From: Acidobacteriota bacterium | GTDB taxonomy: Bacteria; Acidobacteriota; Polarisedimenticolia; J045 | Length of the DNA: 45,229 nucleotides | Reading direction: 5' to 3' | Assembly (NCBI GenBank): GCA_046331425.1 | Contig: JAXLQU010000031.1 | Coordinates: 1 to 45,229, forward strand | In this document: positions 1 through 45,229 of the stretch, piece after piece | How the letters are laid out: the number at the start of each line of letters is the position of its first letter | How positions within the stretch are numbered: the first letter of the stretch is position 1 | Made by a program: the position numbers and the translations under genes | Notes under the pieces: generated by a model | What the model was told of the DNA's origin: nothing | Database searches by the model: none | Seen by the model: the letters and a program-made list of their open reading frames with translations, nothing else

Positions 1-848
1 TGACAACGACTGCCATTGAACTCGCATCGCAAGATGTCGTCGCGAAGGTCCTCGCAAAGGCCGGCGAGCTTCCAGTTCTTCCCCAGACCGCGATCAAAGT
101 AATGCACGAGCTGCGAACCCCAGGAATCACCGTCCCTCGTTTGATTCGCCTGGTAGAACTCGACCCGGCGATGACTGTGGCTGTGCTGCGGACTGCAAAC
201 TCCGCGTTCTACGGCGCACAAGCACAACTACGCGATCTCAAAGGGGCGATCAACAGTATCGGCATGAAGCAAACACGTAACTTGCTGTATGCGCTGGTAC
301 TCAAGGCTCAGGTTGCGGATGCCGAGGCCTACGGAAATCTCGGTGTCGAAGTATTCGAGCACTCCCTGGCGGTGGCGTTCGGTACCCGACTCGTAGCCGA
401 TACGGCGGGGGTCGACGTGGAAGATGCGTTCTTGTGCGGCATCCTGCACGACATCGGGAAGCTGGCGTTGGCGCAGGCGCTTCGTCTCGATAGCGAGGGC
501 CAGCGCCGTGAACTCGAAGCCCCCGACCTATCGCTGATCGCGGATCATCACGCCGAGACCGGCGCGCTGCTTGCGACGAAATGGGGCCTTCCGGCCGATG
601 TTGCGAATGTCATTCGCTACCACCACACGTTCGAGTCAGCCGATGCCCCGCAGCCCACGACAGCGTGCGTGGCGTTGGCCAACGCCCTGTGCAACGAGTT
701 GGGACTCGGTGGACCGGCCGTCGTACGCGGCACCTTTGAAACCGCCTCGGCCGCTTTTGTCTTGAAGTTGAATGCCGAGCAGCTCGGAGCCATCCGGACC
801 AAGTTGCCCGCAGTGGTTCAACCGGCGACGGCCGCTTTCCGCGGTTGA
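1..848 (+). CDS. HDOD domain protein (signal-transduction HD-related output domain), 5' partial
   Basis: ORF 102..848. The reading frame stays open back to base 3, with LPVLPQTAIKVM just upstream. That matches the start of HDOD domains. Motifs seen: DPAMTVAVLRTANSAFYG and HDIGKLAL. The stop is at 846-848. Confidence 0.55.
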   Translation, partial: TTTAIELASQDVVAKVLAKAGELPVLPQTAIKVMHELRTPGITVPRLIRLVELDPAMTVAVLRTANSAFYGAQAQLRDLKGAINSIGMKQTRNLLYALVLKAQVADAEAYGNLGVEVFEHSLAVAFGTRLVADTAGVDVEDAFLCGILHDIGKLALAQALRLDSEGQRRELEAPDLSLIADHHAETGALLATKWGLPADVANVIRYHHTFESADAPQPTTACVALANALCNELGLGGPAVVRGTFETASAAFVLKLNAEQLGAIRTKLPAVVQPATAAFRG

Positions 849-949
849 GCCGATCAGGTCCGAATTCAGTGCCCTGAGTCCGTGTGTCGCTGACCACATC
901 GAACGATCGAAGCCAGAATCTGATCCGTCGGCGGCGGCGATCGTCAGCT

Positions 950-3900
950 TCAAGGGCAGGCCGCTGGCGACGCTGCAATCAACGGATCGCGCGACGCGAC
1001 GAGTCCAGGGCTGCCATCGTCGTAGGTGCCTCGGCCGCCACAGTTTTGTGGGCGAACCAGATACCAACGTGCGTCGCCGGGAGGCGGGCCCTCGTCTTTG
1101 TCGTTGAAGGTGTTGGTTCCGAGATCGTTGCGCAGGCAGTCGCTGATCGAAGCGACGTAACTGCCGCCGGTCGAGATGAGCGTTGCCGTGGAGCCGCGCA
1201 GGAGATCGTAGTAGCTGGTAGCGCCACGATCTTCCCAATCCAAAATCACACCGCGTCCACTGCGCACCGCTTGCATTTGGGAAAGCCGCGCCGGAATCAC
1301 CGCGTTGTCGACGATCCCGTCACAGTCATCATCGGCGCCGTTGCATAGTTCGGGGATTGGCGTGCCCGGCGTGCACTGCTCCTGCAGTTGCGCATTGACG
1401 CACACGATCGAACCCAATCGGCCGCATTGCCCCACGCCGCACTGAGTCAATTGAGGCTCGAAGTCCTCATCGACTGGACCATCGCAATCGTCGTCCAAGC
1501 CGTTGCACAGCGCGTCGGTTGGCCCGTTCGGAGCGTAGGGTGTGCAGGTGGCGTTCTCGACACCGCCCGAGCACGAGGTGGTGATGGTTCGTGTGCAGAC
1601 GCCAAGCCCGCATGAGACCGGGTGCGCCGCGTACTCTTCGTCGGTCGGCCCATCGCAGTCGTCGTCGAGTCCGTTGCACAGCGTGTCGGTCGCCGAGCTT
1701 GGCGCGCCAGGCACACACGAATCGCCGGCGACCCCGCTAGCGCACGAGGTTTGCCCCGTAGAGGCACACACGCCGAGGCCGCAGTTGGTGGGAGTGACCG
1801 CAAACTCCTCATCGACAGGCCCGTCGCAATCATCGTCGATTGCATTGCAGAGGCTATCGGAACTCAAGGGCGTTCCGGGATTGCATGTGTTTTGAGGGGA
1901 GCCGTTGACGCAACCGAGGAAACCGGTTCGTGCGCAACCACCCACACCACAACTGGTGCTGCCGCCGCTGAAGTCCTCATCGACACTCCCGTCACAATCG
2001 TCGTCGACCGAATCGCAGGTGACATCGTTGAGCGCCAAAGGTGGGAGCGGCGCGCAGGTGTTGCCGGGCACACCACCGATGCAAGTCGTGGTTCCGCTCG
2101 ACAGGCACGGCCCGGTGCCGCAGCTTGTGGATTGCGCCACGAAGTTCTCGTCGACCGACCCGTCCTGATCGTTGTCGAAGCCGTCGCAGGAGTCGAACGG
2201 TTTGAGCAGCGCGTTGGTATCGTCGGCGTCGCCATCGCATTCGGTGAAACCGTCGCCATCGGCGTCGTTGCGTGCCGACGAGGCGAGGTACGGCAGATAC
2301 GCAACATTGGCGCTGACGCTCGTGCCGGTGCCGGGGCCGGCTCCCGAGGGCCCGGATGCCGCCCCCCACCAAGAGCGCGTCACGGGCAGCGAATCGGTGG
2401 TGTCGTTGCGCACACCTAGCGTGCTCGAAACGATATCGGTGAGTGTGATGTTCGCACCGCCCACATAGTCGGTTTGGATCCCGAGGTATGCACCGTCGAT
2501 GCTCGAGCACGACAGCGTGGTATCGACCGGTGCTCCGTTGTCGGTCGGTAGGTGCTGCAGCCGCAGCCCCGTACCGCTGCGATCGAACATCGTGAAGTTC
2601 GAGCGCTCGATCTTGGTGCGCGCACTGTCTGCCGCTTCACACGAATGACTGCCGGTGACGCGGACCGCCTCGTACACACCCTGATTGCCGATTTCGGGGT
2701 TGTCGTGAATCCACGTATCGTTGGAAGCCTCGATCCACAGATTGATCGCGGTCGTCTCGGGCCATTCGTTGCTGGGAACGCCGTGAATGGCGTTGTTGGC
2801 GATCTCGGTGTTTCTGGCGTACTTCAGCTTGATCGACCGCGTGATGTGATACGTGAACGAGTCGAAGATCTTGTTGCGATCGGCGTAGGCGCCGGCGCCG
2901 CCTTCACAACTGCGGAGTCCACCGTCGATGAGGATCCCCTCGCGCGAGCGATGCCCGCAGCGATCCTCGTTGTCGCCGTCTCGGATCATCCCGTCGAGGT
3001 AGATATTGCGAAGAGTATTGTCGTCGCAATCGCCGAGTAGGCGAATATCGGTGGTGCCGTTCTCGCGCAGGTCGATGGTGTCGAACAGAGAGTTCTTCAC
3101 GTTCTGCAGATCGAGCCCGATCTCTGTGTCTTGGTGGCCGCCGAAACAGGCCGGCGTGCCCATCCCGCCACCGTGGATCGTGAGGTACTTCACGTAGATG
3201 CCGCTGACGCCCACAATCTGCAGTCCCGGCTTGCGCGGCTCGTTGTATTGCGTGCCGTCGATCACGCTTTGATTGCAGTGATCGCACCACAGGTACTGGA
3301 TCCGCCCCGGCACACCCTCCAGATCGACCTGCCGATTCAAAACAACGCGCCCCTGAATCTCTCCCTTGCCGATCAGCACCAACCCGCCGGTGGGTGCCGC
3401 GTTGATCGCCGGTTGCAGCGTGTCGTAGCAGGCCGCGCCGGCAGCGCGCGACCAACCGGTCACCTTTGGTGCGCGGGCCAAGATCGGCTCGAGCGATCGC
3501 GGGATGAAGTTGGTCACGTCGCTCGGCCCTGTGGCGCTGTTACCGGTCCCACCGACACTCGGCGGCCCGCTCGCTGCACCCCACCAGTTGTGTTTAAGGT
3601 TGGCGGTTACGGAGTCTTGATTGACCGTCCCCTGCGCATTGCCAAGAAACAGATTCTCGTTGATCGTCGCGCCGGTTGCGGAGCCGGCGCGAATCAACAG
3701 CGCGGTGTTGGTTTGTTGCGCGAAACGGTTCTGCAGGACGTCAAGGTTGGTGACCGTGCCGCGAATTTCGAGGCCGCTCTCGTTGGAGGCCATCTGATTG
3801 CAAACGAACGATCCTCCGGTGACGCCGTCCAGCAATACGGAGAGGCCGTCGTTGGGAGCCGCAGAACCGTTGTTCCCGGTGAAGTAGTTTCCTTCCACGA

Positions 3901-4672
3901 ACAGGTCTCGCCCCTGCCGGATGTCGAGTGCCGCGCGACTGGTCGCCAGTGCCCCGACACCGTTGCCGCTGATCGTGTTGCCGGCAATCTCGAGCGTGTT
4001 GTTTGAGCCGGGCGCTTGCTTGAGGGCTGGACCATCGTTGTTGCGCATCGTGTTCTGGCGCAACTGGACGCGGCCCGATCCACCGAGCAACAAAACACCG
4101 GTGCCGCTGTCGGGTGTCGAATCGGAGTCGTTGAGTTCGATCGTGTTGCCGCTGATGCGATTCCAATCACCCACCGTTCCAATCGAATCGATCAACACGC
4201 CATAGCGGCAGTTGCGCATCGTCGAGTTGGTGATTTGAGCACTGCGTACTCCAGGGTGCGCCGGATCTCCGATGCGAACGCAGGCGCCACTGGCCGGCCC
4301 GTCGACCGTGAACCCATTGAGCTGGACCCCGGTCGCCAGCAAGCGGACGATGTCGCTCGTTCCCGTCCCGCGCAGCAATGTCAGCGAGTTGGTGCCCGAG
4401 CTGTCGATGAACACCCGTTTGTCGGCAATCACATCTTCGAAGTACGACCCTTCACCGACCGCGATCGTGTCGTTAGTACAGGCGACCGCGATGGCGTGAT
4501 TGATACTCTTGCACGGCGTGGCGGTTGAAAGACAGTTGTTCGCCGGATTCGTATCGCCGGTGATCGCTACGCGTCGTGTCCCACATTGGGCAATCGCGGG
4601 CGTTGAAACTCCGGCCAACACGATCAGCAGTGCAACGCAGATCAGCAACCAGCCTCGATACGATCGGTTCAT
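950..4672 (-). CDS. Secreted right-handed parallel beta-helix (pectate-lyase/NosD-like) repeat protein with six C-terminal Cys/Asp-rich Myxo_disulf/MopE-like metal-binding repeats
   Basis: 1278-aa ORF 950..4786. Internal Met39 (MNRSYRGWLLICVALLIVLAGVSTPAIA) gives a clean Sec signal peptide. The N-terminal two thirds have repeated NTISGNG / FTGNNG / IEGN beta-helix turns. The C-terminal third has 6 copies of CNGxDDDCDGxVDE(E/D)F...CGxGxC...G...C.PxxP. Confidence 0.75.
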   Translation of the reverse strand: MNRSYRGWLLICVALLIVLAGVSTPAIAQCGTRRVAITGDTNPANNCLSTATPCKSINHAIAVACTNDTIAVGEGSYFEDVIADKRVFIDSSGTNSLTLLRGTGTSDIVRLLATGVQLNGFTVDGPASGACVRIGDPAHPGVRSAQITNSTMRNCRYGVLIDSIGTVGDWNRISGNTIELNDSDSTPDSGTGVLLLGGSGRVQLRQNTMRNNDGPALKQAPGSNNTLEIAGNTISGNGVGALATSRAALDIRQGRDLFVEGNYFTGNNGSAAPNDGLSVLLDGVTGGSFVCNQMASNESGLEIRGTVTNLDVLQNRFAQQTNTALLIRAGSATGATINENLFLGNAQGTVNQDSVTANLKHNWWGAASGPPSVGGTGNSATGPSDVTNFIPRSLEPILARAPKVTGWSRAAGAACYDTLQPAINAAPTGGLVLIGKGEIQGRVVLNRQVDLEGVPGRIQYLWCDHCNQSVIDGTQYNEPRKPGLQIVGVSGIYVKYLTIHGGGMGTPACFGGHQDTEIGLDLQNVKNSLFDTIDLRENGTTDIRLLGDCDDNTLRNIYLDGMIRDGDNEDRCGHRSREGILIDGGLRSCEGGAGAYADRNKIFDSFTYHITRSIKLKYARNTEIANNAIHGVPSNEWPETTAINLWIEASNDTWIHDNPEIGNQGVYEAVRVTGSHSCEAADSARTKIERSNFTMFDRSGTGLRLQHLPTDNGAPVDTTLSCSSIDGAYLGIQTDYVGGANITLTDIVSSTLGVRNDTTDSLPVTRSWWGAASGPSGAGPGTGTSVSANVAYLPYLASSARNDADGDGFTECDGDADDTNALLKPFDSCDGFDNDQDGSVDENFVAQSTSCGTGPCLSSGTTTCIGGVPGNTCAPLPPLALNDVTCDSVDDDCDGSVDEDFSGGSTSCGVGGCARTGFLGCVNGSPQNTCNPGTPLSSDSLCNAIDDDCDGPVDEEFAVTPTNCGLGVCASTGQTSCASGVAGDSCVPGAPSSATDTLCNGLDDDCDGPTDEEYAAHPVSCGLGVCTRTITTSCSGGVENATCTPYAPNGPTDALCNGLDDDCDGPVDEDFEPQLTQCGVGQCGRLGSIVCVNAQLQEQCTPGTPIPELCNGADDDCDGIVDNAVIPARLSQMQAVRSGRGVILDWEDRGATSYYDLLRGSTATLISTGGSYVASISDCLRNDLGTNTFNDKDEGPPPGDARWYLVRPQNCGGRGTYDDGSPGLVASRDPLIAASPAACP
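1250..2300 (-). repeat. Tandem in-frame coding repeats (about 50-aa Cys-rich modules, 6 copies) inside the beta-helix protein gene
   Basis: The peptide unit LCNGLDDDCDGPVDE[ED]F...CG.G.C...G...C is repeated 6 times at protein residues ~860-1180. That maps to roughly 1250-2300 on the plus strand. Boundaries are approximate. Confidence 0.55.
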
Positions 4673-4920
4673 CGGCCGTCCCACCCTTCCGCGTCGCCAG
4701 GCAATTCCAATGGCGTCGATTCGTTTGCTATGTGCAGGGTCTTTACAAACCCGACTCTGCCGGGGCACCCCGTACCTAGCAACCACGGAATCTACGCCGA
4801 TCCACAGCAGCCGGGCGGCAACAATGTTCCTATTCGGGGAACCCCTGTCGGCAGGCCAGAGCGGTCGGTGGGGGCGGGCCCAGGCCGCGCGGACGATAGC
4901 GCACCGAACTTGCCGCGGTC

Positions 4921-5310
4921 CTACCTCTTGGTGAGGTGCTTCCCGAGGAACTCGCGCATCCTCCGCGCGATGGTGGTCCCTTCCTCTTCCAGTGCGAAGT
5001 GCCCCGTGTCGAGCAGGTAGAACACCAGCGTCTCGAGGTCACGCTGGTACGGTTCCGCGCCGGCAGCCGGGAAGATCTTGTCGTTCTTACCCCACACGAT
5101 CAGCGTCGGTGGTTGATGTTTGCGGAAGTATTCCTGCCAACTCGGGTACAAAGGTGGATTGCTCCGGTAGCTGATGAACGGATCGAGTTGAATATCTTTG
5201 TTCCAGTCACGGTCGAGCAGGTAATGGTCCTCCATGTAGCCATCGGGGCTGATCGACTCTGCGTCCTTCACACCATGCGTGTATTGCCAGTTTGTCGCTT
5301 CCAAGGTCAA
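4921..5310 (-). pseudogene. alpha/beta-hydrolase fold protein, C-terminal fragment only (N-terminal nucleophile-elbow half missing)
   Basis: The 129-aa ORF matches only the C-terminal third of alpha/beta hydrolases ([12 protein letters not shown]...DTGHFALEE with the catalytic His). No GxSxG region is present. Upstream in frame is the antisense of the next gene. Confidence 0.5.
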
Positions 5311-6100
5311 CTGCGCTGCCGTGCCGCGCGAGTTGTTCGAGAGCGAGTTCTTCGGTCACGTCAAGGGCTCGTTCACCAGCGCCTTGCGCACTCGTGTCGG
5401 CCGTTTCGAGTTGGCGCACGGCGGGATGTTGTTGCTCGACGAGGTCGGCGAGATTCCGCAGGAGTTGCAGGCTAAGTTGCTTCGCGTGCTGCAAGAGGGT
5501 GAGTTCGAACGCGTGGGCGAAGAGCGCACGCGCAAGGTCGATGTCCGCGTGCTGGCGGCAACCCATCGCGATCTACGCCGCGACGCCGACGCCGGCCGTT
5601 TTCGAGCCGATCTTTACTACCGCCTGAGCGCGTTTCCAATCGAGGTTCCTCCGCTGCGCGAACGTCCCGAAGATGTACCGATTCTGGCCGAAGCGATTCT
5701 TGCCGCAGCGGCGCGTCGACTGGGTCGCAAGGCGCCGCGATTGACGCGTGCGGTGATGCAGCGATTGCAGGGTGACGCGTGGCCGGGGAATGTGCGCGAA
5801 CTTCAGCACGTGATCGAGCGTGCAGTGTTGACCTCGACAGGAGCGGCACTGGAAGTCGAAACGCTCGACGCGACACCCGCGCGAACGAGCGGTCAGCCGG
5901 TGACATCGTCCAAACGTCCAGTGCGCACCGCCGCCGAGTTACGTCAGATGGAAATCGACAACGTGAGGGCTGCGCTCTCGGCCGCAGATGGAAAGGTCTA
6001 CGGCAAGGGGGGTGCGGCCGAGTTGCTGGGGATGCGGCCGACCACACTCGCATCGCGCATGAAGGCGTTGGGATTGGACACGCGCAGCCTGCGGCGCTGA
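5279..6100 (+). pseudogene. sigma54-dependent transcriptional activator (NtrC family), N-terminally truncated (no receiver domain, no Walker A)
   Basis: The ORF starts inside the AAA+ sigma54 domain at ...[23 protein letters not shown] (the NCAA / ESELFGH region). It retains the GAFTGA-like loop (GSFTSA), LLLDEVGE (Walker B), [26 protein letters not shown] and a C-terminal Fis-type HTH. GESGTGKE and the receiver are absent. It overlaps the truncated hydrolase by 32 bp. Confidence 0.6.
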
Positions 6101-6358
6101 GTCGGGCCGAGCTTCCGTGCGCGCACCGCGCCCCGGCGCTGACTAGATCGGAAATCGGGGAGCGCGCGGCGGAAGCGTTCGCGCGTACTCGTCGATGCGG
6201 GCGTGCCATTCGCTCGTCCTGATCACGTCGCGAGTCGATTCACCTAGCAGCGGCAAGATCGGCTCGGCCCGGAGTGCACTTGTCCATCGATGGTCCGGCT
6301 AGGCCCAGGTCTCGACCGCTGCCATAATCACGAGCCCACGACGGAGGTGCGACTCAGC

Positions 6359-7816
6359 ATGAGCAATGACCAGCGCGAGCGCCCAATCGCGAAGACACGC
6401 GAAGAATACGAAGCGATTCTGCAGAACGCACACCGTTACTACTGCGCGTTTCCACCTTTCCAGGACTGGCCTCCACTCTCGTCGAGGCAGGTCGACGTCT
6501 GGAACGACGCGGTCGCGAGCGCCGAAGCGGCGAAAGAAAACGCGCCACAAGCAGCTCACCTGCTTGTCGCCGAGGCACTATTCAGAATCGCTTCCGCTCA
6601 TTCAGACGCCATCGAAGCGCTCTCCGACAACGACAGGGGGCTTACTCTGAGCGCCGTACTCGAGGAAGTGGCATTGCAGGCAATCGCGTCGGAGAAGGGC
6701 GAGCCCGTTGGAGACCCAATCGACGCTCAGCGCAACGCGTTCGAACTGACGCTCGACATGGCCACTCGCGCAACCGGGATTAGCGAGGTGCTTGTGCGAC
6801 GACTGCATAAAGAGGTCTGCGGGCCTCAGCGCGGATATGTGGTACACACGGCGGCCGGACCTCGAGAACAGGAGTTCCCCAAGGGCCGGTACAAGACCTC
6901 ACCTAACTACCCGTGGAAGCAAAACGGTGAAGTGGTCGTTTACGCGCCACCCGACAAGACCGCGCAGGAGATGGAGCGATTGATCTCGGAGCTCCGTAGC
7001 ACCGATTTCTGCAGTGCGCATCCAATCGCCCAGGCAGCGTACGCGCACTACGCGACCGTCGCGGTGCACCCGTTTGCTGATGGAAACGGGAGGATCGCCA
7101 GATTGCTCGCGTCGATCTTCCTACTTAGGGCGACCCCCACTCCGTTTCTGATTTGGAGCGATCAGAAGAGTTTGTACCTTGACTCACTTGCAGCCGCCGA
7201 CAGTGGTGATGTAAGCGCATTCCAGAGGTTCGTCTTCGATTGCACTGTCAACGCGCTGCATGAGTTCTCGTTCCGACTTCGCGCGGCATCCCGGGGCGAA
7301 TCGATGCAGACGGCAACGGGGCGAGTCAACAGCCTCTTGACGGGTGTCGCCGGACTATCTCACGCAGACACTCAGGCGATCGGGGAGCGTGTCTTCGAGT
7401 TCGCCATTGCGGCGCTCGAAGCGACTCGAGCCAAAGCGAAGTTCATCGCGGGCGTGAGCTGGGAAAGCAATGACCTAACGGGTGTTAGTAGACACCTCGA
7501 CGGCTACAGGACCCTAAACCCCCGAACCAACGATGCATGGGAGCTGCGAATCCGGTGCACACAACCCGTCTCCGTCTGTCAGACAACGACTCTGCTTGCG
7601 TACGTAAGAAGTGGCGTAGGAAGTCCCTTTGACTTTGTCGTCAGCCCGGCGCGTGCTGACACTCTCGAACTCCGCGCCCGCATCACCGAGGTCTATCCAG
7701 CGATCACAGAGGCATTCGAGAGTCGAACCCGGATTTGGGCTGAACACACGATCTCGAGAATCGTGAGTGACTTTGGCAGCGAACTAGAGGCTGAAATGAA
7801 GCGGGCTGGATACTGA
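6359..7816 (+). CDS. Fic/DOC family protein (Fido domain, HPFx[DE]GNGR motif) with long N- and C-terminal extensions
   Basis: The motif HPFADGNGRIARLLASIFLL is an exact Fic core. Start chosen at Met24 (MSNDQRERP), which is preceded by GGAGGTG about 9 nt upstream. The ORF track begins at 6290. Confidence 0.8.
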   Translation: MSNDQRERPIAKTREEYEAILQNAHRYYCAFPPFQDWPPLSSRQVDVWNDAVASAEAAKENAPQAAHLLVAEALFRIASAHSDAIEALSDNDRGLTLSAVLEEVALQAIASEKGEPVGDPIDAQRNAFELTLDMATRATGISEVLVRRLHKEVCGPQRGYVVHTAAGPREQEFPKGRYKTSPNYPWKQNGEVVVYAPPDKTAQEMERLISELRSTDFCSAHPIAQAAYAHYATVAVHPFADGNGRIARLLASIFLLRATPTPFLIWSDQKSLYLDSLAAADSGDVSAFQRFVFDCTVNALHEFSFRLRAASRGESMQTATGRVNSLLTGVAGLSHADTQAIGERVFEFAIAALEATRAKAKFIAGVSWESNDLTGVSRHLDGYRTLNPRTNDAWELRIRCTQPVSVCQTTTLLAYVRSGVGSPFDFVVSPARADTLELRARITEVYPAITEAFESRTRIWAEHTISRIVSDFGSELEAEMKRAGY

Positions 7817-8015
7817 CGGGACCGGATGACCTGCCCCGCTCAACAAACCGACTCCTGACAACTAGCGCAACCACAGGCGTCGACTTCGGCGCTAGTGCAA
7901 GAGATCGCCAAGCATTTTGCACCAAGCGGACGCGCCCAGTTCTCGCGATTGCTAGGCACGAGAGCCAACACGTCGACGCTCCGGCAGCGCGCCTGTACAC
8001 GAGATCGTTGAAGAC

Positions 8016-8033
8016 GTAGCTACCGGTAGCTAC
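8016..8033. promoter_or_regulatory. 18-bp perfect palindrome GTAGCTACCGGTAGCTAC immediately upstream of the antitoxin start; putative autoregulatory operator
   Basis: Read directly: gtagctaccggtagctac is self-complementary and abuts the ATG at 8035/8044. TA operators typically overlap the promoter/start in this way. Coordinates are +/-1. Confidence 0.45.
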
Positions 8034-8043
8034 TATGCCGTGC

Positions 8044-8352
8044 ATGACGGAGATCAGGACAGTCGGCATCAAAGATCTCAAGAACAACCTCAGTGCCTAC
8101 CTGCGTGACGTGCGGAGAGGCGTGCGAATCCTCGTCTCTGACCGCGCCAGCGTGATGGCGGAAATCCACGAACCGGGCGTCGCGTACAGCGCGACGGGTG
8201 ACACACATCCCCTGCTCGAGGGCTGGGTCCGCTCCGGAGCCGTGACCTTGCCCACGCGCCCGAGAAGCCCTCTTCCTGATTCACCCGTCCAGTTGGCCGA
8301 GGGCACGGCGCAACGTCTACTCGACGCCGATCGAGGCGAAGGCCGCACGTGA
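8044..8352 (+). CDS. Type II antitoxin, Phd/YefM (prevent-host-death) family
   Basis: N-terminus TVGIKDLKNNLSAYLRDVRRGVRILVSDRASVMAEI is a typical Phd/YefM fold signature. The stop overlaps the downstream PIN gene start (GTGA). Confidence 0.6.
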   Translation: MTEIRTVGIKDLKNNLSAYLRDVRRGVRILVSDRASVMAEIHEPGVAYSATGDTHPLLEGWVRSGAVTLPTRPRSPLPDSPVQLAEGTAQRLLDADRGEGRT

Positions 8353-8761
8353 CAGCGCTCTGCGTCGAAACCTCGGCACTCCTTGCGTGGCTACTGGGCC
8401 AGCGAGGCTCTGCCGAGGCGAGGGCGGCGATCGACGGCGCAGAGTCCGTCGTCACCTCCACTCTGACTCTGTTGGAGATTGATCAGGCGTTGGCGTGAGG
8501 ACTCGCGGGGGCGAGCTACGTGAAGGCGACGTACATCGCCTGCGCGGACACGTCGCCCGCCAGCGAGCGACATGGATCGTGATGACGATCACCGAGGATG
8601 TGCTGAGTCGCGCCGCACGCGGATTCCCGATCGAGCCGGTGCGAACGCTGGATGCTCTCCACCTGGCGACCGCGCTCGCCTTTACTGCCGTGTTTCCCGA
8701 TCTCGAGATTTTGAGTCTCGACCGCCGCATTACGGACAACGCGCGCGCCTTGGGGTTGTAG
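8349..8761 (+). pseudogene. VapC-like PIN-domain toxin, disrupted (in-frame TGA at ~8487-8489, remainder continues in the +2 frame)
   Basis: Frame 0 from GTG 8349 reads VTALCVETSALLAWLLGQ...TLTLLEIDQALA* (PIN N-terminal half). ORF 8495..8761 in another frame reads ...ITEDVLSRAARGFPIEPVRTLDALHLATALAFTAVFPDLEILSLDRRITDNARALGL (PIN C-terminal half). Together this is a frameshift, or possibly a sequencing error. Confidence 0.6.
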
Positions 8762-8932
8762 CGCGATACATCGAGTACGCCGCGCGCTGACATCCAGCGG
8801 CAACACGCGCCTCAGCTCGACAGCGACAGGAAGAGATTCACCCGATGGACTCCGGAGGCTGATGCTGCGGGCATCGAGCGTGCGACGCATCGCGCTCCGC
8901 CCGCTGCCGGCAACCATCCGGCTCGAGCAACG

Positions 8933-9841
8933 CTAGGACCGAGTGGTGCTTGGATCGGTCCGGCCCAGTCGACGTTCGATTGCGCGCGCGAAGCGGCCAG
9001 GCGCGAGAGGGTGCTGAGCCAGGAACATCAGCGGCTCGAACACCTCGAGTTCCATCAACAAGAACTGCCCATCACGAATCACTCCATCGACGCGCGCATA
9101 GACCGGCAGTCCGGGAGTGGCAGCGATGCACGCGCGCGCTCCTTCGATCCACTCGGCTTGCACATCGACAGTTTCCGTCGTTCCTCCGAACTGGAACTGC
9201 ACGCGGTAGTCTCCCTCCTTGGGGCGCTTACAGATCGCGTGACTGAAGACACCATCGAAGAACAGCAGCGACAGCTCTCCCTCGCTCAGAATCTCGGGCA
9301 GGAACGGTTGGATCAAGAGGCCGCGATCTACCAGTGTCCGCGTGATGTCATCGCGATATCGATCGGCCTCGTCGAGTCGAAACCGGTGCGTGCCGTATGC
9401 TCCACCCGAGATCGTCGGCTTGACCACGATCTCCTCCCAGCCCTGTGCACGCGCGAGCGCGACGATGTCGGGGCGCTCGCCTTGCTGAACGACGATCGTG
9501 GGGACCAGCGAGACACCCGCCGCCGCCAGATCCTGGAGGTAACGCTTGTCGAAGTTCCAATCGAGTATTTCGCCCGCGTTGCACAGGCATACGCCGCTCG
9601 CGATTCGGGCTTGGAGCCAGGCGCGAAACTCCATGACACGCGCGAAGTAGTCCCACGGCGAACGAATCACCAGCGCATCGAACGCAAGCCAGTCGACGCT
9701 GGCGTCGCTCCAGATGGTGGGGCGAGAGTCGATCCCGATCTCGTCGAGCGCCGATACCAGCAGCAGATCGTCCTCATAGAGGTGCGGCAAGGCTTCACTG
9801 GTCACAAGCGCTACGCGCGGTCTTGCATTTGGTTTCTGCAT
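8933..9841 (-). CDS. ATP-grasp domain protein (RimK/glutathione-synthetase-like ligase)
   Basis: The 311-aa ORF has the ATP-grasp core (...EIVVKPTISGGAYGTHRF..., DGVIRDGQFLLMELEVFEP). Start set at Met10 (MQKPN) behind GGAGAG. Confidence 0.6.
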   Translation of the reverse strand: MQKPNARPRVALVTSEALPHLYEDDLLLVSALDEIGIDSRPTIWSDASVDWLAFDALVIRSPWDYFARVMEFRAWLQARIASGVCLCNAGEILDWNFDKRYLQDLAAAGVSLVPTIVVQQGERPDIVALARAQGWEEIVVKPTISGGAYGTHRFRLDEADRYRDDITRTLVDRGLLIQPFLPEILSEGELSLLFFDGVFSHAICKRPKEGDYRVQFQFGGTTETVDVQAEWIEGARACIAATPGLPVYARVDGVIRDGQFLLMELEVFEPLMFLAQHPLAPGRFARAIERRLGRTDPSTTRS

Positions 9842-10710
9842 CGATCTCTCCATCGTGACCGGGGCCACCGAGGCCGAGCCTGTTGACTAGGCTGGCGATC
9901 GAACGGCTCCGCTGACTGCGATAGTAGGCGACTTCTTGCTCGCTGGGAGAAGTTGGCGCTTGACCCCCTTGCGACAACGGCGCTGGATCGGCCGCTCGGA
10001 ACAGATGATCTACTAGCATCACCCTCGTTCAGCGCTGCACAGCGAGAGACCTCCCGCCGCAGATTCGCAGGGAGCAGTTCCACTGAGACTCATCAAGCCG
10101 GACACCTTCGGCCATGAGATCCTTACTGCTGCAGCCACTACTCCGAGCTTTCACGCCGAGTGATCACCCGCTCCGCGCAGAAATCGACCAGCTTCGACCC
10201 GACTGGCGCGGCCTTAAGGATCCGCGCAACGTGCGGTCAAATTCGTCGCTGCGCAGGCTTGACACTCTCGCCGCCGCAGAGGATCCTCAACGGCCATGCG
10301 TCGCCGCGCACAGTCTCCCGTCGTTATTGCCCTGCTCTTGGGTGTGATGACACATGCGCTGATCTCGACGCTTCCGCATTGGCACACCCGCAGCTCCGAA
10401 ACGACGATGATCGAACGGCGCGATCTCGATCACGACGTTATTCCGGTGCGGTGCGTGCTGTGTGAGACGGGCCCCGTTCCGGTCGCGACGCTCGCCGCAC
10501 CCCCGTTGGTGCTCCCGATCGCAACGACTGCGGGGCAACCGGTCGTCGTTGCCCTGACTGTCGCCGCGCGCCGGCTGTCCCAACTCCCGATTCGTGGTCC
10601 ACCGCTCGGCTGACCTTCTTCGTCACTGAGAACATCAATGCGAGGCTGCACGCCAGCGGTATGCGGCTTCGCGTTTCGTGGGCGCACCGCGCCTACTCGG
10701 GAGACCAGCC

Positions 10711-12915
10711 ATGAAGTCACGATGTCGCGTGATGGCGTCCGCCATTCTCGCGTTCTGTTTGATCGCCGTATCGTCGTTTGCCGCCGACTCCACGGGAGCC
10801 ATTTCCGGGAAGGTCATTGGGCCCGGAGGTGAGCCGGCCACCGATGCTCGGATCGCACTCGCCAGCCTACGCAAGCGCTTGACCGTCGACGCGCAAGGGA
10901 CGTTCAACGTCGACAACGTGCCACCGGGAGAGTACCTGCTCGAGGCGACGAGCCCTCGCCTCGGATCCAAGGTTACGCGCGTCACGGTAGTGAGCGGTCA
11001 GACAACCGAAGTAACGATCGAAGTCGACGTGAGTATCCACCGCGAAGAGGTTACGGTTACTGCCAGCGTCGAAGCGCGGACCGCTGACGAGGTCGCCTCC
11101 CCTGTTTCGGTGCTGAGCGGTCATGAACTGCAATCGAGCTTGCAGGCGACGCTCGGCGAGACACTCAACAAACTGACTGGCGTGAACAGCACGTTCTACG
11201 GTCAGGGCGCGAGCCGGCCCGTGATCCGCGGGCTGGGCGGCGATCGAATTGCCGTGCTTCAAGACGGACTCAACGCCGGCGACGTTTCGACGACCAGCCC
11301 GGATCACGCCGTGACAATCGAGACCATGGCAGTCGAAAGAGTCGAGGTCTTGCGTGGCCCGGCGACGCTGCTATATGGGAGCAGCGCGGTTGGCGGTGCG
11401 GTGAACGTGATCGATGACACCATTCCCGCCCTGCTGCCATCCAAGCGACTCGAGGGGTTTGTAGATCTGGGCTATGGCTCCAACTCGGAGGACCAGCACG
11501 GTTCACTCTCGCTGGCCGGCGGAGCAGGGCCGCTTGCGTGGCATCTGCACGGCTCCAACCGCGATACGGGCAACTACAGTGCCGGCGACGGAGTCGAGGT
11601 CGCCAACAGTCTTGTCAAGGTCGACGACAAGGTTGCCGGCCTTTCATGGGTCGGAAAGCGTGGCTTCATTGGAGCGTCGATAGGGCGGTTTGACTCGAAC
11701 TACGGCAACCCCGCCGAGGAGATCGTCACGATCGACATGCAGCGCACCCGCTACGAGCTACGCGCAGAGATCGCAAACCCATTCGCTGGTTTGCGAACAC
11801 TGCGCCTGCGCGCCGGCAAAGTCGACTACCAGCACACCGAGTTCGAAGGCAGCGAAGCAGGAACCACCTTCACCAGCGACGGGTGGGAGGCCCGCGTCGA
11901 CGCGGCGCACCAGCCCTGGGGCCCTCTCCGCGGTTCGTTCGGTCTGCAGATCGGAAGCACCGACCTGGTGGCGGTCGGCGCCGAGGGGTTCATCCCCTTC
12001 ACGAAAACCGACGAACTCGCTGCCTTCCTGGTAGAAGAGGTTCCTCGCGGCACGATGACCTGGCAGTTCGGCGGGCGCTACGAACAGCGTAATCACGATT
12101 CGCGCGCAAACGGCGGCACGTCACGTGACCTATCGGGCGCCTCGGCCTCTGCCGGCTTGGTCATCAAACCCAACGACAATTGGAGTTATGGGCTGTCATT
12201 GGCTCGGTCGAGCAAACTGCCGAATGCCGAAGAGTTGTTCAGCAACGGCCCGCATGCCGCGACAGGCCAGTTCGAGATTGGCGATGTAAGCCTCGATGAC
12301 GAGACCAGCATTGGCGCCGACTTCACGGTACGCAAGCTGACCGGCCGGGTCACTGGCGAAGCCAGCCTCTTCTACAACAGGTTCACCGACTTCATCTACG
12401 AGCGGCCGACGGGCGAGTTTGCCGAGATCGAAATCGACGGAGAGATCGAGGAGTTGCCGATCGTGCAGTTTTCCAGTGACGATGCGACGTTCCTTGGCGC
12501 AGAGATTCATAGCGACATCGCTTTGTGGCATACCGAGCCTCACCACCTCTCGCTCGAACTTACGGCCGACTACGTCCGTGCCGAGCTCGATCGCGGCGGC
12601 AATCCCCCCCGCATCCCGCCGATGCGCTGCAGCGCGGGTTTGCACTATGCAGGCACGCACTGGTGGGTCCAAGGCGAGGTCCGTCGCACATTCAAACAAA
12701 GCAGAAACGCAAGCTACGAAACGCCTACCGCTGGTTTCACCTTTTTCAATACCAGCGTCGGCTACCGGTTCTTCTTGGGTGAGACGGTGCACGATCTATT
12801 GCTCCGCGCCTCGAACCTTGCCGACACACTCGGACGCAATCACACCTCGTTTCTCAAGGATGTCGCACCGCTGCCGGGCCGCGACGTCTCGCTCAGCTAT
12901 CGGGTTACATTCTAG
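10711..12915 (+). CDS. TonB-dependent outer-membrane receptor with N-terminal carboxypeptidase-regulatory-like (CarbopepD_reg) domain (Oar-like)
   Basis: Signal peptide MKSRCRVMASAILAFCLIAVSSFA. CarbopepD_reg domain: SGKVIGPGGEP...GEYLLEAT. Plug domain: RPVIRGLGGDRIAVLQDGLN...VEVLRGPATLLYGSSAVGGAVNVI. C-terminal barrel ends ...SLSYRVTF with a terminal Phe. RBS GGGAGA upstream. Confidence 0.85.
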   Translation: MKSRCRVMASAILAFCLIAVSSFAADSTGAISGKVIGPGGEPATDARIALASLRKRLTVDAQGTFNVDNVPPGEYLLEATSPRLGSKVTRVTVVSGQTTEVTIEVDVSIHREEVTVTASVEARTADEVASPVSVLSGHELQSSLQATLGETLNKLTGVNSTFYGQGASRPVIRGLGGDRIAVLQDGLNAGDVSTTSPDHAVTIETMAVERVEVLRGPATLLYGSSAVGGAVNVIDDTIPALLPSKRLEGFVDLGYGSNSEDQHGSLSLAGGAGPLAWHLHGSNRDTGNYSAGDGVEVANSLVKVDDKVAGLSWVGKRGFIGASIGRFDSNYGNPAEEIVTIDMQRTRYELRAEIANPFAGLRTLRLRAGKVDYQHTEFEGSEAGTTFTSDGWEARVDAAHQPWGPLRGSFGLQIGSTDLVAVGAEGFIPFTKTDELAAFLVEEVPRGTMTWQFGGRYEQRNHDSRANGGTSRDLSGASASAGLVIKPNDNWSYGLSLARSSKLPNAEELFSNGPHAATGQFEIGDVSLDDETSIGADFTVRKLTGRVTGEASLFYNRFTDFIYERPTGEFAEIEIDGEIEELPIVQFSSDDATFLGAEIHSDIALWHTEPHHLSLELTADYVRAELDRGGNPPRIPPMRCSAGLHYAGTHWWVQGEVRRTFKQSRNASYETPTAGFTFFNTSVGYRFFLGETVHDLLLRASNLADTLGRNHTSFLKDVAPLPGRDVSLSYRVTF

Positions 12916-12984
12916 GAGACCGCTCCTCGCAGAGTTCTTGCGCGTGACGGCAGCGGGCCATCTACACCGCGAAATCGGCGGGAT

Positions 12985-13016
12985 CTTGCCAAACGCGCCG
13001 CCCTGGCAAGCGCCAG
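12985..13016. terminator. GC-rich perfect hairpin (13-bp stem GCGCCGCCCTGGC / GCCAGGGCGGCGC, 4-nt loop) between convergent genes
   Basis: Inverted repeat seen in gcgccgccctggcaagcgccagggcggcgc. No T-tract, so it would be an intrinsic-like or attenuating hairpin typical of high-GC genomes. Coordinates are approximate. Confidence 0.4.
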
Positions 13017-13067
13017 GGCGGCGCTGCCGCTTGGCTCGCGGCGAGTAGTAGTCCTCAGGGACCTCGT

Positions 13068-13093
13068 CGCATCGAGCGCACTCACATGCGCTC
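13068..13093. terminator. Second hairpin (10-bp stem ATCGAGCGCA / TGCGCTCGAT, 6-nt loop) in the same convergent intergenic region
   Basis: atcgagcgcactcacatgcgctcgat is a perfect inverted repeat. Coordinates are approximate. Confidence 0.3.
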
Positions 13094-13131
13094 GATGCCA
13101 CCTCAACTCGGCCAAGACCACACCGCTACCG

Positions 13132-15030
13132 TTACGGCGCGGGGTTCCCCTCTGGGCTATCGGGCGGTCGACGCGACGCTGAATCGCTCGAGGCGGATCC
13201 ACTGCCGGTTCCTGCCCCGCGTCCCTTCATGCTGTCGTGCACCATGTTGGCGAGCAGCACGCTGACGATCGAGTTCCCGCCCCCATCGCCGCCGCCACCG
13301 GCGATGATGTCGGGCACCAACTTCTGCCCGCTCCCGGCCAACGCTCTTGCGATCTCGACGCTGGCGAAGTTGCCCGATTGCATCGAGTCGATCTTCAGCC
13401 GGATGACATCGGCCTCGGCGGTTCCCACCGCCTTGGTCTTTTCGGCTTCGGCGCGTCCGACGGTGAGCACCACGTTGGCATCGGCAGCGGCATTGATGGT
13501 CTTCGATTGCGCGTCACCCTCGGCCGACGCGATCTTGGCTTGTGCCGTGAAGCCTGCAATCGTCACGCTTCGTTCGGCGTCGACGACGCGCGGTTGCGTG
13601 TCGGCCAGTGCCTTGGCTTGTGCCAGTTCCTTGCGGGTGTCTTCCGCCAAACGCTGCGTTTCGAAGGTGATCTTCTGCTGTTCGGCGAGCTTGCGGTCGG
13701 TTAGCGTGGTCATCAGTTGCGCCGGTGGTGTGATGTCACCGATCAGCGTGTCGACCGCGCCGACGTTGTATTCGGCAAGCGCCGCCATGATCCGATGCTT
13801 GGCATCGTCCTGCCGCTTCTGACGCTCTTTCAAGAAGTCGATCACATCCGACCCTTGCGCCGCATTGCGGAAGTAGTTGCCGATCGTCGGCTCCAGCACC
13901 TGGGTAACAAGGTTGAGCATGCTGCCGAAGCGCGCGATCACCTTGGGCGCATCGTTGCGCGGAATGTGAATGATTTGACTCACGTCGAGGTTGAATGTGA
14001 ATCCGTCGGAAGAGCGAACCGTGATCGTGGAGAGGTTCTTGTCGAGCAGATGCGCTTCCGTTTTTCCCGTCGCCCAATTGAGCACCACGTTGGCGGTCGG
14101 CACCAGTTCAACCTTGTGCGTAAAGGAATTGATCGGGTACTTGCCAGGGTCGAGCGGGTCGACGCACACGCCCTTCTCCCCTTTGCTTACCAGGTTGCCG
14201 TGCTTGAATGACTCGCCGGTGACGTCGATCCCCTTCTTACCGACATACGCAATCACCACACCGACGTGCGCGATCGGCACATCGGTCATCGGCTTGGTCT
14301 CGACGGTCGCGAAGCGGGGGTTGATGAAATAGCGGCCGGCCAACAGCACCGCTTCCTGCAACCCCTTGTTACCGCCGGCATCGATGAAGGCCTGCGCGTC
14401 TTGGTAGCTGTTGTGCCCCATTACTTCCGGGCCTGCGATCTCTCCGTCGCCGGTGTTGAGTGGCTTGCCTTCGCGCGTCGTCACGATCCCGACCATGTTG
14501 TCTTCGATCTCGGTCACCGGTTCCGGCACGACCGAGAACAGCGCGGTGTTGATGCGGTACGTTCCAGGCGGGATGATCGCCAACTGCGGGCCTCGCTCGC
14601 CGCCACCCGTTAGAAACTGCCGCGCGTTCTGGAACGAATCGCAGGGCACCTGCTTGCCGAGCACGCGACCGTGCGACAGCGAGTGACCGTCGCGCGCTTC
14701 CACGACGCCGATGAACCCTTCGTTGACGTCGGTGAACTTCTGTCGCGTGACGTCATACTGCCAGGGCCAAAGCATGAAGTGCACACCGGGCGCCAACGTG
14801 TCGGCTTGAAAGCCAGCCTCGCCGTTGAGCGCAATGATCGCGCCGTCGGGAAGCGTGCGGTTCTTTCCGAACACGACCCACTTCTTGTTGACGATTCCAA
14901 TCGAGTCTTCGGGGATGATCACCACGCCGAACATCCGCAGCACCAGCTTGTAGCTGACCAGCAGCAGCAAGAACGCGACAATGGCGATCGCCCACCAAAA
15001 GTGCAGAACCAAGTACAGAACGTTGTTCAT
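13132..15030 (-). CDS. Flotillin-like SPFH/Band-7 family membrane protein (YqiK/FloT-like)
   Basis: N-terminal TM (LYLVLHFWWAIAIVAFLLLLVSY), then an SPFH domain, then a flotillin Ala/Glu-rich coiled coil (AEAEKTKAVGTAEADVIRLK) and a Gly/Ser-rich tail. Start at Met47 behind GAGGGGG. The ORF track begins at 15168. Confidence 0.85.
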   Translation of the reverse strand: MNNVLYLVLHFWWAIAIVAFLLLLVSYKLVLRMFGVVIIPEDSIGIVNKKWVVFGKNRTLPDGAIIALNGEAGFQADTLAPGVHFMLWPWQYDVTRQKFTDVNEGFIGVVEARDGHSLSHGRVLGKQVPCDSFQNARQFLTGGGERGPQLAIIPPGTYRINTALFSVVPEPVTEIEDNMVGIVTTREGKPLNTGDGEIAGPEVMGHNSYQDAQAFIDAGGNKGLQEAVLLAGRYFINPRFATVETKPMTDVPIAHVGVVIAYVGKKGIDVTGESFKHGNLVSKGEKGVCVDPLDPGKYPINSFTHKVELVPTANVVLNWATGKTEAHLLDKNLSTITVRSSDGFTFNLDVSQIIHIPRNDAPKVIARFGSMLNLVTQVLEPTIGNYFRNAAQGSDVIDFLKERQKRQDDAKHRIMAALAEYNVGAVDTLIGDITPPAQLMTTLTDRKLAEQQKITFETQRLAEDTRKELAQAKALADTQPRVVDAERSVTIAGFTAQAKIASAEGDAQSKTINAAADANVVLTVGRAEAEKTKAVGTAEADVIRLKIDSMQSGNFASVEIARALAGSGQKLVPDIIAGGGGDGGGNSIVSVLLANMVHDSMKGRGAGTGSGSASSDSASRRPPDSPEGNPAP

Positions 15031-15480
15031 CGCAAAACCCCCTCTGTGACGGTCGGTGCTGGCCTGCGAGACTGTTATCACTCGGTCCACGGCCGGCCGC
15101 GATCCGGCCCGGATTCTGGGTGAATCGGTCTCGCTTTGGGAATGACCTAGTCGCTGAGCGATCTTCAAACACCACTATACGGTTGACGGGACGTCGTTAA
15201 GGTGGGGCGGTTGGGTACTCCTTACCCGTCTCACGACCGGACTGTCACTCGTTGGCCATCTCTGCTCGTCCCGCTCCGGCCCATCCGCGCGGGCTTGCAA
15301 CCGGCGCCCAGGGGCTTTCCTTCCGGGTCGCAGCAGGGATGACCGAACGGTGCAACACCAACTTGATCGCTCTCTCGAACAGGCCTTCAGTCGCGTGATA
15401 CCTCTGGCCGAGTCGCGCATCACAACCGTCGTGGTTGCAACGGGCATCACAGCCTCGACGGCAACTCGGAGGTTTCGTTC

Positions 15481-17139
15481 ATGCACACTGGCTTTCGACA
15501 AAGCTCCTTGCTGCTGCTTTCCAATCAACGCCCACGGCGAATTGTGCTCGGCACATGGCTCGCCGCTTGTTCATTGCTCTCTCTCTCCTCCTCCTTCTCC
15601 GCGCCGGATCCCCCCTCCGGCATCCCCGACGCGATCGTCGACCTGGCCACATCGCAAGGTGTGAGCCAGGTCGGCGGCGCGTGGCGGTATGCGGATGCTC
15701 AGGTGGTGGACGTTGATTTCCGCGCGGCTGGGCCCGATCGCAAACCGAGCGGCGCCCCGAATCGAACCTACGACATCGCGCCGCATGCAGGCGGCGTGGA
15801 ATTCGATGATCGCGCTTGGCAAGTGCTCGACCCGCCCAACTTCGAGTCGCGACGCGGCAATGGGCGCGTCTCGTTCGCTTGGTTGCGCCTGAATCTGAGA
15901 ATCCCGGAGAAAGTTGGCGACTTCGTCACAGCCGGTTCCACCGCCGTGTTCGAAATCACCGTCGACGATTACGCCGAGGTCTGGCTCGATGGAAAGCTGC
16001 CGCGCGAGTTGGGGCAAAGCGGCGGCTCGATGATCGCCGGTTTCAACGTGCCCAACCGCTTGCAGGTTTCCGCGCGTGTGAAGCCGGGCGAGTCGCATCA
16101 GCTTGCCGTGTTCGCGATCAACGGCCCGATCAGCGATCCGCCCGCCAACTACATTTGGGTTCGTTCGGCGAAGCTGTTGTTCTACCGCACGCCTCGTGCG
16201 ATCGCACCGCGTGCTGTTCCGGTCGACGTGGTGCGGCTGGACCCCGCAGTCGACAGCATCGTTCCCAGGGACGCGACGCTCGAGAAGATCGCCGAAGGGT
16301 TTGCCTTCACCGAAGGGCCTGTTTGGGCCAAGGACGGGTCGCTGCTTTTCTCCGACCCCAACGAGAATCGAATCTACCGCTGGACCCCCAACGCACCGTT
16401 GACGGTCTTTCGCGACAAGAGTGGCTACGACGGCGCCGACATCGCCGAGTACGGTCAGCCCGGCAGCAACGGGTTGACCTTCGACAAGCAGGGAAGACTG
16501 ACGATCGATGAACATGGGCGACGCCGTGTCACGCGACTGGAGCCTGACGGTCGACTGACGGTGCTTGCCGATCGCTTCGAGGGCAAGCGTCTCAACAGCC
16601 CGAACGACTTGGTGTATCGCAGCGATGGCGCTTTGTACTTCACCGACCCGCCGTTCGGGTTGCCGAAGTTCCACGACGACCCTCGCCGCGAATTGCCTGA
16701 CTTCGACCTGTTTCTTTTGAAGGACGGCGTGCTTCAGAAGGTGGTCAGCGATCTGCGCGGACCCAATGGTTTGGCCTTTTCACCTGATGAGAAATATCTT
16801 TACGTCACCAATTGGGACGATACGAAGAAGTGGGTCACACGCTACCCGGTCGACGCCGATGGCACGCTCGGCAAAGGCTCGGTCTTCTTCGATATGGCCG
16901 CTGCTCCAGAAGCGGAAGCGCTCGACGGCATCAAGCTCGACAAACAAGGGCATCTGTTTGTCTCGGGACCAGGCGGTGTCTGGGTGATCAGCGCCGAGGG
17001 GAAACATCTCGGCACGATCAGAGGCCCGGAAGCGCCCGCCAACTTTGCTTGGGGCGATAGCGACGGCCGCACGCTGTACATGACCGCGCGCACCGGGCTG
17101 TACCGGATGCGCTTGTCCGTAACAGGTATTCGACCCTGA
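15481..17139 (+). CDS. SMP-30/gluconolactonase/LRE-like beta-propeller lipoprotein with extra N-terminal beta-sandwich domain
   Basis: Lipobox LAAC after RRIVLGTW. The C-terminal 300 aa show FTEGPVWAKDGSLLFSD, NGLAFSPDEKYLYVT and GIKLDKQGHLFVS (SGL six-bladed propeller). The N-terminal ~230 aa form a galactose-binding-like region. RBS GGAGG upstream. Confidence 0.75.
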   Translation: MHTGFRQSSLLLLSNQRPRRIVLGTWLAACSLLSLSSSFSAPDPPSGIPDAIVDLATSQGVSQVGGAWRYADAQVVDVDFRAAGPDRKPSGAPNRTYDIAPHAGGVEFDDRAWQVLDPPNFESRRGNGRVSFAWLRLNLRIPEKVGDFVTAGSTAVFEITVDDYAEVWLDGKLPRELGQSGGSMIAGFNVPNRLQVSARVKPGESHQLAVFAINGPISDPPANYIWVRSAKLLFYRTPRAIAPRAVPVDVVRLDPAVDSIVPRDATLEKIAEGFAFTEGPVWAKDGSLLFSDPNENRIYRWTPNAPLTVFRDKSGYDGADIAEYGQPGSNGLTFDKQGRLTIDEHGRRRVTRLEPDGRLTVLADRFEGKRLNSPNDLVYRSDGALYFTDPPFGLPKFHDDPRRELPDFDLFLLKDGVLQKVVSDLRGPNGLAFSPDEKYLYVTNWDDTKKWVTRYPVDADGTLGKGSVFFDMAAAPEAEALDGIKLDKQGHLFVSGPGGVWVISAEGKHLGTIRGPEAPANFAWGDSDGRTLYMTARTGLYRMRLSVTGIRP

Positions 17140-17164
17140 CGACCGCACGACATACGGAGAACTT

Positions 17165-18019
17165 ATGCGCACTCGACTGGCTGTACTCGCTGTGCTCGCC
17201 ACCCTAGCGTCCTCCGCCTGGGCGCAGATTGGCGAGAAGAAAGTCCTCTCGCTCGAGGCTGCCAAGCAGGTGGTTGCTGCGGCGGTCCGCGAGGCCAACA
17301 AGGACAATCACACCGCTGCAATCGCGATTGTCGACGACGGCGGCAACCTGATGTTGCTCGAACGGCTCGACAACACATTCGCTGCCGGGCCGTTGATCTC
17401 GTATGGCAAGGCGCGCACCTCGGCGCTTTTCAAGAAGCCGACGCGCGTCTTCGAGGAGATCATCAAGAACGGCCGCACGCCGATGGTGGCACTCAACGAC
17501 TTCACCCCGCTGCAAGGCGGCGTACCGCTCGAGATCGATGGCCAGATCGTGGGGGCCATCGGCGTCTCCGGCGCGGCCAGCGCACAGCGCGATGAAGAGG
17601 TGGCACTCGCGGGAGCAGCCGCACTGGCAACCGTCCCGAAGAACGTAAGCGTCCCGGCAGTGGAGTACTTCGAGCGCAAAGCAGTCTCGGCGGCATTTGC
17701 CAAAGGCCAGCCGTTGCTCGAAGTCAGCGACTACAAGGTGCATGCGAGCCATCGCGACAAGGCCGGCCTGGCGGAGGTCCACGCACGTGAGACCGATGTG
17801 ATCTACGTGGTCGATGGGCAGGCGACGTTCGTTACCGGCGGGACGGTTGTTGAAGCCAAAGAGACGGCGCCGTTCGAAACACGGGGCCGCGGCATCGATG
17901 GCGGTGACGTACGCAAGCTTGCCAAAGGAGATGTGGTGGTGGTTCCCAATGGAACGCCGCATTGGTTTCGTGACGTCAACGGCGCGTTCGACTACTTCGT
18001 CGTCAAGGTGATCGACTGA
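17165..18019 (+). CDS. Secreted GlcG/HbpS-like (DUF336) heme-binding domain fused to a C-terminal cupin domain
   Basis: Signal peptide MRTRLAVLAVLATLASSAWA. DUF336 region: AAIAIVDDGGNLMLLERLD...GVPLEIDGQIVGAIGVSGAASAQRDEEVA. Cupin region: VIYVVDGQATFVTGG...GDVVVVPNGTPHWF. Confidence 0.7.
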   Translation: MRTRLAVLAVLATLASSAWAQIGEKKVLSLEAAKQVVAAAVREANKDNHTAAIAIVDDGGNLMLLERLDNTFAAGPLISYGKARTSALFKKPTRVFEEIIKNGRTPMVALNDFTPLQGGVPLEIDGQIVGAIGVSGAASAQRDEEVALAGAAALATVPKNVSVPAVEYFERKAVSAAFAKGQPLLEVSDYKVHASHRDKAGLAEVHARETDVIYVVDGQATFVTGGTVVEAKETAPFETRGRGIDGGDVRKLAKGDVVVVPNGTPHWFRDVNGAFDYFVVKVID

Positions 18020-18063
18020 ACCCACACCGCGCCTCGCTACGGTACTGCTCCGATTCGCGCTCC

Positions 18064-18093
18064 GAGCCCGCCGCCGGCGGGCTTTTTCTTTGT
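18064..18093 (+). terminator. Rho-independent terminator (GCCCGCCGCCGGCGGGC hairpin followed by TTTTTCTTT)
   Basis: Read directly, 45 nt after the stop of the GlcG-cupin gene. It separates that gene from the DUF692 gene. Coordinates are +/-2. Confidence 0.55.
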
Positions 18094-18129
18094 CTGAAAC
18101 GGGGCGCGCTCGCGCTGCATCCAACCGGC

Positions 18130-18981
18130 ATGAAACAGCACACCATTACCGGCGCAGGAATCGGTTTGCGAAAAGAGCACCACGACACGGTGCTCGCAGA
18201 AAAACCACCGGTCGCCTGGTTCGAAGTGATCTCCGAGAACTTCATGGTCGACGGCGGCAAGCCGATCCAGGTTCTAGACCGTGTGCGACGCGACTACCCG
18301 GTGGTGATGCACGGCGTGTCGTTGTCGATCGGCTCCGATGATCCACTCGACAAAGACTACCTGCGCAAACTCGGGCAGCTCGAAAAGTGGCTGCAACCGT
18401 CACTGGTTTCCGATCACTTGTGCTGGACTTCAGCCGGCGGCCACAACAGCCACGACTTGCTTCCGCTGCCGCGCACCGAAGCGACGCTGCACCGTGTGGT
18501 CGAGAAGATCGGCCAAGTGCAAGACCTGCTCGGCAGGCAATTGCTGCTCGAGAACATCTCCAGTTACCTCGAGTTTCAGCAGTCGACCTTGGGCGAAGCC
18601 GAATTCTTGGCCGAGGTCGCTGTGCGTGCCGACTGTTTGATACTGCTGGACGTCAACAATCTCTACGTCAACACCCGCAATCATGGCTTGGATCCGTTCA
18701 CCTACATGAACTGGCTTCCGGCGGAACGGGTTGCGCAGTTCCACCTGGCGGGCCATCAGGATCTCGGCGATGTCGTGATCGACACTCACGATGGCCCAGT
18801 CTGCACCGATGTGTGGGACCTGTATCGGCGCGCCGTACGGCGCTTCGGCGCAGCACCGACACTGATCGAATGGGACGCCAACATTCCACCGCTTCAGACC
18901 GTGCTGGCTGAAGCACACCGCGCCGATGCCGCCGCTCGCGAAGCGCTGATGGAGCTCAACCATGTGCAGCGCATTGCCTAA
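18130..18981 (+). CDS. bufB: DUF692 family (MbnB/BufB-like, TIM-barrel di-iron) RiPP-modifying enzyme
   Basis: Hallmark DUF692 blocks: GIGLR..H, WFEVISENFM, YPVVMHGVSLSIGS, VSDHLCWT, HDLLPLP.TE and LLLENISSYL. Confidence 0.85.
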   Translation: MKQHTITGAGIGLRKEHHDTVLAEKPPVAWFEVISENFMVDGGKPIQVLDRVRRDYPVVMHGVSLSIGSDDPLDKDYLRKLGQLEKWLQPSLVSDHLCWTSAGGHNSHDLLPLPRTEATLHRVVEKIGQVQDLLGRQLLLENISSYLEFQQSTLGEAEFLAEVAVRADCLILLDVNNLYVNTRNHGLDPFTYMNWLPAERVAQFHLAGHQDLGDVVIDTHDGPVCTDVWDLYRRAVRRFGAAPTLIEWDANIPPLQTVLAEAHRADAAAREALMELNHVQRIA

Positions 18982-19786
18982 GCCGGTCAGCGATCTGGCT
19001 GTGGCCCAACGGAAGTTCTTGCGCGACTTGTCCGGCCTCGAATCGCGGGACGCCGCCTCACGCGCAGAACAGTTCTGTGCGCCACCGGCCGGCGATGTCG
19101 AGCGACGCTGGCACGTCTACACCTCGGGTTACTTCGTGCGGTTACGCGACGTGCTGGCGCAGGACTACCGCGCCATCGCGCGGATTGCTGGTGACGATGC
19201 CTTCAGCGGTTTGGTCGGGCGTTATCTGATGGCTTGCCCACCGCGTCGCTACGACTTGGCGATGGCCGGTGAGCGCTTCCCCAGCTTTGTCGGCAGCGAC
19301 GCACTGAGCTCGAGCCTGCCCTTCATCCCCGACCTCGCGCAGCTCGAGTGCGCTGTTTCCGACTGCTTCATCGCCGCCGAGCCTCAGCCGCTGACCTGGA
19401 AGGGGCTGCGAGAGATGCCGTCAAGCCAAGCGGCCGAGCGCAGCATTGCGCTTCAGCCATCGGCACGCGTGCTTCGCTCGATCTGGCCGCTACGCGACTT
19501 GTGGCAGACCGCCTTCACACCCGAAGACGATGAGATCGATATCGACTTGAGTGAGAAACCACGTTGCTTTCTCGTGCATCGCAACGAGGGTGAGATCTTC
19601 GTGAGAGAGATCGACGACGAGCTCGCCACATTGCTTCAAGCCGCGGAACAGCAGGGCAACACACTCACAGGACTCGCCGCCTCGCTATCGCTCGGTGACG
19701 AGCCCGAGGATGTACGCAGCTTCTTGATGTTGATGCAGCGCGCTCTGGCGCTATCGCTTTTCACTCTCAACCCCGTCGCCACTTGA
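18962..19786 (+). CDS. bufC: DUF2063 family protein (MbnC/BufC-like partner of DUF692)
   Basis: The WHVYTSGYFVRLRDVLAQDY...GDDAF..LVGRYL...P...YDL...GERFPSFV pattern is typical of DUF2063. The start overlaps the end of bufB by 20 nt. Confidence 0.7.
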   Translation: MCSALPKPVSDLAVAQRKFLRDLSGLESRDAASRAEQFCAPPAGDVERRWHVYTSGYFVRLRDVLAQDYRAIARIAGDDAFSGLVGRYLMACPPRRYDLAMAGERFPSFVGSDALSSSLPFIPDLAQLECAVSDCFIAAEPQPLTWKGLREMPSSQAAERSIALQPSARVLRSIWPLRDLWQTAFTPEDDEIDIDLSEKPRCFLVHRNEGEIFVREIDDELATLLQAAEQQGNTLTGLAASLSLGDEPEDVRSFLMLMQRALALSLFTLNPVAT

Positions 19787-19815
19787 ATGGACGACACACA
19801 CTCTCTGGAGGCTCG

Positions 19816-20136
19816 ATGAACGGAAAGTCGAAGTTGTTTTTGGCAGCATTGGCTGGTGCACTCGCTCTCCCCTCGCTCGCGCTGGCCGAGGACGCCAAGC
19901 CGGGTACCGACAAAGATGCCGGCAAGGTGCCTTGCTGGGGCATCAACAAGTGCAAGGGCGTTGGCGACTGCGGTGCCGATGGCTGCCGTCACAGCGGTTG
20001 TCACGGTTCCAACGGCTGCAACGGCAGCGGCTTCATTCGCTTGGAAGCGGAAACCTGTCTGAAGATCGTGGGTGGCCGCCTGACCAAGGCTGCCGAGCCG
20101 GCCAAGGTCGAAAAGAAGGGCAAGGACAAGAAGTAA
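19816..20136 (+). CDS. bufA: DUF2282-type (bufferin-like) RiPP precursor peptide with Sec signal peptide and 7 Cys
   Basis: MNGKSKLFLAALAGALALPSLALA|EDAKPG..., then a core VPCWGINKCKGVGDCGADGCRHSGCHGSNGCNGSGFIRLEAETCLKIVGGRL that matches the DUF2282 pattern (C[YW]G...NxC...HSxC...TC.KI.GG). Lys-rich tail. GGAGG 7 nt upstream of the ATG. The ORF track begins at TTG 19783. Confidence 0.75.
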   Translation: MNGKSKLFLAALAGALALPSLALAEDAKPGTDKDAGKVPCWGINKCKGVGDCGADGCRHSGCHGSNGCNGSGFIRLEAETCLKIVGGRLTKAAEPAKVEKKGKDKK

Positions 20137-20218
20137 TCAGATCGTTGCTGGGACGGTTGGCGCCGCGCGTCATCCGTCCCTTGCTTCTGGTGCCGCGCCG
20201 CGACCGCGCGAGCAGTGG

Positions 20219-22024
20219 CTAGATCAATCCCACATGCCGCATCAACTCCAGGGCGTTGCTCTTGGAAACAACACCCTCGTGCAGGCGATAGTCGAAGCGC
20301 ATCTCACCGCCTTCCAGGTGATCGACAAAGTGCACGTTCCGAACATCGCTCCCCAACGAGGCGGCGCTCTCGGTGAGCGCTAGGTCATGCGTGGTCAATA
20401 GGCCAATCGCTCCAAGCGTGTGCAACTCGCGCATCAGCGCTTCGGCTCCCAGCTTGCGATCGTGCGAGTTGGTTCCCGACAGCAACTCATCGATCAGAAA
20501 CAGAAGCGGAGATCCGTCGCGAGCGATCTGCACGATCGTCCGCAAACGATCGAGTTCCGCCAAGAAGCGTGAGCGGCCATCCAACAGCGAGTCTTGCGCT
20601 CGCAACGACGCCCCGAGCGAAAGCGGCGTGAGCGTCAGGCTTGCGGCGCGCACGGGTGACCCTGCTTGGGCCAGCACCGTATTCACACCGATCGAGCGAA
20701 GCAGCGTGCTCTTCCCCGACATGTTGGATCCGCTGACGATTAGCAGGCGTGTGGTTGCCCCGAGTCGCACATCGTTGTGGACGCAGCGTTCGAGCGGTAG
20801 CAGCGGGTGCCCGAGCTTTTCCGCCTCGAATCGCGGGGCGCCGCTCACCAATTGCGGGTAGACCATTTCCGGCTGCTCGAATGCGAACGCCGCCAAAGCG
20901 GAAAGCGCTTCCAATTCGCCCGCCGCCTCGAACCAGTCATGCACCGCTGGGCCGTAACGAGCGCGCCACGTTTCCACAGCCAATGCATGCTGCGTGGCCC
21001 AAAATAATGGCAGCGACACGGGAAGAAAGATCTGATTGAGACGCCAATCGAGGCGATCGAGCGTGGCCGCCAACTGCGCGATCGCGCGCGACGCCGGCGC
21101 CTCGCCCGCGATGCGCCGCTGCAATACCACCAGCGCCGGCGACGCAAACGGCTCCACCTCGATTCGTTGCAGCAGTCCCGACAGTACCTTCAGTTCGGGA
21201 GCGGCCCCCTCCGCCGCTGTCAATACCGCTTCGACGCGCGGACGCAGGTACGTCCCCAGGAATCCAGATGCGATCAACACCGTTGGACCACACCACCATG
21301 GAATCGAGGAGATCGAGCCAAAGGACCACTGCGACCATGACGCCGTCATCAACAAGAGCGCTGCGAGGTTGGCCACAACGGCGAACCCCACCGGCACGCG
21401 CCAAGCGCTCAGATCGGCCTTGCGAGCACGACCCCAACCCTCCAAGAGATCAGCATGCACGCGGCGGGTCGCCTCCTCGCCCAACAGCGCCAGTGCCTCG
21501 CGCAACTCGACGCGCGGCGTGAGCTCTTGAATTGCGAGTTGTCGCGCGCGCACCTCGTCCGGCGCACTCGGGGTCGACAGCCAGCGGGCGAGCGCCCGCC
21601 GACCAGCATTCGTTCGGGTGCTCGCCAATCGTTCGAACAACGAACCGCGCCCATACAGGTCAAGGTCGAGTGCAAACGGGTGCGCCGCCTCGAAAAGGTC
21701 GTTGCCATCGTCGCCGGTACCGGGCCACTCCCCAGCCAAACGGGCCAAGCCTGCTTCGTAGAAACGTACCGCGCGGGCCGCGCGTCGAGCCGCCTGCAGC
21801 GCGCGATCGTGAATCAGCACTGTCGTTGCGAACGCAACGACGGCCGCGCCGACCCACCAGGGTGAGATTCGGCCCGAAGCGGCCAGGGCCAGCGCCCCGA
21901 TCCCCGCTATGAGTAAGGCCAACCTCGATCCCACGAACAGTCGGTCGCGGCCGGCCATGGCGGCCTCGACCCCGCGCCAGTGATCGCGGCGACGTTCGTA
22001 TTCGTGCTGAGGTGTGTGATTCAT
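20219..22024 (-). CDS. MutS-family ATPase (domain V ABC-type ATPase only; no mismatch-binding or connector domains; N-terminal TM helices)
   Basis: C-terminal IVSGSNMSGKSTLLRSIG (Walker A), ...LLFLIDELLSGTN (Walker B/D-loop) and TTHDL (H-loop). Hydrophobic segments in the N-terminal half. Start at Met95 (MNHTPQ); an alternative is Met85 at 22054. The ORF track begins at 22306. Confidence 0.65.
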   Translation of the reverse strand: MNHTPQHEYERRRDHWRGVEAAMAGRDRLFVGSRLALLIAGIGALALAASGRISPWWVGAAVVAFATTVLIHDRALQAARRAARAVRFYEAGLARLAGEWPGTGDDGNDLFEAAHPFALDLDLYGRGSLFERLASTRTNAGRRALARWLSTPSAPDEVRARQLAIQELTPRVELREALALLGEEATRRVHADLLEGWGRARKADLSAWRVPVGFAVVANLAALLLMTASWSQWSFGSISSIPWWCGPTVLIASGFLGTYLRPRVEAVLTAAEGAAPELKVLSGLLQRIEVEPFASPALVVLQRRIAGEAPASRAIAQLAATLDRLDWRLNQIFLPVSLPLFWATQHALAVETWRARYGPAVHDWFEAAGELEALSALAAFAFEQPEMVYPQLVSGAPRFEAEKLGHPLLPLERCVHNDVRLGATTRLLIVSGSNMSGKSTLLRSIGVNTVLAQAGSPVRAASLTLTPLSLGASLRAQDSLLDGRSRFLAELDRLRTIVQIARDGSPLLFLIDELLSGTNSHDRKLGAEALMRELHTLGAIGLLTTHDLALTESAASLGSDVRNVHFVDHLEGGEMRFDYRLHEGVVSKSNALELMRHVGLI

Positions 22025-22109
22025 CGGACCTGAAGGGTAACCCAGCCGATTCATGCCTGCGTTTTGAAACCATTGGCAGAGGCTGTGCATCCTACGCCAG
22101 GACCCCCGA

Positions 22110-22694
22110 GTGGGCAGCCAAGAGGACGGCATGGAACCGACGATCGACCCGAACTGGGAGAACACACTGGCATCGCGAGAGGCAGTGCGGGTTCTGCGCT
22201 GGGCCGACGAGGCGATTCGCGAGCGTGGGTCGTTTCGAATCGCGCTCGGGGGTGGAGCCAACCTGCGTCCCTTGTTGGCTGCGATCGCGTTGGAGAGTGA
22301 GCACACCCGCGCGGATTTCCACCGCTGGCATGTCTACTGGTGCGAGGAAAGACACGTCCCTCCCTATCACCGCGACAGTTGCTATCGACTGGCCGAGCAA
22401 GCGCTGTTGGGCCGCGTGCCGGTGCTTCCCGAGAATTTGCATCGCATTCGCGCCGAACATCGCGATCCGCATGAAGCGGCTCGCAGCTATGAGTTGCTGC
22501 TGCGCCGCAGCTTCGCGATGTCGGCCGGCGATCTGCCGCAGTTCGATGCGGTCGTGGTTGGCAGCCGAGCCCAGGGAACGGTGATCGGCCTCACGGGGGC
22601 GGTCTTGAACGTTGCGCGCCACGTTCTGACGTGGGGCGATGCGCCACCTTTGCCCGCGCTGCCCTCACTTGCCGGTGTGAGGACGCAGGCGTGA
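22110..22694 (+). CDS. 6-phosphogluconolactonase/glucosamine-6-P deaminase-family protein (divergent C-terminus)
   Basis: RIALGGGAN...W..VHVYWCEERHVPP.H.DS(C)YRL pattern resembles Pgl (IALSGG...vhvf.gDERcVP..h.dSN). The catalytic DGHTAS region is not conserved (QGTVIGLTG). The stop overlaps the sigma-factor GTG (GTGA). Confidence 0.45.
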   Translation: MGSQEDGMEPTIDPNWENTLASREAVRVLRWADEAIRERGSFRIALGGGANLRPLLAAIALESEHTRADFHRWHVYWCEERHVPPYHRDSCYRLAEQALLGRVPVLPENLHRIRAEHRDPHEAARSYELLLRRSFAMSAGDLPQFDAVVVGSRAQGTVIGLTGAVLNVARHVLTWGDAPPLPALPSLAGVRTQA

Positions 22695-23374
22695 CCGCAA
22701 ACGACCGCCACGCGGAGACACCGCGCGAGCGTGATAGCCTGGCGCCTGTGTGGAACCCCGTGAAGAACTCGGCGCCATCGGCCCAGCCGTCAAGCGAGGC
22801 CGATCTGATCCAGCGCCTTCGAGCCGGCGATGAGCGCGCCTTCGAGCAGGTGGTTCGAACGCACTCGGGACGCTTGCTCTCCGTCGCACGCCGCTTCATG
22901 CGCAACGACGACGATGCGTGCGATGTCTTGCAGGAAGCGTTTATTTCGATGCATCGCGCGATCCACTCGTTCGAGTCGGGCGCGCGGCTCTCCACCTGGC
23001 TGCACCGCATCACCGTCAATTGCGCGCTGATGAAGATTCGCTCGCGCAAGTGCCGGCCCGAGATCGCGATCGACGACCTGATGCCGCGCTTCACCGAGGA
23101 CGGTCATCACGTCGACCCACCCTGCCCCTGGGCTGAAGACACCGACGTCTCCATGGCCCGCGAGCAAACGCGCACGATGGTCCGCGCGGCGATCGATCGC
23201 TTACCCGAGAACTATCGAACCGTGCTGTTGCTCCGCGACATCGAGGAACTCGACACTGAGGAGACAGCCCAGGTCCTGGGAATCAGCGCCAATGCCGTGA
23301 AGGTCAGGTTGCATCGCGCTCATCAAGCGCTGCGCACGATGATCGACACGCACTTCAAGGAAACACTCCGATGA
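22691..23374 (+). CDS. ECF (sigma-70 group IV) sigma factor
   Basis: Region 2 (DLIQRLRAGDERAFEQVV...DVLQEAFISMHRA...WLHRITVNCALMKIRSR) and region 4 (LPENYRTVLLLRDIEELDTEETAQVLGISANAVKVRLHRAHQALR). The GTG start is inferred from overlap with the upstream stop. An alternative start is further downstream. Confidence 0.75.
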   Translation: MTANDRHAETPRERDSLAPVWNPVKNSAPSAQPSSEADLIQRLRAGDERAFEQVVRTHSGRLLSVARRFMRNDDDACDVLQEAFISMHRAIHSFESGARLSTWLHRITVNCALMKIRSRKCRPEIAIDDLMPRFTEDGHHVDPPCPWAEDTDVSMAREQTRTMVRAAIDRLPENYRTVLLLRDIEELDTEETAQVLGISANAVKVRLHRAHQALRTMIDTHFKETLR

Positions 23375-23613
23375 CTTGCCGAGAGTTTGCCGAGTTCATT
23401 GATTCCTTCATCGGTGGTGGGCTTTCCAACGATGAAGCGCAGGAGTTTCACCGCCACTTGGCGGTGTGCAGCGATTGCGTCAACTACATCGACACCTATC
23501 GGCGCACGATCGCCATGAGCAAGCGTGCCTTCGAGTCGATGCCCGAAGCCTCGGTGCCCGAGGATGTGCCTGAAGATCTGGTGAAAGCGATCCTGGCATC
23601 CCGCAAGCCTTGA
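23371..23613 (+). CDS. Short cytoplasmic ZAS (zf-HC2, HxxxCxxC) anti-sigma factor
   Basis: 80 aa, no TM segment. It contains C3, and H29-LAV-C33-SD-C36 (HRHLAVCSDC) is the zinc anti-sigma motif. ATGA overlap with the sigma-factor stop. Confidence 0.65.
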   Translation: MTCREFAEFIDSFIGGGLSNDEAQEFHRHLAVCSDCVNYIDTYRRTIAMSKRAFESMPEASVPEDVPEDLVKAILASRKP

Positions 23614-23657
23614 TCGAGAGCGTCCTGGCCCATCGAGCCTGACCAACATGCTGATGA

Positions 23658-26318
23658 GTGGCGAGCGCGACTCCGGCAGGCGTAGCATCCTGCGTTGCTG
23701 TGTTGCCGACACTCGCATCTCGGCCTGGGCGAGGACCTCAAACGACTCCTTCACCTTTCATCGATCGACTTCGACGTTGGCTCGGCCCCGTCTTCGCCGC
23801 ATCGCTGTTCGGGGCGGCACTCTGGGCGATTCATCGCGAGCTGGGACCGTATCATCACGGGCAAATCGTCGAGGCGCTGCAGCAGATACCGGCGTCGCGC
23901 ACACTGCTCGCGCTGCTCCTGACGGTGACCAGCTATCTGCTCCTGACGCTCCTCGATCAGGTCACGCTTCGTGCGATCCACGTAACGCTTCCCTATCGCC
24001 GCGCCAGCTTTGCCTCGCTCGTGGCCTACGCCTTCAGTCATAGCGTCGGCTTTGCCGCGGTCACCGGCGCGGCAATCCGATACCGCTTGTATTCGGCCTG
24101 GGGACTTTCAGCGTCAAAGATCGCGCAGTTTCTGGTCTTGGGAACCACTGCTTTCTGGCTCGGTTTTGCGCTGGTCGGCGGCGTTTGGTTTGTCAAGGAC
24201 GCGAGCGACGTAAGCGAGAGTTCTCTTCTTCGAACGCCTCGCGCGACGTTCTGTCTTGGACTGCTGCTGTTGTCGCTGCTCTCGATCTATCTGGTGGTGT
24301 GCCTTCGGCGGCGCAGGTTCCGCGTTCTGCCCTGGCGCGACTACGATCTCCCGCTGCCGTCGCCGTCATTGGCGATTCTGCAAACCGGCATTTCAGCACT
24401 CGACTGGATCGCGAGTGCTGCAGTGTTGTGGGTCCTGCTCGATCAACCCGAGATGTCGTTGTGGCGATTCCTTGGCGTGTTTCTGCTCGCTCAAGTGGCG
24501 GGAGTGATCAGTCAGATACCGGGCGGGCTGGGTGTGTTCGAATCGTTGGTGCTGACGTTGACCGGGGATGCCCACCCCACGCCTGCGATCGCAGCGGCGT
24601 TGATCTCGTATCGGTTGCTCTATTACGTGCTGCCGCTCGTCACCGCTGCCGCGCTCTTCAGCGCACGTGAGACCTTCGCTCGCTGGCCGAGGGTCGAGCG
24701 GGTCTCGCGAGCAATGGGGCGATGGGCTTCGGGCGTGATTCCCACGCTGCTGACTGTGACCACCTTCGCTGCTGGAATCGTCCTGCTCGTGTCGGGCGCG
24801 ACACCGGCGGAGAGCTGGCGTCTGAAGTGGCTGCGCGATGTCGTCCCGCTTCCTGTGATCGAACTCTCGCACTTTCTCGGCAGCCTGACCGGAGCCGGTC
24901 TCCTGCTCTTGGCTCGCGGCCTTCAACAACGCCTCGATGCTTCCTACACGCTGACCGCGCTGTTGCTTGCCGCCGGGGCAGGCTTTTCACTCGCCAAGGG
25001 CGTGGACTATGAGGAGGCGTTGTTCTTGGTCGGCATGTTGGCGCTGTTGTTGCCGTGTCGCCGCCACTTCTATCGACGCGCATCGCTGTTCGCCGAACCG
25101 TTCACGCCGGGCTGGCTCGTGGCCGTAGCGGCCGTGATCGCCGCCACCGCTTGGATCAGTGTGTTCGCGCACAAACATGTCGAGCTCGCTGGCGATTTGT
25201 GGTGGACATTCGCATTCAGAGGCGATGCCTCGCGCACGCTCCGCGCGCTGACCGGTGTGGTGGCACTCGTTGCCGTGATCGGTACGGCGCGATTGCTGCG
25301 GCCCGCACCGGCCCGGCCTCAGCTCCTCACCAGCGACCAGAAACCGCGACTGCTTCAGGCGCTTGCGAACTGCTCCGACACGTCGGCCAACTTGGCGTTG
25401 CTGGGCGACAAAGCGGTGCTCTTCAGCCCAACCGGGAACAGCTTCGTGATGTACGCGGTCGAGGGGCGGAGTTTCGTAGCACTCGGCGATCCTTCGGGGC
25501 TCCAGAGCGAGATCGCGGACTTGGCCTGGCGGTTTCGCGAGTTGGCCGACCGGCATGGCGGCTACACCGTGTTCTATGAAGTCTCCGCTAGCCGATTACC
25601 GATGTACCTCGATATGGGTTTGGCGCTAGTCAAGCTAGGCGAGGAGGCGCGGGTCGCGTTGGATGAGTTCTCGATTCAGGGCAACTCCGGCAAGTCGTTT
25701 CGCAGCGCCATCAACAGCATGACCAAGGACGGATGCAGTTTCGAGATCGTCGCGACGGCCGACGTTCCGGCTCTTCTTCCCACGCTTCGTGCGATATCGG
25801 ACGCCTGGTTGGCGAGCAAGAACACGCGGGAGAAGGGGTTCTCACTGGGGTACTTCGACGAGGAGTATTTGGCGAACTTTCCGATGGCGGTGGTCCGTCA
25901 GCACGGCAGGCCGATTGCGTTCGCGAACATTTGGGCCGCCTCTGACGGCGGTGAGTTGTCGGTCGATCTGATGCGGTTTGCCGAGGATGCGCCCAAGGCA
26001 ACGATGGACTTTCTGTTCTTACAGACGATGCTGTGGGGCAAGGAGCGGCACTACCGGTGGTTCAACTTGGGAATGGCACCGTTGTCCGGACTGGAGGCGC
26101 ATCGGTTGGGGCCACTCTGGGGGCGCGTGGCGTCGTTTGTCTTCCGACACGGCGAGCACTTCTACAACTTCCAGGGCTTGCGTCAGTACAAGCAAAAGTT
26201 CTCCCCGGATTGGCAGCCGCGATATCTGGCGTTTCCGGGTCGTCTTACGTTTGCTCGAGTGTTGCTCAACGTTGCTTCCTTGACTTCCGGGGGTTTGAGA
26301 GGCGTGGTGACCAAATGA
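23658..26318 (+). CDS. mprF: Aminoacyl-phosphatidylglycerol synthase / flippase (MprF/LpiA family: LPG_synthase_TM + DUF2156 lysyl-tRNA-dependent transferase domain)
   Basis: About 14 TM helices over ~540 aa, then the C-terminal DUF2156-like domain (...FVMYAVEGRSFVALGDPSG...YTVFYEVS...YLDMGLALVKLGEEARV...FSIQGNSGKSFRSAIN...). Confidence 0.8.
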   Translation: MASATPAGVASCVAVLPTLASRPGRGPQTTPSPFIDRLRRWLGPVFAASLFGAALWAIHRELGPYHHGQIVEALQQIPASRTLLALLLTVTSYLLLTLLDQVTLRAIHVTLPYRRASFASLVAYAFSHSVGFAAVTGAAIRYRLYSAWGLSASKIAQFLVLGTTAFWLGFALVGGVWFVKDASDVSESSLLRTPRATFCLGLLLLSLLSIYLVVCLRRRRFRVLPWRDYDLPLPSPSLAILQTGISALDWIASAAVLWVLLDQPEMSLWRFLGVFLLAQVAGVISQIPGGLGVFESLVLTLTGDAHPTPAIAAALISYRLLYYVLPLVTAAALFSARETFARWPRVERVSRAMGRWASGVIPTLLTVTTFAAGIVLLVSGATPAESWRLKWLRDVVPLPVIELSHFLGSLTGAGLLLLARGLQQRLDASYTLTALLLAAGAGFSLAKGVDYEEALFLVGMLALLLPCRRHFYRRASLFAEPFTPGWLVAVAAVIAATAWISVFAHKHVELAGDLWWTFAFRGDASRTLRALTGVVALVAVIGTARLLRPAPARPQLLTSDQKPRLLQALANCSDTSANLALLGDKAVLFSPTGNSFVMYAVEGRSFVALGDPSGLQSEIADLAWRFRELADRHGGYTVFYEVSASRLPMYLDMGLALVKLGEEARVALDEFSIQGNSGKSFRSAINSMTKDGCSFEIVATADVPALLPTLRAISDAWLASKNTREKGFSLGYFDEEYLANFPMAVVRQHGRPIAFANIWAASDGGELSVDLMRFAEDAPKATMDFLFLQTMLWGKERHYRWFNLGMAPLSGLEAHRLGPLWGRVASFVFRHGEHFYNFQGLRQYKQKFSPDWQPRYLAFPGRLTFARVLLNVASLTSGGLRGVVTK

Positions 26319-27748
26319 TGCGAATGACGTTCGGATTGTTGCTCTTGGCGTCGAGTTTCGTAGCGAGCGCAGGCACGCAAATGTCAAACAACGAGTCGCT
26401 GACATTCGGTGCGTTTGGCAAGGTCGCGCTGTATCGCCCAGCCTCTGCCATCGAGGATGTCGTGCTATTCGTTTCCGGAGACGGCGGCTGGAATCAAGGC
26501 GTGGTCGACATGGCAAAGCAACTGGTCTTGATGAATGCGCTCGTGCTGGGCATCGACATGCCGCGATTTGAAACCGCATTGAAGGCTGAGAAAGGCGCAT
26601 GCGCCTACCCTGCCGCCGAGTTCGAAGCGTTGAGTCAGTACGTCCAAAAGAAGCTCGACTTGCCGGACTACAAGACCCCGATTTTGGCGGGCTACTCTTC
26701 AGGCGCAACTCTGGTGTACGCGCTCTTGGCGCAAGCACCGGGCGGAACCTTCGCCGGCGGGTTGAGCCTCGGCTTTTGCCCCGACCTGGAGGTCACCAAA
26801 CCACTGTGCAAAGGAAGTGGCCTAACGTTCGTGCCGTTGCCCAAGAAGAATGGCTTCGTCTTCGATGCCAACCCTGCACTCCCCGCTCCGTTTCACGTGC
26901 TGCAAGGCGACATCGATCAGGTCTGTCAGCCCGAGGCGACACGCACCTATCTTTCCAAGATCCCAGCGGCAAAACTGTATTGGCTCCCGAAGGTCGGACA
27001 CGGCTATTCGGTCCCCAAGAACTGGTTGCCTCAGTTCCGCGACGCCTATCGTGATCTAAGAACGGTGAGCGCTCCCGATCGAACGCAAGCACACACGTCG
27101 CTCGGTACGACGGGCGCATCGACGCCATCAGTCGATGATCTGCCGCTGGTCGAGGTGCCGGCCGTCGGGGAAGTGCAGGACAGCGTGGCGGTGATTCTCA
27201 CCGGAGATGGCGGCTGGGCCGGACTCGACAAGCAAGTTGCCGGCGCGTTGGCCGCGCGCGGAATCCGCTGTATCGGCTGGAATTCCCTGCGCTACTACTG
27301 GACCGCGCGGACACCCGACTCAGCCGCGGCCGATCTCGCCCGCATCGTGCTACTGATCCAAGCGCAGTCGCCGGGCGCGAAGGTCCTGCTGATTGGCTAC
27401 TCGCTGGGCGCGGATGTCTTGCCGTTCCTGATCTCGCGTCTCTCCGAGACGCAACGGATGATGATCGCATCGGCCACGTTCATCGCGCCTTCGTTGTCGG
27501 TGGCGTTCGAGTTTCATCTCTCCAACTGGACAGGCGGCTCGCAGGCGGACGCCAAGCCGACGCTCCCTGAGATGCAAAAGCTCGCAGGCATGAAGCTGTT
27601 GTGCCTGTACGGAACCGACGACGAAGACTCGCTTTGCCCCAAGCTTCCGGCAGAACTGGCCAGCGTTCAGAAGATGCCGGGTGGACATCACTTTGGTGGT
27701 GATTACGAGGCCGTTGCCTCTCGGATCATTGCGGCAACCCAGCCGTAG
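26315..27748 (+). CDS. acvB: AcvB/VirJ-like periplasmic aminoacyl-PG hydrolase (tandem VirJ alpha/beta-hydrolase domains)
   Basis: Signal peptide MMRMTFGLLLLASSFVASA. Two related halves each carry a ...V(L/I)..(S/T)GDGGW... block (VVLFVSGDGGWNQGV and VAVILTGDGGWAGLD), plus GYSSGA and GYSLGA nucleophile elbows. Start at Met95 of the track ORF, overlapping the mprF stop (ATGA). This is the known lpiA-acvB gene order. Confidence 0.7.
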   Translation: MMRMTFGLLLLASSFVASAGTQMSNNESLTFGAFGKVALYRPASAIEDVVLFVSGDGGWNQGVVDMAKQLVLMNALVLGIDMPRFETALKAEKGACAYPAAEFEALSQYVQKKLDLPDYKTPILAGYSSGATLVYALLAQAPGGTFAGGLSLGFCPDLEVTKPLCKGSGLTFVPLPKKNGFVFDANPALPAPFHVLQGDIDQVCQPEATRTYLSKIPAAKLYWLPKVGHGYSVPKNWLPQFRDAYRDLRTVSAPDRTQAHTSLGTTGASTPSVDDLPLVEVPAVGEVQDSVAVILTGDGGWAGLDKQVAGALAARGIRCIGWNSLRYYWTARTPDSAAADLARIVLLIQAQSPGAKVLLIGYSLGADVLPFLISRLSETQRMMIASATFIAPSLSVAFEFHLSNWTGGSQADAKPTLPEMQKLAGMKLLCLYGTDDEDSLCPKLPAELASVQKMPGGHHFGGDYEAVASRIIAATQP

Positions 27749-27816
27749 AAATATTCGATGCCGGGCTCTCTCGCAGGAGAACCCGGCATCGTCGAGCGGA
27801 GGGAGGGAGGAGGTCG

Positions 27817-29274
27817 TTATGAAATAGAGAGCGGGAGAAAAACCGTTTCTCCTCGGCGAATCACCTGCACCAAGGCCGTGTCACTGTCTTTGACAGCCAA
27901 GAGCTTCTCGCGCGCCTGTCTGGCATCACTGACCGGCTGACGATTGATGCTCACGATCACATCACCCGACTCGAAACCACTGCGCGATGCAGGGCTGGCC
28001 GGAGCCACGTCGTTGATCAGCGCGCCATCGCCGTCATACTGCAGCGCTTGACGAACTCGCGGCGTGAGATCGGCGAGGGCGAAGCCGAGTTTCCCGCGCC
28101 CATCGCGTTCTGGCGCCGAGGCTTGTTGACCGTTGTCGCGCTCGGCGAGCTTCACCACGAGTTGCTTTCGATTGCCATCGCGCAAGACCGTCAGCCGAGT
28201 GGTTGTTCCAGGTGCCAGCGAGGCGACACGGTGACGAAGGTCGGCACTGGTCTTGACCGCGGTGCTGTCGACCTCGAGCACCACATCGCCGGTCTTCAAT
28301 CCTGCGTCGTCACCAGGGCCGCCAGGTTCAACGGTTCCGACCAGCACACCTCGCTCGGCGCCGAGCTCGAGTGCGCGCGCGAGCGGCGCGTTCACGTCTT
28401 GAACCGATGCCCCCAGGTAACCGCGCACGATTTTTCCGTTGGCCATCAGTTGCTGAGCGATCTCGCGCGCCATGTTCGAGGGGATCGCCAGACCAACCCC
28501 TTGAAAACCACCGCTTCGTGACAGGATCGCCGTGTTGATGCCGATCAGGCGCCCAGCGGTATCGACCAACGCACCGCCACTGTTGCCCGGATTGATCGCT
28601 GCGTCGGTTTGAATGAAGTCTTCATACTCGGTCAGTCGCAAGTTGCTGCGGCCCGTGGCGCTGACGATGCCGGCCGTGACGCTGTGTTGAAGCACTGGGC
28701 CGAAGGGGCTCCCTAACGCCAGCACCCATTGCCCCACCTGGACATTGTCGCTATCGGCGAACGGCACGGTGGGTAGATTCGCTCCATCGATTTTCAGCAC
28801 GGCGAGGTCGGTCATGGGATCGGTGCCGAGGACCTTGGCGGTGCGGCGGTCGCCGTCTGGAAGTAGCACATCGATCGACTCGGCCCCGTCGACGACGTGA
28901 TTGTTGGTCAGGATCACACCGTCTTCTCGCACGATCACGCCGCTACCGAAGGAACCATCTTCCGGTGTGGGATCACCACCGCGATCGCCGCGAAACATCA
29001 TGGGGATACCGTCCCGCGCTGCCTCGGCTCGCTTGGCAACTTGTATCGACACGATGGCGGGATTGACGCGAGCCGCCACGCCCACAAACGGATCTGAGTT
29101 GACGGTGGGGGCGGAGCCGGTTACGGGCGCAGGGAGCTTGGAGGCGCCTTCTCGTGTTTCGTACCACTTGGTTCCCGCTGCGATCGCACCAACGGTGCCG
29201 AGCACGAACATCACTGCGAGTGCACTGGCTCCTAAGAATTGACCTCTTCTTTGCATCATCGTCTCCCTCATCAC
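27817..29274 (-). CDS. htrA: DegP/HtrA-family periplasmic serine endoprotease (trypsin domain + 2 PDZ)
   Basis: Signal peptide/TM. LTNNHVV (His), DLAVLKI (Asp) and GNSGGALV (Ser) form the catalytic triad context. Two PDZ-like regions follow (GVLVGTVEPGGPGDDAGLKTGDVV; GALINDVAPASPASRSGFESGDVI). Confidence 0.9.
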   Translation of the reverse strand: MMRETMMQRRGQFLGASALAVMFVLGTVGAIAAGTKWYETREGASKLPAPVTGSAPTVNSDPFVGVAARVNPAIVSIQVAKRAEAARDGIPMMFRGDRGGDPTPEDGSFGSGVIVREDGVILTNNHVVDGAESIDVLLPDGDRRTAKVLGTDPMTDLAVLKIDGANLPTVPFADSDNVQVGQWVLALGSPFGPVLQHSVTAGIVSATGRSNLRLTEYEDFIQTDAAINPGNSGGALVDTAGRLIGINTAILSRSGGFQGVGLAIPSNMAREIAQQLMANGKIVRGYLGASVQDVNAPLARALELGAERGVLVGTVEPGGPGDDAGLKTGDVVLEVDSTAVKTSADLRHRVASLAPGTTTRLTVLRDGNRKQLVVKLAERDNGQQASAPERDGRGKLGFALADLTPRVRQALQYDGDGALINDVAPASPASRSGFESGDVIVSINRQPVSDARQAREKLLAVKDSDTALVQVIRRGETVFLPLSIS

Positions 29275-29487
29275 GGGCGCTCGAGTCGAACGCTTCGGTG
29301 TCGAGCAGGCCTCTTCAATTTCTGTGCCGCAATGTCAGGAGCTCGCGTCGCCGCCCCTCGAAGGGCGACATCGAGCGGCGAACGGTCGCTGTGTGCAGGA
29401 TCGAACGGGATGCGTGTTTGCGGAGGGTCGCGTACGAGTCGCGTGATGGGTGCGCCGTTTTGCCACCCCGCGCGGAATTGGCTCGCG

Positions 29488-30111
29488 TCAGTCGCGACGC
29501 CCTTCGTCCTCGAGCGCATGCAAGCGTTCACCGAGTTCCGTCATGAACGATTCTTTATCTCCGGTCCACGTGACCGGCTGCCCGACAAACAGGTCGCAGA
29601 AGAACGGAACGAACAGTGCTTCGCCCTTGGGCAGTGCCATGTTCAGGCCGCGAACGTAGATCGGCACCACCGGTACCGCAGGGTGCCGGCGGGCGAGATG
29701 CGCGACACCCGTCTTCAATTCGCCCATCTCGCCGGTCAGGCTGCGCGTCCCTTCCGGAAACAACACCGCCATTCCGCCCTGCGACAAGAACTCGCCGACC
29801 TCGGCCAGCGGATCTCCCTCCGAGACCTTGGGTCGGCGCGACAACGGTATGATCCCGATCACGTTCAACGAGAACCAAGCCACGAGTCGATTGCGCAAGA
29901 AGTAGTCGGCAGCCGCGACCGGTCGAAGCTTCGGCAGAGAACTCAACGGGTAGAGCGACATCAGCACCAGTGCGTCGAGGTGACTGGCATGGTTGGCCAC
30001 GAGAATCGCGGGGCCGCGGTTGGGCAACAGTTCGCGACGTCGCACGTTCAGTCCCAACCCGATCAGCACCAATGGGCGGACGATCAACGCGAAGAACATT
30101 AGCCTCAGCAT
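29488..30111 (-). CDS. plsC: 1-acyl-sn-glycerol-3-phosphate acyltransferase (LPLAT/PlsC family)
   Basis: NHASHLD (HX4D) and FPEGTRS motifs. N-terminal TM. Confidence 0.85.
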   Translation of the reverse strand: MLRLMFFALIVRPLVLIGLGLNVRRRELLPNRGPAILVANHASHLDALVLMSLYPLSSLPKLRPVAAADYFLRNRLVAWFSLNVIGIIPLSRRPKVSEGDPLAEVGEFLSQGGMAVLFPEGTRSLTGEMGELKTGVAHLARRHPAVPVVPIYVRGLNMALPKGEALFVPFFCDLFVGQPVTWTGDKESFMTELGERLHALEDEGRRD

Positions 30112-30118
30112 CGGCGCC

Positions 30119-31069
30119 TCAAAAGTGGAGGTAGCGGATGAAGTGCGTAAACAGCGGCGCTGTATAGATCAGGCTGTTGACGCGGTCGATGACCCCACCG
30201 TGCCCGGGAATCATGTCGCTGGCGTCTTTGACGCCGATGTCGCGCTTGAGCGAGGCCATCGCACAGTCGCCGATGAACCCACCGACACCAATGATCACAC
30301 CGGCGATCAGTGACTGATGGACCGTCAGCGGCGTGAAGTAGGGCGCCGCGAGATACGACAGCAGCACCGTGGTGGCGGCGCCTCCCAGCATCCCACCCCA
30401 GGTTTTGTTGGGACTCACCGTCGGCAAGATCTTGCGACGTCCGAGCGACTTTCCCCACACATACTGCGCCACGTCGTTGAGTTGCGTAAGGCAGACCAAA
30501 AACAGAACCATCGCAGGCCCGGAAGCGGTTGTACCGGTTCTGCTCTCGACGGTCGGCATCACCAACAACCACGCAAGGTGCGATAGGCAGAAGACCATCG
30601 TCATCAAACCCCAGTGGATGGTGCTGATCGCGCGAACGTACCCGGCTGTCTCGCCAATCGTGATCATGCGAAACGGCAAGAAGAGAAACACATAGACCGG
30701 GATGAACAACACGAAGAAGCCGTACCAACCTTGCGCAATCAGATAGTACTGAATCGGTATCGCCAGATAGGCCCAGAACAGAATGCGGCGATCGGCGCGG
30801 CGCACCGCGATCAGTGCGAAGTACTCCTTCAGCGCCAGAAAGCTCACAAACGCGAAGAAGACAACGGTGATACGCCAGGACGACAGCATCGCAACCGCAA
30901 AGATGCCGACCATGATCCACCAGCCCCACAGTCGATCACGCAGCTCGACGAACAGCTTGGGCGTCAGGCGTGACTCGAGGGCGAACACGATCAGGCTGAC
31001 CAGCGCCAACACCGCCACGATCACGCCGAACGTTTTCACCACCAGATCTTCTGCGTGCAACCAGCTCAC
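30119..31069 (-). CDS. cdsA: Phosphatidate cytidylyltransferase (CDP-diacylglycerol synthase)
   Basis: C-terminal signature KTWGGMLGG...GDCAMASLKRDIGVKDASDMIPGHGGVIDRVNSL. The GTG start is behind GAGGTG and overlaps the upstream gene stop (GTGA). The ORF track begins at 31159. Confidence 0.85.
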   Translation of the reverse strand: MSWLHAEDLVVKTFGVIVAVLALVSLIVFALESRLTPKLFVELRDRLWGWWIMVGIFAVAMLSSWRITVVFFAFVSFLALKEYFALIAVRRADRRILFWAYLAIPIQYYLIAQGWYGFFVLFIPVYVFLFLPFRMITIGETAGYVRAISTIHWGLMTMVFCLSHLAWLLVMPTVESRTGTTASGPAMVLFLVCLTQLNDVAQYVWGKSLGRRKILPTVSPNKTWGGMLGGAATTVLLSYLAAPYFTPLTVHQSLIAGVIIGVGGFIGDCAMASLKRDIGVKDASDMIPGHGGVIDRVNSLIYTAPLFTHFIRYLHF

Positions 31070-31680
31070 TGTCGCACCTCGCGCAGCGCGTGGCGGCAGC
31101 GATTGAGTACGGTGAGCCCCGCAAGCAGCGCAACAGCGACCAGCACGATCGCACTCCATCGGCCACGCCTGATTCCCAGTCCAATCAGCAGGTAGACCAC
31201 TCCAAACACGAACGCCCGATCGCTCTTGCCCATCGGTCCGTCATAGCGGCGCGATGCACCGACCTGCACAGCGGCAACGCCAGCCAGCTCTGTGAGCGCC
31301 GCCAGAAACACCGCCGCGACCGCGGCCGACGCATGTCGCGGGCCGAGGGCTGCCATCGGCAAATAGAGCGCTGCATCCGAAACGACATCGCTGAGCTCGT
31401 TGAGCAAGCCTCCCAACGCCGACTTCTGGCCATGCTCGCGAGCCAACATTCCATCGATTGCATTCAGCGCCATCCGCGCAAACAGCACGACCGGCGCAAG
31501 CAGGTACCAGCGCGGCTGCCACGGAGCGATGAACCACAACAACAGGCCTGTTCCGATCGACATCAGCATCGCGACGGTGGTCACCTGATTGGCCGTCACG
31601 CCGGCCCCTGCCATCGTTCGGCAGACTGGCCGCAAGAGCGCTTGGAACTTCGGCTTCACATCGTAGATCGTTGCCATCAC
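31066..31680 (-). CDS. CDP-alcohol phosphatidyltransferase family protein (PgsA/Pss-type; headgroup specificity unknown)
   Basis: D-G-x2-A-R-x8-G-x3-D-x3-D motif present as NAIDGMLAREHGQKSALGGLLNELSDVVSD. Multi-TM. Confidence 0.75.
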   Translation of the reverse strand: MMATIYDVKPKFQALLRPVCRTMAGAGVTANQVTTVAMLMSIGTGLLLWFIAPWQPRWYLLAPVVLFARMALNAIDGMLAREHGQKSALGGLLNELSDVVSDAALYLPMAALGPRHASAAVAAVFLAALTELAGVAAVQVGASRRYDGPMGKSDRAFVFGVVYLLIGLGIRRGRWSAIVLVAVALLAGLTVLNRCRHALREVRQ

Positions 31681-31701
31681 GCTCTCCCGTGGCTCGGTCG
31701 C

Positions 31702-32877
31702 CTACAGTACCTCGCGCAAGACGCGCAGCGCGTTCGCGCCCATGACAGCGCGGACCTCGTCATCGGAGAAACCGGCGTCGATCAGCGCCTGCGTCACCTG
31801 CGAAATATGACTTGCGTCGAACGCTGTGGTAACGGCGCCGTCGAAGTCGGAGCCGAGCGCAACATGTTCTATTCCCATCACCGAGGCGGCATGCCTGACG
31901 GCCCGCGCAATGTCCCGCGGACTCGTGCCGCACACGGCCGCCTCCCAGTAGCCGATCCCGACCACGCCGCCCGTGGCGGCAATCCCCTGCAACGCGTGAT
32001 CCGACAGGTTTCGATTGTTGTCGCACGTCCCGCGTACACCGGTGTGCGATGCCACCAGCGGCTTGGTGGCTAGCGCCAGCGTTTCATCGATTGCTTGTGG
32101 CGATGCGTGCGAGAGATCGATCGCGATCCCCAGCCGTTGCATCTGCTGCACGACCTCACGACCCAACGAGGTGAGTCCGCCTCGACCCAGACCGTGGATC
32201 GACCCAGCCACCTCGTTGTCGAAGAGGTGCGCCAAACCCATCATTCGGAAACCTGCGTCGTAGAGCTGTTGCAGATTCTCCAACTTTCCGTCGAGCGCGT
32301 GCAGTCCTTCTACCGCCAGCAGCCCACCCAGAGCCTGGGGCGCGTCCAACCGATGTCGCAGCAGCGCCTCGAGGTCACCGCGCGTTCGCAGCAGCGAGAG
32401 ATCGTTGCGTGAGTCGTTCGACCAGCGCTCCAAGCGCGCACCTTGATACAACGTTCTCTGCACGTTGCTCCGCCAGGTGCCCACCGGCCACAACTGCGCG
32501 ATTGCCAGCGGCGTGACGCGATCGAAATCACTCGCCCTGCGCCCCGTGTCGTTTCCCTCCGGTGCTTGCGACACCGTCGAAAACACCTGCACGGTGACAT
32601 TTCCCTCCCTCAGACGAGGGAAATCGATGTGTCCTCGCGTGCCCCGCTCGGTCAGGTCACGCCGCCAGAATAGTGAGTCGGCGTGTAGGTCGACGATGGT
32701 CAGTGACCGAGTCAGTTCGAGCGCATGCTGGGATATCGGCAACAGTCCTTGCGGTACAACGGCGTTGTAATGCCTTTCAACGCGTGCCGGCAACGGCCCG
32801 AAGAAGATCACAGCAGCCAGCACCAGACAGATTGCTGCTGGGGTGACGAGGTAGTGTCGCAAGAACATTGCGCTCAT
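31702..32877 (-). CDS. Membrane dipeptidase (peptidase M19 / renal dipeptidase family) with N-terminal signal anchor
   Basis: VDLHADSL, GLAHLFDNEV, DLSHAS, ASHTGVRG and GSDFDG blocks. The start (Met24) is uncertain. The ORF track begins at 32946. Confidence 0.75.
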   Translation of the reverse strand: MSAMFLRHYLVTPAAICLVLAAVIFFGPLPARVERHYNAVVPQGLLPISQHALELTRSLTIVDLHADSLFWRRDLTERGTRGHIDFPRLREGNVTVQVFSTVSQAPEGNDTGRRASDFDRVTPLAIAQLWPVGTWRSNVQRTLYQGARLERWSNDSRNDLSLLRTRGDLEALLRHRLDAPQALGGLLAVEGLHALDGKLENLQQLYDAGFRMMGLAHLFDNEVAGSIHGLGRGGLTSLGREVVQQMQRLGIAIDLSHASPQAIDETLALATKPLVASHTGVRGTCDNNRNLSDHALQGIAATGGVVGIGYWEAAVCGTSPRDIARAVRHAASVMGIEHVALGSDFDGAVTTAFDASHISQVTQALIDAGFSDDEVRAVMGANALRVLREVL

Positions 32878-32894
32878 CGAACGACTCGGCGGCA

Positions 32895-33845
32895 TTAGGT
32901 GATGCGGCCGAGCACCCAAGCGCCTTCGTTCCAGAGTTGGATCCATTCCACGAAGCCAGGCACTCGTTCGGGCGGGACAACCGCCACCATCCCGACTCCG
33001 CTGTTGAATTCACAACTGAACTGTTGTCGCGACATCCCCGAGGCGTGTTGCAACGCAAGCTGCAGCGGAGGAAGGTCCCAGTCGTGGTTGAGATCGAATC
33101 CAACCGATGCAGGCAACCAACGAGTCAGACTGCCGGTCAAGCCGCCGCATCCCACGGGAACCAGCGCGTGCAGCCACTGCTCTTTGAGCGCGCGCTGCAC
33201 CGCTCCGAGGTAGGTTCTGTGCCGAGCGTTCATCAGGGTCGCAAATGTGGAATCTGTTCCGGGAACCTGATAATCCGCGCCCCAGCCTCGAGCATCCGCG
33301 ATCGCCCACGCGGCACGGTGTCCATCGCCATGAAGTCCCTGCGACGCCAGCCCCACCAACAGATCGCCTGACCTGACTTGCGATCCATCCAAGATCGAGC
33401 TGCGTGTCGATGTGCCCAGCAGCACCAGACTCAGATCGTGATCATCACCGGCGTTTCCCGTCGCGACCGTTTGCAATCCCGAGATCGCCACCGAATCGGC
33501 ACGGCAACTGCGAGAGATCCCAAGCACCAACTGCTCGCGCACTTCCGCCTCGGGGCTCATCAGAACCAGCGTGGCGTGCAGCGCCGTGGGCACCGCTCCA
33601 CGAGCCCATACCTGGTTGATGAGTTTCGCGACGGCGTCGAGTCCCAATCCGACCCAGCCACCTGTTCGGCGCGCTGTCGACACGCGATCGTTGGCGTCTC
33701 CCATCGCAGAAACCCACACGGCGTCCGCGGCGCCGTTGGGGGCCTCGAAGATCGCAGGTAACTCGGGTCCACCCGAGTGCGGCAATGAATGACGCGTCGA
33801 CTCGACAAGCTCGCAGAGAATTTGGTCTTCCTGCCATTCGCGCAT
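32895..33845 (-). CDS. PurM-like (AIR synthase-related) protein, divergent
   Basis: C-domain-like block LVGLASQGLHGDGHRAAWAI resembles the (S)SGLHSNG(F/Y)SL signature. An N-terminal GLGLDAVAKLIN-like block is present. The DGVGTK-type ATP motif is degenerate. Weak call. Confidence 0.45.
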   Translation of the reverse strand: MREWQEDQILCELVESTRHSLPHSGGPELPAIFEAPNGAADAVWVSAMGDANDRVSTARRTGGWVGLGLDAVAKLINQVWARGAVPTALHATLVLMSPEAEVREQLVLGISRSCRADSVAISGLQTVATGNAGDDHDLSLVLLGTSTRSSILDGSQVRSGDLLVGLASQGLHGDGHRAAWAIADARGWGADYQVPGTDSTFATLMNARHRTYLGAVQRALKEQWLHALVPVGCGGLTGSLTRWLPASVGFDLNHDWDLPPLQLALQHASGMSRQQFSCEFNSGVGMVAVVPPERVPGFVEWIQLWNEGAWVLGRIT

Positions 33846-33970
33846 GTCCCCTCCAACTCGCCTCGGCCGCCGAAGTTTGCGTTGCGAGTGGGGGGCCAGT
33901 CAACGCCGCCGACGCCACCGTGCGCTTGTTCCGGTCGGGGACGTCGGCAGCATGCTGATTGCTTCTATCG

Positions 33971-36900
33971 CTATGGACAGGCTCCACGCGAACTCTGAAG
34001 TCGCGGCCCCTGACTCGCTTGCCCGACAGGCCCTTCACCCGAGCCGTTGGAGGCGCGCACCAGCCACCAGCTCATCGAGCCAGCAGCCGGCTGCTCGGCG
34101 ATGGAAGTCGCCGATGTGGCAGTCGTCGTCAGCCGCGTGCAGGAATCGGCCTCCGCGGTGAGGAGCTTCGGGAGATCGGCACCCGTGCCGCGGTAAAGCG
34201 AATAGGACTGCGCGCCGGTCGCTGCGGTCCAGGAAAGCGCTGTCTTTGTGTCCCAGCGCAAACGCAGCACCTCGCCTGGGCTGGAATTCTGATCACACGT
34301 TCTGTAGCGACAAGACTCGGGGAATGGATGCGAGACCTTGACGTTGTCGACCTGCCACCAGCGATCGTTTGCGCCTCGTGTGTACCGGAACTGGATCACG
34401 ACGTCGCTCGCTCCTGCTGCTTGGGCCGTGATATCGACCACGCGATGATCCGGGTTCGCGCTGGAGGCACCGTTGTAACGAAACACATTGACGAAATCGC
34501 CGCCGGTCAGTGTCGAGCGAACATCGACGTCGCCGCGCTCGTCACCGCCACCTGGACCGAAGTTGAAAAAACTGTCGAACTCGACGGTCACCGAGCTTGC
34601 GGCCGAGAGGTCGAGCGTCGGCGTGATCAAGCGCTCTTCCTGCGACGCACCGGCTCCGGCCGCTTGGCTATCGACAATCGCGAACGGCTCCGTGATTGGG
34701 GGGTTCGCGGCCCGGCCGCCGGGATTACTGGTGGTCCATGTGCTGGCCGCGCCACCACCGCTTCCCTTGTCCTCGACTGTCCAGGTCGTCGGGATTCCAG
34801 CAGCGAAGTCTTCGAAAAGATCGGTCGTGCGTCCGGCCGGCACCTTCTCACCGGTGGGCCCGATAGACAGCGCGTCGGTGAAGACACCTTGATGTGTGTG
34901 AATCTCGACGTTGAACTGAACCGTCGAACCGCAGGCAGCACCCAGCGGAAGGTGAGCGATGAAATGCGGGGCGCTCGAATCGGCGACTCCGTTGCGGGGA
35001 ATCTCAGGATAAAGCCGAGTGTCTTCGATCATCGTGACGCCAGGCGTCACGGGGATCAGCGTGGCGTAGACGCCGGTGAGCGTGTCGGTACCGGTGTTCT
35101 TCAGCGCGACACGGATCGCCGCGGTCTCGCCCTCGTCCCAATGGCCGTCAGCATTGCCGGCACCACCAGCAGCGCAGGAGTCGGAGAGTCGTTGGAATGT
35201 GTCCTTGGCGCAACCCGGTCCGCACGCCTGGGTCAGTGTCAGTTGCAACTCGAAGCCGATGATCGTTCCGGAATCGACTCCGAAATCATCGATCACTTCC
35301 AACTGCCACGTCCCTTGGGCGCTCTTGCCGGCAAACGCAGCGAGCGGCGATTCGGGCTTGAACGATCCAGCATACGGTGGCACTCCAGCGCTGATGGGCG
35401 TGATCGCTGCATCGTCGAACAGCGTATTGTCGAAGTTGTCTCCTGTGTCGCCGCGCCGGCTGGAGAGGTTGACGAACGAACCATCGGGATGTCGCAACCG
35501 CACCGTAACGTTGCCATCGGCGGTATGGGCGAGATTGAAGCGGACTTTGACGTCGACGACCTTGCGCGCATCGTCGAGCACAGCGCGCGCTACATTCGCT
35601 ACAGTGGACTGCGCCGGCATCACGATCGGCGGATCGGGTGAGAGCCTGGCGACAGAGAAGTCGGCACCGGTCGTGAACTGGAAGTAGTTTCCAGCGTTGT
35701 TCGCCACCGCAAGCTGCCCGTAGCGATCGGCGGAGCGGACGGAGTAGTACTGTCTAGTGCATTCCGGCAAGTCGGTCAGTTGGGTCAGGTGCGCGGTCAC
35801 GAGCGACGAATTCAACGCGCTGTTCGTCGCCGGTGGAATCGATGCACCGTAGGTTGCTTGGCTGCTGCTTGTTTCATCGGTGTTCCATTTGAGGTTTGCG
35901 GTTCTTCCCGTGATCGAGTCGGCGCCGACGCCGCTGATTACCGGCGCGGCGCAGTCGATGCTTGCGCTGCGCTGCACCGCTGCGGCGGAGGTTCCACACG
36001 GAGAGGCATCGAGATATTCGACGGTGACGTTGGACAGATCAGTCGTGCTGATTCGGCCGTCGGGTGTCGGCGGGGCCGATGTAGTCGAGATCGAGCCGAG
36101 ATAGGTGCCCGAGCCGGCAGGTGACTCCACCAGAATCACCACCTCAGGTACCGTCTCGACCGGCGAGGTCACGCGAACCGGTTGAGTACCCGAACCGATC
36201 AGATCGGAGTCCGTCACGGTGATTTGAATCGTGTCGGAACAGCTATAGAGAGTTCGGTCCAAGCTGAGCGCTCCAAAGCACGCCTGACCGGTGCAATCGA
36301 TGGTGGCGGTGCGTGTCTTGGTGACATTGGCGGTTCCGCACGAGGAGGCATCGACATACGTCATCGTGACGATCGAGCCGTGCGCCACGTTCAGAACTCC
36401 GTTGTGAATTGGCGGCGCCGACGAGGTAGCGATGGTTCCGGAGAATCGCCCCGAGCCAGCCGGAGATTCAACCAGTGTCACGATTTCGGGCGTGGTCTCG
36501 ACGCTCGAGCTGACAGAGACGACTTGCGTCCCCGCACCGCGCAGATCGGCGTCGTCAAGACGCAGTGTGATCGTATCGGAGCAGTTGTAGACACTGCGAT
36601 CCGATGTGAATGCGCCCGAGCAAGGCAGCGCCGAAGCACTGACGCAACTGCTCCCCGGCCCCATGCACGCGCCGCTCACGCCGATCGGCTGGACGACGTA
36701 ATGGTACGGGCGCTCGTTGGCCACATCGCTATCTGTGAAGCTGGTACCGGCGACCGTGCCGATCACTGCCTTACCCAAATCGCAACCGGCGAACCCTTCG
36801 GCGCGCATCACGCGGTAACTCGTTGCACCGGGAACAGCCGACCATGTCAGGCCGATCTGATTGTTGTTGCTACTCGATGCTGTTACGACCGGTGCCGTGG

Positions 36901-39034
36901 TCGGGCCACCCACACAACCGCTGTTCAAGGGAGTGGGTGTCGGGCAGGCGATTCCGTGTCGATCGAATGCTGCGAAGATCGCGGTCATGTGCGGCGTGCC
37001 GTTGTTGAGATTGCCGTCGTCGTCGTCGGCGGCGAGCCAGAGCGGGTAGGCGTTGGTCGCACCGCAACCGTCGGAGGTGCCGCCGCAGGTGCAGGCATGC
37101 CATGAACCGATGCTTCCGCTCCCTTGGAAGAAGATCTTCGAGCCGAGGTTGAACGCATCCTCGCGAGTCATGTTGAACGGCGCGGCTTGCAGGTCGCGCG
37201 CAACAAGATCCCAGGCCGCTTGCCGACTCGGCGCGGCGGCGCAGTGCACTTGCCGGCCACACGGCCCTGGGCCGGTCGAACAATGCGTGCAAGAAAATCC
37301 GAGCGCGGTGGCCGGAGTGTTGGCCACATGCCCGGCCCAGTCAGCATCACGCACGCCGGAGCAATTGGTATCGCAGTAGGACCCAACCTGCGACTCGTTC
37401 TGGTTGAAGCCGGTACCGTCCGCGGTCCGGCCGCAACCCTTGTCGGTAGTCCAGAAAAATCCGTACGCCACACAAGAAGCCCGCAGGCGATAGATCGACG
37501 CGATGTCAGCGTAGGCTTCGCTCGAATTGCTGAGCGCTCCTCCGCTGTCGTTATCGTCGAGTGCGTGCCCCCATTCGTGGTCGAAGATCGCCGCAATTTC
37601 CCCCGTATTGCGACACCCGCCGCCAGAGCGGTAGAAGTTGATCGTACCGTCGGCAGTCGAGTAGAACGCATTACAGGTGTTGAGAATATTCATGTTGGAA
37701 GTGATCTGTCGGCTGAGCCACAGGTTGTTGGGGAGCCAGCCTCGAGCGACCTCGATCAGTTTGTTGAGCTCATAGAAACCGGATCGAGACGCAGCGGTAT
37801 TGCCTGCCGAGGATCGCCCGGAAACACAGTCGTGTTGCCCGTTCGACCCCGAAAGGTCAAGCGCACCTACCGCGCTCGACTCGTTGACGGGTCCACAGTT
37901 GTCGAACATCCGAACGTACTTGCCGTTGAGCGTTGTCGTGACCGTTCCGCCGTTGTAGTCGAACACGCCTCCCGAGTTGGTGAAATCATTCGGCGCAGGG
38001 AGTCCGGTATTGGCGAACGGCATCGGCTCTCCTGACTGCATCAACCCGCAGGTCGCGTTGGTGGGGCAGATCTCGGTGCTTGTCAGCGGGTAGACGCCGC
38101 CCTTGAGTTCCTGCCCGTCGTAGTGATTGGTGTCTTGAAACGAGAGCACGACGCCGCTGTGGGCGTCGACCAGGACCTGCCAGTTCTCCACGCCAGAGTC
38201 GCGCCGGAATCCGAACGCCCATACCAGGTAGTGGCCGTATCCTTTGCCGATCGGCCCGTCGAACGGCTTCCCCGCTTCGAACTGTTGAGGCGCAAACGGC
38301 ACGATCTCGAGCGTAGGCTCCTGCCAGAGTTGATCTGCAGGCGAGCGCCCCCCGACAAATGTGAAGCCGATGTCGACGGCTTGATCGGCCGAGATCGATG
38401 GCAATGTCGGGACGTTCACCTGCCCCCAGGTTTCAGTGCCCAGCAGAACGAGATTGCCGTGGCTGACCGTTGCCGAAAGCTGCGCATATCGAACAGGTAC
38501 GCCGTTCTTTTGTTGTGGAAGTCGGATCTGCCAAAGGTCGGCAGAGATCTCTGACGCTGTCGCCTCACCGAGTTGAGCGACGTCCAGGCCCAGTGCCTCA
38601 TGGTGTGTCGTCACGAAGCGCGTGACGAGTTCACCGACCAGCGAGGCGTCTACTTTCTTCACGGCATGACCAAGACTGAGCTGCAATCCATCCAGCGTGA
38701 TCGTATTTCCCACGCCGTGACCGGGAATCAGCGGGATCGCGGTCATGATGTTGCTCACAGAACCGGACCGTGGATCGAAATATGTCTGCGCTTGTGGACC
38801 GCTCACCGCCATCAGGCGGTCCCATGCGGCCTGCCGAGTCGCCAAGTGAGATTGCATCGCGCTCGCGGGCCGATGACTCGAGTCAAGGGTTAACTCGGGT
38901 CGGAAAAACTGCCGCGAGGCGAGTGGCGTCTTTGTTGCGGGCTCGGGTTCGAGTGCTAGCGCCGGGTTTGGTGCGAGGTCCGCGCAAATGAGGACAGCAA
39001 ACACTGCGATCGACCGGAGATGAAACTGTCTCAT
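33971..39034 (-). CDS. Secreted multidomain zinc metalloprotease (HEWGH; PepSY/propeptide-like N-region, FN3, tandem duplicated ~105-aa domain, proprotein-convertase P-domain-like, MAM-like domain, C-terminal FN3-like 'ACP' module)
   Basis: Signal peptide MRQFHLRSIAVFAVLICADLAPNPALA at Met61 of the track ORF. Zinc site FDHEWGHALDDND. P-domain-like region ...GTWQLEVIDDFGVDSGTIIGFELQLT. Two near-identical domains are both ~...TITLRLDDADLRGAGTQVVSVSS.../...TIQITVTDSDLIGSGTQPVRVTS.... Confidence 0.8.
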   Translation of the reverse strand: MRQFHLRSIAVFAVLICADLAPNPALALEPEPATKTPLASRQFFRPELTLDSSHRPASAMQSHLATRQAAWDRLMAVSGPQAQTYFDPRSGSVSNIMTAIPLIPGHGVGNTITLDGLQLSLGHAVKKVDASLVGELVTRFVTTHHEALGLDVAQLGEATASEISADLWQIRLPQQKNGVPVRYAQLSATVSHGNLVLLGTETWGQVNVPTLPSISADQAVDIGFTFVGGRSPADQLWQEPTLEIVPFAPQQFEAGKPFDGPIGKGYGHYLVWAFGFRRDSGVENWQVLVDAHSGVVLSFQDTNHYDGQELKGGVYPLTSTEICPTNATCGLMQSGEPMPFANTGLPAPNDFTNSGGVFDYNGGTVTTTLNGKYVRMFDNCGPVNESSAVGALDLSGSNGQHDCVSGRSSAGNTAASRSGFYELNKLIEVARGWLPNNLWLSRQITSNMNILNTCNAFYSTADGTINFYRSGGGCRNTGEIAAIFDHEWGHALDDNDSGGALSNSSEAYADIASIYRLRASCVAYGFFWTTDKGCGRTADGTGFNQNESQVGSYCDTNCSGVRDADWAGHVANTPATALGFSCTHCSTGPGPCGRQVHCAAAPSRQAAWDLVARDLQAAPFNMTREDAFNLGSKIFFQGSGSIGSWHACTCGGTSDGCGATNAYPLWLAADDDDGNLNNGTPHMTAIFAAFDRHGIACPTPTPLNSGCVGGPTTAPVVTASSSNNNQIGLTWSAVPGATSYRVMRAEGFAGCDLGKAVIGTVAGTSFTDSDVANERPYHYVVQPIGVSGACMGPGSSCVSASALPCSGAFTSDRSVYNCSDTITLRLDDADLRGAGTQVVSVSSSVETTPEIVTLVESPAGSGRFSGTIATSSAPPIHNGVLNVAHGSIVTMTYVDASSCGTANVTKTRTATIDCTGQACFGALSLDRTLYSCSDTIQITVTDSDLIGSGTQPVRVTSPVETVPEVVILVESPAGSGTYLGSISTTSAPPTPDGRISTTDLSNVTVEYLDASPCGTSAAAVQRSASIDCAAPVISGVGADSITGRTANLKWNTDETSSSQATYGASIPPATNSALNSSLVTAHLTQLTDLPECTRQYYSVRSADRYGQLAVANNAGNYFQFTTGADFSVARLSPDPPIVMPAQSTVANVARAVLDDARKVVDVKVRFNLAHTADGNVTVRLRHPDGSFVNLSSRRGDTGDNFDNTLFDDAAITPISAGVPPYAGSFKPESPLAAFAGKSAQGTWQLEVIDDFGVDSGTIIGFELQLTLTQACGPGCAKDTFQRLSDSCAAGGAGNADGHWDEGETAAIRVALKNTGTDTLTGVYATLIPVTPGVTMIEDTRLYPEIPRNGVADSSAPHFIAHLPLGAACGSTVQFNVEIHTHQGVFTDALSIGPTGEKVPAGRTTDLFEDFAAGIPTTWTVEDKGSGGGAASTWTTSNPGGRAANPPITEPFAIVDSQAAGAGASQEERLITPTLDLSAASSVTVEFDSFFNFGPGGGDERGDVDVRSTLTGGDFVNVFRYNGASSANPDHRVVDITAQAAGASDVVIQFRYTRGANDRWWQVDNVKVSHPFPESCRYRTCDQNSSPGEVLRLRWDTKTALSWTAATGAQSYSLYRGTGADLPKLLTAEADSCTRLTTTATSATSIAEQPAAGSMSWWLVRASNGSGEGPVGQASQGPRLQSSRGACP

Positions 39035-39336
39035 CACGAGGACTCCCTTGCCCGGCGGGCTTCGGTGCAAATTCCACCGCAGACCGAAGAGCAGGCTGAG
39101 ATCCGCTTGATACAGATCAAGCCGACTTTTTGTCGATGAATTTCCACATTTCCATGTCAGAGAGGTCAACCGTACCCCTGGAGCGAGGCGCGCACTCCCC
39201 GCTCCCACCGACACGCATCCCTAGCTCGGGGGCGCAAACCCCTCATCGAGTCGGGGCCGCGGGTCCGAACCCGGGTCTGGCGCACGCAGGCCGCCCGTTT
39301 CGCGAGCCATGCGATCATGCACTCCTGAGGTGACCA

Positions 39337-40629
39337 TTGACCGTCCCCCCCGCGATCCAAAAGCCTGTCCCTGCAGCCTGGGTTCGCTGGGCGGTGCTGC
39401 TGTTCACGAGCCTGGCGCTGTTTGGCAACTACTACATCTACGACTCGATCGCGCCGGTCGCGAGCCTGCTCGCCGACACGCTCGGCTTCCAAGATACGCA
39501 GATCGGAACACTCAACGCGATCTACAGCTTCCCCAACATCGTCATGGTGCTGGTTGGCGGCGTGATCGTCGATCGAATCGGCACGCGAAAGGCGACGCTG
39601 TACTTCACCGCGATTTGCCTGGTGGGCGCCATCCTCACAGCTGCCACGAACTCGTTCGCGGTGATGGCGTTGGGGCGTTTGGTCTTCGGGCTTGGCGCCG
39701 AGTCGATGATCGTGGCCATCACCGCCGCGTTGGGGCAGTGGTTCAAGGGTAAGCAGTTGGCGTTTGCATTTGGCTTGAACGTCAGCTTGGCACGTGCCGG
39801 TTCATACGCCGCCGATCTCTCTCCCACGTGGGCCAAACCGGTCTACGACTCCGGATGGCGGGCCGCACTGTTGCTCGCCGTCGGCTTCGCTGTGCTCTCG
39901 TTGGCTTGCGCTGGGGCGTACTGGTTGCTCGAACGCGACGCCGAACAGCGCTATCGACTCGAGCGGCCGGCGCCGTCGGACAAGATCGTGTGGTCCGACC
40001 TCTACCGCTTCGATCGCTCGTATTGGTACATCGTCGGCTTGTGCGTGACGTTCTACTCGGTGATCCTGCCGTTCCGCAGCACATTCGCGATCAAGTACTT
40101 TCAAGATGCGCACGGGCTCTCGCTCGAGAAGGCAGGCGAGCTCAACAGCTATGTTTTCTTGGCTGCGATCTTTGCAACCCCTCTCTTCGGCTTGATCGTC
40201 GATCGGGTGGGGCGTCGTAGCCTGTTCATGTTGATCGGTTCGCTGATTCTGTTGCCGGCTTTCTTGCTCTTGGCATACAGCCATGCCGATCTGTGGGTCT
40301 CCAACACGCTGCTGGGAATTTCGTTCTCGCTGGTTCCCGCCGTGTTGTGGCCGTGCGTACCCTATCTGGTAGAAGAGCAGCGGCTCGGAACCGCGTACGG
40401 CTTGATGACGATGCTGCAGAACATCGGCCTCACCATCTGCAACTTCGGCGCAGGAGTGCTCAACGACATGGCCAAGGCCGGCGCCGACAATCCACATGGG
40501 TACCTGCCGATGCTGTGGGGGTTCGCGCTGCTGAGCCTGGCAGGGCTCGTGTTTGCGACCTTGCTCCGACTCCGCGAGACTGGTCCCCACGGCCACGGCC
40601 TGGAAACGATCACGGATCATGGATCGTAG
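39337..40629 (+). CDS. MFS transporter
   Basis: 12-TM pattern. MFS motif-A-like GGVIVDRIGTRKA between TM2 and TM3, and a second copy LIVDRVGRRS. Confidence 0.8.
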   Translation: MTVPPAIQKPVPAAWVRWAVLLFTSLALFGNYYIYDSIAPVASLLADTLGFQDTQIGTLNAIYSFPNIVMVLVGGVIVDRIGTRKATLYFTAICLVGAILTAATNSFAVMALGRLVFGLGAESMIVAITAALGQWFKGKQLAFAFGLNVSLARAGSYAADLSPTWAKPVYDSGWRAALLLAVGFAVLSLACAGAYWLLERDAEQRYRLERPAPSDKIVWSDLYRFDRSYWYIVGLCVTFYSVILPFRSTFAIKYFQDAHGLSLEKAGELNSYVFLAAIFATPLFGLIVDRVGRRSLFMLIGSLILLPAFLLLAYSHADLWVSNTLLGISFSLVPAVLWPCVPYLVEEQRLGTAYGLMTMLQNIGLTICNFGAGVLNDMAKAGADNPHGYLPMLWGFALLSLAGLVFATLLRLRETGPHGHGLETITDHGS

Positions 40630-40654
40630 CGGCGTCGGGCCACTGGAGAAGCGC

Positions 40655-40993
40655 ATGAAGCAACGATCGATTCTGTCCCTCGGAGTTCTCGCCGCACTGT
40701 ACGCGTCGAACGTTCAAGCTGGCGAGTTGTACGGCTCGGTAAGCGAAGGGTCGGCCAAGTTGGGGGCGGGAGTTGTTGTCGAGGTTGCGTGCGGCGGCAA
40801 AGCTGCGGTTTCTACACAGACGGACAAAAGCGGCAGTTACCACCTCGACCTGGCCGATACAGGCAAGTGCCAACTGACCGTCAAGCACAAGAGCCAGTCG
40901 GCAGCGATGGAGGTTGTTTCTTACGAGGACGGCGCGCAGGTCGATCTGGTGTTGGAAGTCAAAGACGGCAAGCTGACGGTGAGGCGCAAGTAG
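40655..40993 (+). CDS. Small secreted beta-sandwich (carboxypeptidase-regulatory/transthyretin-like) protein
   Basis: Signal peptide MKQRSILSLGVLAALYASNVQA. The mature ~90 aa carry G.V...G.G..V.V....TDKSGSY.L....G.Y.L.V, which resembles a CarbopepD_reg-like fold. Two Cys. Confidence 0.45.
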   Translation: MKQRSILSLGVLAALYASNVQAGELYGSVSEGSAKLGAGVVVEVACGGKAAVSTQTDKSGSYHLDLADTGKCQLTVKHKSQSAAMEVVSYEDGAQVDLVLEVKDGKLTVRRK

Positions 40994-40994
40994 C

Positions 40995-41882
40995 ATGGCG
41001 GACGAAAAGGGCGATCGTCCGCGCGACACGTGGGACAAACTCGAGATTCTGCTGCATCCGGTGGGCGGGCTCTTCACGGCGTTGGCGGTTGCAGGGGTTG
41101 GATTCTTCGGATCGCAGATGCTCGATCGCCGCCAGGCGGCCGAAACCAACGCACGGTTGTATTCCGAGATCATGAGCCGTCGTGAGGAATCGGAAACCTC
41201 GCTGCGCAAGGACATGCTGGTGTCGGTGGTGCAGTCCTATTTGCAACCGAACGCTACGGAGCTCGGGTCGCGCGTGCTCAATGTCGAGTTGTTGGCCTAC
41301 AACTTCCATGAGTCGATCAATTTGAAGCCCTTGTTTTTGGACTTGGCGCGGCAGATTCGCGAGTCGCGAGATGTCCATGCTGCCGACTGGAGTGCGCGCG
41401 TGCAGCGCTTGGCACGTGAGATCGCATCCAAGCAGACCTTCACGCTGGAGGCGCACGGGGCGAGGTTCACCCGACAGTTCGACTACGGCCCGATGCTCGA
41501 CAGCAACAAGACCGTCGAACTCGAGCCTGAAGAAGTCATGATCGAAGGGGTCGCCAGCACGATTGCTCTGAGGGTATTGAAGGTGGATCCGGTGGAGAGC
41601 CAGTTGCGGGTGCGACTCACCGTTACGACGCCGCGCGCTAACCAAGAACCACTTGTCACGCGCACCGAGTTCTCAGTCGGGTTTTATGACCTTCCGATGA
41701 TCGACAACACGCGACTGGCCACCGGCCAACGCTGCGCCGTGACACTGACCAACTTTTCGCGCAAAGACCGGACGGCGGATCTGTCCGTGGTTTGCTTCCC
41801 GGGTGAGTACGCCAGCCTCAAAGATCGTCCCTACTACGACGAGGTCGTGCGGCAGTTACAGCGCGCGGGGCAGGCGCAATAG
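40995..41882 (+). CDS. Hypothetical single-pass membrane protein (TM near N-terminus), translationally coupled to the upstream small secreted protein
   Basis: ATG is 1 nt after the upstream stop (TAGCATG). TM: LEILLHPVGGLFTALAVAGVGFFG. No motif recognised. Confidence 0.45.
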   Translation: MADEKGDRPRDTWDKLEILLHPVGGLFTALAVAGVGFFGSQMLDRRQAAETNARLYSEIMSRREESETSLRKDMLVSVVQSYLQPNATELGSRVLNVELLAYNFHESINLKPLFLDLARQIRESRDVHAADWSARVQRLAREIASKQTFTLEAHGARFTRQFDYGPMLDSNKTVELEPEEVMIEGVASTIALRVLKVDPVESQLRVRLTVTTPRANQEPLVTRTEFSVGFYDLPMIDNTRLATGQRCAVTLTNFSRKDRTADLSVVCFPGEYASLKDRPYYDEVVRQLQRAGQAQ

Positions 41883-42498
41883 CGAGTTTGCAGAAAGCAC
41901 GATTGCGGTTACGGGCACTTGCCCGCCGCAATCGCGAGGCGATCAAACGCTGCTGCTGCCGGTCCTGACCCACAAGCAGTGATCGGTCTTGCCAGGCATC
42001 CGAATACCTGGCCGGCCGGCGACTCAGCGGCCATGCAGGCGCCGATCAACGGACCGTTGCGATCGATCGAGCCGACTTCGCAAACAGCGCCGCCCACGAA
42101 CTCGGCGAGATTTGCGCTGAGCGCGGTGTCGTCGCGAAGGTTGACGGCGATCGCGGCATCACAAGCTCTCGTGCCGGCGCCAACGAAAGGTTGAAAGAGG
42201 ATTCTCCAGCCTCGTGTCACAGAACGCTCTGCTCTCGTTTTCGTTGACGCACAAACGCACTTGATCACTGGCATCCCTGACGGCCGGCGGCACAGTCGCT
42301 GTTCGAGACAGTCCAAAAGCATGCGCGGAGCCGCACCTCCCGACGGTTGCTTTGCCCGGATCGTGATCGTTTTTCAGATTTCTCGTTGCGTTGATCGATC
42401 TTCGAGAGTGCGATCCGATTGGCTCGTCTTCGCGTAGACTTCCCGCGCCGTGATTGCCGGCCGTGGTGGGCAACCGGCGCGCGGAAGGGTGAATCTCG

Positions 42499-44721
42499 GT
42501 GCGTAAGCTCGGTCGCGACCCATTCCTGTGGCTCGCCGTGTTGCTCATCGCGACACCGTTGGTGCTTTACAGTGCGTCGGCGGTCGCTGACTCCAGTGCA
42601 ACGCTCTGGGCCGGCCATCTGGCTGATCCTTCGTTTTTGATACTGACCGTCGTCACCCTGTGGATGAGCCGCAGAGATACCGCCTCCACCGAAGAACGTG
42701 TGTTCTGGAGGCTGGTGCTTTGGACGTGCGGGCTGTGGCTGGTCGGGAGCCTTGGCTGCTTCATCCTGGCCTTCACCGTACCGGAGTTCGACTCCACAAC
42801 ACTCACCGACCTGATCTTCCTCTCGAGTTACGTCACTCTGATCCTGGCTGCCGACATGCGCCCTCATCTTCCAGCGGGGTGGTCGAAGCGCTCATCCGGT
42901 TTCAGGTTCTCGGTCGCGGCTTCGATGTTGTTCGTCTCGATGCTGGCCCTTTACTTCTTCGCGTTGCCCTACTTGCGCGTCAGTGGGGCGGTTGGCGAAC
43001 TTTCGACACAGTCGACGTTTCTCGCCCTGGATACGCTGCTGACGATACGGTTCGTGCATCTCGCTGGTACCGCTCGCCGGACGCCATGGCGGCCCATTTA
43101 TGTCTTCCTGGCAATCTCCTGCGCTGCCGCCGCTGTCGGGGATGGGCTGACGGTCGCGACCATCACGGGATCGGTGAGCCTGAACTATGGAACGGCGCTG
43201 GATGCGATCTGGTGGCTGCCGTTCGTTTCGATCGTCGTGGCGCGGCGCTGGCGCACGACGCAGGTCGACGAAGCCGCGATTGCTCAGGCCGCCATCGATG
43301 ACGAGCCGCGCACCGATGCGATCGCGTTGATCCTGCTCTACGCCTTCTCGTTTACTGCGGCTCACTTGCTGCTGGAAACGGGAGGGATCATGCCTGCCAA
43401 CACGCATGGCCTCCGCCAGGTCCTGGTCCTCAGTTCCTTGCTTGCCTTTGCAGTCTTGGCGTGGATGCAACAGCTCGTACTCGAACGGAACAACCGGGAG
43501 TTGCGATCGCAGATTCGCGTGCTGGTCACCAATGAGCAGGTGGTGCAATCGCAGAAACTCGAGGCGATCGGTCGGCTGGCTGGCGGGCTGGCGCACGACT
43601 TCAACAACCTGCTTACGGTCGTCTCTGCGCGCGCCGACATGCTGCTTGGCACATTGCCACAGGGAGACCCCGACTGGAAGAACGCAGAGGCGATTCTTCA
43701 GTCGTCGGAACGCGGTGCCGAACTCACCAAGAAGTTGCTTTCATTCAGCCGTAGTCAGGTACTGAAGACTCGCTCACTGGACCTGAACGTTCTGGTGACC
43801 GATGCGCAAACCGTATTGATGCGTTTGGCGGGTGAACGCTTCACACTCGAAACGGAGCTCGAGCCGGGACTCCCACCGATCGAGTCCGAGTCGAGCCAAG
43901 TGTTTCAAGTGCTGCTGAATCTCGTGGCGAATGCTCGCGACGCGATGCCGTCTGGTGGGCGAATCGTCATCCGTACCTGCCGGCTCGAGCTGGCCGCCAA
44001 TGAAGCTGAGTTCACGCCGCCGCCGGCCGGCGGCAGTTTCGCGGCACTCGAGGTGATCGACACCGGTGAGGGGATCGACACCGCCACGCAGCGACGGCTC
44101 TTCGAACCGTTTTTCTCGAGCAAATTCGGCGGGACCGGCTTGGGCCTTGCCATTGTGTACGGCATCGTGGTGCAAGGCGGCGGTCACATCCGCGTGCGCA
44201 GCGACGTCGGCCGCGGCAGTCGCTTCACGACGTTGTTTCCATTCTCGGGCCAGCCGGTGGCCGGAGTTGACGCCGTGGTCCCCACGTCGAACGGCCAGAG
44301 TCGGGGCAAGCGCCGCGTGTTGTTGGTCGACGATCAAGAAATGGTGCGTCACGCGGTGAGCGAACTTCTCCGTTTCTTGGGGTACGAGGTGACGACGGCG
44401 AGCGGCGGCATCGAGGCATTGGCCATCTGCAGCGATCCGACCAACCCGTTCGATCTGCTGCTTACCGATGTGGTCATGCCCGGCATGCGTGGACCGGAGC
44501 TTGCCGCCAAGCTGCGAGCGATGCATCACAGGATTGCCGTGATCTACATGTCGGGATTTGCCGAGAATGACGGCGACGAAGAGCTCAACGACGACGCAAC
44601 AACGTACTTCATCGGGAAGCCGTTTACGTTGGAAACCTTGCGCGTCAAACTGAACGAAGCGCTCGGCCCTGCACCCAGCGCAGAGCCGATGCGCGGTGAC
44701 TCGCAGTCGGTCACCTCGTAG
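42499..44721 (+). CDS. Hybrid sensor histidine kinase / response regulator with multi-TM N-terminal sensor region
   Basis: About 8 TM helices. HisKA H-box LAGGLAHDFNNLLTVV. HATPase_c N/G1/G2 boxes (LLNLVANARDA, IDTGEGID, GGTGLGLAIV). C-terminal receiver (RVLLVDDQEMV...DLLLTDVVMPGM...K). GTG start. Confidence 0.85.
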   Translation: MRKLGRDPFLWLAVLLIATPLVLYSASAVADSSATLWAGHLADPSFLILTVVTLWMSRRDTASTEERVFWRLVLWTCGLWLVGSLGCFILAFTVPEFDSTTLTDLIFLSSYVTLILAADMRPHLPAGWSKRSSGFRFSVAASMLFVSMLALYFFALPYLRVSGAVGELSTQSTFLALDTLLTIRFVHLAGTARRTPWRPIYVFLAISCAAAAVGDGLTVATITGSVSLNYGTALDAIWWLPFVSIVVARRWRTTQVDEAAIAQAAIDDEPRTDAIALILLYAFSFTAAHLLLETGGIMPANTHGLRQVLVLSSLLAFAVLAWMQQLVLERNNRELRSQIRVLVTNEQVVQSQKLEAIGRLAGGLAHDFNNLLTVVSARADMLLGTLPQGDPDWKNAEAILQSSERGAELTKKLLSFSRSQVLKTRSLDLNVLVTDAQTVLMRLAGERFTLETELEPGLPPIESESSQVFQVLLNLVANARDAMPSGGRIVIRTCRLELAANEAEFTPPPAGGSFAALEVIDTGEGIDTATQRRLFEPFFSSKFGGTGLGLAIVYGIVVQGGGHIRVRSDVGRGSRFTTLFPFSGQPVAGVDAVVPTSNGQSRGKRRVLLVDDQEMVRHAVSELLRFLGYEVTTASGGIEALAICSDPTNPFDLLLTDVVMPGMRGPELAAKLRAMHHRIAVIYMSGFAENDGDEELNDDATTYFIGKPFTLETLRVKLNEALGPAPSAEPMRGDSQSVTS

Positions 44722-44854
44722 CCATTTGCCCGCAGTCGACGCCGAGCCCGAGCGAGCGCGCCGCCTGATGCCGAATAGAAAGAGCTTGGCTCTGCTCCCG
44801 ATCGGCCAATCGGGAGTAATCTCTCTGCCACTTACGAGGTGCGTCATGCGATCA

Positions 44855-45229
44855 CGAGTCGGCCATTACCTTGGGCGCGTTGCTATCACTTGCTTATTCG
44901 CTTCGACTTGGACGGCGCTGGCCGGCTCGCGCGAGAAACTCGAAGGTTACGCAGACTTCCGGATCGGCAAAACGCTGGTGGTCGATGGCCAGCAAGTCCG
45001 GATCGACGGCGACACCAAGTTCAAGGGGAGCGGCAAGGCCAAGTCGTTCGGGTCGATCCCGCTGGGATACGAGGTGGAGGTCAACGGCACGCGCATGGGC
45101 GACGGCTCGGTGTTGGCCCGGGAAATCGAAGCGCAGCCGAATCGCAACACCGACATCGAAGGCCAGATGAAGCAAGCGTTCGATCAAATCGAGAAGCAGT
45201 ACTTGAGCCTCGGGCGCATGAAGCAGGTC
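44855..45229 (+). CDS. Secreted DUF5666-like protein, 3' partial (runs off window)
   Basis: Not in the ORF track because it has no stop. Translating from ATG ~44855 gives MRSRVGHYLGRVAITCLFASTWTALAG... (signal peptide), then TLVVDGQQVRIDGDTKFKGSGKAKSFGSIPLGYEVEVNGTRMGDGSVLAREIE, with no stop to 45229. GAGGTG RBS. The track ORF 44871..45170 in another frame is Arg-rich and rejected. Confidence 0.5.

Follow-up and report, generated by a model that had tools for sequence, protein, structure and literature searches.

The two giant secreted proteins encoded in the window (the whole 45,229-nt stretch of Acidobacteriota DNA analysed in this study, contig JAXLQU010000031.1) each end in a domain of approximately 105 residues, and both domains belong to a single conserved family. 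The domain is a distinct FN3 subfamily with a strongly conserved Cys-Pro terminus, and we tentatively interpret it, as a disulfide-stapled and Pro-ended module, as a shared extracellular targeting or retention domain carried by unrelated exoproteins.

Two carrier proteins with homologous ends

Protein A (positions 950..4672, minus strand; 1240 aa from its ATG) is the same as NCBI MFN7967349.1 and is carried in identical form by three assemblies. It is composed of a Sec-type signal peptide, read directly from the sequence (MNRSYRGWLLICVALLIVLAGVSTPAIA, 4586..4672, minus strand), a right-handed beta-helix (NosD-like; Pfam Beta_helix, 6.9e-13; NCBIfam NosD family, 2.8e-15, under the cut-off), five or six MopE-like Cys repeats (Pfam Cu-binding_MopE, 1.5e-11) and the C-terminal module (953..1303, minus strand; 117 aa ending ...ASPAACP, with the stop codon at 950-952). 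The Cys-rich repeats (..CNGxDDDCDGxxDE..), placed at 1304..2389 on the minus strand by four stretches of PF11617 and by motif positions, directly adjoin the module on its upstream side, and the same layout is found in P0172 and P0087.

Protein B (33971..39034, minus strand) is 1687 aa long from its ATG, the NCBI call (MFN7967374.1) being shorter, at 1628 aa. Its signal peptide, likewise Sec-type and read directly (MRQFHLRSIAVFAVLICADLAPNPALA, 38954..39034, minus strand), is followed by a zinc-protease region with an HEWGH motif (37565-37579, minus strand), an FN3 domain, S-layer-like Ig repeats (NCBIfam Kustd1514 S-layer-like, 4e-15, under the cut-off), a proprotein-convertase P-domain (35240..35554, minus strand; Pfam PF01483, P_proprotein, 3.8e-12), a choice-of-anchor J domain (34334..34819, minus strand; NCBIfam NF038128, choice_anch_J, 1.7e-10, 41.3 bits versus a cut-off of 30) and the module (33974..34309, minus strand; 112 aa ending ...SSRGACP, with the stop codon at 33971-33973). 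The choice-of-anchor J domain stops about 10 residues upstream of the module, which thus occupies the place where a surface anchor is expected (for the meaning of the "choice-of-anchor" name see 10.1101/2023.03.06.531300).

The original prediction, that the last 100 or so residues of these two proteins are collinear and that a second copy lies on the minus strand near 33971-34300, is borne out in full: both ORFs are as it described them, and each finishes in ...ACP immediately before a stop codon. In BLASTP the last ~115 aa of A and B share 30% identity (E=6e-8), and their Smith-Waterman score of 90 compares with 28.8 +/- 5.2 for shuffled controls (z=11.7), none of 2000 shuffles reaching the observed value. 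When the full-length proteins were compared, the module was the sole significant match (E=4e-5), and an HMM scan of all six frames of the window revealed just these two copies, with scores of 1e-64 and 1e-55 for the pair profile. The score obtained for type A was 1.3e-45. The two copies represent two distinguishable subfamilies, type A (protein A) and type B (protein B), and the type-A HMM picks up type-B modules at 1e-9 to 1e-11.

An FN3 subfamily with a Cys-Pro end

The module folds as a seven-stranded beta-sandwich of FN3 topology (the type-A tail being modelled at low confidence, pLDDT about 51-57), and its structural matches include the FN3 domains of chitinase A1 and CtXyl5A. To this fold it adds a short inserted helix (ADLPxLL), a DSCxR motif and a Gly/Pro-rich tail, GEGPAGxATxGPRxx[ND]SSGxCP, the chain stopping, as a rule, one residue past the invariant Cys. 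Both window copies carry the family signature, namely a Trp in strand B, YxxYRG, the DLPxLL helix, D-S-C-x-R, WYLVR, G-x-G and C-P-stop, and both retain W27, G41, C57, G93, C111 and P112 (B numbering), which are invariant in a 34-sequence alignment. The blocks singled out beforehand (W...GA.SY.L.RG, a Cys, W[YW]LVR, G.G and the terminal A-C-P) are all present and fall on invariant or nearly invariant columns. Type B modules end ...GEGPxGxATxGPRxxxSSGxCP and those of type A ...WYLVRPxNCxGxGxYD...SRDxxIxASPxACP; altogether three divergent subfamilies have kept the Cys-Pro end. The mean pairwise identity of 21 modules taken from different passengers and genomes is 52%, more conservation than the fold would require. 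Gly, Pro, Cys, Trp and Tyr dominate the conserved positions, many of which could be purely structural.

It had been suggested that the module may be uncharacterised, and in agreement with this neither Pfam nor NCBIfam holds a model for it. The Pfam fn3 model (PF00041) matched neither module at E<=10, scans of the isolated modules against Pfam and NCBIfam yielded nothing except a sub-threshold GH85_C match (E=0.13), and a sequence search of the PDB returned weak, generic FN3 matches (3MPC at E=0.0027). The opposing possibility, that this is simply a generic FN3 domain with no terminal conservation, holds as regards the fold and fails otherwise, since the terminus is strongly conserved across genomes. 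With generic domains such as the Fn3-like domain of C. thermocellum (3MPC) and that of B. circulans ChiA1 (1K85) the module shares the fold, the Trp of strand B, xYxVYR in strand C and YxYxVxAxN..G in strand F, and the family profile matches hundreds of generic repeats over positions ~24-100. Unlike them, it replaces strand C' with a helix, carries the DSCxR Cys and extends into a Gly/Pro tail of 20 residues that leads to Cys-Pro; unlike generic FN3 spacers, it is in nearly all cases the final domain. N-glycosylation sequons in the tail (NAT, NSS) were considered and rejected because the Asn positions are variable.

The family-invariant pair Cys57 and Cys111 (B numbering) is present in 98 of the 99 full-length copies, the lone exception having its first Cys four residues further upstream, whereas the 700 generic FN3 repeats of the hit set are without the first Cys and cannot be aligned with the tail. 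This co-occurrence suggests a putative Cys57-Cys111 disulfide. Cys totals are even in both mature proteins (52 in A, 40 in B). The type A module contains three Cys (56, 88 and 116), so one of them may stay unpaired or pair outside the module.

Although 83% of the 99 full-length copies are placed at the extreme C-terminus, 17 are internal or N-terminal, and in at least seven proteins the module comes straight after the signal peptide, ahead of an LTD or of Cys-rich repeats. The Cys is followed by Pro in 76 of 82 terminal copies as against 4 of the 17 others (Fisher p=8e-9), which suggests that Pro is selected as a chain end and not for the fold. A role of the tail as a PDZ-type C-terminal ligand was considered as well, but a C-terminal Pro is unusual among PDZ ligands. 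CP ends occur in 63 of the 1531 stop-bearing ORFs from 75 loci, and 60 of the 63 are module matches.

Distribution, carriers and gene neighbourhoods

A word-indexed search gave only two relatives of the module, and it was an exhaustive profile search of representative sequences that exposed the family (4545 matches at E<1e-3). In the 150 best-scoring representatives the module is flush with the C-terminus in 82, of which 73 finish CP. The family is large. All 23 genome loci retrieved in a pattern-limited scan belong to Acidobacteriota, so far the only hosts and including a Thermoanaerobaculum aquaticum MAG, the query of that scan (a 5-sequence alignment) skewing the taxonomic picture towards close type-B modules.

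Several copies are found per genome, sometimes in tandem genes, and most complete carriers have signal peptides. The passengers include P-domain proteases, trypsin-like and M28 peptidases, FG-GAP, Kelch, RCC1 and SBBP propellers, beta-helices and Calx-beta proteins. The commonest partner is the P-domain, located directly upstream of the module in 18 of 47 full-length carriers (38%). In being a beta-sandwich appended to secreted peptidases the module resembles the PPC domain (PF04151) and P-domains, from which it differs by its presence on beta-helix, propeller, LTD and Cys-rich proteins as well; the PPC model matched nothing in scans of whole proteins or modules. Close homologues of the passenger of B carry either the same module or a more divergent tail that likewise ends ...TCP, and a homologue from Thermoflexus ends in a short hydrophobic stretch and a basic tail. 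In three loci (L003, L004 and L007) a neighbouring P-domain protein terminates in a Cys-less FN3 domain without CP.

The gene neighbourhoods did not substantiate the idea of a co-occurring, dedicated processing or secretion gene: none recurs beside the module across 74 loci, nor near A and B, and nothing related to secretion flanks gene A on an 80-kb contig. Neither the window nor the flanks of the 74 loci contain T9SS genes (PorK/L/M/N, Sov, PorU/V). All-against-all BLAST of the ORFs, performed with 24 and then 75 loci, distinguished three kinds of recurrent neighbour cluster, i.e. antisense shadow ORFs, paralogous passengers, and Ser/Thr kinases with TPR or PD40. The kinases (7 loci) were rejected as partners and regarded as background abundance in the phylum.

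Possible roles of the module

The proposal that the shared tail is a secretion or attachment tag can be upheld in part. The module is homologous, recurrent and Cys-Pro-keeping on unrelated Sec-exported proteins, and a surface-anchoring or export-tag role is plausible; the T9SS CTD and PEP-CTERM models, as well as an obligatory C-terminal position, do not apply. The 17 copies located elsewhere speak against an obligatory C-terminal export signal and argue for an autonomous extracellular domain.

The explanation we tentatively place first is that of a targeting or retention domain. The module would fold in the periplasm once its carrier has been exported by Sec, and the penultimate Cys would bond to the Cys that opens the fifth strand, pinning the tail onto the sandwich. 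With Pro as its last residue, the free end would be hard for carboxypeptidases and tail-specific proteases to degrade. Once stapled, the domain could act as a common, non-catalytic address or retention module which, by binding a common cell-envelope or matrix ligand, would hold unrelated exoproteins at the cell surface. Such a role would be comparable to that of SLH, dockerin or CBM modules and would not involve a cleaved sortase-type signal. This is the functional analogy we favour: like these domains, the module is promiscuous, mostly terminal, able to occupy either end, and present in many copies per genome on diverse exoproteins, although they have other folds and motifs, and their partners are cohesin, cell-wall polymers or glycans.

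Rather less probable is an export or attachment signal, in which a hypothetical translocon or attachment enzyme of Acidobacteriota would recognise the folded Cys-Pro sandwich while it is in the periplasm; as a functional analogue of the T9SS CTD, which a sortase-like peptidase removes after export, the module might later be removed or covalently linked. The 83% C-terminal bias and the cargo, typical of CTD or PEP-CTERM (proteases, propellers, beta-helix, Calx-beta), fit such a signal equally well, and the many copies per genome, the position behind a choice-of-anchor J domain and the alternative ends of the homologues of the B passenger are also in its favour. The T9SS CTD is itself a C-terminal beta-sandwich that folds before crossing the outer membrane (PMC4804311); at ~80-100 residues, it is likewise borne by many unrelated Sec-exported proteins per genome, with proteases, adhesin-like repeats and beta-helices among its cargo. 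It is, however, a domain of Bacteroidota that is always the last of its cargo, whereas the module, found in Acidobacteriota, is N-terminal or internal in 17% of its copies, directly behind the signal peptide in some, is marked by its invariant Cys pair and Cys-Pro end, is far more conserved in sequence, and has no PorU/PorV-like genes near it. The CTD models (TIGR04183, TIGR04131, Por_Secre_tail) gave no match in NCBIfam (E<=1) or Pfam (E<=10), and the top structural matches listed are classical FN3 domains and include no T9SS CTD. Moreover, no secretion or processing gene recurs in the neighbourhoods, and the high mean identity together with an invariant last dipeptide would be unusual in a part that is discarded.

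The exclusion of MYXO-CTERM and sortase anchors in the original prediction proved correct. The MYXO-, CGP-, JDVT- and Synerg-CTERM signals are ~30-40 residues long and combine a short motif with a transmembrane helix and an Arg-rich cluster, and these tripartite Cys signals are cut by CPBP/Rce1-type myxosortases (Haft 2023, 10.1101/2023.06.07.544157). The module shares with them a C-terminal location on many surface or secreted proteins and an invariant Cys near the end, but is a folded unit of 105 residues that lacks both a hydrophobic segment and a basic tail. The tripartite layout is absent from A and B, whose tails contain no hydrophobic stretch, and the CP-ending terminal relatives counted above (73/82) stop at that dipeptide, with neither a hydrophobic nor a basic tail. 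As there is no TM helix or basic tail, the module is not a sortase-type signal, and the NCBIfam/TIGRFAM models for LPXTG, PEP-CTERM, MYXO-CTERM, CGP-CTERM and GlyGly-CTERM did not match it.

FN3 modules are common spacers of bacterial exoenzymes. We consider it similarly improbable that the module is a structural end-cap or spacer, an FN3 variant guarding the C-termini of large exoproteins from proteolysis with no specific partner or targeting function. Such a cap is consistent with the structural matches to the chitinase A1 and CtXyl5A domains, with the dominance of Gly, Pro, Cys, Trp and Tyr among the conserved positions and with the end-Pro statistic, which agrees with exopeptidase protection; in addition, the Cys-less FN3 ends of the three neighbouring P-domain proteins indicate that the C-terminal position tolerates a plain FN3 domain. 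On the other hand, the mean identity on unrelated carriers far exceeds that of generic FN3, polar motifs (DSCxR, ExP, ATxGPR) go beyond the needs of the fold, the Cys-Pro end is kept by three divergent subfamilies, and a cap makes little sense in two-domain proteins with an LTD or with Cys-rich repeats.

By analogy with the T9SS CTD or PEP-CTERM/exosortase systems, the module may also be envisaged as a signal by which an undescribed Acidobacteriota pathway selects its cargo; the pathway would export folded, disulfide-bonded exoproteins across the outer membrane or fix them there, with the penultimate Cys or the free Pro carboxylate as its point of recognition or attachment, though we judge this quite unlikely. 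More doubtful is a reactive thiol, i.e. a penultimate Cys that is free, at least in type A, and links covalently, through an intermolecular disulfide or another bond, to an envelope protein, lipid or polymer. The odd Cys number of the type A module, the invariant and always penultimate Cys and the existence of sorting signals with an invariant Cys (10.1101/2023.06.07.544157) agree with this, but the near-complete co-occurrence of the type B Cys, with one compensating shift, and the even totals of mature A and B do not, and the known Cys-containing signals all require the TM helix and basic tail that are missing here. Finally, chance or compositional resemblance of two generic FN3 domains, despite an identity of just 30% and the Gly/Ala/Ser-richness of both tails, can be dismissed as refuted by the shuffle z-score, by the 18 invariant or near-invariant columns and the common end that hundreds of independent family members share, and by the absence of the tail from the 700 generic repeats.

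Acidobacteriota rank among the most abundant bacteria in soil, yet to our knowledge the ways in which they expose or release their extensive repertoire of exoenzymes are poorly understood. The module, recognisable by sequence alone, is a marker for an entire group of secreted proteases and repeat proteins in these bacteria and offers a concrete handle for finding the partner or machinery of its carriers. Since these are now "hypothetical" or named after an upstream domain, a model of the module would improve their annotation. Should it be no more than a disulfide-stapled, Pro-capped end domain, it would still illustrate neatly how exoproteins can be guarded from C-terminal trimming; if it is truly an address tag, it would define the surface proteome or exoproteome of the phylum.

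Two exoproteins sharing a terminal domain

In protein A (950-4672 counted from its ATG, minus strand, 1240 aa), a signal peptide is combined with a right-handed beta-helix (Pfam Beta_helix, 6.9e-13; the NosD family also matches, but below cut-off) and with several MopE-like Cys repeats in a row. By exact look-up A is MFN7967349.1, a "right-handed parallel beta-helix repeat-containing protein" encoded identically in three assemblies, and the window derives from a contig of an Acidobacteriota MAG. Protein B (33971-39034, minus strand, 1687 aa; MFN7967374.1, "proprotein convertase P-domain-containing protein") comprises a signal peptide, a HEWGH zinc-protease motif (37565-37579), FN3 and S-layer-like repeats, a proprotein-convertase P-domain and a choice-of-anchor J domain, immediately downstream of which lies the module.

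As originally predicted, and at the coordinates then given, A and B share this C-terminal module (953-1303 and 33974-34309): their last ~115 residues are 30% identical (BLASTP, E=6e-8), and the Smith-Waterman score of 90 was reached by none of 2000 shuffled controls (28.8 +/- 5.2; z=11.7). Moreover, an HMM of the type A module, the variant on protein A, scores type-B modules, the variant on protein B, at 1e-9 to 1e-11. The two are therefore homologous, and chance similarity is refuted. The module is the sole significant match between the whole proteins, and a six-frame HMM scan found no third copy in the window.

In the AF2 model of B's module (mean pLDDT 86.8), residues 43-50 form a helix, and there are five strands of at least 3 residues as well as short bridges; for A's module pLDDT was 75.3 overall, 83-90 in the core and about 51-57 in the tail. 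No Pfam (fn3 included) or NCBIfam model scores either module, in agreement with the suggestion that it might be uncharacterised, and no solved structure comes closer in sequence than a weak FN3 match. The module is thus FN3 by fold, but a separate subfamily without a model in any library searched. The concern that it might be a generic FN3 domain lacking terminal conservation elsewhere was therefore half justified: the fold is FN3, but the Cys-Pro end is kept across genomes.

A family with a Cys pair and a Cys-Pro end

A word-indexed search with the A/B pair yielded two metagenomic relatives (ends ...GICP and ...GPCP). A large family emerged when 1.84 billion cluster representatives were searched exhaustively with a profile: 4545 proteins matched at E<1e-3 (783 at E<1e-10), and the best 150 of them were inspected in detail. 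These comprise giant proteins, in which the central part of the profile (~24-100) matches many generic FN3 repeats, and single-match proteins covering the whole profile. In 82 of the 150 the match ends within 3 residues of the last residue of the protein, and these terminal copies finish in CP (73), CPP (3) or CS, CH, CL, CG or TP. Among 1531 stop-terminated ORFs in 75 loci, 63 end in CP, 60 of them module matches.

The consensus reads ...PxEVxxLxW...ATxYxxYRGxxADLPxLLTxxxDSCxR...PxxGxFxWYLVRAxNxxGEGPAGxATxGPRxxxSSGxCP. Across 34 sequences W27, G41, C57, G93, C111 and P112 (numbering of B's module) are invariant, and a further 12 columns are at least 90% conserved. Type A, often preceded by MopE repeats (e.g. 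P0087, P0172), reads WYLVRPxNCxGxGxYD...SRDxxIxASPxACP. The more divergent type C (...GDLWFVVVGxD...EGSWG...SGQCGxTTRDNSGTCP) is carried by the closest homologues of B's passenger, the P-domain/choice-of-anchor-J region; it has four Cys (WDVxxC ... GxxCxLG ... SGQCGxTTRDNSGTCP; P0183-P0192; L012 4087-5559) and is barely detected by the family HMM, yet keeps the Cys-Pro end. Other variants also end ...TCP. Compared pairwise, 21 type-B modules taken from different genomes and proteins share on average 52% identity, far more than the FN3 fold by itself needs.

When all domain matches in the best 150 proteins were aligned to the family profile, both Cys were present in 98 of 99 full-length copies; in the exception, P0133, the DSC Cys is lost and another gained four residues upstream. 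The first Cys is missing from the 700 generic FN3 repeats, which also fail to align with the module tail; 61 repeats with Cys at the first position, from three giant proteins, represent a different, intraloop-Cys FN3 type. Cys totals are even in mature A (52) and B (40). From these observations we infer a disulfide that would pin the module tail to the sandwich; in type A, with three Cys inside the module, the pairing is uncertain. Pro follows the last Cys in 76 of 82 terminal copies versus 4 of 17 preceding another domain (Fisher p=8e-9), so Pro is favoured specifically as the chain end. Carboxypeptidases act poorly on C-terminal Pro, and this would be the simplest reason for its presence.

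Ahead of many type-B modules, and in most carriers with a P-domain, a CxxC or CxxxxC motif (e.g. CQSCTP, CTDCTP, CHSCAV; ESCRYRTC in B, window ~34295-34321) lies ~10 residues before the module, where a disulfide probably closes a small loop of the linker. At L003 (6336-8798), L004 (6336-8804) and L007 (6336-8801), P-domain protein genes start 9 nt after a module gene; their products carry a C-terminal FN3 without Cys or CP end (...LLMYLVTGVSPRGESAWGHYGR*), which may represent the unstapled ancestral state.

Hosts, carriers and gene neighbourhoods

A scan that was limited to a pattern and covered one genome for each GTDB species found 23 loci, all in Acidobacteriota MAGs (Thermoanaerobaculia, including T. 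aquaticum, Aminicenantes, Terriglobia, Pyrinomonadaceae and unclassified), four of them in MFD02979.bin.2.107; a type-C carrier bears the label Candidatus Polarisedimenticolaceae. Module genes often occur in tandem or close together; L002 has three detected ORFs with the module, and L008 and L021 have two apiece, some of them split by frameshifts. The splits between reading frames in L008, L017 and L021 (all from MFD02979.bin.2.107), which inflate or break up ORF counts, are suspected assembly errors.

Most Met-starting carriers have a signal-peptide-like N-terminus. Pfam domains of 47 full-length carriers include P_proprotein (18), fn3 (8), InhA-like MAM (6), FG-GAP (5) and Trypsin_2 (4), besides Kelch, RCC1, SBBP and BNR propellers, Beta_helix, M28, Calx-beta and NosD. 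Other domains follow the module in 17 full-length copies, and in P0097, P0100, P0101, P0105, P0125, P0128 and P0143 it stands directly after the signal peptide, upstream of a lamin-tail domain-like stretch (LVINEVDYDQPG...) or Cys-rich repeats. It is therefore, as a module, an extracellular domain in its own right, with no need to stand at the chain end. Its fold (FN3) is already known; the subfamily, the invariant Cys pair, the Cys-Pro terminus and the promiscuous C-terminal use are new to Pfam, NCBIfam and PDB, as is the apparent restriction to Acidobacteriota, and no description was found in the literature searched.

A dedicated secretion or processing gene had been proposed as a possible companion. 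All-against-all comparison of neighbouring ORFs (24, then 75 loci; 694 kb) revealed no recurrent neighbour of this type; the clusters that did recur consisted of antisense shadow ORFs, paralogous passenger proteins, sigma-54 activators and Ser/Thr kinases. In 7 of 74 loci (L030, L038, L041, L042, L071, L072, L073) a module gene lies next to a gene for such a kinase with fused TPR or PD40 repeats; in L042 the kinase gene occupies 776-3538 and the module gene follows directly at 3542-7048. This probably reflects background kinase abundance in Acidobacteriota.

In the window and the 80-kb contig, A and B are surrounded by ordinary housekeeping and regulatory genes. Two sigma-54-dependent activator genes lie at 5240-6097 (+) and 42493-44718 (+), with relatives near module genes in L001, L044, L047 and L066, probably by coincidence since the family is common. 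Elsewhere, 18130-20136 (+) looks like a bufferin/DUF2282-type RiPP cluster: genes for an MbnB/TglH/ChrH-family enzyme (DUF692, Pfam E=3e-109) and a DUF2063 protein precede a 117-aa ORF (19783-20136, +), the putative precursor, in which a signal peptide is combined with a Cys-rich core (VPCWGINKCKGVGDCGADGCRHSGCHGSNGCNGSGF).

Possible roles of the module

A tripartite sortase-type signal has to combine a motif with a TM helix and a basic cluster (10.1101/2023.06.07.544157); the module has none of these, so membership is rejected, as the original prediction had held for MYXO-CTERM and sortase anchors. The T9SS CTD, to which the module had been compared, is alike in size, position and cargo (PMC4804311), but there is no model match, module copies are not all C-terminal and the T9SS CTD is not among the top structural matches listed; membership is rejected on the model match and on strict C-terminal position.

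Choice-of-anchor J designates surface-protein domains with alternative C-terminal anchors (10.1101/2023.03.06.531300). Homologues of B's passenger end in a type-B module, a type-C module or, in Thermoflexus, a hydrophobic stretch and basic tail, which together with the domain context places the module in an "anchor slot". The Thermoflexus hugenholtzii homologues of B's choice-of-anchor-J region (P0195 and P0196, 'InlB B-repeat-containing protein') end ...FCEDPSLGIENYLLYLPLVLRMR, a short hydrophobic stretch with basic residues that resembles a small sorting signal and occupies the place of the Cys-Pro module in Acidobacteriota.

Weighing the N-terminal occurrences and high conservation against the anchor-slot evidence, we tentatively favour, at somewhat less than even probability, a shared, retained targeting or retention domain whose end is stapled by a disulfide and capped by Pro. 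A signal for export or attachment by hypothetical machinery would agree with the T9SS-like size, position and cargo and with the slot after choice-of-anchor J; it is nevertheless unlikely, given the copies directly after signal peptides and the lack of a recurrent secretion gene in the 75 loci. A purely structural cap is equally unlikely, as the identity among type-B modules exceeds what the fold needs. That the terminal Cys acts as a reactive thiol, as the three Cys of type A might suggest, is highly improbable in view of the near-constant Cys pair and even Cys totals. The module might, finally, be the cargo tag of an undescribed outer-membrane pathway, a rather improbable reading but, if correct, a highly interesting one.

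Follow-up and report, generated by a model that had tools for sequence, protein, structure and literature searches.

Bufferins are the largest group of RiPPs made by multinuclear non-haem iron oxidases (MNIOs). MNIOs that depend on a PME-type-1 partner put 5-thiooxazoles on Sec-exported, Cys-rich precursors (PMC13097082). In Buf1, cysteines are converted to 5-thiooxazoles, and the product buffers copper in the periplasm under the control of an ECF sigma factor (PMC11626156). In Buf2, CysI and CysVI form a disulfide and each of the four central cysteines loses 4 Da, giving a total shift of −18 Da; the operon is copper induced (PMC11626156). The identity of the Buf2 heterocycles is inferred from Buf1, the Buf2 modifications being not identified according to the authors (PMC12452194). 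In the main genome survey, Buf1 BGCs but not Buf2 BGCs contained sigma/anti-sigma NrsF genes, and the gene order bufABC is described there as strictly conserved; because of this assumption, candidate precursors were taken only from ORFs preceding MNIO genes (PMC12452194).

The window analyzed here, i.e., the whole stretch of 45,229 nucleotides, carries on its forward strand three co-directional ORFs, bufB (18130 to 18981), bufC (18962 to 19786), and bufA (19816 to 20136), arranged exactly as in the original prediction and in the order B-C-A instead of bufA-bufB-bufC. Judged by its sequence, the locus is a genuine operon of three genes, and its product is a periplasmic metal-binding peptide of the bufferin type, more precisely of the known Buf2 kind. 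As predicted, it is a RiPP cluster in which an MNIO is paired with a DUF2063 protein and the precursor is of the Sec type. BufB (283 amino acids), the MNIO (DUF692) bufferin maturase, matches Pfam MbnB_TglH_ChrH (PF05114) with 365.5 bits (cut-off, 25) and passes the NCBIfam MNIO_BufB equivalog with 378 bits (cut-off, 310), and its nine candidate metal ligands (H61, H96, E141, D174, N177, H205, D218, H220, and E247) do not vary across 76 BufB sequences. The partner protein BufC (274 amino acids; DUF2063, PME-type 1/HvfC-like) matches Pfam DUF2063 with 51.2 bits (cut-off, 27.2), and a C-terminal RRE-like domain was detected weakly (NGO1945_C, E = 0.021). As predicted, its gene directly follows the MNIO gene and overlaps the stop of the latter: the bufC ATG lies 20 nt inside bufB. 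The bufA gene begins 29 nt past the end of bufC and is preceded by the Shine-Dalgarno element GGAGG (19807 to 19811, forward strand). In two relatives from our neighborhood comparison (loci L001 and L002), the bufC ORF is 10 codons longer and overlaps the bufA ATG.

The operon is flanked by transcription signals on the forward strand. The predicted intrinsic terminator upstream of it is present at positions 18064 to 18093 as a GC-rich hairpin with the stem GAGCCCGCC/GGCGGGCTT (9 pairs, 7 of them GC), a 3-nt loop, and the T-run TTTTCTTTG; it closes the upstream HbpS-like/cupin gene. Downstream, a hairpin GGGACGG...CCGTCCC followed by UUGCUUCU (20150 to 20188) is the probable bufBCA terminator. 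The fold of the surrounding RNA (20130 to 20225) has −47.5 kcal/mol (z = −3.2), a stability that none of 200 shuffled sequences reached. An Rfam scan of the window gave zero matches.

BufA (106 amino acids) starts with MNGKSK-LFLAALAGALALPSLALA|ED, in which inspection reveals a basic n-region with the lysines K4 and K6, then a hydrophobic core, and finally an A-x-A site, as in a signal peptide of approximately residues 1 to 24 with an ALA|ED cleavage-type site; a lipobox cysteine is absent from the signal region. There are seven cysteines in total. Alignment with 24 homologues identified C40, C46, C52, C62, C68, and C81 as the six invariant Buf2 cysteines. The extra precursor cysteines that had been predicted thus come down to one, C57, a lineage-specific residue that belongs to an insertion of three residues, GCR, located between conserved cysteines three and four. 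An AlphaFold2 model of BufA built on the 24-sequence alignment (mean pLDDT 48.4, pTM 0.25) is too poor for a fold search or for placing C57, and a search of the PDB by sequence gave merely spurious matches to ankyrin-repeat designs (E ≥ 0.076).

We consider it likely that the product of the bufBCA operon, its lineage features included, is a bufferin of the Buf2 type that buffers metal in the periplasm. In our model, BufB and BufC, the DUF2063/RRE-like partner, would act on the precursor BufA in the cytoplasm and, by analogy with Buf1, convert the central cysteines into 5-thiooxazole heterocycles. BufA would be exported by the Sec system and its signal peptide cut at about ALA24|ED, the first and the last cysteine (C40 and C81) would form a disulfide, and the mature peptide of about 82 amino acids may bind copper in the periplasm. 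A mass shift of −18 Da is expected, increasing to −22 Da should C57 be converted as well; C57 may become a fifth heterocycle, act as a free thiolate ligand, or stay unmodified. With bufA placed directly behind bufC, or coupled to its translation, and with a strong ribosome-binding site in front of bufA, the modification complex would be made before the export-competent substrate.

How is the operon expressed? The cluster is apparently not free of a regulator. Only 110 nt lie between the upstream gene and bufB, and they are occupied by the terminator and by a putative ECF-sigma-type promoter motif, TGAAAC-N16-GCATCCAA (18095 to 18124, forward strand), that ends about 5 to 8 nt 5′ of the bufB ATG, so closely that the bufB mRNA is possibly leaderless. 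The window has only two exact copies of this 12-base motif (0.2 expected), at 18095 and 22065, both of them intergenic and in sense orientation. The second copy (TGAAAC-N16-GCATCC, 22065 to 22094, forward strand) precedes an operon of a pgl-like gene, a sigma factor gene, and an anti-sigma factor gene, and may be an autoregulated promoter; L001 and L002 have the same arrangement 5′ of their sigma operon. Across 17 related loci whose precursor has seven cysteines (7-Cys loci), we counted 37 sense and 2 antisense matches against 0.48 expected, and an A outside the search pattern, 3 nt past GCATC, is invariant in 37/37 matches. The sites in these loci lie 5′ of bufB, hbpS-bufB, HbpS-cupin genes (orthologues in L003, L005 to L008, L010 to L012, and L016), ZAS anti-sigma genes, and sigma operons, and in seven loci a further match is found between bufA and a second, 12-Cys bufferin cluster. 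In L002, the motif upstream of bufB is kept despite a different upstream gene. A third copy in the window, GAAAC-N16-GCATC (19555 to 19580, forward strand), lies inside bufC, 236 nt 5′ of bufA. It is present in L001 and L002 and absent from the more distant loci; because L001 and L002 also keep the amino acids encoded there, this uncertain, possible internal promoter is inseparable from coding constraint.

The sigma/anti-sigma operon lies 2 kb 3′ of bufBCA, the sigma gene itself (22691 to 23374, forward strand) 2.5 kb 3′. Its product is an ECF sigma factor (Pfam Sigma70_r2 and r4_2; NCBIfam sigma70-ECF, 90.6 bits, cut-off 42.9) that matches no named-sigma equivalog, the best named model being PRK11922 with 185.8 against a cut-off of 204. 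The adjacent gene (23371 to 23613, forward strand) encodes an 80-amino-acid zinc-binding anti-sigma factor of the ZAS type (Pfam zf-HC2; C3, H29-x3-C33-x2-C36) that matches RsrA weakly (E = 8e-5) and, on inspection of the sequence, has no hydrophobic segment, as for a soluble protein. Thus, an anti-sigma factor with the H-x3-C-x2-C signature next to the sigma gene and a motif shared with bufB, as in an ECF sigma/ZAS regulon, are both present. Furthermore, sigma/anti-sigma homologues directly follow bufA in L004 and L011. From this co-occurrence and from presumed autoregulation, we infer that the sigma factor probably pairs with the bufBCA promoter; it is this nearby stress sigma factor that seems to drive the operon. 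Transcription would start at the ECF-type promoter packed between terminator and bufB ATG, the sigma factor would be held by the soluble RsrA-like zinc anti-sigma factor, and bufBCA would therefore join a thiol/oxidative or metal stress regulon. Two upstream genes on the same strand belong in this context. One encodes a secreted HbpS-like (GlcG/DUF336) and cupin fusion protein (17165 to 18019; Pfam HbpS-like, 110 bits, and Cupin) and is syntenic with bufBCA in 12 of the 7-Cys loci. The other encodes a secreted SMP-30/gluconolactonase-like beta-propeller protein (15481 to 17139; Pfam SGL, 133.7 bits), orthologues of which (38 to 64% identity) adjoin bufBCA in L003 to L016. The window's own SGL/HbpS-cupin operon has no exact copy of the motif upstream. 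The HbpS-cupin protein is a conserved neighbor here and, in relatives, is part of the same motif-defined regulon.

This genetic environment bears on the function of the peptide. With the same chemistry, the bufferin may serve primarily not in copper buffering but as an arm of a periplasmic regulon for oxidative, thiol, or haem-iron stress, or its metal specificity may be altered by the extra cysteine. We regard this as possible but doubtful. The motif-defined regulon includes the secreted HbpS-like protein, a member of a haem-binding/degrading family, as well as the cupin and the SMP-30-like propeller, and CopA, Cus, and other copper-resistance genes are missing from the window. Soluble RsrA-like ZAS proteins are a class that senses thiol oxidation. 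The anti-sigma factor found here is of this class and not the membrane protein NrsF of the Caulobacter bufferins (PMC11626156), and bufferin roles beyond copper are expected in the literature (PMC12452194). However, both characterized bufferins are copper responsive and give protection from this metal. Copper stress itself oxidizes thiols, so that a role in copper buffering would also fit a ZAS sensor, and the synteny with HbpS and SGL genes could reflect membership in one regulon without any common function. A more far-reaching proposal, and a tentative one that we would not expect to hold in full, concerns Thermoanaerobaculia/Holophagae-like Acidobacteriota. There, the enzyme-first 7-Cys bufferin could be the core effector of an undescribed ECF sigma/soluble ZAS stress regulon, together with HbpS-like/cupin and SMP-30-like proteins and sometimes a second 12-Cys cluster; C57 could be a fifth heterocycle or contribute to a mixed thiolate/thiooxazole site with altered metal/redox specificity, and the B-C-A order with C-to-A coupling could avert export before modification.

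The original prediction described the precursor as a 106-amino-acid, Cys-rich peptide of the DUF2282 type with a Sec signal. Size, signal-like N terminus, and cysteines were found as described, but the family was not. If BufA were a DUF2282 (BufA1-type) peptide, the locus would be a rearranged Buf1/gig-like cluster that lacks DoxX by loss. A precomputed "weak" PF10048 tag, which a protein database attaches to BufA and many of its homologues, speaks for this, and the predicted folds of BufA1 and BufA2 are reported to be similar (PMC11626156). However, hmmscan found no Pfam family for BufA and seven homologues, even at E ≤ 10, and the DUF2282 label was therefore rejected; the weak tag indicates distant similarity, not membership. 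The sole curated match of BufA is NCBIfam BufA2 (BUF_6/12Cys), with 52.6 bits (E = 4e-14), just under the cut-off of 60, the shortfall coinciding with the 3-residue insertion. All 24 aligned homologues match BufA2 and nothing else (best E value, 3e-21), and six conserved cysteines plus one stand against four in DUF2282. We thus consider the DUF2282 reading very unlikely; on the evidence of these profiles and the cysteine pattern, BufA is most probably a member of the Buf2 (BUF_6/12Cys, BufA2) family and not of DUF2282/BufA1.

DoxX (BufD) is encoded by a frequent, not obligatory, core gene of bufferin clusters. As predicted, no DoxX gene adjoins bufBCA: none was found in the Pfam-annotated neighborhoods within about 8 kb on either side, and a scan of other larger ORFs of the window gave none either. 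The Buf2-type A-B-C loci inspected had no DoxX-like gene and no consistent membrane-protein gene after bufC that could have been used as a probe, and the absence of DoxX was therefore judged from these neighborhoods and ORF scans. It is not distinctive, as had been thought, because the founding buf2 operon of Caulobacter vibrioides is also without DoxX (PMC11626156), like the inspected A-B-C loci.

The position of the precursor gene 3′ of the enzyme genes, in contrast, turned out to be a conserved trait. B-C-A order is found in 30 of 80 species-level genome loci, comprising 17/17 loci of the 7-Cys subtype and 13 loci with ordinary 6-Cys peptides. All B-C-A loci with a taxonomic label belong to non-Terriglobia Acidobacteriota; A-B-C is the order in all other phyla sampled and apparently in Terriglobia too. 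In a neighbor-joining tree that was midpoint-rooted and without support values, the BufB proteins of B-C-A loci did not intermix with those of A-B-C loci. The genes are tightly packed: bufB and bufC overlap by 4 to 23 nt in most loci, bufC and bufA meet in an ATGA overlap in 13 of the 33 B-C-A loci, and most of these 33 have a GGAGG, AGGAG, or AAGGA element in front of bufA. In the papers searched, we found no B-C-A bufferins, no HbpS/GlcG/cupin/SMP-30 partners, and no ZAS links. The suspicion of an under-described variant was justified; bufBCA is a lineage variant within a family whose description dates from 2024-2025.

Could BufA be a bystander? In such a case it would be an unmodified, Cys-rich, metal-binding or disulfide-rich periplasmic protein beside an MNIO pair that acts elsewhere. 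We find this highly improbable. Sizeable numbers of bufferin precursor genes are indeed unlinked to MNIO genes (PMC12452194), and no precursor is present 5′ of bufB in the window. But bufA directly follows bufC in B-C-A loci, often with the ATGA overlap, across peptides of about 40 to 60% identity and several classes, no other small Cys-rich ORF with a signal peptide was seen beside bufB, and BufB belongs to the BufB equivalog. Two other assignments were rejected. A hidden precursor was not found in the 110 nt before bufB, and a 104-amino-acid ORF before bufB in another locus (L086) is without a signal peptide and looks STAS-like. Nor does bufA belong to a downstream B′-C′ pair: there is no second MNIO gene in the window, second pairs elsewhere carry their own 12-Cys precursor, and an overlap of bufA with the stop codon of bufC is frequent. 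A secreted chalkophore of the methanobactin kind, serving to acquire copper, shares the MNIO superfamily and the targeting of cysteines but is scarcely credible, since BufB scores 54.5 bits against the methbact_MbnB model (cut-off, 325), the operon has no MbnC, no MbnA-like short precursor, no MATE exporter, and no MbnT-type TonB receptor, and the precursor is a Sec-exported small protein; the predicted methanobactin-like chemistry thus is a remote comparison.

The B-C-A variant leaves the basic picture of the bufferin family unchanged. Its significance lies in how such clusters are searched for: where acidobacterial lineages put the precursor last, the assumption of a fixed order can miss or misfile clusters, and B-C-A loci could be logged as "stand-alone precursors" or "MNIOs without a precursor." The variant also offers natural material for two questions raised by the survey, how unmodified precursor is kept from being exported too early by the Sec system and which roles bufferins have beyond copper (PMC12452194). 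The promoter motif provides a directly testable regulatory link in uncultured Acidobacteriota, in which almost no promoters are known.

Several known systems can be compared with the locus. In methanobactin (MbnABC), an MNIO enzyme acts, too, on precursor cysteines that become copper ligands, but MbnB/MbnC are a distinct subfamily pair, whereas the partner here is DUF2063; the methanobactin precursor is short, leader dependent, and without a signal peptide, the chemistry is of the oxazolone-thioamide kind, and the product is secreted for uptake. Related, too, are the oxazolin (HvfABC), gonophorin, and fontiphorin systems (Buf_EGKCG, "captophorins"), in which PME-type-1-dependent MNIOs form 5-thiooxazoles (PMC13097082): HvfB is the second-best NCBIfam match of BufB, and the nearest solved structure is 3BWW (E = 7e-45). 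However, the repeated EGKCG motifs of captophorin precursors are absent from BufA, and BufB and BufC stay below the HvfB and HvfC equivalog cut-offs (258.5 versus 360 and 39 versus 142 bits). On the regulatory side, SigR-RsrA and SigF-NrsF share with the present locus an ECF sigma gene next to its cognate anti-sigma gene, an apparently autoregulated promoter, an AAC-type −35, and a TCnAA-like −10; they differ in that the sigma factor here has no named equivalog, the anti-sigma factor resembles RsrA weakly, and the promoter pairing is a presumed one.

Buf1 (buf1ABCD, DUF2282/PF10048, "gig" operons) has the same enzyme pair and a precursor with a Sec signal. Its precursor has the DUF2282 signature and four cysteines, two central ones modified and the outer pair in a disulfide, which is not the pattern of BufA; DoxX (BufD) is usually present, in the order A-B-C-D, and SigF is under the control of NrsF, an anti-sigma factor of the membrane, whereas bufBCA lacks DoxX and lies near a soluble ZAS anti-sigma gene. 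The closest relative is Buf2 of C. vibrioides (buf2ABC, CCNA_03001-02999), with its BufB-type MNIO, its DUF2063 partner, and a precursor with a Sec signal and six cysteines in the pattern C-[YW]-G-x-N-x-C-K-G...C-G...C-x-G...C-x-G...C-L-[KR]-I; DoxX is absent from both. Unlike Buf2 with its A-B-C order, the locus described here has the order B-C-A, and its BufA has a seventh cysteine in the GCR insertion, Trp for Tyr after CysI, and a BufA2 score just below threshold. The locus is, furthermore, linked to an ECF sigma factor with a soluble ZAS anti-sigma factor, and HbpS-like and SGL genes are its conserved neighbors.

The reading best supported by our data is a Buf2-type bufferin operon with a permuted gene order. 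Bufferins are Sec-exported RiPPs whose cysteines are turned into 5-thiooxazoles by BufB and BufC and which buffer periplasmic copper (PMC11626156). All three ORFs of the original prediction are present on the forward strand. The first, bufB (18130–18981), encodes 283 aa and matches the Pfam family MbnB_TglH_ChrH end to end (365.5 bits), which bears out its proposed DUF692 identity; it also passes the NCBI equivalog model MNIO_BufB (378 bits; curated cut-off, 310) and scores far under the cut-offs of the HvfB, ApyH, MbnB, and ChrH models. The nearest solved structure is 3BWW, an HvfB-like DUF692 protein (E = 7e-45). Nine residues (H61, H96, E141, D174, N177, H205, D218, H220, and E247) are invariant in 76/76 BufB sequences, and, going by MbnB structures in general, they are the putative His/Asp/Glu iron ligands of MNIOs. 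The expected DUF2063 partner, bufC (18962–19786; 274 aa), starts 20 nt inside bufB and has its DUF2063 domain at the N-terminus (51.2 bits; cut-off, 27.2).

The third ORF, bufA (19816–20136), lies 29 nt past the bufC stop and 4 nt downstream of a GGAGG sequence. It encodes the anticipated Cys-rich peptide of 106 aa, with seven cysteines and an N-terminus (MNGKSK-LFLAALAGALALPSLALA/ED) that, by inspection, is a typical Sec n/h/c-region. The peptide is identical to a record from an Acidobacteriota MAG, and the gene calls on that 80-kb contig are the same. The DUF2282 label originally given to it did not hold: Pfam hmmscan of the peptide and seven homologues returned no family even at E ≤ 10, and the single NCBIfam match was BufA2 (BUF_6/12Cys bufferin-2 family; E = 4e-14, 52.6 bits; cut-off, 60). 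BufA2 was also the only family matched by 24/24 members of an alignment of bufA relatives, in which the Buf2 signature C40, C46, C52, C62, C68, and C81 is invariant. Many family members carry a precomputed "weak" PF10048 tag in the protein database, which agrees with BufA1 and BufA2 being reported as structurally related (PMC11626156) but does not amount to membership. The predicted extra cysteine, C57, belongs to an insertion of three residues, G-C-R, that follows the third conserved cysteine and precedes the fourth. C57 is confined to closer relatives; distant members have GKG, a three-residue gap, and HSC there. In Buf2 of C. vibrioides, the four central cysteines lose ~4 Da each (total, −18 Da), and CysI and CysVI are unmodified and probably disulfide-bonded (PMC11626156). 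C57 differs in its context from the four central cysteines, which occur as C-K-G, C-G, and C-x-G, and an odd number of cysteines in a periplasmic protein needs explaining. In L022, a B-C-A locus of a different acidobacterial MAG, bufC is followed by two bufA genes in tandem (6010–6318 and 6332–6646), one of which carries a longer, independent insertion with an extra cysteine, also between CysIII and CysIV.

When the bufA-peptide alignment was scanned against GTDB, with each species represented by one genome, 336 confirmed relatives were obtained. The best 80 were kept for gene-order comparison; BufB, BufC, and BufA were placed in each locus by tblastn, and the peptides were then extracted. Among these 80, the B-C-A order with its downstream precursor, as noted originally, turned out to be common to the 7-Cys loci ("CWG...GCR.SGCHG" subtype; 17/17 loci, L001–L017) and was found in 13 further genome loci with 6-Cys peptides, those with a taxonomic label being from Vicinamibacteria, Polarisedimenticolaceae, Marinacidobacterales, and other Acidobacteriota. 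The B-C-A order is shared by L086, a metagenome locus whose peptide is of the 6-Cys kind. Almost all other loci, from Myxococcota, Planctomycetota, Omnitrophota, Binatia, Thermodesulfobacteriota, Elusimicrobia, and Gammaproteobacteria, are A-B-C; bufB was not detected by tblastn in three of the best 80, and in one locus (L074) it lies ~750 nt downstream. When 76 BufB sequences were placed in a neighbour-joining tree, the B-C-A enzymes fell into a 7-Cys and a 6-Cys group, with no A-B-C enzymes mixed into either. Koribacter and Acidobacterium (Terriglobia) have consecutive accessions for Buf2, MNIO, DUF2063, and DoxX in the supplementary table of a published survey (PMC12452194), and therefore the canonical A-B-C-D order is implied there; judged from these sequence records, the B-C-A order would not be phylum-wide in Acidobacteriota.

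In most B-C-A loci, bufB and bufC overlap by 4 to 23 nt. The bufC-bufA junction is an ATGA overlap in 13 of the 33 B-C-A loci compared and spans at most ~50 nt in most others, and a GGAGG/AGGAG-type Shine-Dalgarno sequence precedes bufA in most of the 33. These tight junctions show that bufA belongs to the bufBC operon and is no stray gene. The 29-nt gap in the window is due to an earlier bufC stop codon (TGA, 19784–19786) that is missing in the 99%- and 88%-identical relatives L001 (3167–3202) and L002, where bufC is 10 codons longer and overlaps the bufA ATG (ATGA); BufC is thus slightly truncated in the window, and the C-A translational coupling has been lost there. BufC and BufA are translationally coupled in many relatives. 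The survey authors consider premature export of the precursor an open problem (PMC12452194). We propose that the B-C-A order may aid capture of the precursor before export: BufB and BufC would be made before BufA off one message, so that the modification complex could capture the precursor with its export signal. Since the bufABC order was taken as strictly conserved, the survey took its candidate precursors exclusively from ORFs located ahead of MNIO genes; it contrasts "with bufferin BGCs" the TIGR04222 genes, which are sometimes located after MNIO genes (PMC12452194). The B-C-A operon corrects this genome-mining assumption on precursor position, which is useful to specialists.

The intrinsic terminator claimed upstream of the cluster was recovered as a GC-rich hairpin of 9 bp with TTTTCTTTG after it (18064–18093), and a stable hairpin with a U-rich tract (z = −3.2) follows bufA at 20150–20188. 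Right after the terminator T-run lies a putative promoter motif, TGAAAC-N16-GCATCCAA (18095–18124), with the bufB ATG 5 nt later and no Shine-Dalgarno sequence in between. The motif also precedes bufB in L002, despite a different upstream gene, and in five more 7-Cys loci (L003, L004, L007, L009, and L011). The only other copy of the 12-base motif in the window is intergenic (22065–22092); two copies compare with 0.2 expected, and at least two occurred in 1/100 shuffles. The pattern GAAAC-N15/16-GCATC has 37 gene-sense and 2 antisense matches in the 17 7-Cys loci (220 kb), compared to 0.48 in block-shuffled controls; the 6-Cys B-C-A loci (158 kb) have 1 match and the remaining loci (468 kb) have 9. 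The matches are followed, 5 to 36 nt later, by the start codons of bufB, HbpS-like/cupin genes, ZAS anti-sigma genes, and a short HbpS-like gene directly preceding bufB. An A three bases past GCATC, outside the search pattern, is present in 37/37 matches and thus points to a TCnAA-like −10 element. Because the motif ends only 5 to 10 nt before the start codon of bufB and several other motif-bearing genes, and bufB has no Shine-Dalgarno sequence, the arrangement suggests leaderless or near-leaderless transcripts for these genes in these Acidobacteriota.

The second copy (TGAAAC-N16-GCATCC) stands upstream of a co-directional pgl-like, ECF sigma, and ZAS anti-sigma operon (22065–23613 including the motif) in which each stop codon overlaps the next start. 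The anti-sigma factor (80 aa) has C3 and H29-x3-C33-x2-C36, a weak RsrA match, and no hydrophobic segment in its sequence. In L004 and L011, the genes next after bufA are homologues of the sigma/anti-sigma pair; in L003 and L014, such homologues are within a few kilobases. As ECF sigma factors are commonly autoregulated, we infer that the window's ECF sigma factor reads the motif and that bufBCA would be part of its regulon. The stop of the pgl-like ORF (22131–22694) overlaps the sigma start, and the ORF aligns only with positions 4 to 137 of the 6-phosphogluconolactonase model, which has 234 positions. Further downstream, at 23700–27748, are co-directional MprF-like lysyl-PG synthase and VirJ/AcvB-like genes.

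Upstream of bufB, the window encodes a secreted HbpS-like (GlcG/DUF336)/cupin protein (17165–18019) and a secreted SMP-30/gluconolactonase-like propeller protein (15481–17139). Their orthologues adjoin bufBCA in 12 7-Cys loci, in varying order, and are missing from the 6-Cys B-C-A loci; the survey paper makes no mention of such partners (PMC12452194). This synteny (L003–L016 and L084) holds across ~60% protein identity. In seven loci, bufB apparently shares an operon with a short HbpS-like gene that lies 21 to 93 nt upstream. The HbpS-cupin gene of the window is separated from bufB by a terminator, and no exact motif was found upstream of the HbpS-cupin operon; therefore, a functional link to bufBCA is only suggestive. 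In L086 (4213–6494; Polarisedimenticolia), the genes after bufA are a YceI-like gene and an ORF that faintly matches YHS, a metal-binding domain; this neighbourhood is unlike that of the 7-Cys clade. Elsewhere in the window are genes for a Fic/DOC-domain protein (6290–7816), a large SPFH/Band-7 protein (13132–15168), and a MutS2-like protein (MutS_III + MutS_V; 20219–21958), the last convergent with bufA and kept downstream of it in the closest relatives only (L001 and L002).

Eight 7-Cys loci have a second MNIO/DUF2063 pair 0.7 to 2.7 kb downstream of bufA; no second MNIO gene or cluster is present in the window. The second enzymes group within the A-B-C clade of the BufB tree, and each pair has its own 12-Cys precursor of a duplicated BufA2 type ahead of it (repeats CKGxNxCKGKGGCKxGDxGCxGKNSCKGKGGCA), giving the canonical A'-B'-C' order (L005:8486–8941, L006:7813–8280, L008:7815–8294, L010:7688–8173, L012:7667–8167, L014:6444–6851, L016:7670–8086, and L017:1953–2360). 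The promoter motif lies between bufA and the second precursor in seven of the eight.

The main rival to a role in copper buffering leaves the chemistry undisputed and assigns the system to oxidative, thiol, or haem-iron stress, or to another metal. Apart from the buf operon, the window holds one copper-related signature, 13 kb away: a 1278-aa right-handed beta-helix protein with repeated "Cu-binding_MopE" motifs, which are putatively metal-binding (950–4786, minus strand; Pfam, 44.7 bits). Readings of the peptide as a DUF2282 protein or a non-substrate, or of the cluster as a methanobactin system, are poorly supported.

By function and homology, as far as sequence comparison can tell, the Buf2-type operon of the window is a member of the family described in 2024–2025, and as a variant it is not very surprising. 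The lack of DoxX, put forward as a distinctive trait, is not one, because the C. vibrioides buf2 operon also has no such gene and the modification of Buf1 does not require DoxX (PMC11626156); likewise, no DoxX-like gene was seen after bufC in the Buf2-type A-B-C loci from other phyla inspected. In the literature searched, we found no description of the B-C-A order, the seventh cysteine, or the regulatory and genomic context, and the operon gives a testable promoter and gene-order hypothesis. Compared to the bufferin family, it departs from the stated gene-order rule (B-C-A, not A-B-C); compared to the BufA2 family, its precursor falls just under the curated threshold and has a lineage-specific seventh cysteine. 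Its regulatory and genomic context also differs from that of described bufferins: sigma/anti-sigma (NrsF) genes are reported in Buf1 BGCs and not in Buf2 BGCs (PMC12452194), whereas the Buf2-type operon described here is linked to an ECF sigma factor and a ZAS anti-sigma factor.

Follow-up and report, generated by a model that had tools for sequence, protein, structure and literature searches.

The locus described here raises the question of what kind of peptide is encoded by a short, cysteine-rich reading frame that directly follows the genes for a DUF692 (MNIO) enzyme and a DUF2063 protein, and how many of its seven cysteines could serve as sites of modification. It lies in a window, meaning the whole stretch of 45,229 nucleotides that was analysed, from an Acidobacteriota contig. 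No larger group of MNIO-modified RiPPs is known than the bufferins (captophorins), which represent a recently recognised bacterial defence against copper. Published surveys describe Buf2 precursors with six or twelve Cys residues and a strictly conserved bufA-bufB-bufC order (PMC12452194); in one published survey the initial set of precursors was drawn only from genes located 5' of the MNIO gene. An earlier note on this DNA had recognised a seven-Cys, Gly-rich ladder at 19816-20136 and a Cys-rich RiPP precursor with predicted Sec export beside a DUF692/DUF2063 pair. Both observations proved to be real, with correct coordinates and an exactly quoted core string, and the peptide indeed has more Cys residues than the usual family pattern (seven versus six in Buf2). 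We consider it very likely that bufA codes for a Buf2-type bufferin precursor, from which a small copper-binding RiPP of the periplasm would be made, with five thiooxazoles as the most likely number. The features of the precursor gene are the following.

19807 to 19811, forward strand: Shine-Dalgarno sequence GGAGG, 4 nt 5' of the bufA ATG, read from the sequence.
19816 to 20136 (stop codon included), forward strand: bufA, bufferin-2-type precursor of 106 aa with 7 Cys, from the ORF translation and the BufA2 match.
19816 to 19887, forward strand: predicted Sec signal peptide, residues 1-24, cut after ALA, by inspection.
19933 to 20058, forward strand: Cys ladder C40 to C81, with C40/C81 as putative disulfide pair and C46, C52, C57, C62 and C68 as candidate thiooxazole sites.
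19984 to 19992, forward strand: clade-specific three-residue insertion Cys57-Arg58-His59 that bears the extra Cys, from the alignment with 6-Cys sisters.
20104 to 20133, forward strand: Lys-rich C-terminal tail KVEKKGKDKK, read from the sequence.

By inspection, the signal peptide consists of the n-region MNGKSK, the h-region LFLAALAGALALPSLALA, an AxA motif and an ALA|ED site, and this n-h-c pattern with its AxA site is kept in all homologues that were aligned. In the published work on Buf1 and Buf2, cleavage of the signal peptide occurred at the predicted site (PMC11626156). Glycine accounts for 15 of the 82 residues of the mature peptide, whose average mass without modification is 8445.6 Da. 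The annotation of an Acidobacteriota MAG contains a protein of identical sequence (P0001). A chance ORF was rejected because of conservation, synteny and the Shine-Dalgarno sequence. An unmodified metallothionein-like Cys protein was also considered and dropped because the linkage of bufA to BufB and BufC is obligate: genes for the BufB-type MNIO and for the DUF2063 partner accompany the precursor gene in every related locus in which the stretch is present. When the 45 kb window was translated in all six frames, no second Cys ladder appeared within a credible ORF; elsewhere in the window there were four shorter, Arg-rich matches to the ladder. A sequence-profile search with the precursor retrieved no related solved structure. 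AlphaFold2 models of the mature peptide were of low confidence (pLDDT 60 and 53 with alignments of 31 and 119 sequences); they place C40 in the first strand and a short helix at C81, and agree only loosely with the bufferin fold that has been published.

The best family match of the peptide is NCBIfam BufA2 (NF050166), with 52.6 bits and E=4e-14. This score is below the curated BufA2 cutoff of 60 bits, and eight members of the 7-Cys clade score from 51.6 to 60.2 bits, whereas 6-Cys sisters that are 46-55% identical to the peptide reach 72-75 bits and thus exceed the cutoff. The shortfall coincides with the insertion of three residues. All six Buf2 Cys residues are in register with the BufA2 sisters and with 48 six-Cys representatives, and the peptide follows the Buf2 pattern C-x5-C-x5-C-x6..11-C-x5-C-x12/13-C, with the seventh Cys inside the variable loop. 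Compared to the 6-Cys BufA2 sisters it has gained one Cys, C57, through a Cys-Arg-x insertion in the loop between CysIII and CysIV (CGADG[CRH]SGC in the window versus CGGKG---HSC in the sisters). As judged from its sequence, the peptide is a member of the 6-Cys Buf2/BufA2 family with one inserted Cys, and not a DUF2282 peptide with three.

The Cys residues of BufA are located at positions 40, 46, 52, 57, 62, 68 and 81, and the resulting spacing of 5, 5, 4, 4, 5 and 12 residues is identical in at least 85 homologue clusters, among the best 120 of 3281 profile matches that formed the homologue sample, and in 15 species-representative genomes; because it recurs in so many clusters, the 7-Cys spacing is not due to chance. 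The Cys-Arg of the insertion is invariant in 85/85 clade members, and in 19 distinct DNA sequences the codon of the extra Cys is TGC in 16 cases and TGT in 3. The identical spacing, the synonymous codon variation and the invariant Arg after the Cys support the view that the extra Cys is probably under selection. The Cys-Arg of the clade resembles the Cys-Lys motif by which Buf2-type substrates are defined (PMC13097082). Other changes around the ligand loop in the 7-Cys clade are CYG to CWG and HSC-AG to SGC-HG. The lysine-rich tail, which had been regarded as unusual, is in fact common in the clade (28% Lys; at least four Lys in 76/85 members), where its composition but not its sequence is conserved, and such tails are found in other Buf2 lineages as well.

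The two genes that would be responsible for maturation are located directly upstream.

18130 to 18981, forward strand: bufB, MNIO (DUF692) bufferin maturase of 283 aa; Pfam MbnB_TglH_ChrH 365 bits, NCBIfam MNIO_BufB (NF050167; Pfam PF05114) 378 bits versus a cutoff of 310.
18962 to 19786, forward strand: bufC, DUF2063 (PF09836)/PME-type-1 partner of 274 aa; DUF2063 51.2 bits versus a cutoff of 27.2, residues 16-110.

The genes bufB, bufC and bufA are adjacent on the same strand, and bufB and bufC overlap by 20 nt. The MbnB model TIGR04159 gave only 54.5 bits with BufB, far under its cutoff of 325, and the match of BufC to the NCBIfam HvfC model was weak (39 bits, cutoff 142). In BufB, the residues H61, H96, E141, D174, N177, H205, D218, H220, E247 and D249, which we take to be the iron ligands and the catalytic base, are invariant in 79/79 relatives; the eight residues through H220 match identical residues of MbnB (7tcr), and the alignment stops before E247/D249. 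The residue that follows the catalytic Asp is Ala in BufB and A, D, E, G, S or T across the family, and no clade-specific change, i.e. no 7-Cys signature, was found at this position. An Asp at the same position has been reported as a contact of the substrate Lys.

In Buf1 and Buf2 the first and the last Cys are unmodified and disulfide-linked, and all internal Cys residues are converted to thiooxazoles (-4.03 Da); Buf1 binds Cu 1:1 in a 2N2S sphere (PMC11626156). Following the chemistry of these two proteins, C40 and C81 are assigned to the putative disulfide and the five internal Cys residues to candidate thiooxazole positions. BufB, a multinuclear non-heme-iron oxidase, and its DUF2063 partner BufC, with a putative RRE, would convert internal Cys residues to 5-thiooxazoles in the cytoplasm, the precursor would then be exported via Sec with removal of the 24-residue signal peptide, and a C40-C81 disulfide would staple the small fold. 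Sulfur and nitrogen donors of the thiooxazoles, probably together with the conserved His63, would chelate periplasmic Cu(I)/Cu(II) and thereby buffer copper stress. The Cys-Arg-x insertion would most likely supply a fifth thiooxazole site. Chemistry, disulfide, export and copper binding are thus predicted for this peptide by homology. Since the terminal Cys residues are unmodified in both characterised bufferins and C40/C81 are their equivalents by homology, we infer at most five thiooxazole sites. The up to seven that had been suggested would include this terminal pair.

The least certain part of this explanation is the modification of C57. It is possible, though on balance doubtful, that C57 is not a substrate of BufB in an otherwise identical bufferin-2 system, which would leave four thiooxazoles and a C57 that acts as a free thiol(ate) soft ligand, as a redox-sensitive residue or as the partner in a labile or intermolecular disulfide. 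Nine relatives have kept the long loop and lack the extra Cys; C57 is therefore not essential, and the same 9-residue loop carries Thr or Arg at this site in P0046 and in the 'SATGRREDG' subclade, which indicates that the site is dispensable. The selectivity of thiooxazole-forming MNIOs depends on the residues that flank the Cys (PMC13097082), and the position reported to govern specificity is not altered in a clade-specific way in BufB. Moreover, if a C40-C81 disulfide is assumed, five Cys residues are left and cannot all pair. However, C57 shares the Gly-rich loop context of modified Cys residues, a basic residue invariably comes next as at Cys-Lys sites, and every internal Cys was modified in both Buf1 and Buf2 (PMC11626156). 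We therefore favour the five-thiooxazole bufferin. The 7-Cys peptides, their Cys-less long-loop relatives and the 6-Cys sisters together represent a natural experiment on the effect of an added ligand site on modification and metal stoichiometry.

The window also departs from the published gene order in that bufA is the last gene (B-C-A). The same B-C-A order was present in every orderable recovered locus labelled Thermoanaerobaculia, Holophagales, Vicinamibacteria, Polarisedimenticolaceae/-colia or Marinacidobacterales, whereas recovered loci from other phyla had the order A-B-C. In each related B-C-A locus that includes the stretch, a bufC homologue separates the MNIO gene from that of the precursor. 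All 7-Cys genomes belong to the Acidobacteriota where classified, and tandem precursors occur in some genomes of the lineage. A sizeable and almost wholly uncultured lineage of soil Acidobacteriota thus deviates from both published Buf2 rules, Cys count and gene order, and the lesson for genome mining is that both sides of an MNIO gene should be inspected. The surroundings of bufBCA contain these features.

15481 to 17139, forward strand: SMP-30/gluconolactonase-like (SGL) protein whose N-terminal domain is unassigned, Pfam SGL 134 bits; clade-associated, membership in the system uncertain.
17165 to 18019, forward strand: HbpS-like and cupin fusion with signal peptide, Pfam HbpS-like 110 bits and Cupin_2 31 bits; clade-associated, membership in the system uncertain.
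18064 to 18084, forward strand: terminator-like hairpin and T-run between the HbpS-like/cupin gene and bufB; 9-bp stem with 7 GC pairs, then TTTCTTTGTC.
20150 to 20180, forward strand: GC-rich hairpin 3' of bufA, possible transcription terminator, from RNA folding.

The terminator-like hairpin at 18064..18084 precedes bufB, which suggests that bufBCA is transcribed apart from the two upstream genes. Downstream of bufA, the RNA fold of 20130..20225 had -47.5 kcal/mol (z = -3.2 versus shuffles); the U-tract of the hairpin is weak and the hairpin was not called by a consensus terminator scan. A scan of 15100..20400 for sigma-70 promoters, a scope that does not extend to ECF-type promoters, found nothing. 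No DoxX (BufD) is present in the cluster, since each large ORF up to about 5 kb away was assigned to another family, and a DoxX gene is located upstream in the related locus L007. The cluster has no NrsF-type regulator, and no copper-responsive regulator was identified beside bufBCA.

The neighbouring genes bear on the possibility that the lineage has moved away from copper buffering. HbpS-like/cupin homologues are found upstream of most 7-Cys loci and at no 6-Cys B-C-A locus, and SGL homologues, likewise present at most 7-Cys loci, are located upstream at 7-Cys loci only. One may regard the 7-Cys lineage as a functionally distinct bufferin subclass that is defined by the invariant inserted Cys-Arg, the changes to CWG and C-H-G-S-N, a tail rich in Lys, the B-C-A order and the HbpS-like/cupin and SMP-30-like neighbours; its five thiooxazoles could form a metal site of other nuclearity or specificity, such as a Cu(I) cluster or a site for another soft metal, and could act together with the neighbour proteins rather than as a simple copper buffer. 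We regard this proposal as unlikely. A related view, which appears quite improbable to us, is that the clade has diverged in function towards another metal, a multinuclear cluster or a joint action with the periplasmic HbpS-like/cupin and SMP-30-like neighbours. The distribution of the neighbour genes and the correlated changes of the ligand loop are in agreement with such a divergence, MerC-Buf fusions indicate that bufferins are able to serve other metals (PMC12452194), and in L001 and L005 the precursor gene is followed by one for a TonB-dependent receptor, which would fit the handling of redox or haem stress or the uptake of a metallophore. However, the neighbours are absent from some 7-Cys loci (L005, L011), the strong hairpin separates them from bufB in the window, and the core ligand chemistry is presumably the same as in copper-binding relatives. 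The copper-buffering Buf2-type bufferin remains our preferred assignment.

The earlier note had instead assigned the peptide to DUF2282 (Buf1-type) with three additional Cys. Pfam PF10048.14 (DUF2282; gathering score 22.4 bits) did not match the peptide even at E<=10, nor any of 31 clade members at E<=1, whereas control DUF2282 proteins scored 69 and 89 bits with the same tool; precomputed tables list weak matches only, to the newer PF10048.16. No DUF2282 gene was present in the 89 loci that were fetched first, and the DUF2282 proteins used for comparison were drawn from annotated plasmids. An hhalign comparison of the profile of the window peptide with nine annotated DUF2282 proteins gave a probability of 96.5%, i.e. 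remote homology. This alignment placed DUF2282 CysI-IV at C40, C52, C62 and C81, the first, third, fifth and seventh Cys, and not at the first, second, fifth and seventh as had been proposed, with the Cys57 insertion as a gap relative to DUF2282. The second and the sixth Cys are canonical in 6-Cys Buf2, and only the fourth (C57) is extra. A metal-binding valency above that of known members, which had also been proposed, is contradicted by fontiphorin with seven 5-thiooxazoles (PMC13097082), by the twelve-Cys Buf2 proteins (PMC12452194) and by a nine-Cys Buf2-like ladder (P0094) from the homologue search. Although the remote homology is real, weak PF10048.16 matches exist and the arithmetic (7 - 4 = 3) holds, a peptide of the DUF2282 family with an insertion of three Cys, seven thiooxazoles and a valency above any known member is scarcely credible given the absent PF10048.14 matches, the better-matching BufA2 model, the unmodified, disulfide-bonded terminal Cys residues of both characterised bufferins (PMC11626156) and the seven thiooxazoles already reached by fontiphorin.

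Among known systems, methanobactin (MbnA/MbnB/MbnC) is comparable to the window in that an MNIO with the same conserved metal-site residues acts on Cys residues of a ribosomal peptide to yield copper ligands. Unlike the window, it features oxazolone-thioamide chemistry, the partner MbnC instead of DUF2063, a leader peptide with dedicated export and, as a chalkophore that is secreted to take up copper, partners of the MbnT/MbnE type. Fontiphorin, oxazolin (HvfA) and gonophorin, the 'Lys-Cys' captophorins, share with the window the MNIO and PME1 pair, the conversion of multiple Cys residues to 5-thiooxazoles and the handling of copper, but their precursors consist of EGKCG pentapeptide repeats and belong to another precursor cluster and another MNIO sub-cluster. 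The DUF2282 peptides of the Bufferin 1 type (PF10048, BufA1) are small, Sec-exported remote homologues with the same enzyme pair and equivalent first and last Cys residues. They have four Cys with the spacing C-x10-C-x6/7-C-x20-23-C, and the window peptide escapes their Pfam model; DoxX is usual and SigF/NrsF frequent in their clusters, whereas the window cluster is without DoxX.

The closest known system is Bufferin 2 (BufA2/B2/C2, CCNA_02999-03001) of Caulobacter vibrioides, where Buf2 corresponds to BUF_6/12Cys, NF050166 and the 'Cys-Lys group' of captophorins. Its precursor resembles the window peptide in the Sec signal peptide and in the Gly-rich ladder C-x5-C-x5-C-loop-C-x5-C-x12-C that is followed by a C-terminal motif of the CLKIxGGxL type; in both clusters the precursor gene is adjacent to those of a BufB-type MNIO and its DUF2063 partner, and DoxX is absent. 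The window differs by the extra Cys (seven in total), the order B-C-A instead of A-B-C, CWG instead of CYG, a conserved His that is shifted to the position after CysV, the Lys-rich tail and the clade-specific HbpS-like and SGL neighbours. A 7-Cys bufferin was undescribed before, yet it varies a known RiPP family only modestly and is no new kind of system.

The cysteine-rich precursor is encoded by bufA, the last gene of bufBCA. Features of this gene set and its surroundings are:

15481..17139, SMP-30/gluconolactonase-like (SGL) protein with an N-terminal domain of about 270 aa of no assigned family, upstream of bufBCA
17165..18019, HbpS-like and cupin fusion, just upstream of bufBCA
18064..18084, strong hairpin resembling a terminator, 3' of the HbpS-like/cupin gene and 5' of bufB; 9-bp stem including 7 GC pairs, followed by a T-run
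18130..18981, plus strand, bufB, MNIO enzyme (Pfam MbnB_TglH_ChrH, 365 bits; NCBIfam MNIO_BufB, 378 bits at a cutoff of 310 bits)
18962..19786, plus strand, bufC, DUF2063 partner protein, 20-nt overlap with the MNIO gene
19807..19811, plus strand, Shine-Dalgarno sequence GGAGG, four bases 5' of the bufA ATG
19816..20136, plus strand, bufA, ATG start, 106 residues
20150..20180, GC-rich hairpin 3' of bufA (z = -3.2)
20219..22306, minus strand, MutS2-like gene, convergent with bufA

The 106-residue bufA product consists of MNGKSKLFLAALAGALALPSLALA and, after the signal peptide cleavage site, EDAKPGTDKDAGKVPCWGINKCKGVGDCGADGCRHSGCHGSNGCNGSGFIRLEAETCLKIVGGRLTKAAEPAKVEKKGKDKK; its N-terminus is laid out as in Sec signal peptides, where a basic n-region is followed by a hydrophobic h-region and an AxA site. 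The core string quoted in the earlier note agrees exactly with the translated frame. Cysteines are present at residues 40, 46, 52, 57, 62, 68 and 81 (spacing 5,5,4,4,5,12), and the mature peptide of 82 residues contains 15 glycines and 13 lysines. A six-frame search of the whole 45 kb found this as the sole cysteine ladder in a credible open reading frame; four other ladder matches were shorter and Arg-rich. One Acidobacteriota MAG has an annotated protein (P0001) identical to the bufA product, and the locus of another uncultured Acidobacteriota genome (L010) is 99% identical to that of the window.

The peptide had been taken for a DUF2282 protein, an assignment that did not hold. The Pfam model PF10048.14 gave no match to it even at E ≤ 10 and matched 0 of 31 clade members at E ≤ 1, while two PGAP-annotated plasmid DUF2282 proteins, run as positive control with the same tool, scored 89 and 69 bits. 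The only family match is NCBIfam NF050166, 'BufA2 family periplasmic bufferin-type metallophore' (E = 4e-14), with 52.6 bits slightly short of the curated cutoff of 60 bits. The nearest six-Cys relatives (46-55% identity), from Polarisedimenticolia and related Acidobacteriota, score 72-75 bits and thus above the cutoff, members of the seven-Cys clade 52-60 bits. This shortfall is explained by the alignment, in which the seven-Cys CGADG-CRH-SGCHGSN stands against CGGKG----HSCAGEN of the six-Cys sisters: a three-residue insertion with one cysteine is located in the Buf2 CysIII-CysIV loop, the length of which varies family-wide (6, 7, 8 or 11 residues). Weak matches to the newer PF10048.16 model in precomputed tables, together with the 358 'Cys-Lys' precursors retrieved by the DUF2282 model (published supplementary data), indicate that Buf1 and Buf2 are remote relatives. 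When the clade profile (A1) was aligned with that built from nine annotated DUF2282 proteins (A3; 96.5% probability, E = 9.5e-10), the four DUF2282 cysteines fell on the first, third (GDC on NDC), fifth (SGC-HG on HSC-AG) and seventh cysteine of the window peptide; the second and sixth stood opposite non-Cys columns and the fourth in a gap. The canonical positions named earlier are hence confirmed for the first, fifth and seventh cysteine, with the third in place of the second, and the proposed three additional cysteines exist relative to DUF2282 only; measured against Buf2, the appropriate family, the excess is a single cysteine.

A single-sequence search yielded 53 clusters (90% identity), 46 of which have the exact spacing 5,5,4,4,5,12. 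A profile search gave 3281 matches at E ≤ 1e-5, and Cys patterns were counted in 119 proteins in all, the matches of the first search included: among the matches listed, at least 85 have the seven-Cys pattern, at least 26 are canonical six-Cys peptides and at least eight (nine with P0054) have a 9-residue loop without the middle cysteine. Within the 85 seven-Cys proteins, CWG (CYG in canonical Buf2) and Cys-Lys at the second cysteine are invariant or nearly so; the inserted cysteine is always found as Gly-Cys-Arg (85/85), and the fifth within C-H-G-S/T-N, with the histidine in 78 of 85. Among 19 distinct DNA sequences, 16 encode the inserted cysteine by TGC and 3 by TGT, a synonymous change with the amino acid conserved. 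In a rough, low-resolution neighbour-joining tree of the short cores the long-loop peptides grouped separately from their six-Cys sisters; of the nine long-loop sequences without the middle cysteine, eight formed one subclade, in which its absence may be secondary or original, and P0046 was a singleton within the seven-Cys crown. Ladder expansions of Buf2 also arose independently elsewhere. The whole seven-Cys clade collapses to one cluster at 50% identity and therefore is a shallow lineage; a one-genome-per-species collection has the pattern in 15 genomes, labelled Thermoanaerobaculia, Holophagales or unclassified Acidobacteriota, two only 'bacterium'. Individual Buf2 sequences show Cys spacings of 5,5,7,7,5,12 (locus L052, 6007..6195) and 5,5,5,6,5,12 (P0104), or a nine-Cys ladder of seven consecutive C-x5-C steps (P0094).

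Both enzyme genes lie directly 5' of bufA on the same strand, so that the precursor comes last (B-C-A). Residues H61, H96, E141, D174, N177, H205, D218 and H220 of BufB are identical in an alignment with MbnB (7tcr) and, with E247 and D249, invariant in 79 of 79 relatives. These conserved residues correspond to the iron ligands of MbnB and to its catalytic Asp, so that BufB looks competent. The SMP-30-like and HbpS-like/cupin proteins both have signal-peptide-like N-termini. As the hairpin at 18064..18084 restricts the space for a bufBCA promoter to about 35 bp, expression may depend on read-through or on an unconventional promoter.

Elsewhere in the window, a 1278-aa beta-helix protein (950..4786, minus strand) may likewise be linked to copper: it has a putative copper-binding motif of the MopE type (Pfam Cu-binding_MopE, 44.7 bits), and its gene lies about 13 kb away from bufBCA. 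Beyond the MutS2-like gene, 2.5 kb 3' of bufA, an ECF sigma factor (22631..23374) and a zf-HC2 anti-sigma factor (23371..23613) are encoded; in the related locus L007, genes for a zf-HC2 protein and for DoxX precede the cluster. An MprF-type lysyl-phosphatidylglycerol synthase (23658..26318) and a VirJ/AcvB-like hydrolase (26033..27748) follow, and one of their start codons is probably miscalled, as the listed frames overlap by about 285 bp.

The order MNIO, DUF2063, precursor was present in every seven-Cys locus examined and in every orderable six-Cys locus labelled Vicinamibacteria, Polarisedimenticolaceae/-colia or Marinacidobacterales (Buf2 loci L003, L032, L040, L043-L045, L052, L054, L064, L070, L075, L081 and L083). 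Loci of other phyla, including Myxococcota, Omnitrophota, Planctomycetota, Binatia and delta- and gamma-proteobacteria, have the precursor first, followed by MNIO and DUF2063. The rearrangement is not phylum-wide, because Terriglobia appear to keep A-B-C-DoxX, the order of the consecutive accessions of their Buf2 clusters (PMC12452194 Table S2). The B-C-A loci contradict the bufABC order that has been called strictly conserved (PMC12452194); the initial precursor set of one survey comprised solely genes 5' of the MNIO gene (PMC12452194). A published taxon table contains 69 Acidobacteriota clusters and zero Thermoanaerobaculia (PMC13097082), and we found no mention of a seven-Cys Buf2 in the literature searched.

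HbpS-like and SGL homologues are located 5' of most seven-Cys loci and of none of the six-Cys B-C-A loci; the relative order of HbpS-like/cupin and SGL genes differs between L007 and the window. L005 and L006 have two tandem seven-Cys precursors (P0013, P0038; L005 5351..5659 and 5700..6008). A TonB-dependent receptor immediately 3' of the precursor in L001 (6487..8643) and L005 (6198..8369) recalls the uptake genes of methanobactin. About 2 kb 3' of the seven-Cys precursor, six loci (L013, L014, L017, L018, L019, L021) have a second MNIO and DUF2063 pair in canonical A-B-C order. The putative precursor of this second pair in L014 (7738..8205, MNIO at 8273..9136) is of a different type, with 155 aa and a 12-Cys C-x5-C ladder (CKGMNSCKGKGGCKAGDNGC...). 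The plasmid-borne MNIO closest to the window BufB (56% identity) is encoded in Thiothrix subterranea (L092); 5' of it (2118..2402) lies an unannotated six-Cys Buf2-like lipoprotein (signal ...LAGC), recognised by neither Pfam nor the record's annotation.

The pair of BufB and BufC is necessary and sufficient for conversion of internal cysteines to 5-thiooxazoles (-4.03 Da each), and the Sec signal peptide, cut at the predicted site, is dispensable for modification (PMC11626156). In Buf1 CysII and CysIII are modified and CysI and CysIV form a disulfide, both unmodified; in Buf2 the four central cysteines are modified, CysI and CysVI not (PMC11626156). Buf1, which binds a single Cu in a 2N2S sphere, confers protection from copper stress (PMC11626156). 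By homology, C40 and C81 of the window peptide would form the disulfide pair and C46, C52, C62 and C68 would be the four canonical modification sites, with C57 as candidate fifth. Low-confidence predicted structures (pLDDT 60 and 53) have a secondary structure only loosely consistent with the published two-strand and short-helix fold. Provided that the system is a bufferin, the chances that C57 is modified are about even. Against modification of C57 stand the nine relatives that do without it and the finding that the specificity position reported for BufB shows no change particular to the clade. In favour are the location of C57 in the Gly-rich loop that also holds the modified cysteines, its conservation under synonymous codon change and the invariably basic residue after it, which resembles the Cys-Lys motif typical of Buf2-type substrates (PMC13097082). 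The seven thiooxazoles envisaged in the earlier note are very unlikely, given that the terminal cysteines of Buf1 and Buf2 are unmodified (PMC11626156).

A higher metal-binding valency than in known family members, as once suggested, is refuted by fontiphorin with its seven 5-thiooxazoles (PMC13097082) and by the 12 cysteines in ten percent of Buf2 proteins (PMC12452194). Novelty is modest: a conserved seven-Cys sub-lineage of uncultured Acidobacteriota, in which the operon is rearranged and has accessory neighbours of its own. That this lineage has another metal nuclearity or specificity, or a partnership with the HbpS-like and SMP-30-like proteins, we regard as improbable. The closest known system is Buf2, a close relative, and the window locus presumably works in the same way. 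It shares the cysteine pattern, signal peptide and enzyme pair of Buf2 but departs from two formal traits of the family: its HMM score lies under the curated cutoff, and its genes are not in bufABC order.

Follow-up and report, generated by a model that had tools for sequence, protein, structure and literature searches.

An ECF sigma/mini-ZAS anti-sigma module, a predicted promoter motif shared with a bufferin-like cluster and an adjoining mprF-acvB cassette in an Acidobacteriota genome

Genes and features of the locus

The window analyzed here is a 45,229-nucleotide stretch of an Acidobacteriota genome (contig JAXLQU010000031.1). It contains five co-directional genes encoding a truncated Pgl-like protein, an ECF sigma factor, an 80-aa ZAS anti-sigma factor, MprF and AcvB (Table 1). 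A preliminary description of this DNA gave this gene order together with three 4-nt overlaps, and both are read directly from the sequence: the Pgl-like gene stops and the sigma gene starts (GTG) within GTGA at 22691-22694, and ATGA serves in the same way as stop and ATG start for the sigma and anti-sigma genes at 23371-23374 and for mprF and acvB at 26315-26318. Overlaps of 4 bases are common between co-directional genes and are unremarkable by themselves. The further claim that every junction is coupled fails at the anti-sigma/mprF junction, unlike at the other three. The 44-nt gap described there holds for the longest ORF only, which begins at GTG 23658; from the publicly annotated start at GTG 23700 the gap is 86 nt, and in the relative L095 the homologous stretch contains no start codon for 141 nt past the anti-sigma stop. 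We therefore do not count this junction as coupled, and GTG 23658 was rejected as a certain mprF start because the public annotation differs and the L095 stretch is untranslated. At the other end, acvB and degP converge on a hairpin that probably ends the transcription unit.

Table 1. Genes and predicted features, with positions in the window.
Feature	Position	Strand	Evidence or remark
Weak candidate promoter (GTGATACC...GCATCACA)	15395..15424	+	Upstream of SGL / HbpS-cupin genes; tentative
ECF-type promoter (predicted), TGAAAC-N16-GCATCC	18095..18122	+	Fronts MNIO (DUF692) gene
MNIO enzyme (DUF692, MbnB/TglH/ChrH family)	18130..18981	+	Pfam PF05114, E = 1.7e-109
DUF2063 (HvfC_N), MNIO partner	18962..19786	+	Pfam PF09836, E = 1.5e-13
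Weaker motif AGAAAC-N16-GCATCG	19554..19581	+	Inside 3' end of DUF2063 gene; tentative
BufA1/DUF2282-like precursor	19816..20136	+	Signal peptide and Cys-rich core in translation
ECF-type promoter (predicted), TGAAAC-N16-GCATCC	22065..22092	+	Divergent spacer between MutS-like and Pgl-like genes
Truncated Pgl-like protein, 187 aa	22131..22694	+	Public annotation; alternative GTG start 22110
ECF sigma factor, 227 aa	22691..23374	+	Pfam Sigma70_r2 and Sigma70_r4_2
ZAS (class I) anti-sigma, cytoplasmic, 80 aa	23371..23613	+	Pfam zf-HC2, E = 1.1e-7
Non-ECF promoter-like footprint TGGCGAG-N17-TAGCAT	23659..23688	+	Three-way alignment of window, L006 and L095
MprF, aminoacyl-phosphatidylglycerol synthase/flippase, 872 aa	23700..26318	+	NF033480; longest ORF from GTG 23658
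AcvB/VirJ-type periplasmic aminoacyl-PG hydrolase (predicted)	26315..27748	+	Pfam VirJ; signal peptide MMRMTFGLLLLASSFVASA
Hairpin, 15-bp, G+C-rich	27756..27791		Terminator scan; between convergent acvB and degP

The Pgl-like gene more likely starts at ATG 22131, which has AAGAGGA in front of it, than at GTG 22110. Its product matches positions 4-135 of the 225 in the Pfam Glucosamine_iso/Pgl profile and no more, and scores 84.9 bits against TIGR01198, below the equivalog cut-off of 124.45. Compared with 3oc6, it is shorter by ~65 C-terminal residues and has AQGT where GEGH is expected, replacing the catalytic His of GxxGH. The protein is probably a non-catalytic, truncated derivative and not a lactonase. 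The short form is conserved in the relatives L006 and L002; since it is 54-88% identical among relatives, C-terminus included, we ruled out that the gene is a recent pseudogene.

At the 3' end of the gene group, MprF scores 921.9 bits against NF033480 (cut-off 600) over profile positions 1-840 of 841, and carries both LPG_synthase_TM and LPG_synthase_C in Pfam, the composition of a full-length bifunctional protein. AcvB aligns over both of its domains to A. tumefaciens AcvB (9xhm), keeps the equivalents of Ser336 and His433 (PMC13197417) and conserves GYSLGAD and GGHHF, giving it the two domains, Ser/His dyad and secretion signal of this hydrolase type. In A. tumefaciens AcvB, D370 and E384 bind the lysine epsilon-amino group (PMC13197417). 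Here Ala397 and Gln410 occupy these positions, so that the aminoacyl-PG head group may not be lysine. The synthase/hydrolase pairing had been called known, and it is indeed the well-known lpiA-acvB / mprF-PA0919 cassette; as in those, mprF runs with its stop codon into the start of the gene for a secreted VirJ/AcvB hydrolase with two domains. The cassette in the window differs in lying downstream of a sigma/anti-sigma pair.

The sigma factor and its mini-ZAS anti-sigma factor

The sigma factor has the domains Sigma70_r2 (55-120) and Sigma70_r4_2 (163-212) alone, the architecture of ECF (group IV) sigma factors, and scores 90.6 bits against TIGR02937 (cut-off 42.9). Its best NCBIfam model, PRK11922, scores 185.8 bits, short of the cut-off of 204, and neither NCBIfam nor the main text of PMC7826278 yielded a named ECF group. 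The N-terminal extension is conserved in P0001 and P0002. We found >7,700 homologues at E <= 1e-20. The cognate anti-sigma gene follows directly downstream, and the two genes are adjacent in ~45 loci. The pair represents a large family, as yet uncharacterised, with members in Acidobacteriota, Planctomycetota and Myxococcota.

The anti-sigma factor had been described as soluble and 80 aa long with an HxxxCxxC motif and an N-terminal Cys, which agrees with our finding of C3 and H29-x3-C33-x2-C36 in a protein that has no hydrophobic segment. These four residues are invariant in all 45 orthologues, and family members of 75-88 aa share an invariant C-x25-H-x3-C-x2-C. The AF2 model (pLDDT 86.8) contains four helices (3-14, 20-32, 34-55, 68-77), and its top Foldseek matches are RslA, RsiW and MucA, with weak E-values of 0.13-0.7. 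Motif and modeled four-helix fold are those of a class I ZAS, for which zinc and sigma binding are predicted.

As in SigR-RsrA (ECF12), RslA and RsiW, the anti-sigma gene overlaps, and is apparently co-transcribed with, its ECF sigma gene, and the predicted fold is the four-helix anti-sigma domain. The small size of the protein and the spacing Cys-25 residues-HxxxCxxC are also shared with these systems, and its solubility with RsrA. The preliminary description took this likeness further, to an RsrA- or ChrR-like sensor of thiol oxidation or metal. However, our anti-sigma factor is shorter than RsrA and the redox determinants of RsrA are absent: E39, E40, L45 and E46, which flank the cysteines in HFEECSPCLEK (PMC3177212), correspond to A31, V32, V37 and N38 in H29-LAV-C33-SD-C36-VN. 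The score with the RsrA equivalog model TIGR03988, 22.7 bits, falls below the cut-off of 62.5, so the RsrA-like thiol-sensor claim fails on both counts. The predicted promoter motif of the sigma factor, given below, is unrelated to the SigR-type motif. A ChrR-like sensor does not fit either, since the protein has the anti-sigma domain only and no C-terminal cupin sensor domain.

A predicted promoter motif of the sigma family

Comparative footprinting, in which we read the sequences upstream in the closest relatives side by side, gave the predicted family promoter G(T/A)AAC(C)-N16-GCATC(C/G)nA. The form TGAAAC-N16-GCATCC has exactly two exact matches in the 45 kb when both strands are searched (0.01 expected), each of them on the + strand and a short distance before a gene start. 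Using a position weight matrix (PWM) trained without window sequences, we found that, among ~90,000 positions in the window, 18094 ranks first (24.7) and 22064 second (14.9). The latter score is inside the range of the best shuffled-window scores, and the site at 22065-22092 is supported by its position and conservation: it is kept in place in L006, L096 (PWM 20.0) and L002, and lies upstream of the sigma gene in L004. With its AAC-containing -35 element, it is probably an autoregulatory ECF promoter. A terminator-like hairpin with a T-run (~18062-18090) precedes the site at 18095-18122. Between this site and ATG 18130 lie 7 nt, and the MNIO transcript is therefore probably leaderless.

Two weaker candidates were also observed. 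The site at 15395-15424 is the fourth-best PWM match in the window (12.9) and is intergenic, 86 nt before ATG 15481; the SGL and HbpS/cupin families it would serve carry strong sites (17-22 bits) in the Planctomycetes locus L092. The motif at 19554-19581 matches with two mismatches, scores 11.4, which is among the window's top six, and sits ~235 nt before the precursor gene, where it may act as an internal promoter.

Could the shared motif have arisen by chance or from base composition, and be no promoter of this sigma factor? The motif is short (12 specified bases), and the sigma coding sequence itself (RTVLLLRDIE) mimics it, so false positives do occur. Additionally, de novo bipartite k-mer enrichment over 46 sigma-upstream regions missed the motif; what it returned was G+C-rich noise, none of it significant after correction. 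We nevertheless consider coincidence very improbable in view of the two exact matches at gene starts and the behavior of the motif elsewhere. Loci with the sigma family contain 60 matches to the core regular expression, compared with 22.5 +/- 5.0 in dinucleotide shuffles, and with the terminal A, which was not selected for, the numbers are 39 and 4.0, a tenfold enrichment. In independent loci, 17-24-bit intergenic matches front recurring gene families; in L092, on which the PWM was not trained, they lie upstream of the sigma operon, DoxX-GDE-MGH1 and HbpS/cupin-SGL. The -35 element also resembles the experimentally mapped SigF motif (PMC3511200).

The bufferin-like cluster

The cluster upstream of the sigma operon combines an MNIO (DUF692) gene with a DUF2063 partner, as bufferin (Buf1) clusters do. 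Its precursor, 89% identical in L002, has a weak precomputed match to PF10048 (BufA1) and nothing at E <= 0.01 in a fresh Pfam scan. The scan of genes around the cluster turned up neither DoxX nor NrsF; the ZAS anti-sigma factor is there instead. The suggestion that this sigma factor is the regulator of the RiPP cluster finds good support, since the proposed search for a shared -35/-10 motif was positive upstream of both 22110 and 18130 and the motif fronts the MNIO gene. Related arrangements occur elsewhere: L038 has sigma, ZAS, motif, Cys-rich precursor and then MNIO; L009 has BufA-MNIO-DUF2063 at 4 kb from the sigma/ZAS pair with a matching -10; in L018 the motif fronts a DUF2063 gene; and L002 keeps bufA beside mutS-pgl-sig-asig. 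MNIO or DUF2063 genes are nearby in only a minority of family loci (~4 of 45), and bufferin control is therefore not family-wide.

In Caulobacter, the buf operons are controlled by SigF/NrsF through the motif GTAACC-N16-CGAA (PMC11626156, PMC3511200), and the main text of an MNIO survey describes sigma factors with NrsF and nowhere mentions zf-HC2 or zinc (PMC12452194). The window resembles the C. vibrioides SigF-NrsF system (buf1/buf2) in having an ECF sigma factor encoded near an MNIO-DUF2063-precursor cluster that it is predicted to drive, and in its family -35 element, G(T/A)AACC, which is similar to the mapped GTAACC (PMC3511200, PMC11626156). It differs in that NrsF is a six-helix membrane protein whereas the anti-sigma factor here is an 80-aa cytoplasmic ZAS, in a -10 element of GCATC(C/G)nA and not CGAA, in the gene order MNIO-DUF2063-precursor with no DoxX gene, and in its host, an Acidobacteriota MAG.

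Linkage and predicted transcription of mprF-acvB

We found mprF-acvB behind the sigma/ZAS pair only in close relatives (mprF >= 78% identical), with the order sigma-ZAS-mprF kept in L006 and L095. The linkage is absent from relatives with a 68% identical sigma factor and from each of ~45 more distant family loci. A search of 80 genome loci for MprF or AcvB gave no match, and the genes called in four further contexts of the family include neither protein; on these grounds we rejected a conserved sigma/ZAS-mprF synteny. The closest MprF relative outside the close-relative group (62%) is encoded in an mprF-acvB cassette with no sigma gene, and L001-L003 have no mprF-acvB-degP block between their anti-sigma and acyltransferase genes. 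By this pattern, mprF-acvB are apparently a recent add-on in this lineage.

The shared-motif search, also proposed upstream of mprF (23658), was negative there: no ECF-type motif is present, and the best PWM score in 370 nt is -6.5, compared with 24.7 and 14.9 at the two sites above. The three-way alignment instead contains a footprint, TGGC(G/T)AG-N17-TAGCAT, that is kept in an otherwise diverged spacer and is untranslated in L095, and a second conserved block, GGGCGAGGACCTCA, at 23727-23740. We infer that the footprint is a promoter. It agrees with the sigma-70 consensus at 7 of 12 positions, which is under the threshold of the consensus scan (no matches over 21800-28200), and in the window it could in part belong to coding sequence. 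The terminator scan found no terminator-like site between the anti-sigma gene and mprF, and an attenuator or terminator in this spacer was rejected as its fold is not above shuffles (z = 0.61). No Rfam family matched anywhere in the window, and hence no known riboswitch or leader precedes mprF. With no terminator before mprF and a hairpin following acvB, read-through from the 22065-22092 promoter into mprF-acvB is plausible.

These data bear on two alternative readings. The first is that mprF-acvB are a dedicated, obligately sigma-dependent target, the five genes forming one thiol/redox lipid-remodeling operon. The genes are indeed co-directional, tightly packed and uninterrupted by a terminator before mprF, their order is kept in three close relatives, and in Streptomyces coelicolor Sigma E fully controls mprF (PMC6767563). 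In that case, as would hold here, an ECF sigma factor contributes to mprF (sco3397) expression; the Streptomyces system is an envelope response in which mprF has its own sigma E promoter, on which it depends completely, and sigma E is under CseABC, whereas in the window mprF has no cognate promoter in front and coupling would be by read-through. The spacer carries a conserved non-ECF promoter-like block where this reading calls for an ECF motif, the linkage is not seen at 68% sigma identity, in ~45 family loci or for the nearest MprF relative outside the group, and the RsrA redox determinants (PMC3177212) and equivalog model both failed. We regard an obligate operon as distinctly unlikely and find weak support for the thiol-controlled membrane-lipid unit of the preliminary description.

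The second reading, which we rate as rather unlikely, makes mprF-acvB an independent unit under a housekeeping-type promoter, its position an insertion accident with no regulatory consequence. It accords with the surviving footprint, with cassettes that stand alone elsewhere and with the missing mprF-acvB-degP block in L001-L003. However, some read-through is hard to avoid across a spacer with no terminator-like structure, unless termination is Rho-dependent, and the arrangement persists in relatives with MprF as little as 78% identical.

Discussion

On balance we think it probable that an autoregulated sigma module also drives the bufferin-like cluster, and that mprF-acvB are separable and receive read-through. 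The core would be a three-gene module (Pgl-like, ECF sigma and mini-ZAS) driven by TGAAAC-N16-GCATCC at 22065-22092, with the same promoter type fronting the MNIO-DUF2063-BufA cluster 4 kb upstream, the predicted dedicated target of the sigma factor. A weaker copy may front the SGL and HbpS/cupin genes. The cytoplasmic anti-sigma factor would release the sigma factor upon a signal that is probably metal or oxidant stress, and expression of the sigma operon and of the periplasmic metallophore cluster would increase in concert. The mprF-acvB cassette appears to have landed behind the anti-sigma gene in a narrow lineage only. A constitutive promoter of its own in the spacer most likely drives it and, since nothing terminates before 27756, it would also receive read-through from the sigma-dependent promoter. 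Sigma activation would thus add to a basal aminoacyl-PG turnover capacity and would not be its sole switch.

More tentatively, it is possible that the sigma/mini-ZAS family at large, acting through G(T/A)AACC-N16-GCATC(C/G)nA promoters that are often leaderless, runs bufferin genes together with DoxX, NDH-2, thioredoxin-like, SGL and HbpS genes, and has captured mprF-acvB here. If so, metal or oxidant stress would also adjust membrane surface charge in this lineage. For membrane lipids the news is limited to, at most, extra transcription for aminoacyl-PG synthesis and hydrolysis under stress in one lineage, and ECF control of mprF is not new given the Streptomyces precedent. The concrete promoter motif provides a testable regulon for a large orphan ECF sigma/anti-sigma family in phyla almost without genetics. 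It also suggests a second control route for copper-buffering bufferin clusters, through a cytoplasmic zinc-motif anti-sigma factor, besides the Caulobacter membrane sensor NrsF.

Operon structure around the ECF sigma factor

The interval 22110-27748 contains five ORFs, all in one direction (Table). A preliminary description had read them as a lipid-remodelling unit under redox/thiol control; the three 4-nt overlaps it claimed are exact in the sequence (GTGA at 22691-22694, ATGA at 23371-23374 and ATGA at 26315-26318), while the reading as a whole draws little support.

Table. Features of the sigma operon and its surroundings.
Feature	Coordinates	Strand	Evidence or remarks
1278-aa protein	950-4786	-	beta-helix repeats, MopE-type copper-binding motif
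Weaker PWM site	15395		score 12.9
HbpS/cupin and SGL families	15481-18019
TGAAAC-N16-GCATCC	18095-18122		exact match; terminator-like hairpin precedes; ends 7 nt before MNIO ATG
Weak motif copy	19554-19581
Bufferin-like precursor	19816-20136
SGL, HbpS-like/cupin, MNIO (DUF692), DUF2063 and BufA1-like precursor genes			farther upstream than the MutS-like gene
MutS-like gene			upstream of the Pgl-like gene, divergent
TGAAAC-N16-GCATCC	22065-22092		exact match; spacer between mutS and pgl
Glucosamine_iso/Pgl-like protein	22131-22694	+	Pfam, NCBIfam; profile positions 4-135 of 225 matched; ATG start in public annotation, preceded by AAGAGGA
ECF sigma factor	22691-23374	+	Pfam Sigma70_r2 plus r4_2
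zf-HC2 protein, 80 aa		+	Pfam
Conserved block 1	23659-23688		TGGC(G/T)AG-N17-TAGCAT
MprF, full-length bifunctional	from 23700	+	NF033480, 921.9 bits (cut-off 600); GTG start in public annotation
Conserved block 2	23727-23740		GGGCGAGGACCTCA
VirJ/AcvB hydrolase	26315-27748	+	Pfam
Strong hairpin	27756-27791		3' of acvB
degP, acyltransferase, cdsA, CDP-alcohol phosphatidyltransferase and M19 peptidase genes			downstream, convergent
Acyltransferase-CdsA-CDP-alcohol phosphatidyltransferase-M19 peptidase block	29488-32946	-	convergent; syntenic with the 68% relatives

The Pgl-like protein scores 84.9 bits with TIGR01198 (cut-off 124.45). Relative to mycobacterial Pgl it is about 65 C-terminal residues shorter and has AQGT in place of GEGH, so that the GxxGH histidine is missing. 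Relatives keep this short form at 54-88% identity, C-terminus included; the domain is thus conserved, though probably non-catalytic. In this clade the truncated protein, without the C-terminal third and the catalytic His, is retained with its translation coupled to that of the sigma, and it could be a third regulatory component.

A predicted promoter shared with the bufferin-like cluster

A de novo k-mer search found no promoter motif; TG(T/A)AACC-N15-GCATCC became visible on side-by-side comparison of the closest relatives' upstream regions. The form TGAAAC-N16-GCATCC occurs exactly twice in the window against 0.01 expected. Across sigma-family loci, the core regular expression gave 60 matches compared with 22.5 +/- 5.0 in dinucleotide shuffles, and requiring an A three bases past CATC, a position that the expression left unselected, gave 39 compared with 4.0. 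Using a weight matrix (PWM) trained only on sites outside the window, we found that the top two of ~90,000 window positions were 18094 (24.7) and then 22064 (14.9). In L092, a Planctomycetes locus outside the training set, PWM sites of 17-24 bits precede the sigma operon, a DoxX-GDE-MGH1 operon and the HbpS/cupin-SGL genes. The coding sequence of the conserved region 4 sigma peptide RTVLLLRDIE (GAAC-N-ACATCGA) resembles the motif and yields false positives inside sigma genes (23215-23245; position 6845 of the compared locus L090).

The same motif lies before both the sigma operon and the MNIO gene, which lends good support to a side remark of the preliminary description, that this sigma is the dedicated regulator nearest to the RiPP cluster; that remark and the search suggested along with it were what proved informative. 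The search for a shared ECF-type motif was positive upstream of 22110 and 18130 but not on the mprF side, where PWM scores over the 370 nt ahead of the gene reach -6.5 at best.

Products of genes behind motif sites elsewhere include Cys-rich secreted peptides with MNIO (L038), DUF2063 (L018), NDH-2, a thioredoxin-like protein, cytochrome P460 and GDE. At L009, BufA-MNIO-DUF2063 genes lie 4 kb from the sigma/ZAS pair with a matching -10 element. At many sites (L038, L013, L018, L026, L012 and L077), the start codon is 34-40 nt from the motif start, a few bases past the -10 element, as is the MNIO ATG at 18130, which suggests that the sigma regulon commonly makes leaderless mRNAs.

Bufferin operons of Caulobacter are controlled by SigF/NrsF (PMC11626156), and the SigF motif was mapped as GTAACC-N16-CGAA (PMC3511200); the -35 element found here is similar to it. 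Unlike in the Caulobacter buf operons, the bufferin-like precursor is downstream of MNIO and DUF2063, not upstream. No DoxX gene is present at the window cluster.

The weak motif copy in the cluster may be an extra promoter for the precursor. SGL (SMP-30/gluconolactonase) and HbpS-like/cupin genes again lie beside sigma/ZAS in the Planctomycetes MAG L092 (8480-13470), with strong motif sites, whereas the window has only the weak site; homologues of both are near the sigma in L050 too. In a Planctomycetota MAG, a strong motif site near sigma/ZAS precedes the gene for a putative lipoprotein (L026, 3126-3416) that has CNGPNGCNG repeats and may be another Cys-rich metal-binding peptide. The 1278-aa protein of the window is possibly another copper-related gene.

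The anti-sigma factor

The anti-sigma, the 80-aa zf-HC2 protein, carries C3 and H29-x3-C33-x2-C36; all four positions are unchanged across 45 of 45 distinct orthologues, whose lengths are 75-88 aa. Its AlphaFold model has four helices (pLDDT 86.8), and its best PDB matches are RslA, RsiW, MucA and RskA, with weak E-values. Motif, model and fold matches together place it in class I of the ZAS anti-sigmas, as a minimal and soluble member.

RsrA/ChrR-like thiol sensing, as originally proposed, was not borne out. Redox-sensitive ZAS proteins are marked by E39, E40, L45 and E46 of HFEECSPCLEK (Jung et al., PMC3177212), whereas the corresponding residues of the window protein are A31, V32, V37 and N38. 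The RsrA equivalog model gives the window anti-sigma 22.7 bits, under its cut-off of 62.5, and a C-terminal domain of the ChrR type is missing. A thiol-oxidation switch may exist, but the sequence indicators at hand do not favour it.

The mprF-acvB genes form a lineage-specific association

The order sigma, ZAS, mprF is kept in L006 (sigma 92% identical) and L095 (MprF 78%), and in L096 (sigma 83%) the divergent promoter still separates mutS from pgl, sigma and ZAS. In L001-L003 (sigma 68%), the convergent acyltransferase-cdsA block directly follows the anti-sigma gene; therefore mprF-acvB-degP is present in the window lineage and absent there. In L004 and L005 the Pgl-like gene is absent as well. 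Synteny of the convergent block between the window and the 68% relatives means that the sigma pair had phospholipid-synthesis genes for neighbours earlier than it had mprF-acvB. Sigma homologues number >7,700 at E <= 1e-20. A genome scan returned 80 loci, ~45 of them with the sigma (43-62% identity) and a mini-ZAS gene immediately downstream; within 10 kb, none encodes MprF, AcvB or the Pgl-like protein, and four further contexts agree. The nearest MprF relative outside the close-relative group (62% identical) has mprF-acvB without a sigma nearby. Since only close relatives keep the order, the sigma/ZAS-mprF linkage is lineage-specific.

The spacer 23613-23700 contains neither a terminator-like site nor unusual RNA structure, and Rfam gave no match. 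In L095, 141 nt separate the anti-sigma stop codon from the earliest start that mprF could use, and they are untranslatable from a canonical start. Alignment of this stretch among the window, L006 and L095 shows two common blocks in diverged flanking sequence. We read block 1 as a putative housekeeping-type promoter, although it agrees with the sigma-70 consensus at only 7/12 positions.

The window AcvB aligns with A. tumefaciens AcvB across both domains and has the equivalents of Ser336 and His433 (PMC13197417). Ala and Gln take the places of D370 and E384, which in the A. tumefaciens enzyme contact the epsilon-amino group of lysine (PMC13197417). With the Ser/His dyad kept, this replacement may point to a non-lysine head group, e.g. 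Ala-PG.

Regulatory model

We propose that the sigma would act at cognate promoters of its own operon and of the bufferin-like cluster. The mprF-acvB genes are a separable cassette set behind the anti-sigma gene in the window lineage, which would probably have its own promoter and receive added read-through transcripts while the sigma is active. The mprF-acvB pairing itself is already known. ECF control is also known for mprF, through Streptomyces sigma E (PMC6767563), and for bufferin clusters, through SigF-NrsF. ZAS partners go unmentioned in the main text of an MNIO survey (PMC12452194). The new elements are a family of cytoplasmic mini-ZAS proteins, linked to bufferin clusters and with a defined predicted promoter, and, in one lineage, the joining of mprF-acvB to the sigma/ZAS operon.

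Follow-up and report, generated by a model that had tools for sequence, protein, structure and literature searches.

The locus raises the question of whether five tightly packed minus-strand genes, encoding a PurM-like protein, an M19 dipeptidase and three lipid enzymes, form a single pathway. An earlier note on this DNA had hinted that they do, with the first two proteins supplying or recycling an amino-acid- or dipeptide-derived head group for the lipid enzymes. The analysis of the window (i.e., the whole stretch of 45,229 nucleotides) indicates that the five genes are probably a lineage-specific mosaic, in which a conserved YnbA/YnbB-type lipid trio is accompanied by PurM-like and M19 additions that lie outside the lipid chemistry.

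Gene layout and transcription

The features of the locus are presented in Table 1. The five genes, with the coordinates and domain identities previously given for them, are confirmed by the ORF listing, the sequence and Pfam, and neighbouring genes either overlap (TAATG or GTGA) or lie 7-24 nt apart. The TAA of the PurM-like gene shares 1 nt with the in-frame ATG of the dipeptidase gene (TAATG), 21-24 nt separate the dipeptidase stop from the transferase start, the GTG of the CdsA-like gene lies within the transferase stop (GTGA, a 4-nt overlap, as the earlier note had observed), and a 7-nt gap precedes the PlsC-like gene. A GGAGGGG ribosome-binding site stands 3 nt ahead of the PurM-like ATG. 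For the transferase, ATG 31677 is probably the start, which gives a protein of 203-204 aa.

Table 1. Features of the five-gene locus and its surroundings in the window.
Feature	Coordinates	Strand	Details
Giant ORF	33971-39214		upstream of the five genes
Region upstream of PurM-like gene	33846..33970	-	conserved TTGAC-containing block; candidate promoter
PurM-like gene	33845..32895	-	316 aa; Pfam AIRS + AIRS_C
M19 dipeptidase gene	32895 (ATG 32895-32893) to stop 31702	-	397 aa; Peptidase_M19 240 bits
CDP-alcohol transferase (YnbA-type)	GTG 31680 / ATG 31677 to stop 31066	-	CDP-OH_P_transf 39.7 bits
CdsA-like (YnbB-type)	GTG 31069 to 30119	-	316 aa; CTP_transf_1 202 bits
PlsC-like	ATG 30111 to 29488	-	207 aa; Pfam Acyltransferase 86 bits
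plsC-degP intergenic region	29275..29487	-	conserved non-coding blocks
Conserved block just past plsC stop	29447-29467 (core)		window/L001/L003 alignment
GGCAC-N5-TTGA element	29315-29328		window/L001/L003 alignment
DegP/HtrA-type periplasmic serine protease	27817..29274	-	TIGR02037 450 bits (cut-off 416)
Hairpin	27756..27791	-	15-bp stem, 10 G-C pairs, then T-containing tail; between convergent degP and acvB
AcvB/VirJ	to 27748		
MprF	23658-26318		
ECF sigma/anti-sigma pair	22700-23607		

The terminator scan returned no above-chance terminator-like site inside the five genes, and its only strong hairpin, positioned after degP, is likely the end of the minus-strand transcription unit. Judged from the sequence, the five genes probably share one transcript; given the tight packing around them, expression of the PurM-like and M19 genes alongside the lipid genes is almost certain in this locus, and such co-expression can reflect function. 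Ahead of the PurM-like gene, the TTGAC-containing block is kept between the window and its sister contig (L003) although their upstream genes differ, and a consensus sigma-70 scan made no call in that region.

Downstream, degP holds the same position in loci L001 and L003, and its presence as a neighbour is conserved in the window's acidobacterial lineage only. The plsC-degP intergenic region, in which the block past the plsC stop presents no significant RNA fold, may hold a separate degP promoter. The position of the locus beside the giant protease and MprF/AcvB, which the earlier note had also pointed out, is real in the window; it does not stand as a conserved link, since both are missing from L003, and the adjacency is lineage-specific.

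The YnbA/YnbB-type lipid trio

In BLASTP comparisons, the transferase aligns with Escherichia coli YnbA over its full length with 45% identity (E 2e-50, 149 bits), against 34 bits for E. coli YnjF and 27 bits for E. coli PgsA, and by sequence it is the YnbA ortholog. It reaches no NCBIfam subfamily cut-off, with scores and cut-offs of 77/180 for AIPS, 49/170 for PIPS, 21/109 for PgsA, 21/107 for PssA and 18/240 for ClsA. These scores, together with the YnbA orthology, rule out PgsA, PssA, PIPS and Cls as its identity; the ordinary PgsA that had been named as speaking against a non-standard head group was thus not what was found.

The variant signature NxxDGxxARx8Gx3Nx3Dx3D is present in E. coli YnbA and in 119 of the 120 closest homologs. 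Given that Asn replaces Asp at two of its four Asp positions (Asp1 and Asp3), the transferase chemistry of YnbA is a predicted one. The family also has an invariant basic motif, RRYDGPxGKSDR, and the best solved-structure relatives are PIP synthases. An anionic or phosphorylated acceptor is probable, which would make the product a minor specialised phospholipid or a lipid anchor, not bulk PG or PS.

The CdsA-like protein aligns with E. coli YnbB over its full length (44% identity, E 2e-83), and the N-terminus encoded from its GTG start is part of this alignment. It is assigned as the YnbB ortholog, including the N-terminal half that sets YnbB apart from CdsA. The GTGA overlap, by which ynbB is judged to be translationally coupled to ynbA, suggests a coupled enzyme pair, and the same 4-nt overlap occurs in L003 and in loci of two other phyla (L008 and L011). 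E. coli YnbB has CDP-DAG synthase activity in vitro, yet does not replace CdsA for bulk phospholipid (PMC6362211). At the position of the TmCdsA Mg ligand Asp249, whose change to Ala causes a 98% activity loss (PMC4083444), E. coli YnbB has Asp and the window YnbB has Asn; hence, CDP-DAG synthase activity of the latter is not assured. The third protein, with the motifs HX4D (NHASHLD) and FPEGTR and a match to Thermotoga maritima PlsC (5KYM, E 7e-8), is classified by sequence as a small PlsC-family lysophospholipid acyltransferase, and scores 61.8 against a TIGR00530 cut-off of 103.

The trio is also adjoining and co-oriented in Gemmatimonadota, Hyphomicrobiales and Woeseiaceae. Among 80 metagenome YnbA loci, 23 have flanks of 2.5 kb or more on either side; YnbB and the acyltransferase are near YnbA in 21 of these (on its strand in 20), and the remaining two have YnbC/YnbD instead. 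This recurrence across several phyla strongly backs the earlier proposal that the acyltransferase, the CdsA-like protein and the transferase constitute one route.

An unlikely alternative for the product is a diacylglycerol-pyrophosphate-linked sugar, i.e., an MPIase-type anchor, with YnbA transferring the phosphatidyl group of CDP-DAG to a sugar-1-phosphate and not to an alcohol. YnbB overproduction in E. coli raises the glycolipid MPIase (PMC6362211; PMC7018664), and membranes with CdsA or YnbB form GlcNAc-PP-DAG from PA, CTP and GlcNAc-1-P (PMC6362211; PMC11413397). The YnbA-YnbB coupling in several phyla is in line with such a pathway, and the variant metal-binding signature and the RRYDGPxGKSDR motif would suit an anionic acceptor. 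However, the published work, which deals with CdsA and YnbB, credits compound I formation to these enzymes themselves, and the acceptor is deduced by motif reasoning only. Moreover, the closest profiles are those of inositol-phosphate-using synthases, and a polyol-phosphate acceptor would be at least equally compatible with the YnbD-type phosphatase that often accompanies these genes.

The PurM-like protein, the dipeptidase and the remaining alternatives

The PurM-like protein has just two close homologs among 5.8 billion proteins. As had been noticed earlier, its motifs are degenerate: DGVGTK, NDx4GAxP (here NQ) and GGET are all substituted, and this holds for all three family members compared. 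Compared with true PurM, the protein is shortened at both ends, with about 25 N-terminal residues absent. By alignment, the residues expected for ATP/Mg chemistry are lost, and the protein is probably PurM-derived and not an AIR synthetase.

Between the window and L003, the PurM-like protein presents 65% identity, against 86-91% for ynbA, ynbB, plsC and degP. Its gene has a dN/dS of 0.20-0.21, compared with 0.05-0.09 for those four, and the protein evolves at 3-4 times the rate of the lipid genes. Since a dN/dS of 0.2 reflects purifying selection, the gene does something. At all three loci examined, a distant relative occurs by itself and faces zf-HC2 anti-sigma and ECF sigma genes in convergent orientation; the corresponding pair is just past degP in L003 and is also present in the window (Table 1). 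Because the PurM-like gene adjoins ynbA in no more than two independent acidobacterial lineages, the direction of change (gain or loss) is read from outgroups.

The dipeptidase retains all metal-site motifs (HxD, E, H, H and DFDG) in alignment to 3ID7, and a hydrophobic segment spans residues ~15-35. It is predicted to be a membrane-anchored M19 (renal-type) enzyme with its catalytic domain in the periplasm. Its nearest homologs (50-56% identity) are in Sphingomonadales, in housekeeping contexts, the closest ones in a purE-purK-folA-M19-ribF-ileS-lspA context. Comparison with L003, which is 65-91% identical to the window locus and has no M19 gene, indicates an insertion between the PurM-like gene and ynbA in the window lineage only.

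That all five genes serve one pathway, with the PurM-like protein and the dipeptidase building, activating or recycling an amino-acid or dipeptide head group for CDP-DAG, is improbable. The shared strand, the tight spacing (overlaps, or gaps no larger than 24 nt), the lack of an internal terminator, a transferase outside all characterised subfamilies, the nearby aminoacyl-PG genes mprF and acvB, and purifying selection on both the PurM-like and M19 genes are consistent with it. Nevertheless, neither PurM-like, M19 nor DegP genes are found in any of the 80 metagenome YnbA loci or in the Gemmatimonadota, Hyphomicrobiales and Woeseiaceae trio loci, and M19 is missing even from L003. The PurM-like protein is without its three motifs and has relatives that occur without lipid genes, the mprF-acvB adjacency is not conserved, and the N-terminal signal-anchor of the dipeptidase would place its catalytic domain in the periplasm, whereas CDP-DAG chemistry faces the cytoplasm (the TmCdsA cavity is open to the cytoplasm; PMC4083444). 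Hence, the five-gene interpretation of the earlier note holds for the lipid trio and is not supported for its two supposed head-group partners.

It is very unlikely that the trio is the housekeeping PlsC-CdsA-PgsA (or PssA) route for bulk phospholipid. The Pfam families are identical, the formal sequence from lyso-PA through PA and CDP-DAG to phosphatidyl-X is the same, and many homologs are labelled PgsA by JGI pipelines. In contrast, all three proteins fall far below the equivalog cut-offs (CdsA 90/385, PgsA 21/109 and PlsC PRK15018 21/501), and the match of the CdsA-like protein to YnbB is full-length, whereas that to housekeeping CdsA is confined to the C-terminal third (130 residues), the N-terminal half being distinct. 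In addition, E. coli has ynbA and ynbB besides cdsA and pgsA, and its YnbB fails to rescue a cdsA knockout (PMC6362211).

Least probable of all is a genuine, divergent AIR synthetase placed here by chance: although the best PDB and NCBIfam matches are all PurM (E down to 6e-23), the score is below half of the purM cut-off (TIGR00878, 111 vs 236 bits), the motifs and N-terminal residues are gone, the gene evolves faster than its neighbours, and it lies outside a pur operon, unlike the 34%-identical true PurM in purF-purM-purN.

Proposed scheme and comparison with known systems

In the favoured mosaic, the PlsC-family acyltransferase would convert a lyso-lipid to phosphatidate, or to a particular molecular species thereof, the YnbB-type CdsA paralog would form CDP-diacylglycerol from phosphatidate and CTP, and the YnbA-type transferase would pass the phosphatidyl group to the head-group acceptor. 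The PurM-derived gene would ancestrally have been an ECF sigma/anti-sigma neighbour that later came onto the shared transcript, as the dipeptidase gene would have done after its insertion. Most likely, neither the PurM-like nor the M19 protein takes part in the lipid chemistry.

In comparison with the trios of Gemmatimonadota, Hyphomicrobiales, Woeseiaceae and Pseudomonas protegens (cluster 25), the window has the same three families, adjoining and co-oriented, with identities to other trios of 60-67% for YnbA, 31-60% for YnbB and 31-67% for the acyltransferase. In P. protegens, YnbC/YnbD-like genes are also present in the cluster, whose annotation goes no further than "phospholipid remodelling module" (PMC13541209). 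The partners at the other loci differ, and include a 177-aa protein without a Pfam match (25 of 80 loci), YnbC/YnbD, HAD, alpha/beta hydrolase, Lnb_N and LCM proteins. With E. coli ynbABCD the window shares the order ynbA then ynbB, the overlapping stop and start codons and the variant YnbA signature. However, the E. coli pair is followed by YnbC (alpha/beta hydrolase and Methyltransf_20) and YnbD (PAP2 and dual-specificity phosphatase), in place of which the window has the PlsC-family acyltransferase.

Phosphatidylinositol-phosphate and archaetidylinositol-phosphate synthases (5D91, 6H53) are the best-scoring characterised profiles and structures for the transferase, with a similar length (~200 aa) and six-helix layout, yet the scores are far under the cut-offs, Asn stands at Asp1 and Asp3, and no inositol-phosphate synthase gene is near the window locus. 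The dipeptidase resembles the membrane dipeptidases Sco3058 and human DPEP1 in its full-length Peptidase_M19 match and intact metal site, and differs in its N-terminal membrane anchor, which is shared by ~395-aa Sphingomonadales homologs whose contexts present no link to lipid genes. The PurM-like protein has the AIRS and AIRS_C domains of the PurM superfamily, and its nearest relatives are true PurM; it differs in its motifs, shortened termini and genomic context, and belongs to a divergent group with a C-terminal W-x3-WNE-x2-W-x-IG motif, usually beside an ECF sigma/anti-sigma pair. The lipid trio is thus already of a known kind, with counterparts in E. coli YnbA and YnbB, and the PurM-like and M19 genes would be local acidobacterial additions.

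Layout and transcription signals of the five genes

The earlier note described a run of five minus-strand genes spanning 29488-33845; the ORF table and the sequence both reproduce these exact coordinates, and all five domain assignments are confirmed by Pfam. The GTG start of the CdsA-like gene does lie inside the transferase stop codon (GTGA at 31069-31066), and the flanking genes are as described, with the giant ORF upstream and MprF and AcvB/VirJ on the opposite side. The coordinates of the features are presented in the following table.

Features of the five-gene cluster and its surroundings in the window
Feature	Coordinates	Strand	Remarks
Bufferin-type RiPP cluster	18130-20100		Syntenic with sister locus L003
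MbnB/TglH/ChrH-family enzyme	18130-18981		
DUF2063/HvfC	18962-19810		
BufA-like precursor	19816-20100		
Glucosamine-6-P-isomerase-like, ECF sigma, anti-sigma, mprF, acvB	22131-27748	+	Head to tail
ECF sigma	22700-23371	+	
zf-HC2 anti-sigma	23371-23607	+	
mprF	23658-26318	+	
acvB	ends 27748	+	
Hairpin 3' of degP	27756-27791		Sole strong hairpin in the scan
plsC-degP spacer	29275-29487	-	
GGCAC-N5-TTGA element	29315-29328		Candidate sigma-54-like promoter
Core of conserved spacer block	29447-29467		GGTGGCAAAACGGCGCACCCA
PlsC-like	30111-29488	-	213 nt gap to degP
CdsA-like	31069-30119	-	7 nt gap to PlsC-like
CDP-alcohol transferase	31680/31677-31066	-	Start GTG 31680 or ATG 31677; TGA overlaps CdsA-like GTG
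M19 dipeptidase	32895-31702	-	21-24 nt gap to transferase start
PurM-like	33845-32895	-	Stop and dipeptidase ATG share one base (TAATG)
Giant ORF	33971-39214	-	1747 aa; HEWGH zinc-protease-like motif and proprotein-convertase P domain

No terminator-like site was found inside the five genes beyond chance, and the only strong hairpin in a scan of the five-gene region and degP lies past degP. The gaps between the genes never exceed 24 nt, and this, like the missing internal terminator, would fit a single transcript over the five genes. Given that a scan for consensus sigma-70 promoters over 27500-34300 called no site, statements on promoters are based only on conserved intergenic blocks. One such block, which contains TTGAC, lies 5' of the PurM-like gene and is kept between the window and L003, a sister locus with 65-91% protein identity, despite a different upstream gene. 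Another, in the plsC-degP spacer, is common to the window, L003 and the closely related contig L001. A second conserved element of this spacer, GGCAC-N5-TTGA, resembles a sigma-54 -24/-12 promoter and is considered a candidate of that kind; taken by itself, this pattern occurs twice in the window, where 0.36 matches would be expected, and 6 of 100 shuffled sequences also reach 2. The conserved blocks would fit transcription from a start 5' of the PurM-like gene, and degP may have an additional promoter of its own.

Two further readings of the spacer were rejected: a sigma-54 site in the core block is ruled out by spacing, and a structured RNA or attenuator in the block after plsC by an RNA fold no more stable than that of shuffles (z = 0.29).

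Assignment of the three lipid enzymes and their conservation

The folds of the PurM-like protein, transferase, CdsA-like protein, acyltransferase and dipeptidase were fixed by sequence-level matches to solved PurM, PIPS, CdsA, PlsC and M19 structures. The transferase scores 39.7 bits against PF01066 (cut-off 22), which places it in the CDP-alcohol phosphatidyltransferase family. The earlier note had proposed profiling it against characterised subfamilies. It reaches none of five curated NCBIfam cut-offs, with scores of 21.4 for PgsA (TIGR00560, cut-off 109), 21.2 for PssA (TIGR00473, 107), 49.2 for PIP synthase (NF045883, 170), 76.9 for AIP synthase (NF040950, 180) and 18.5 for ClsA-type cardiolipin synthase (NF053678, 240), and is not an ordinary PgsA. 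When compared by BLASTP with E. coli proteins taken from the annotated K-12 genome, it matches YnbA with 149 bits and 45% identity over 196 of 201 residues, against 34 bits for the paralog YnjF and 27 bits for PgsA. Given this full-length similarity, clearly higher than that to the paralogs, and given that its gene immediately precedes a YnbB-type gene, the transferase is assigned as the ortholog of YnbA (b1408).

The canonical four-Asp signature D1xxD2GxxAR...GxxxD3xxxD4 is replaced in the window by NAIDGMLARx8GLLNELSDVVSD, with Asn at D1 and D3. The same pattern, NxxDGxxARx8GxxxNxxxDxxxD, is found in E. coli YnbA and in 119 of the 120 closest homologs (60-97% identical to the transferase, the best 120 of more than 8000), and we read the two Asn residues as a family-wide variant rather than a local defect. 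A further motif, RRYDGPxGKSDR, is nearly invariant in the family. No functional study of YnbA was found in the literature.

The CdsA-like protein scores 202 bits against PF01148 (Pfam) and 89.9 bits against the housekeeping CdsA equivalog (NF008635), below the cut-off of 385. E. coli CdsA aligns by BLASTP only with window residues 183-308, the C-terminal ~130 residues; E. coli YnbB (b1409) aligns with residues 9-316, up to the last one, with 44% identity and an E of 2e-83. The YnbB-specific N-terminal half, which differs from CdsA, is kept across phyla, and FLALKEY and LFWAYLAIP are common to the aligned proteins. On these alignments the CdsA-like protein is assigned as a YnbB ortholog, homologous to YnbB in its N-terminal half as well. 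In vitro, E. coli YnbB produces CDP-DAG; it does not substitute for CdsA in bulk phospholipid, and its overproduction raises the glycolipid MPIase (PMC6362211, PMC7018664, PMC11413397).

With respect to the catalytic residues of TmCdsA, with numbering deduced from the DRxD spacing, the window protein keeps the equivalents of D219, K226 and D246 and has Asn in place of D249. In TmCdsA, Asp249 is a Mg ligand, and D249A loses 98% of activity (PMC4083444). Among 59 YnbA-linked YnbB sequences, the Asp249 position is Asn in 8, including the window, L001, L003 and Gemmatimonadota loci; the Asp219 position, the other dyad residue, is Gly in 10, as in eukaryotic Cds enzymes; and a hydrophobic residue or Ala occupies the Glu222 position (K+ site) in 58. 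The genes with variant active sites present a dN/dS of 0.05-0.09. Judged by sequence, the variants in YnbA and YnbB are family- or clade-level, under strong purifying selection and with no sign of decay. Given these variant metal-site residues, the exact reaction of either enzyme should not be taken for granted.

The loci listed for the Asp249 and Asp219 variants of YnbB are L008-L010, L034, L087 and the window at 30119-31069.

The acyltransferase belongs to the PlsC/LPLAT family, with 86 bits against PF01553, the HX4D (NHASHLD) and FPEGTRS motifs, and a match to the T. maritima PlsC structure 5KYM. Its scores stay below the canonical PlsC cut-offs (61.8 against 102.95 for TIGR00530, and 21.2 against 501 for PRK15018), and hence it is treated as an LPLAT with a presumed acyl acceptor.

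In Gemmatimonadota (L008-L010), Hyphomicrobiales (L011) and Woeseiaceae (L012-L013), YnbA, YnbB and an acyltransferase of ~210-240 aa are likewise adjacent, with a gene order that differs between loci. Metagenome contigs scanned with a YnbA alignment provided 80 YnbA loci, on which tblastn with the window proteins found YnbB in 63 and the acyltransferase in 52. Where at least 2.5 kb is present on both sides (n = 23), both partners occur in 21 loci, and the other two resemble E. coli in carrying YnbC/YnbD-type genes. A ynbA/ynbB overlap of 4 nt is also found in L003, L008 and L011, and E. coli has an overlap of 1 nt; this recurrence suggests translational coupling. The little-studied E. coli YnbA/YnbB pair is thus part of a module of three genes that includes a dedicated acyltransferase and extends, as a conserved unit, from Acidobacteriota to Proteobacteria and Gemmatimonadota.

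A fourth gene recurs with the trio (L011:8179-8712, and 25 of the 80 loci L022-L101) and encodes a protein of ~177 aa without any Pfam match; it is absent from the window.

Dipeptidase, PurM-like protein and the mosaic block

The dipeptidase scores 240 bits over the full PF01244 profile, has the binuclear-zinc motifs HAD, VEG, LSHAS, ASHTG and SDFDG when aligned to 3ID7, and carries an N-terminal hydrophobic anchor; it is a complete M19 enzyme, predicted to act as a peptidase. Its gene is found in L001, a 91-97%-identical contig, and is absent from L003, in which ynbA directly follows the PurM-like gene after a 65-nt gap. All 80 YnbA loci lack an M19 match. The best homologs outside its own lineage are from Sphingomonadales (50-56% identical), and in both loci inspected there (L019:3647-8093 and L020:3991-8105) the gene is flanked by folA and ribF within a purE-purK-folA-M19-ribF-ileS-lspA array. 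A link between M19 and purine chemistry, drawn from purE-purK 5' of the Sphingomonadales gene and the PurM-derived gene 5' of the window gene, was set aside as a possible coincidence.

The PurM-like protein scores 111 bits against purM (TIGR00878, cut-off 236), which probably leaves it outside the AIR synthetases, and its best matches are true AIR synthetases. The motifs DGVGTK, NDx4GAxP (here NQ), LDY and GGET are replaced in it and in its close homologs P0001 and P0002, and it is ~25 N-terminal residues short. An exhaustive search returned two close homologs only (91% and 65% identity), and a search of genome contigs only the 91% contig and one true-PurM-like match. The true PurM 34% identical to the window protein sits, in contrast, in a purF-purM-purN operon. 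The exhaustive search also yielded a wider divergent set sharing a C-terminal W-x3-WNE-x2-W-x-IG motif, whose gene stands alone, convergent with zf-HC2 anti-sigma and ECF sigma genes, in 3 of 3 loci inspected. The PurM-like gene is the fastest-evolving of the cluster, with 65% identity to L003 against 86-91% for the others, and its dN/dS of 0.20-0.21 indicates that it is still under selection.

The divergent PurM-like loci are L016:7001-8850, L018:1647-3538 and L102:1100-2900, with gaps of 3-21 nt to the anti-sigma/sigma pair; this family lacks the DGVGTK and GGET motifs.

When the proteins of L003 are mapped onto the window, they reveal a common backbone of MFS transporter, PurM-like, ynbA, ynbB, plsC and degP genes, followed by anti-sigma, ECF sigma, glucosamine-6-P-isomerase-like and MutS-like genes and the BufA/HvfC/MbnB cluster. 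With respect to L003, the window has three additions, with the giant protease separating the MFS and PurM-like genes, M19 separating the PurM-like gene from ynbA, and mprF-acvB following the anti-sigma gene. The giant ORF is partly present in L001 and absent from L003, which makes it an insertion between the MFS and PurM-like genes. Since the L003 sigma/anti-sigma pair comes without them, the aminoacyl-PG genes mprF-acvB seem to have been appended to the ECF sigma operon. In comparison with the distant PurM-like loci, ynbA-ynbB-plsC-degP itself sits between the PurM-like and anti-sigma genes. Hence, the synteny map indicates that the neighbours which made the locus look special are independent, lineage-specific juxtapositions.

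Proposed route and relation to known systems

On the orthology and conservation established here, we infer the order of the reactions and the nature of the acceptor. In the most likely scheme, the acyltransferase would provide phosphatidate, YnbB would turn it into CDP-DAG, and YnbA, made in step with YnbB, would move the phosphatidyl group onto an acceptor. Three observations make a phosphorylated or anionic acceptor probable: the closest characterised relatives work with inositol phosphate, a YnbD-type phosphatase often accompanies YnbA elsewhere, and the conserved YnbA loop is basic. Such a self-contained route from lyso-lipid through PA and CDP-DAG to X, parallel to housekeeping synthesis, implies a further lipid product.

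That the YnbA product is pyrophosphate-linked, of the MPIase type, is considered improbable. We give similarly little credence to a joint reading that builds on the Asn-substituted YnbA signature, the invariant basic RRYDGPxGKSDR loop and the translational coupling to YnbB. According to it, YnbA-type enzymes would not be alcohol transferases and would use a phosphorylated acceptor (e.g., sugar-1-phosphate) for the phosphatidyl group of CDP-DAG; the trio would be a dedicated pathway, present in many phyla, for diacylglycerol-pyrophosphate-linked (MPIase-type) glycolipid anchors or another unrecognised phospholipid class, drawn here into an envelope-stress block with DegP, ECF sigma, MprF/AcvB, a periplasmic dipeptidase and a PurM-derived pseudoenzyme. 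It is more doubtful still that all five closely spaced genes form one head-group pathway. Their tight packing results from a series of insertions into a single syntenic block rather than from a five-step pathway. The YnbA/YnbB trio probably carries the PurM-like and dipeptidase genes as passengers on its transcript.

Knowledge of what YnbA makes would close a gap in bacterial lipid biochemistry and may bear on the synthesis of the MPIase glycolipid anchor, and this general question somewhat outweighs the locus itself in interest. A related cluster in Pseudomonas protegens, with YnbA, YnbC-like, PAP2, PlsC and CdsA genes, carries only the label "membrane phospholipid remodelling/biogenesis module" in the literature (PMC13541209). 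The locus itself is no new system, and belongs to the known YnbA/YnbB kind.
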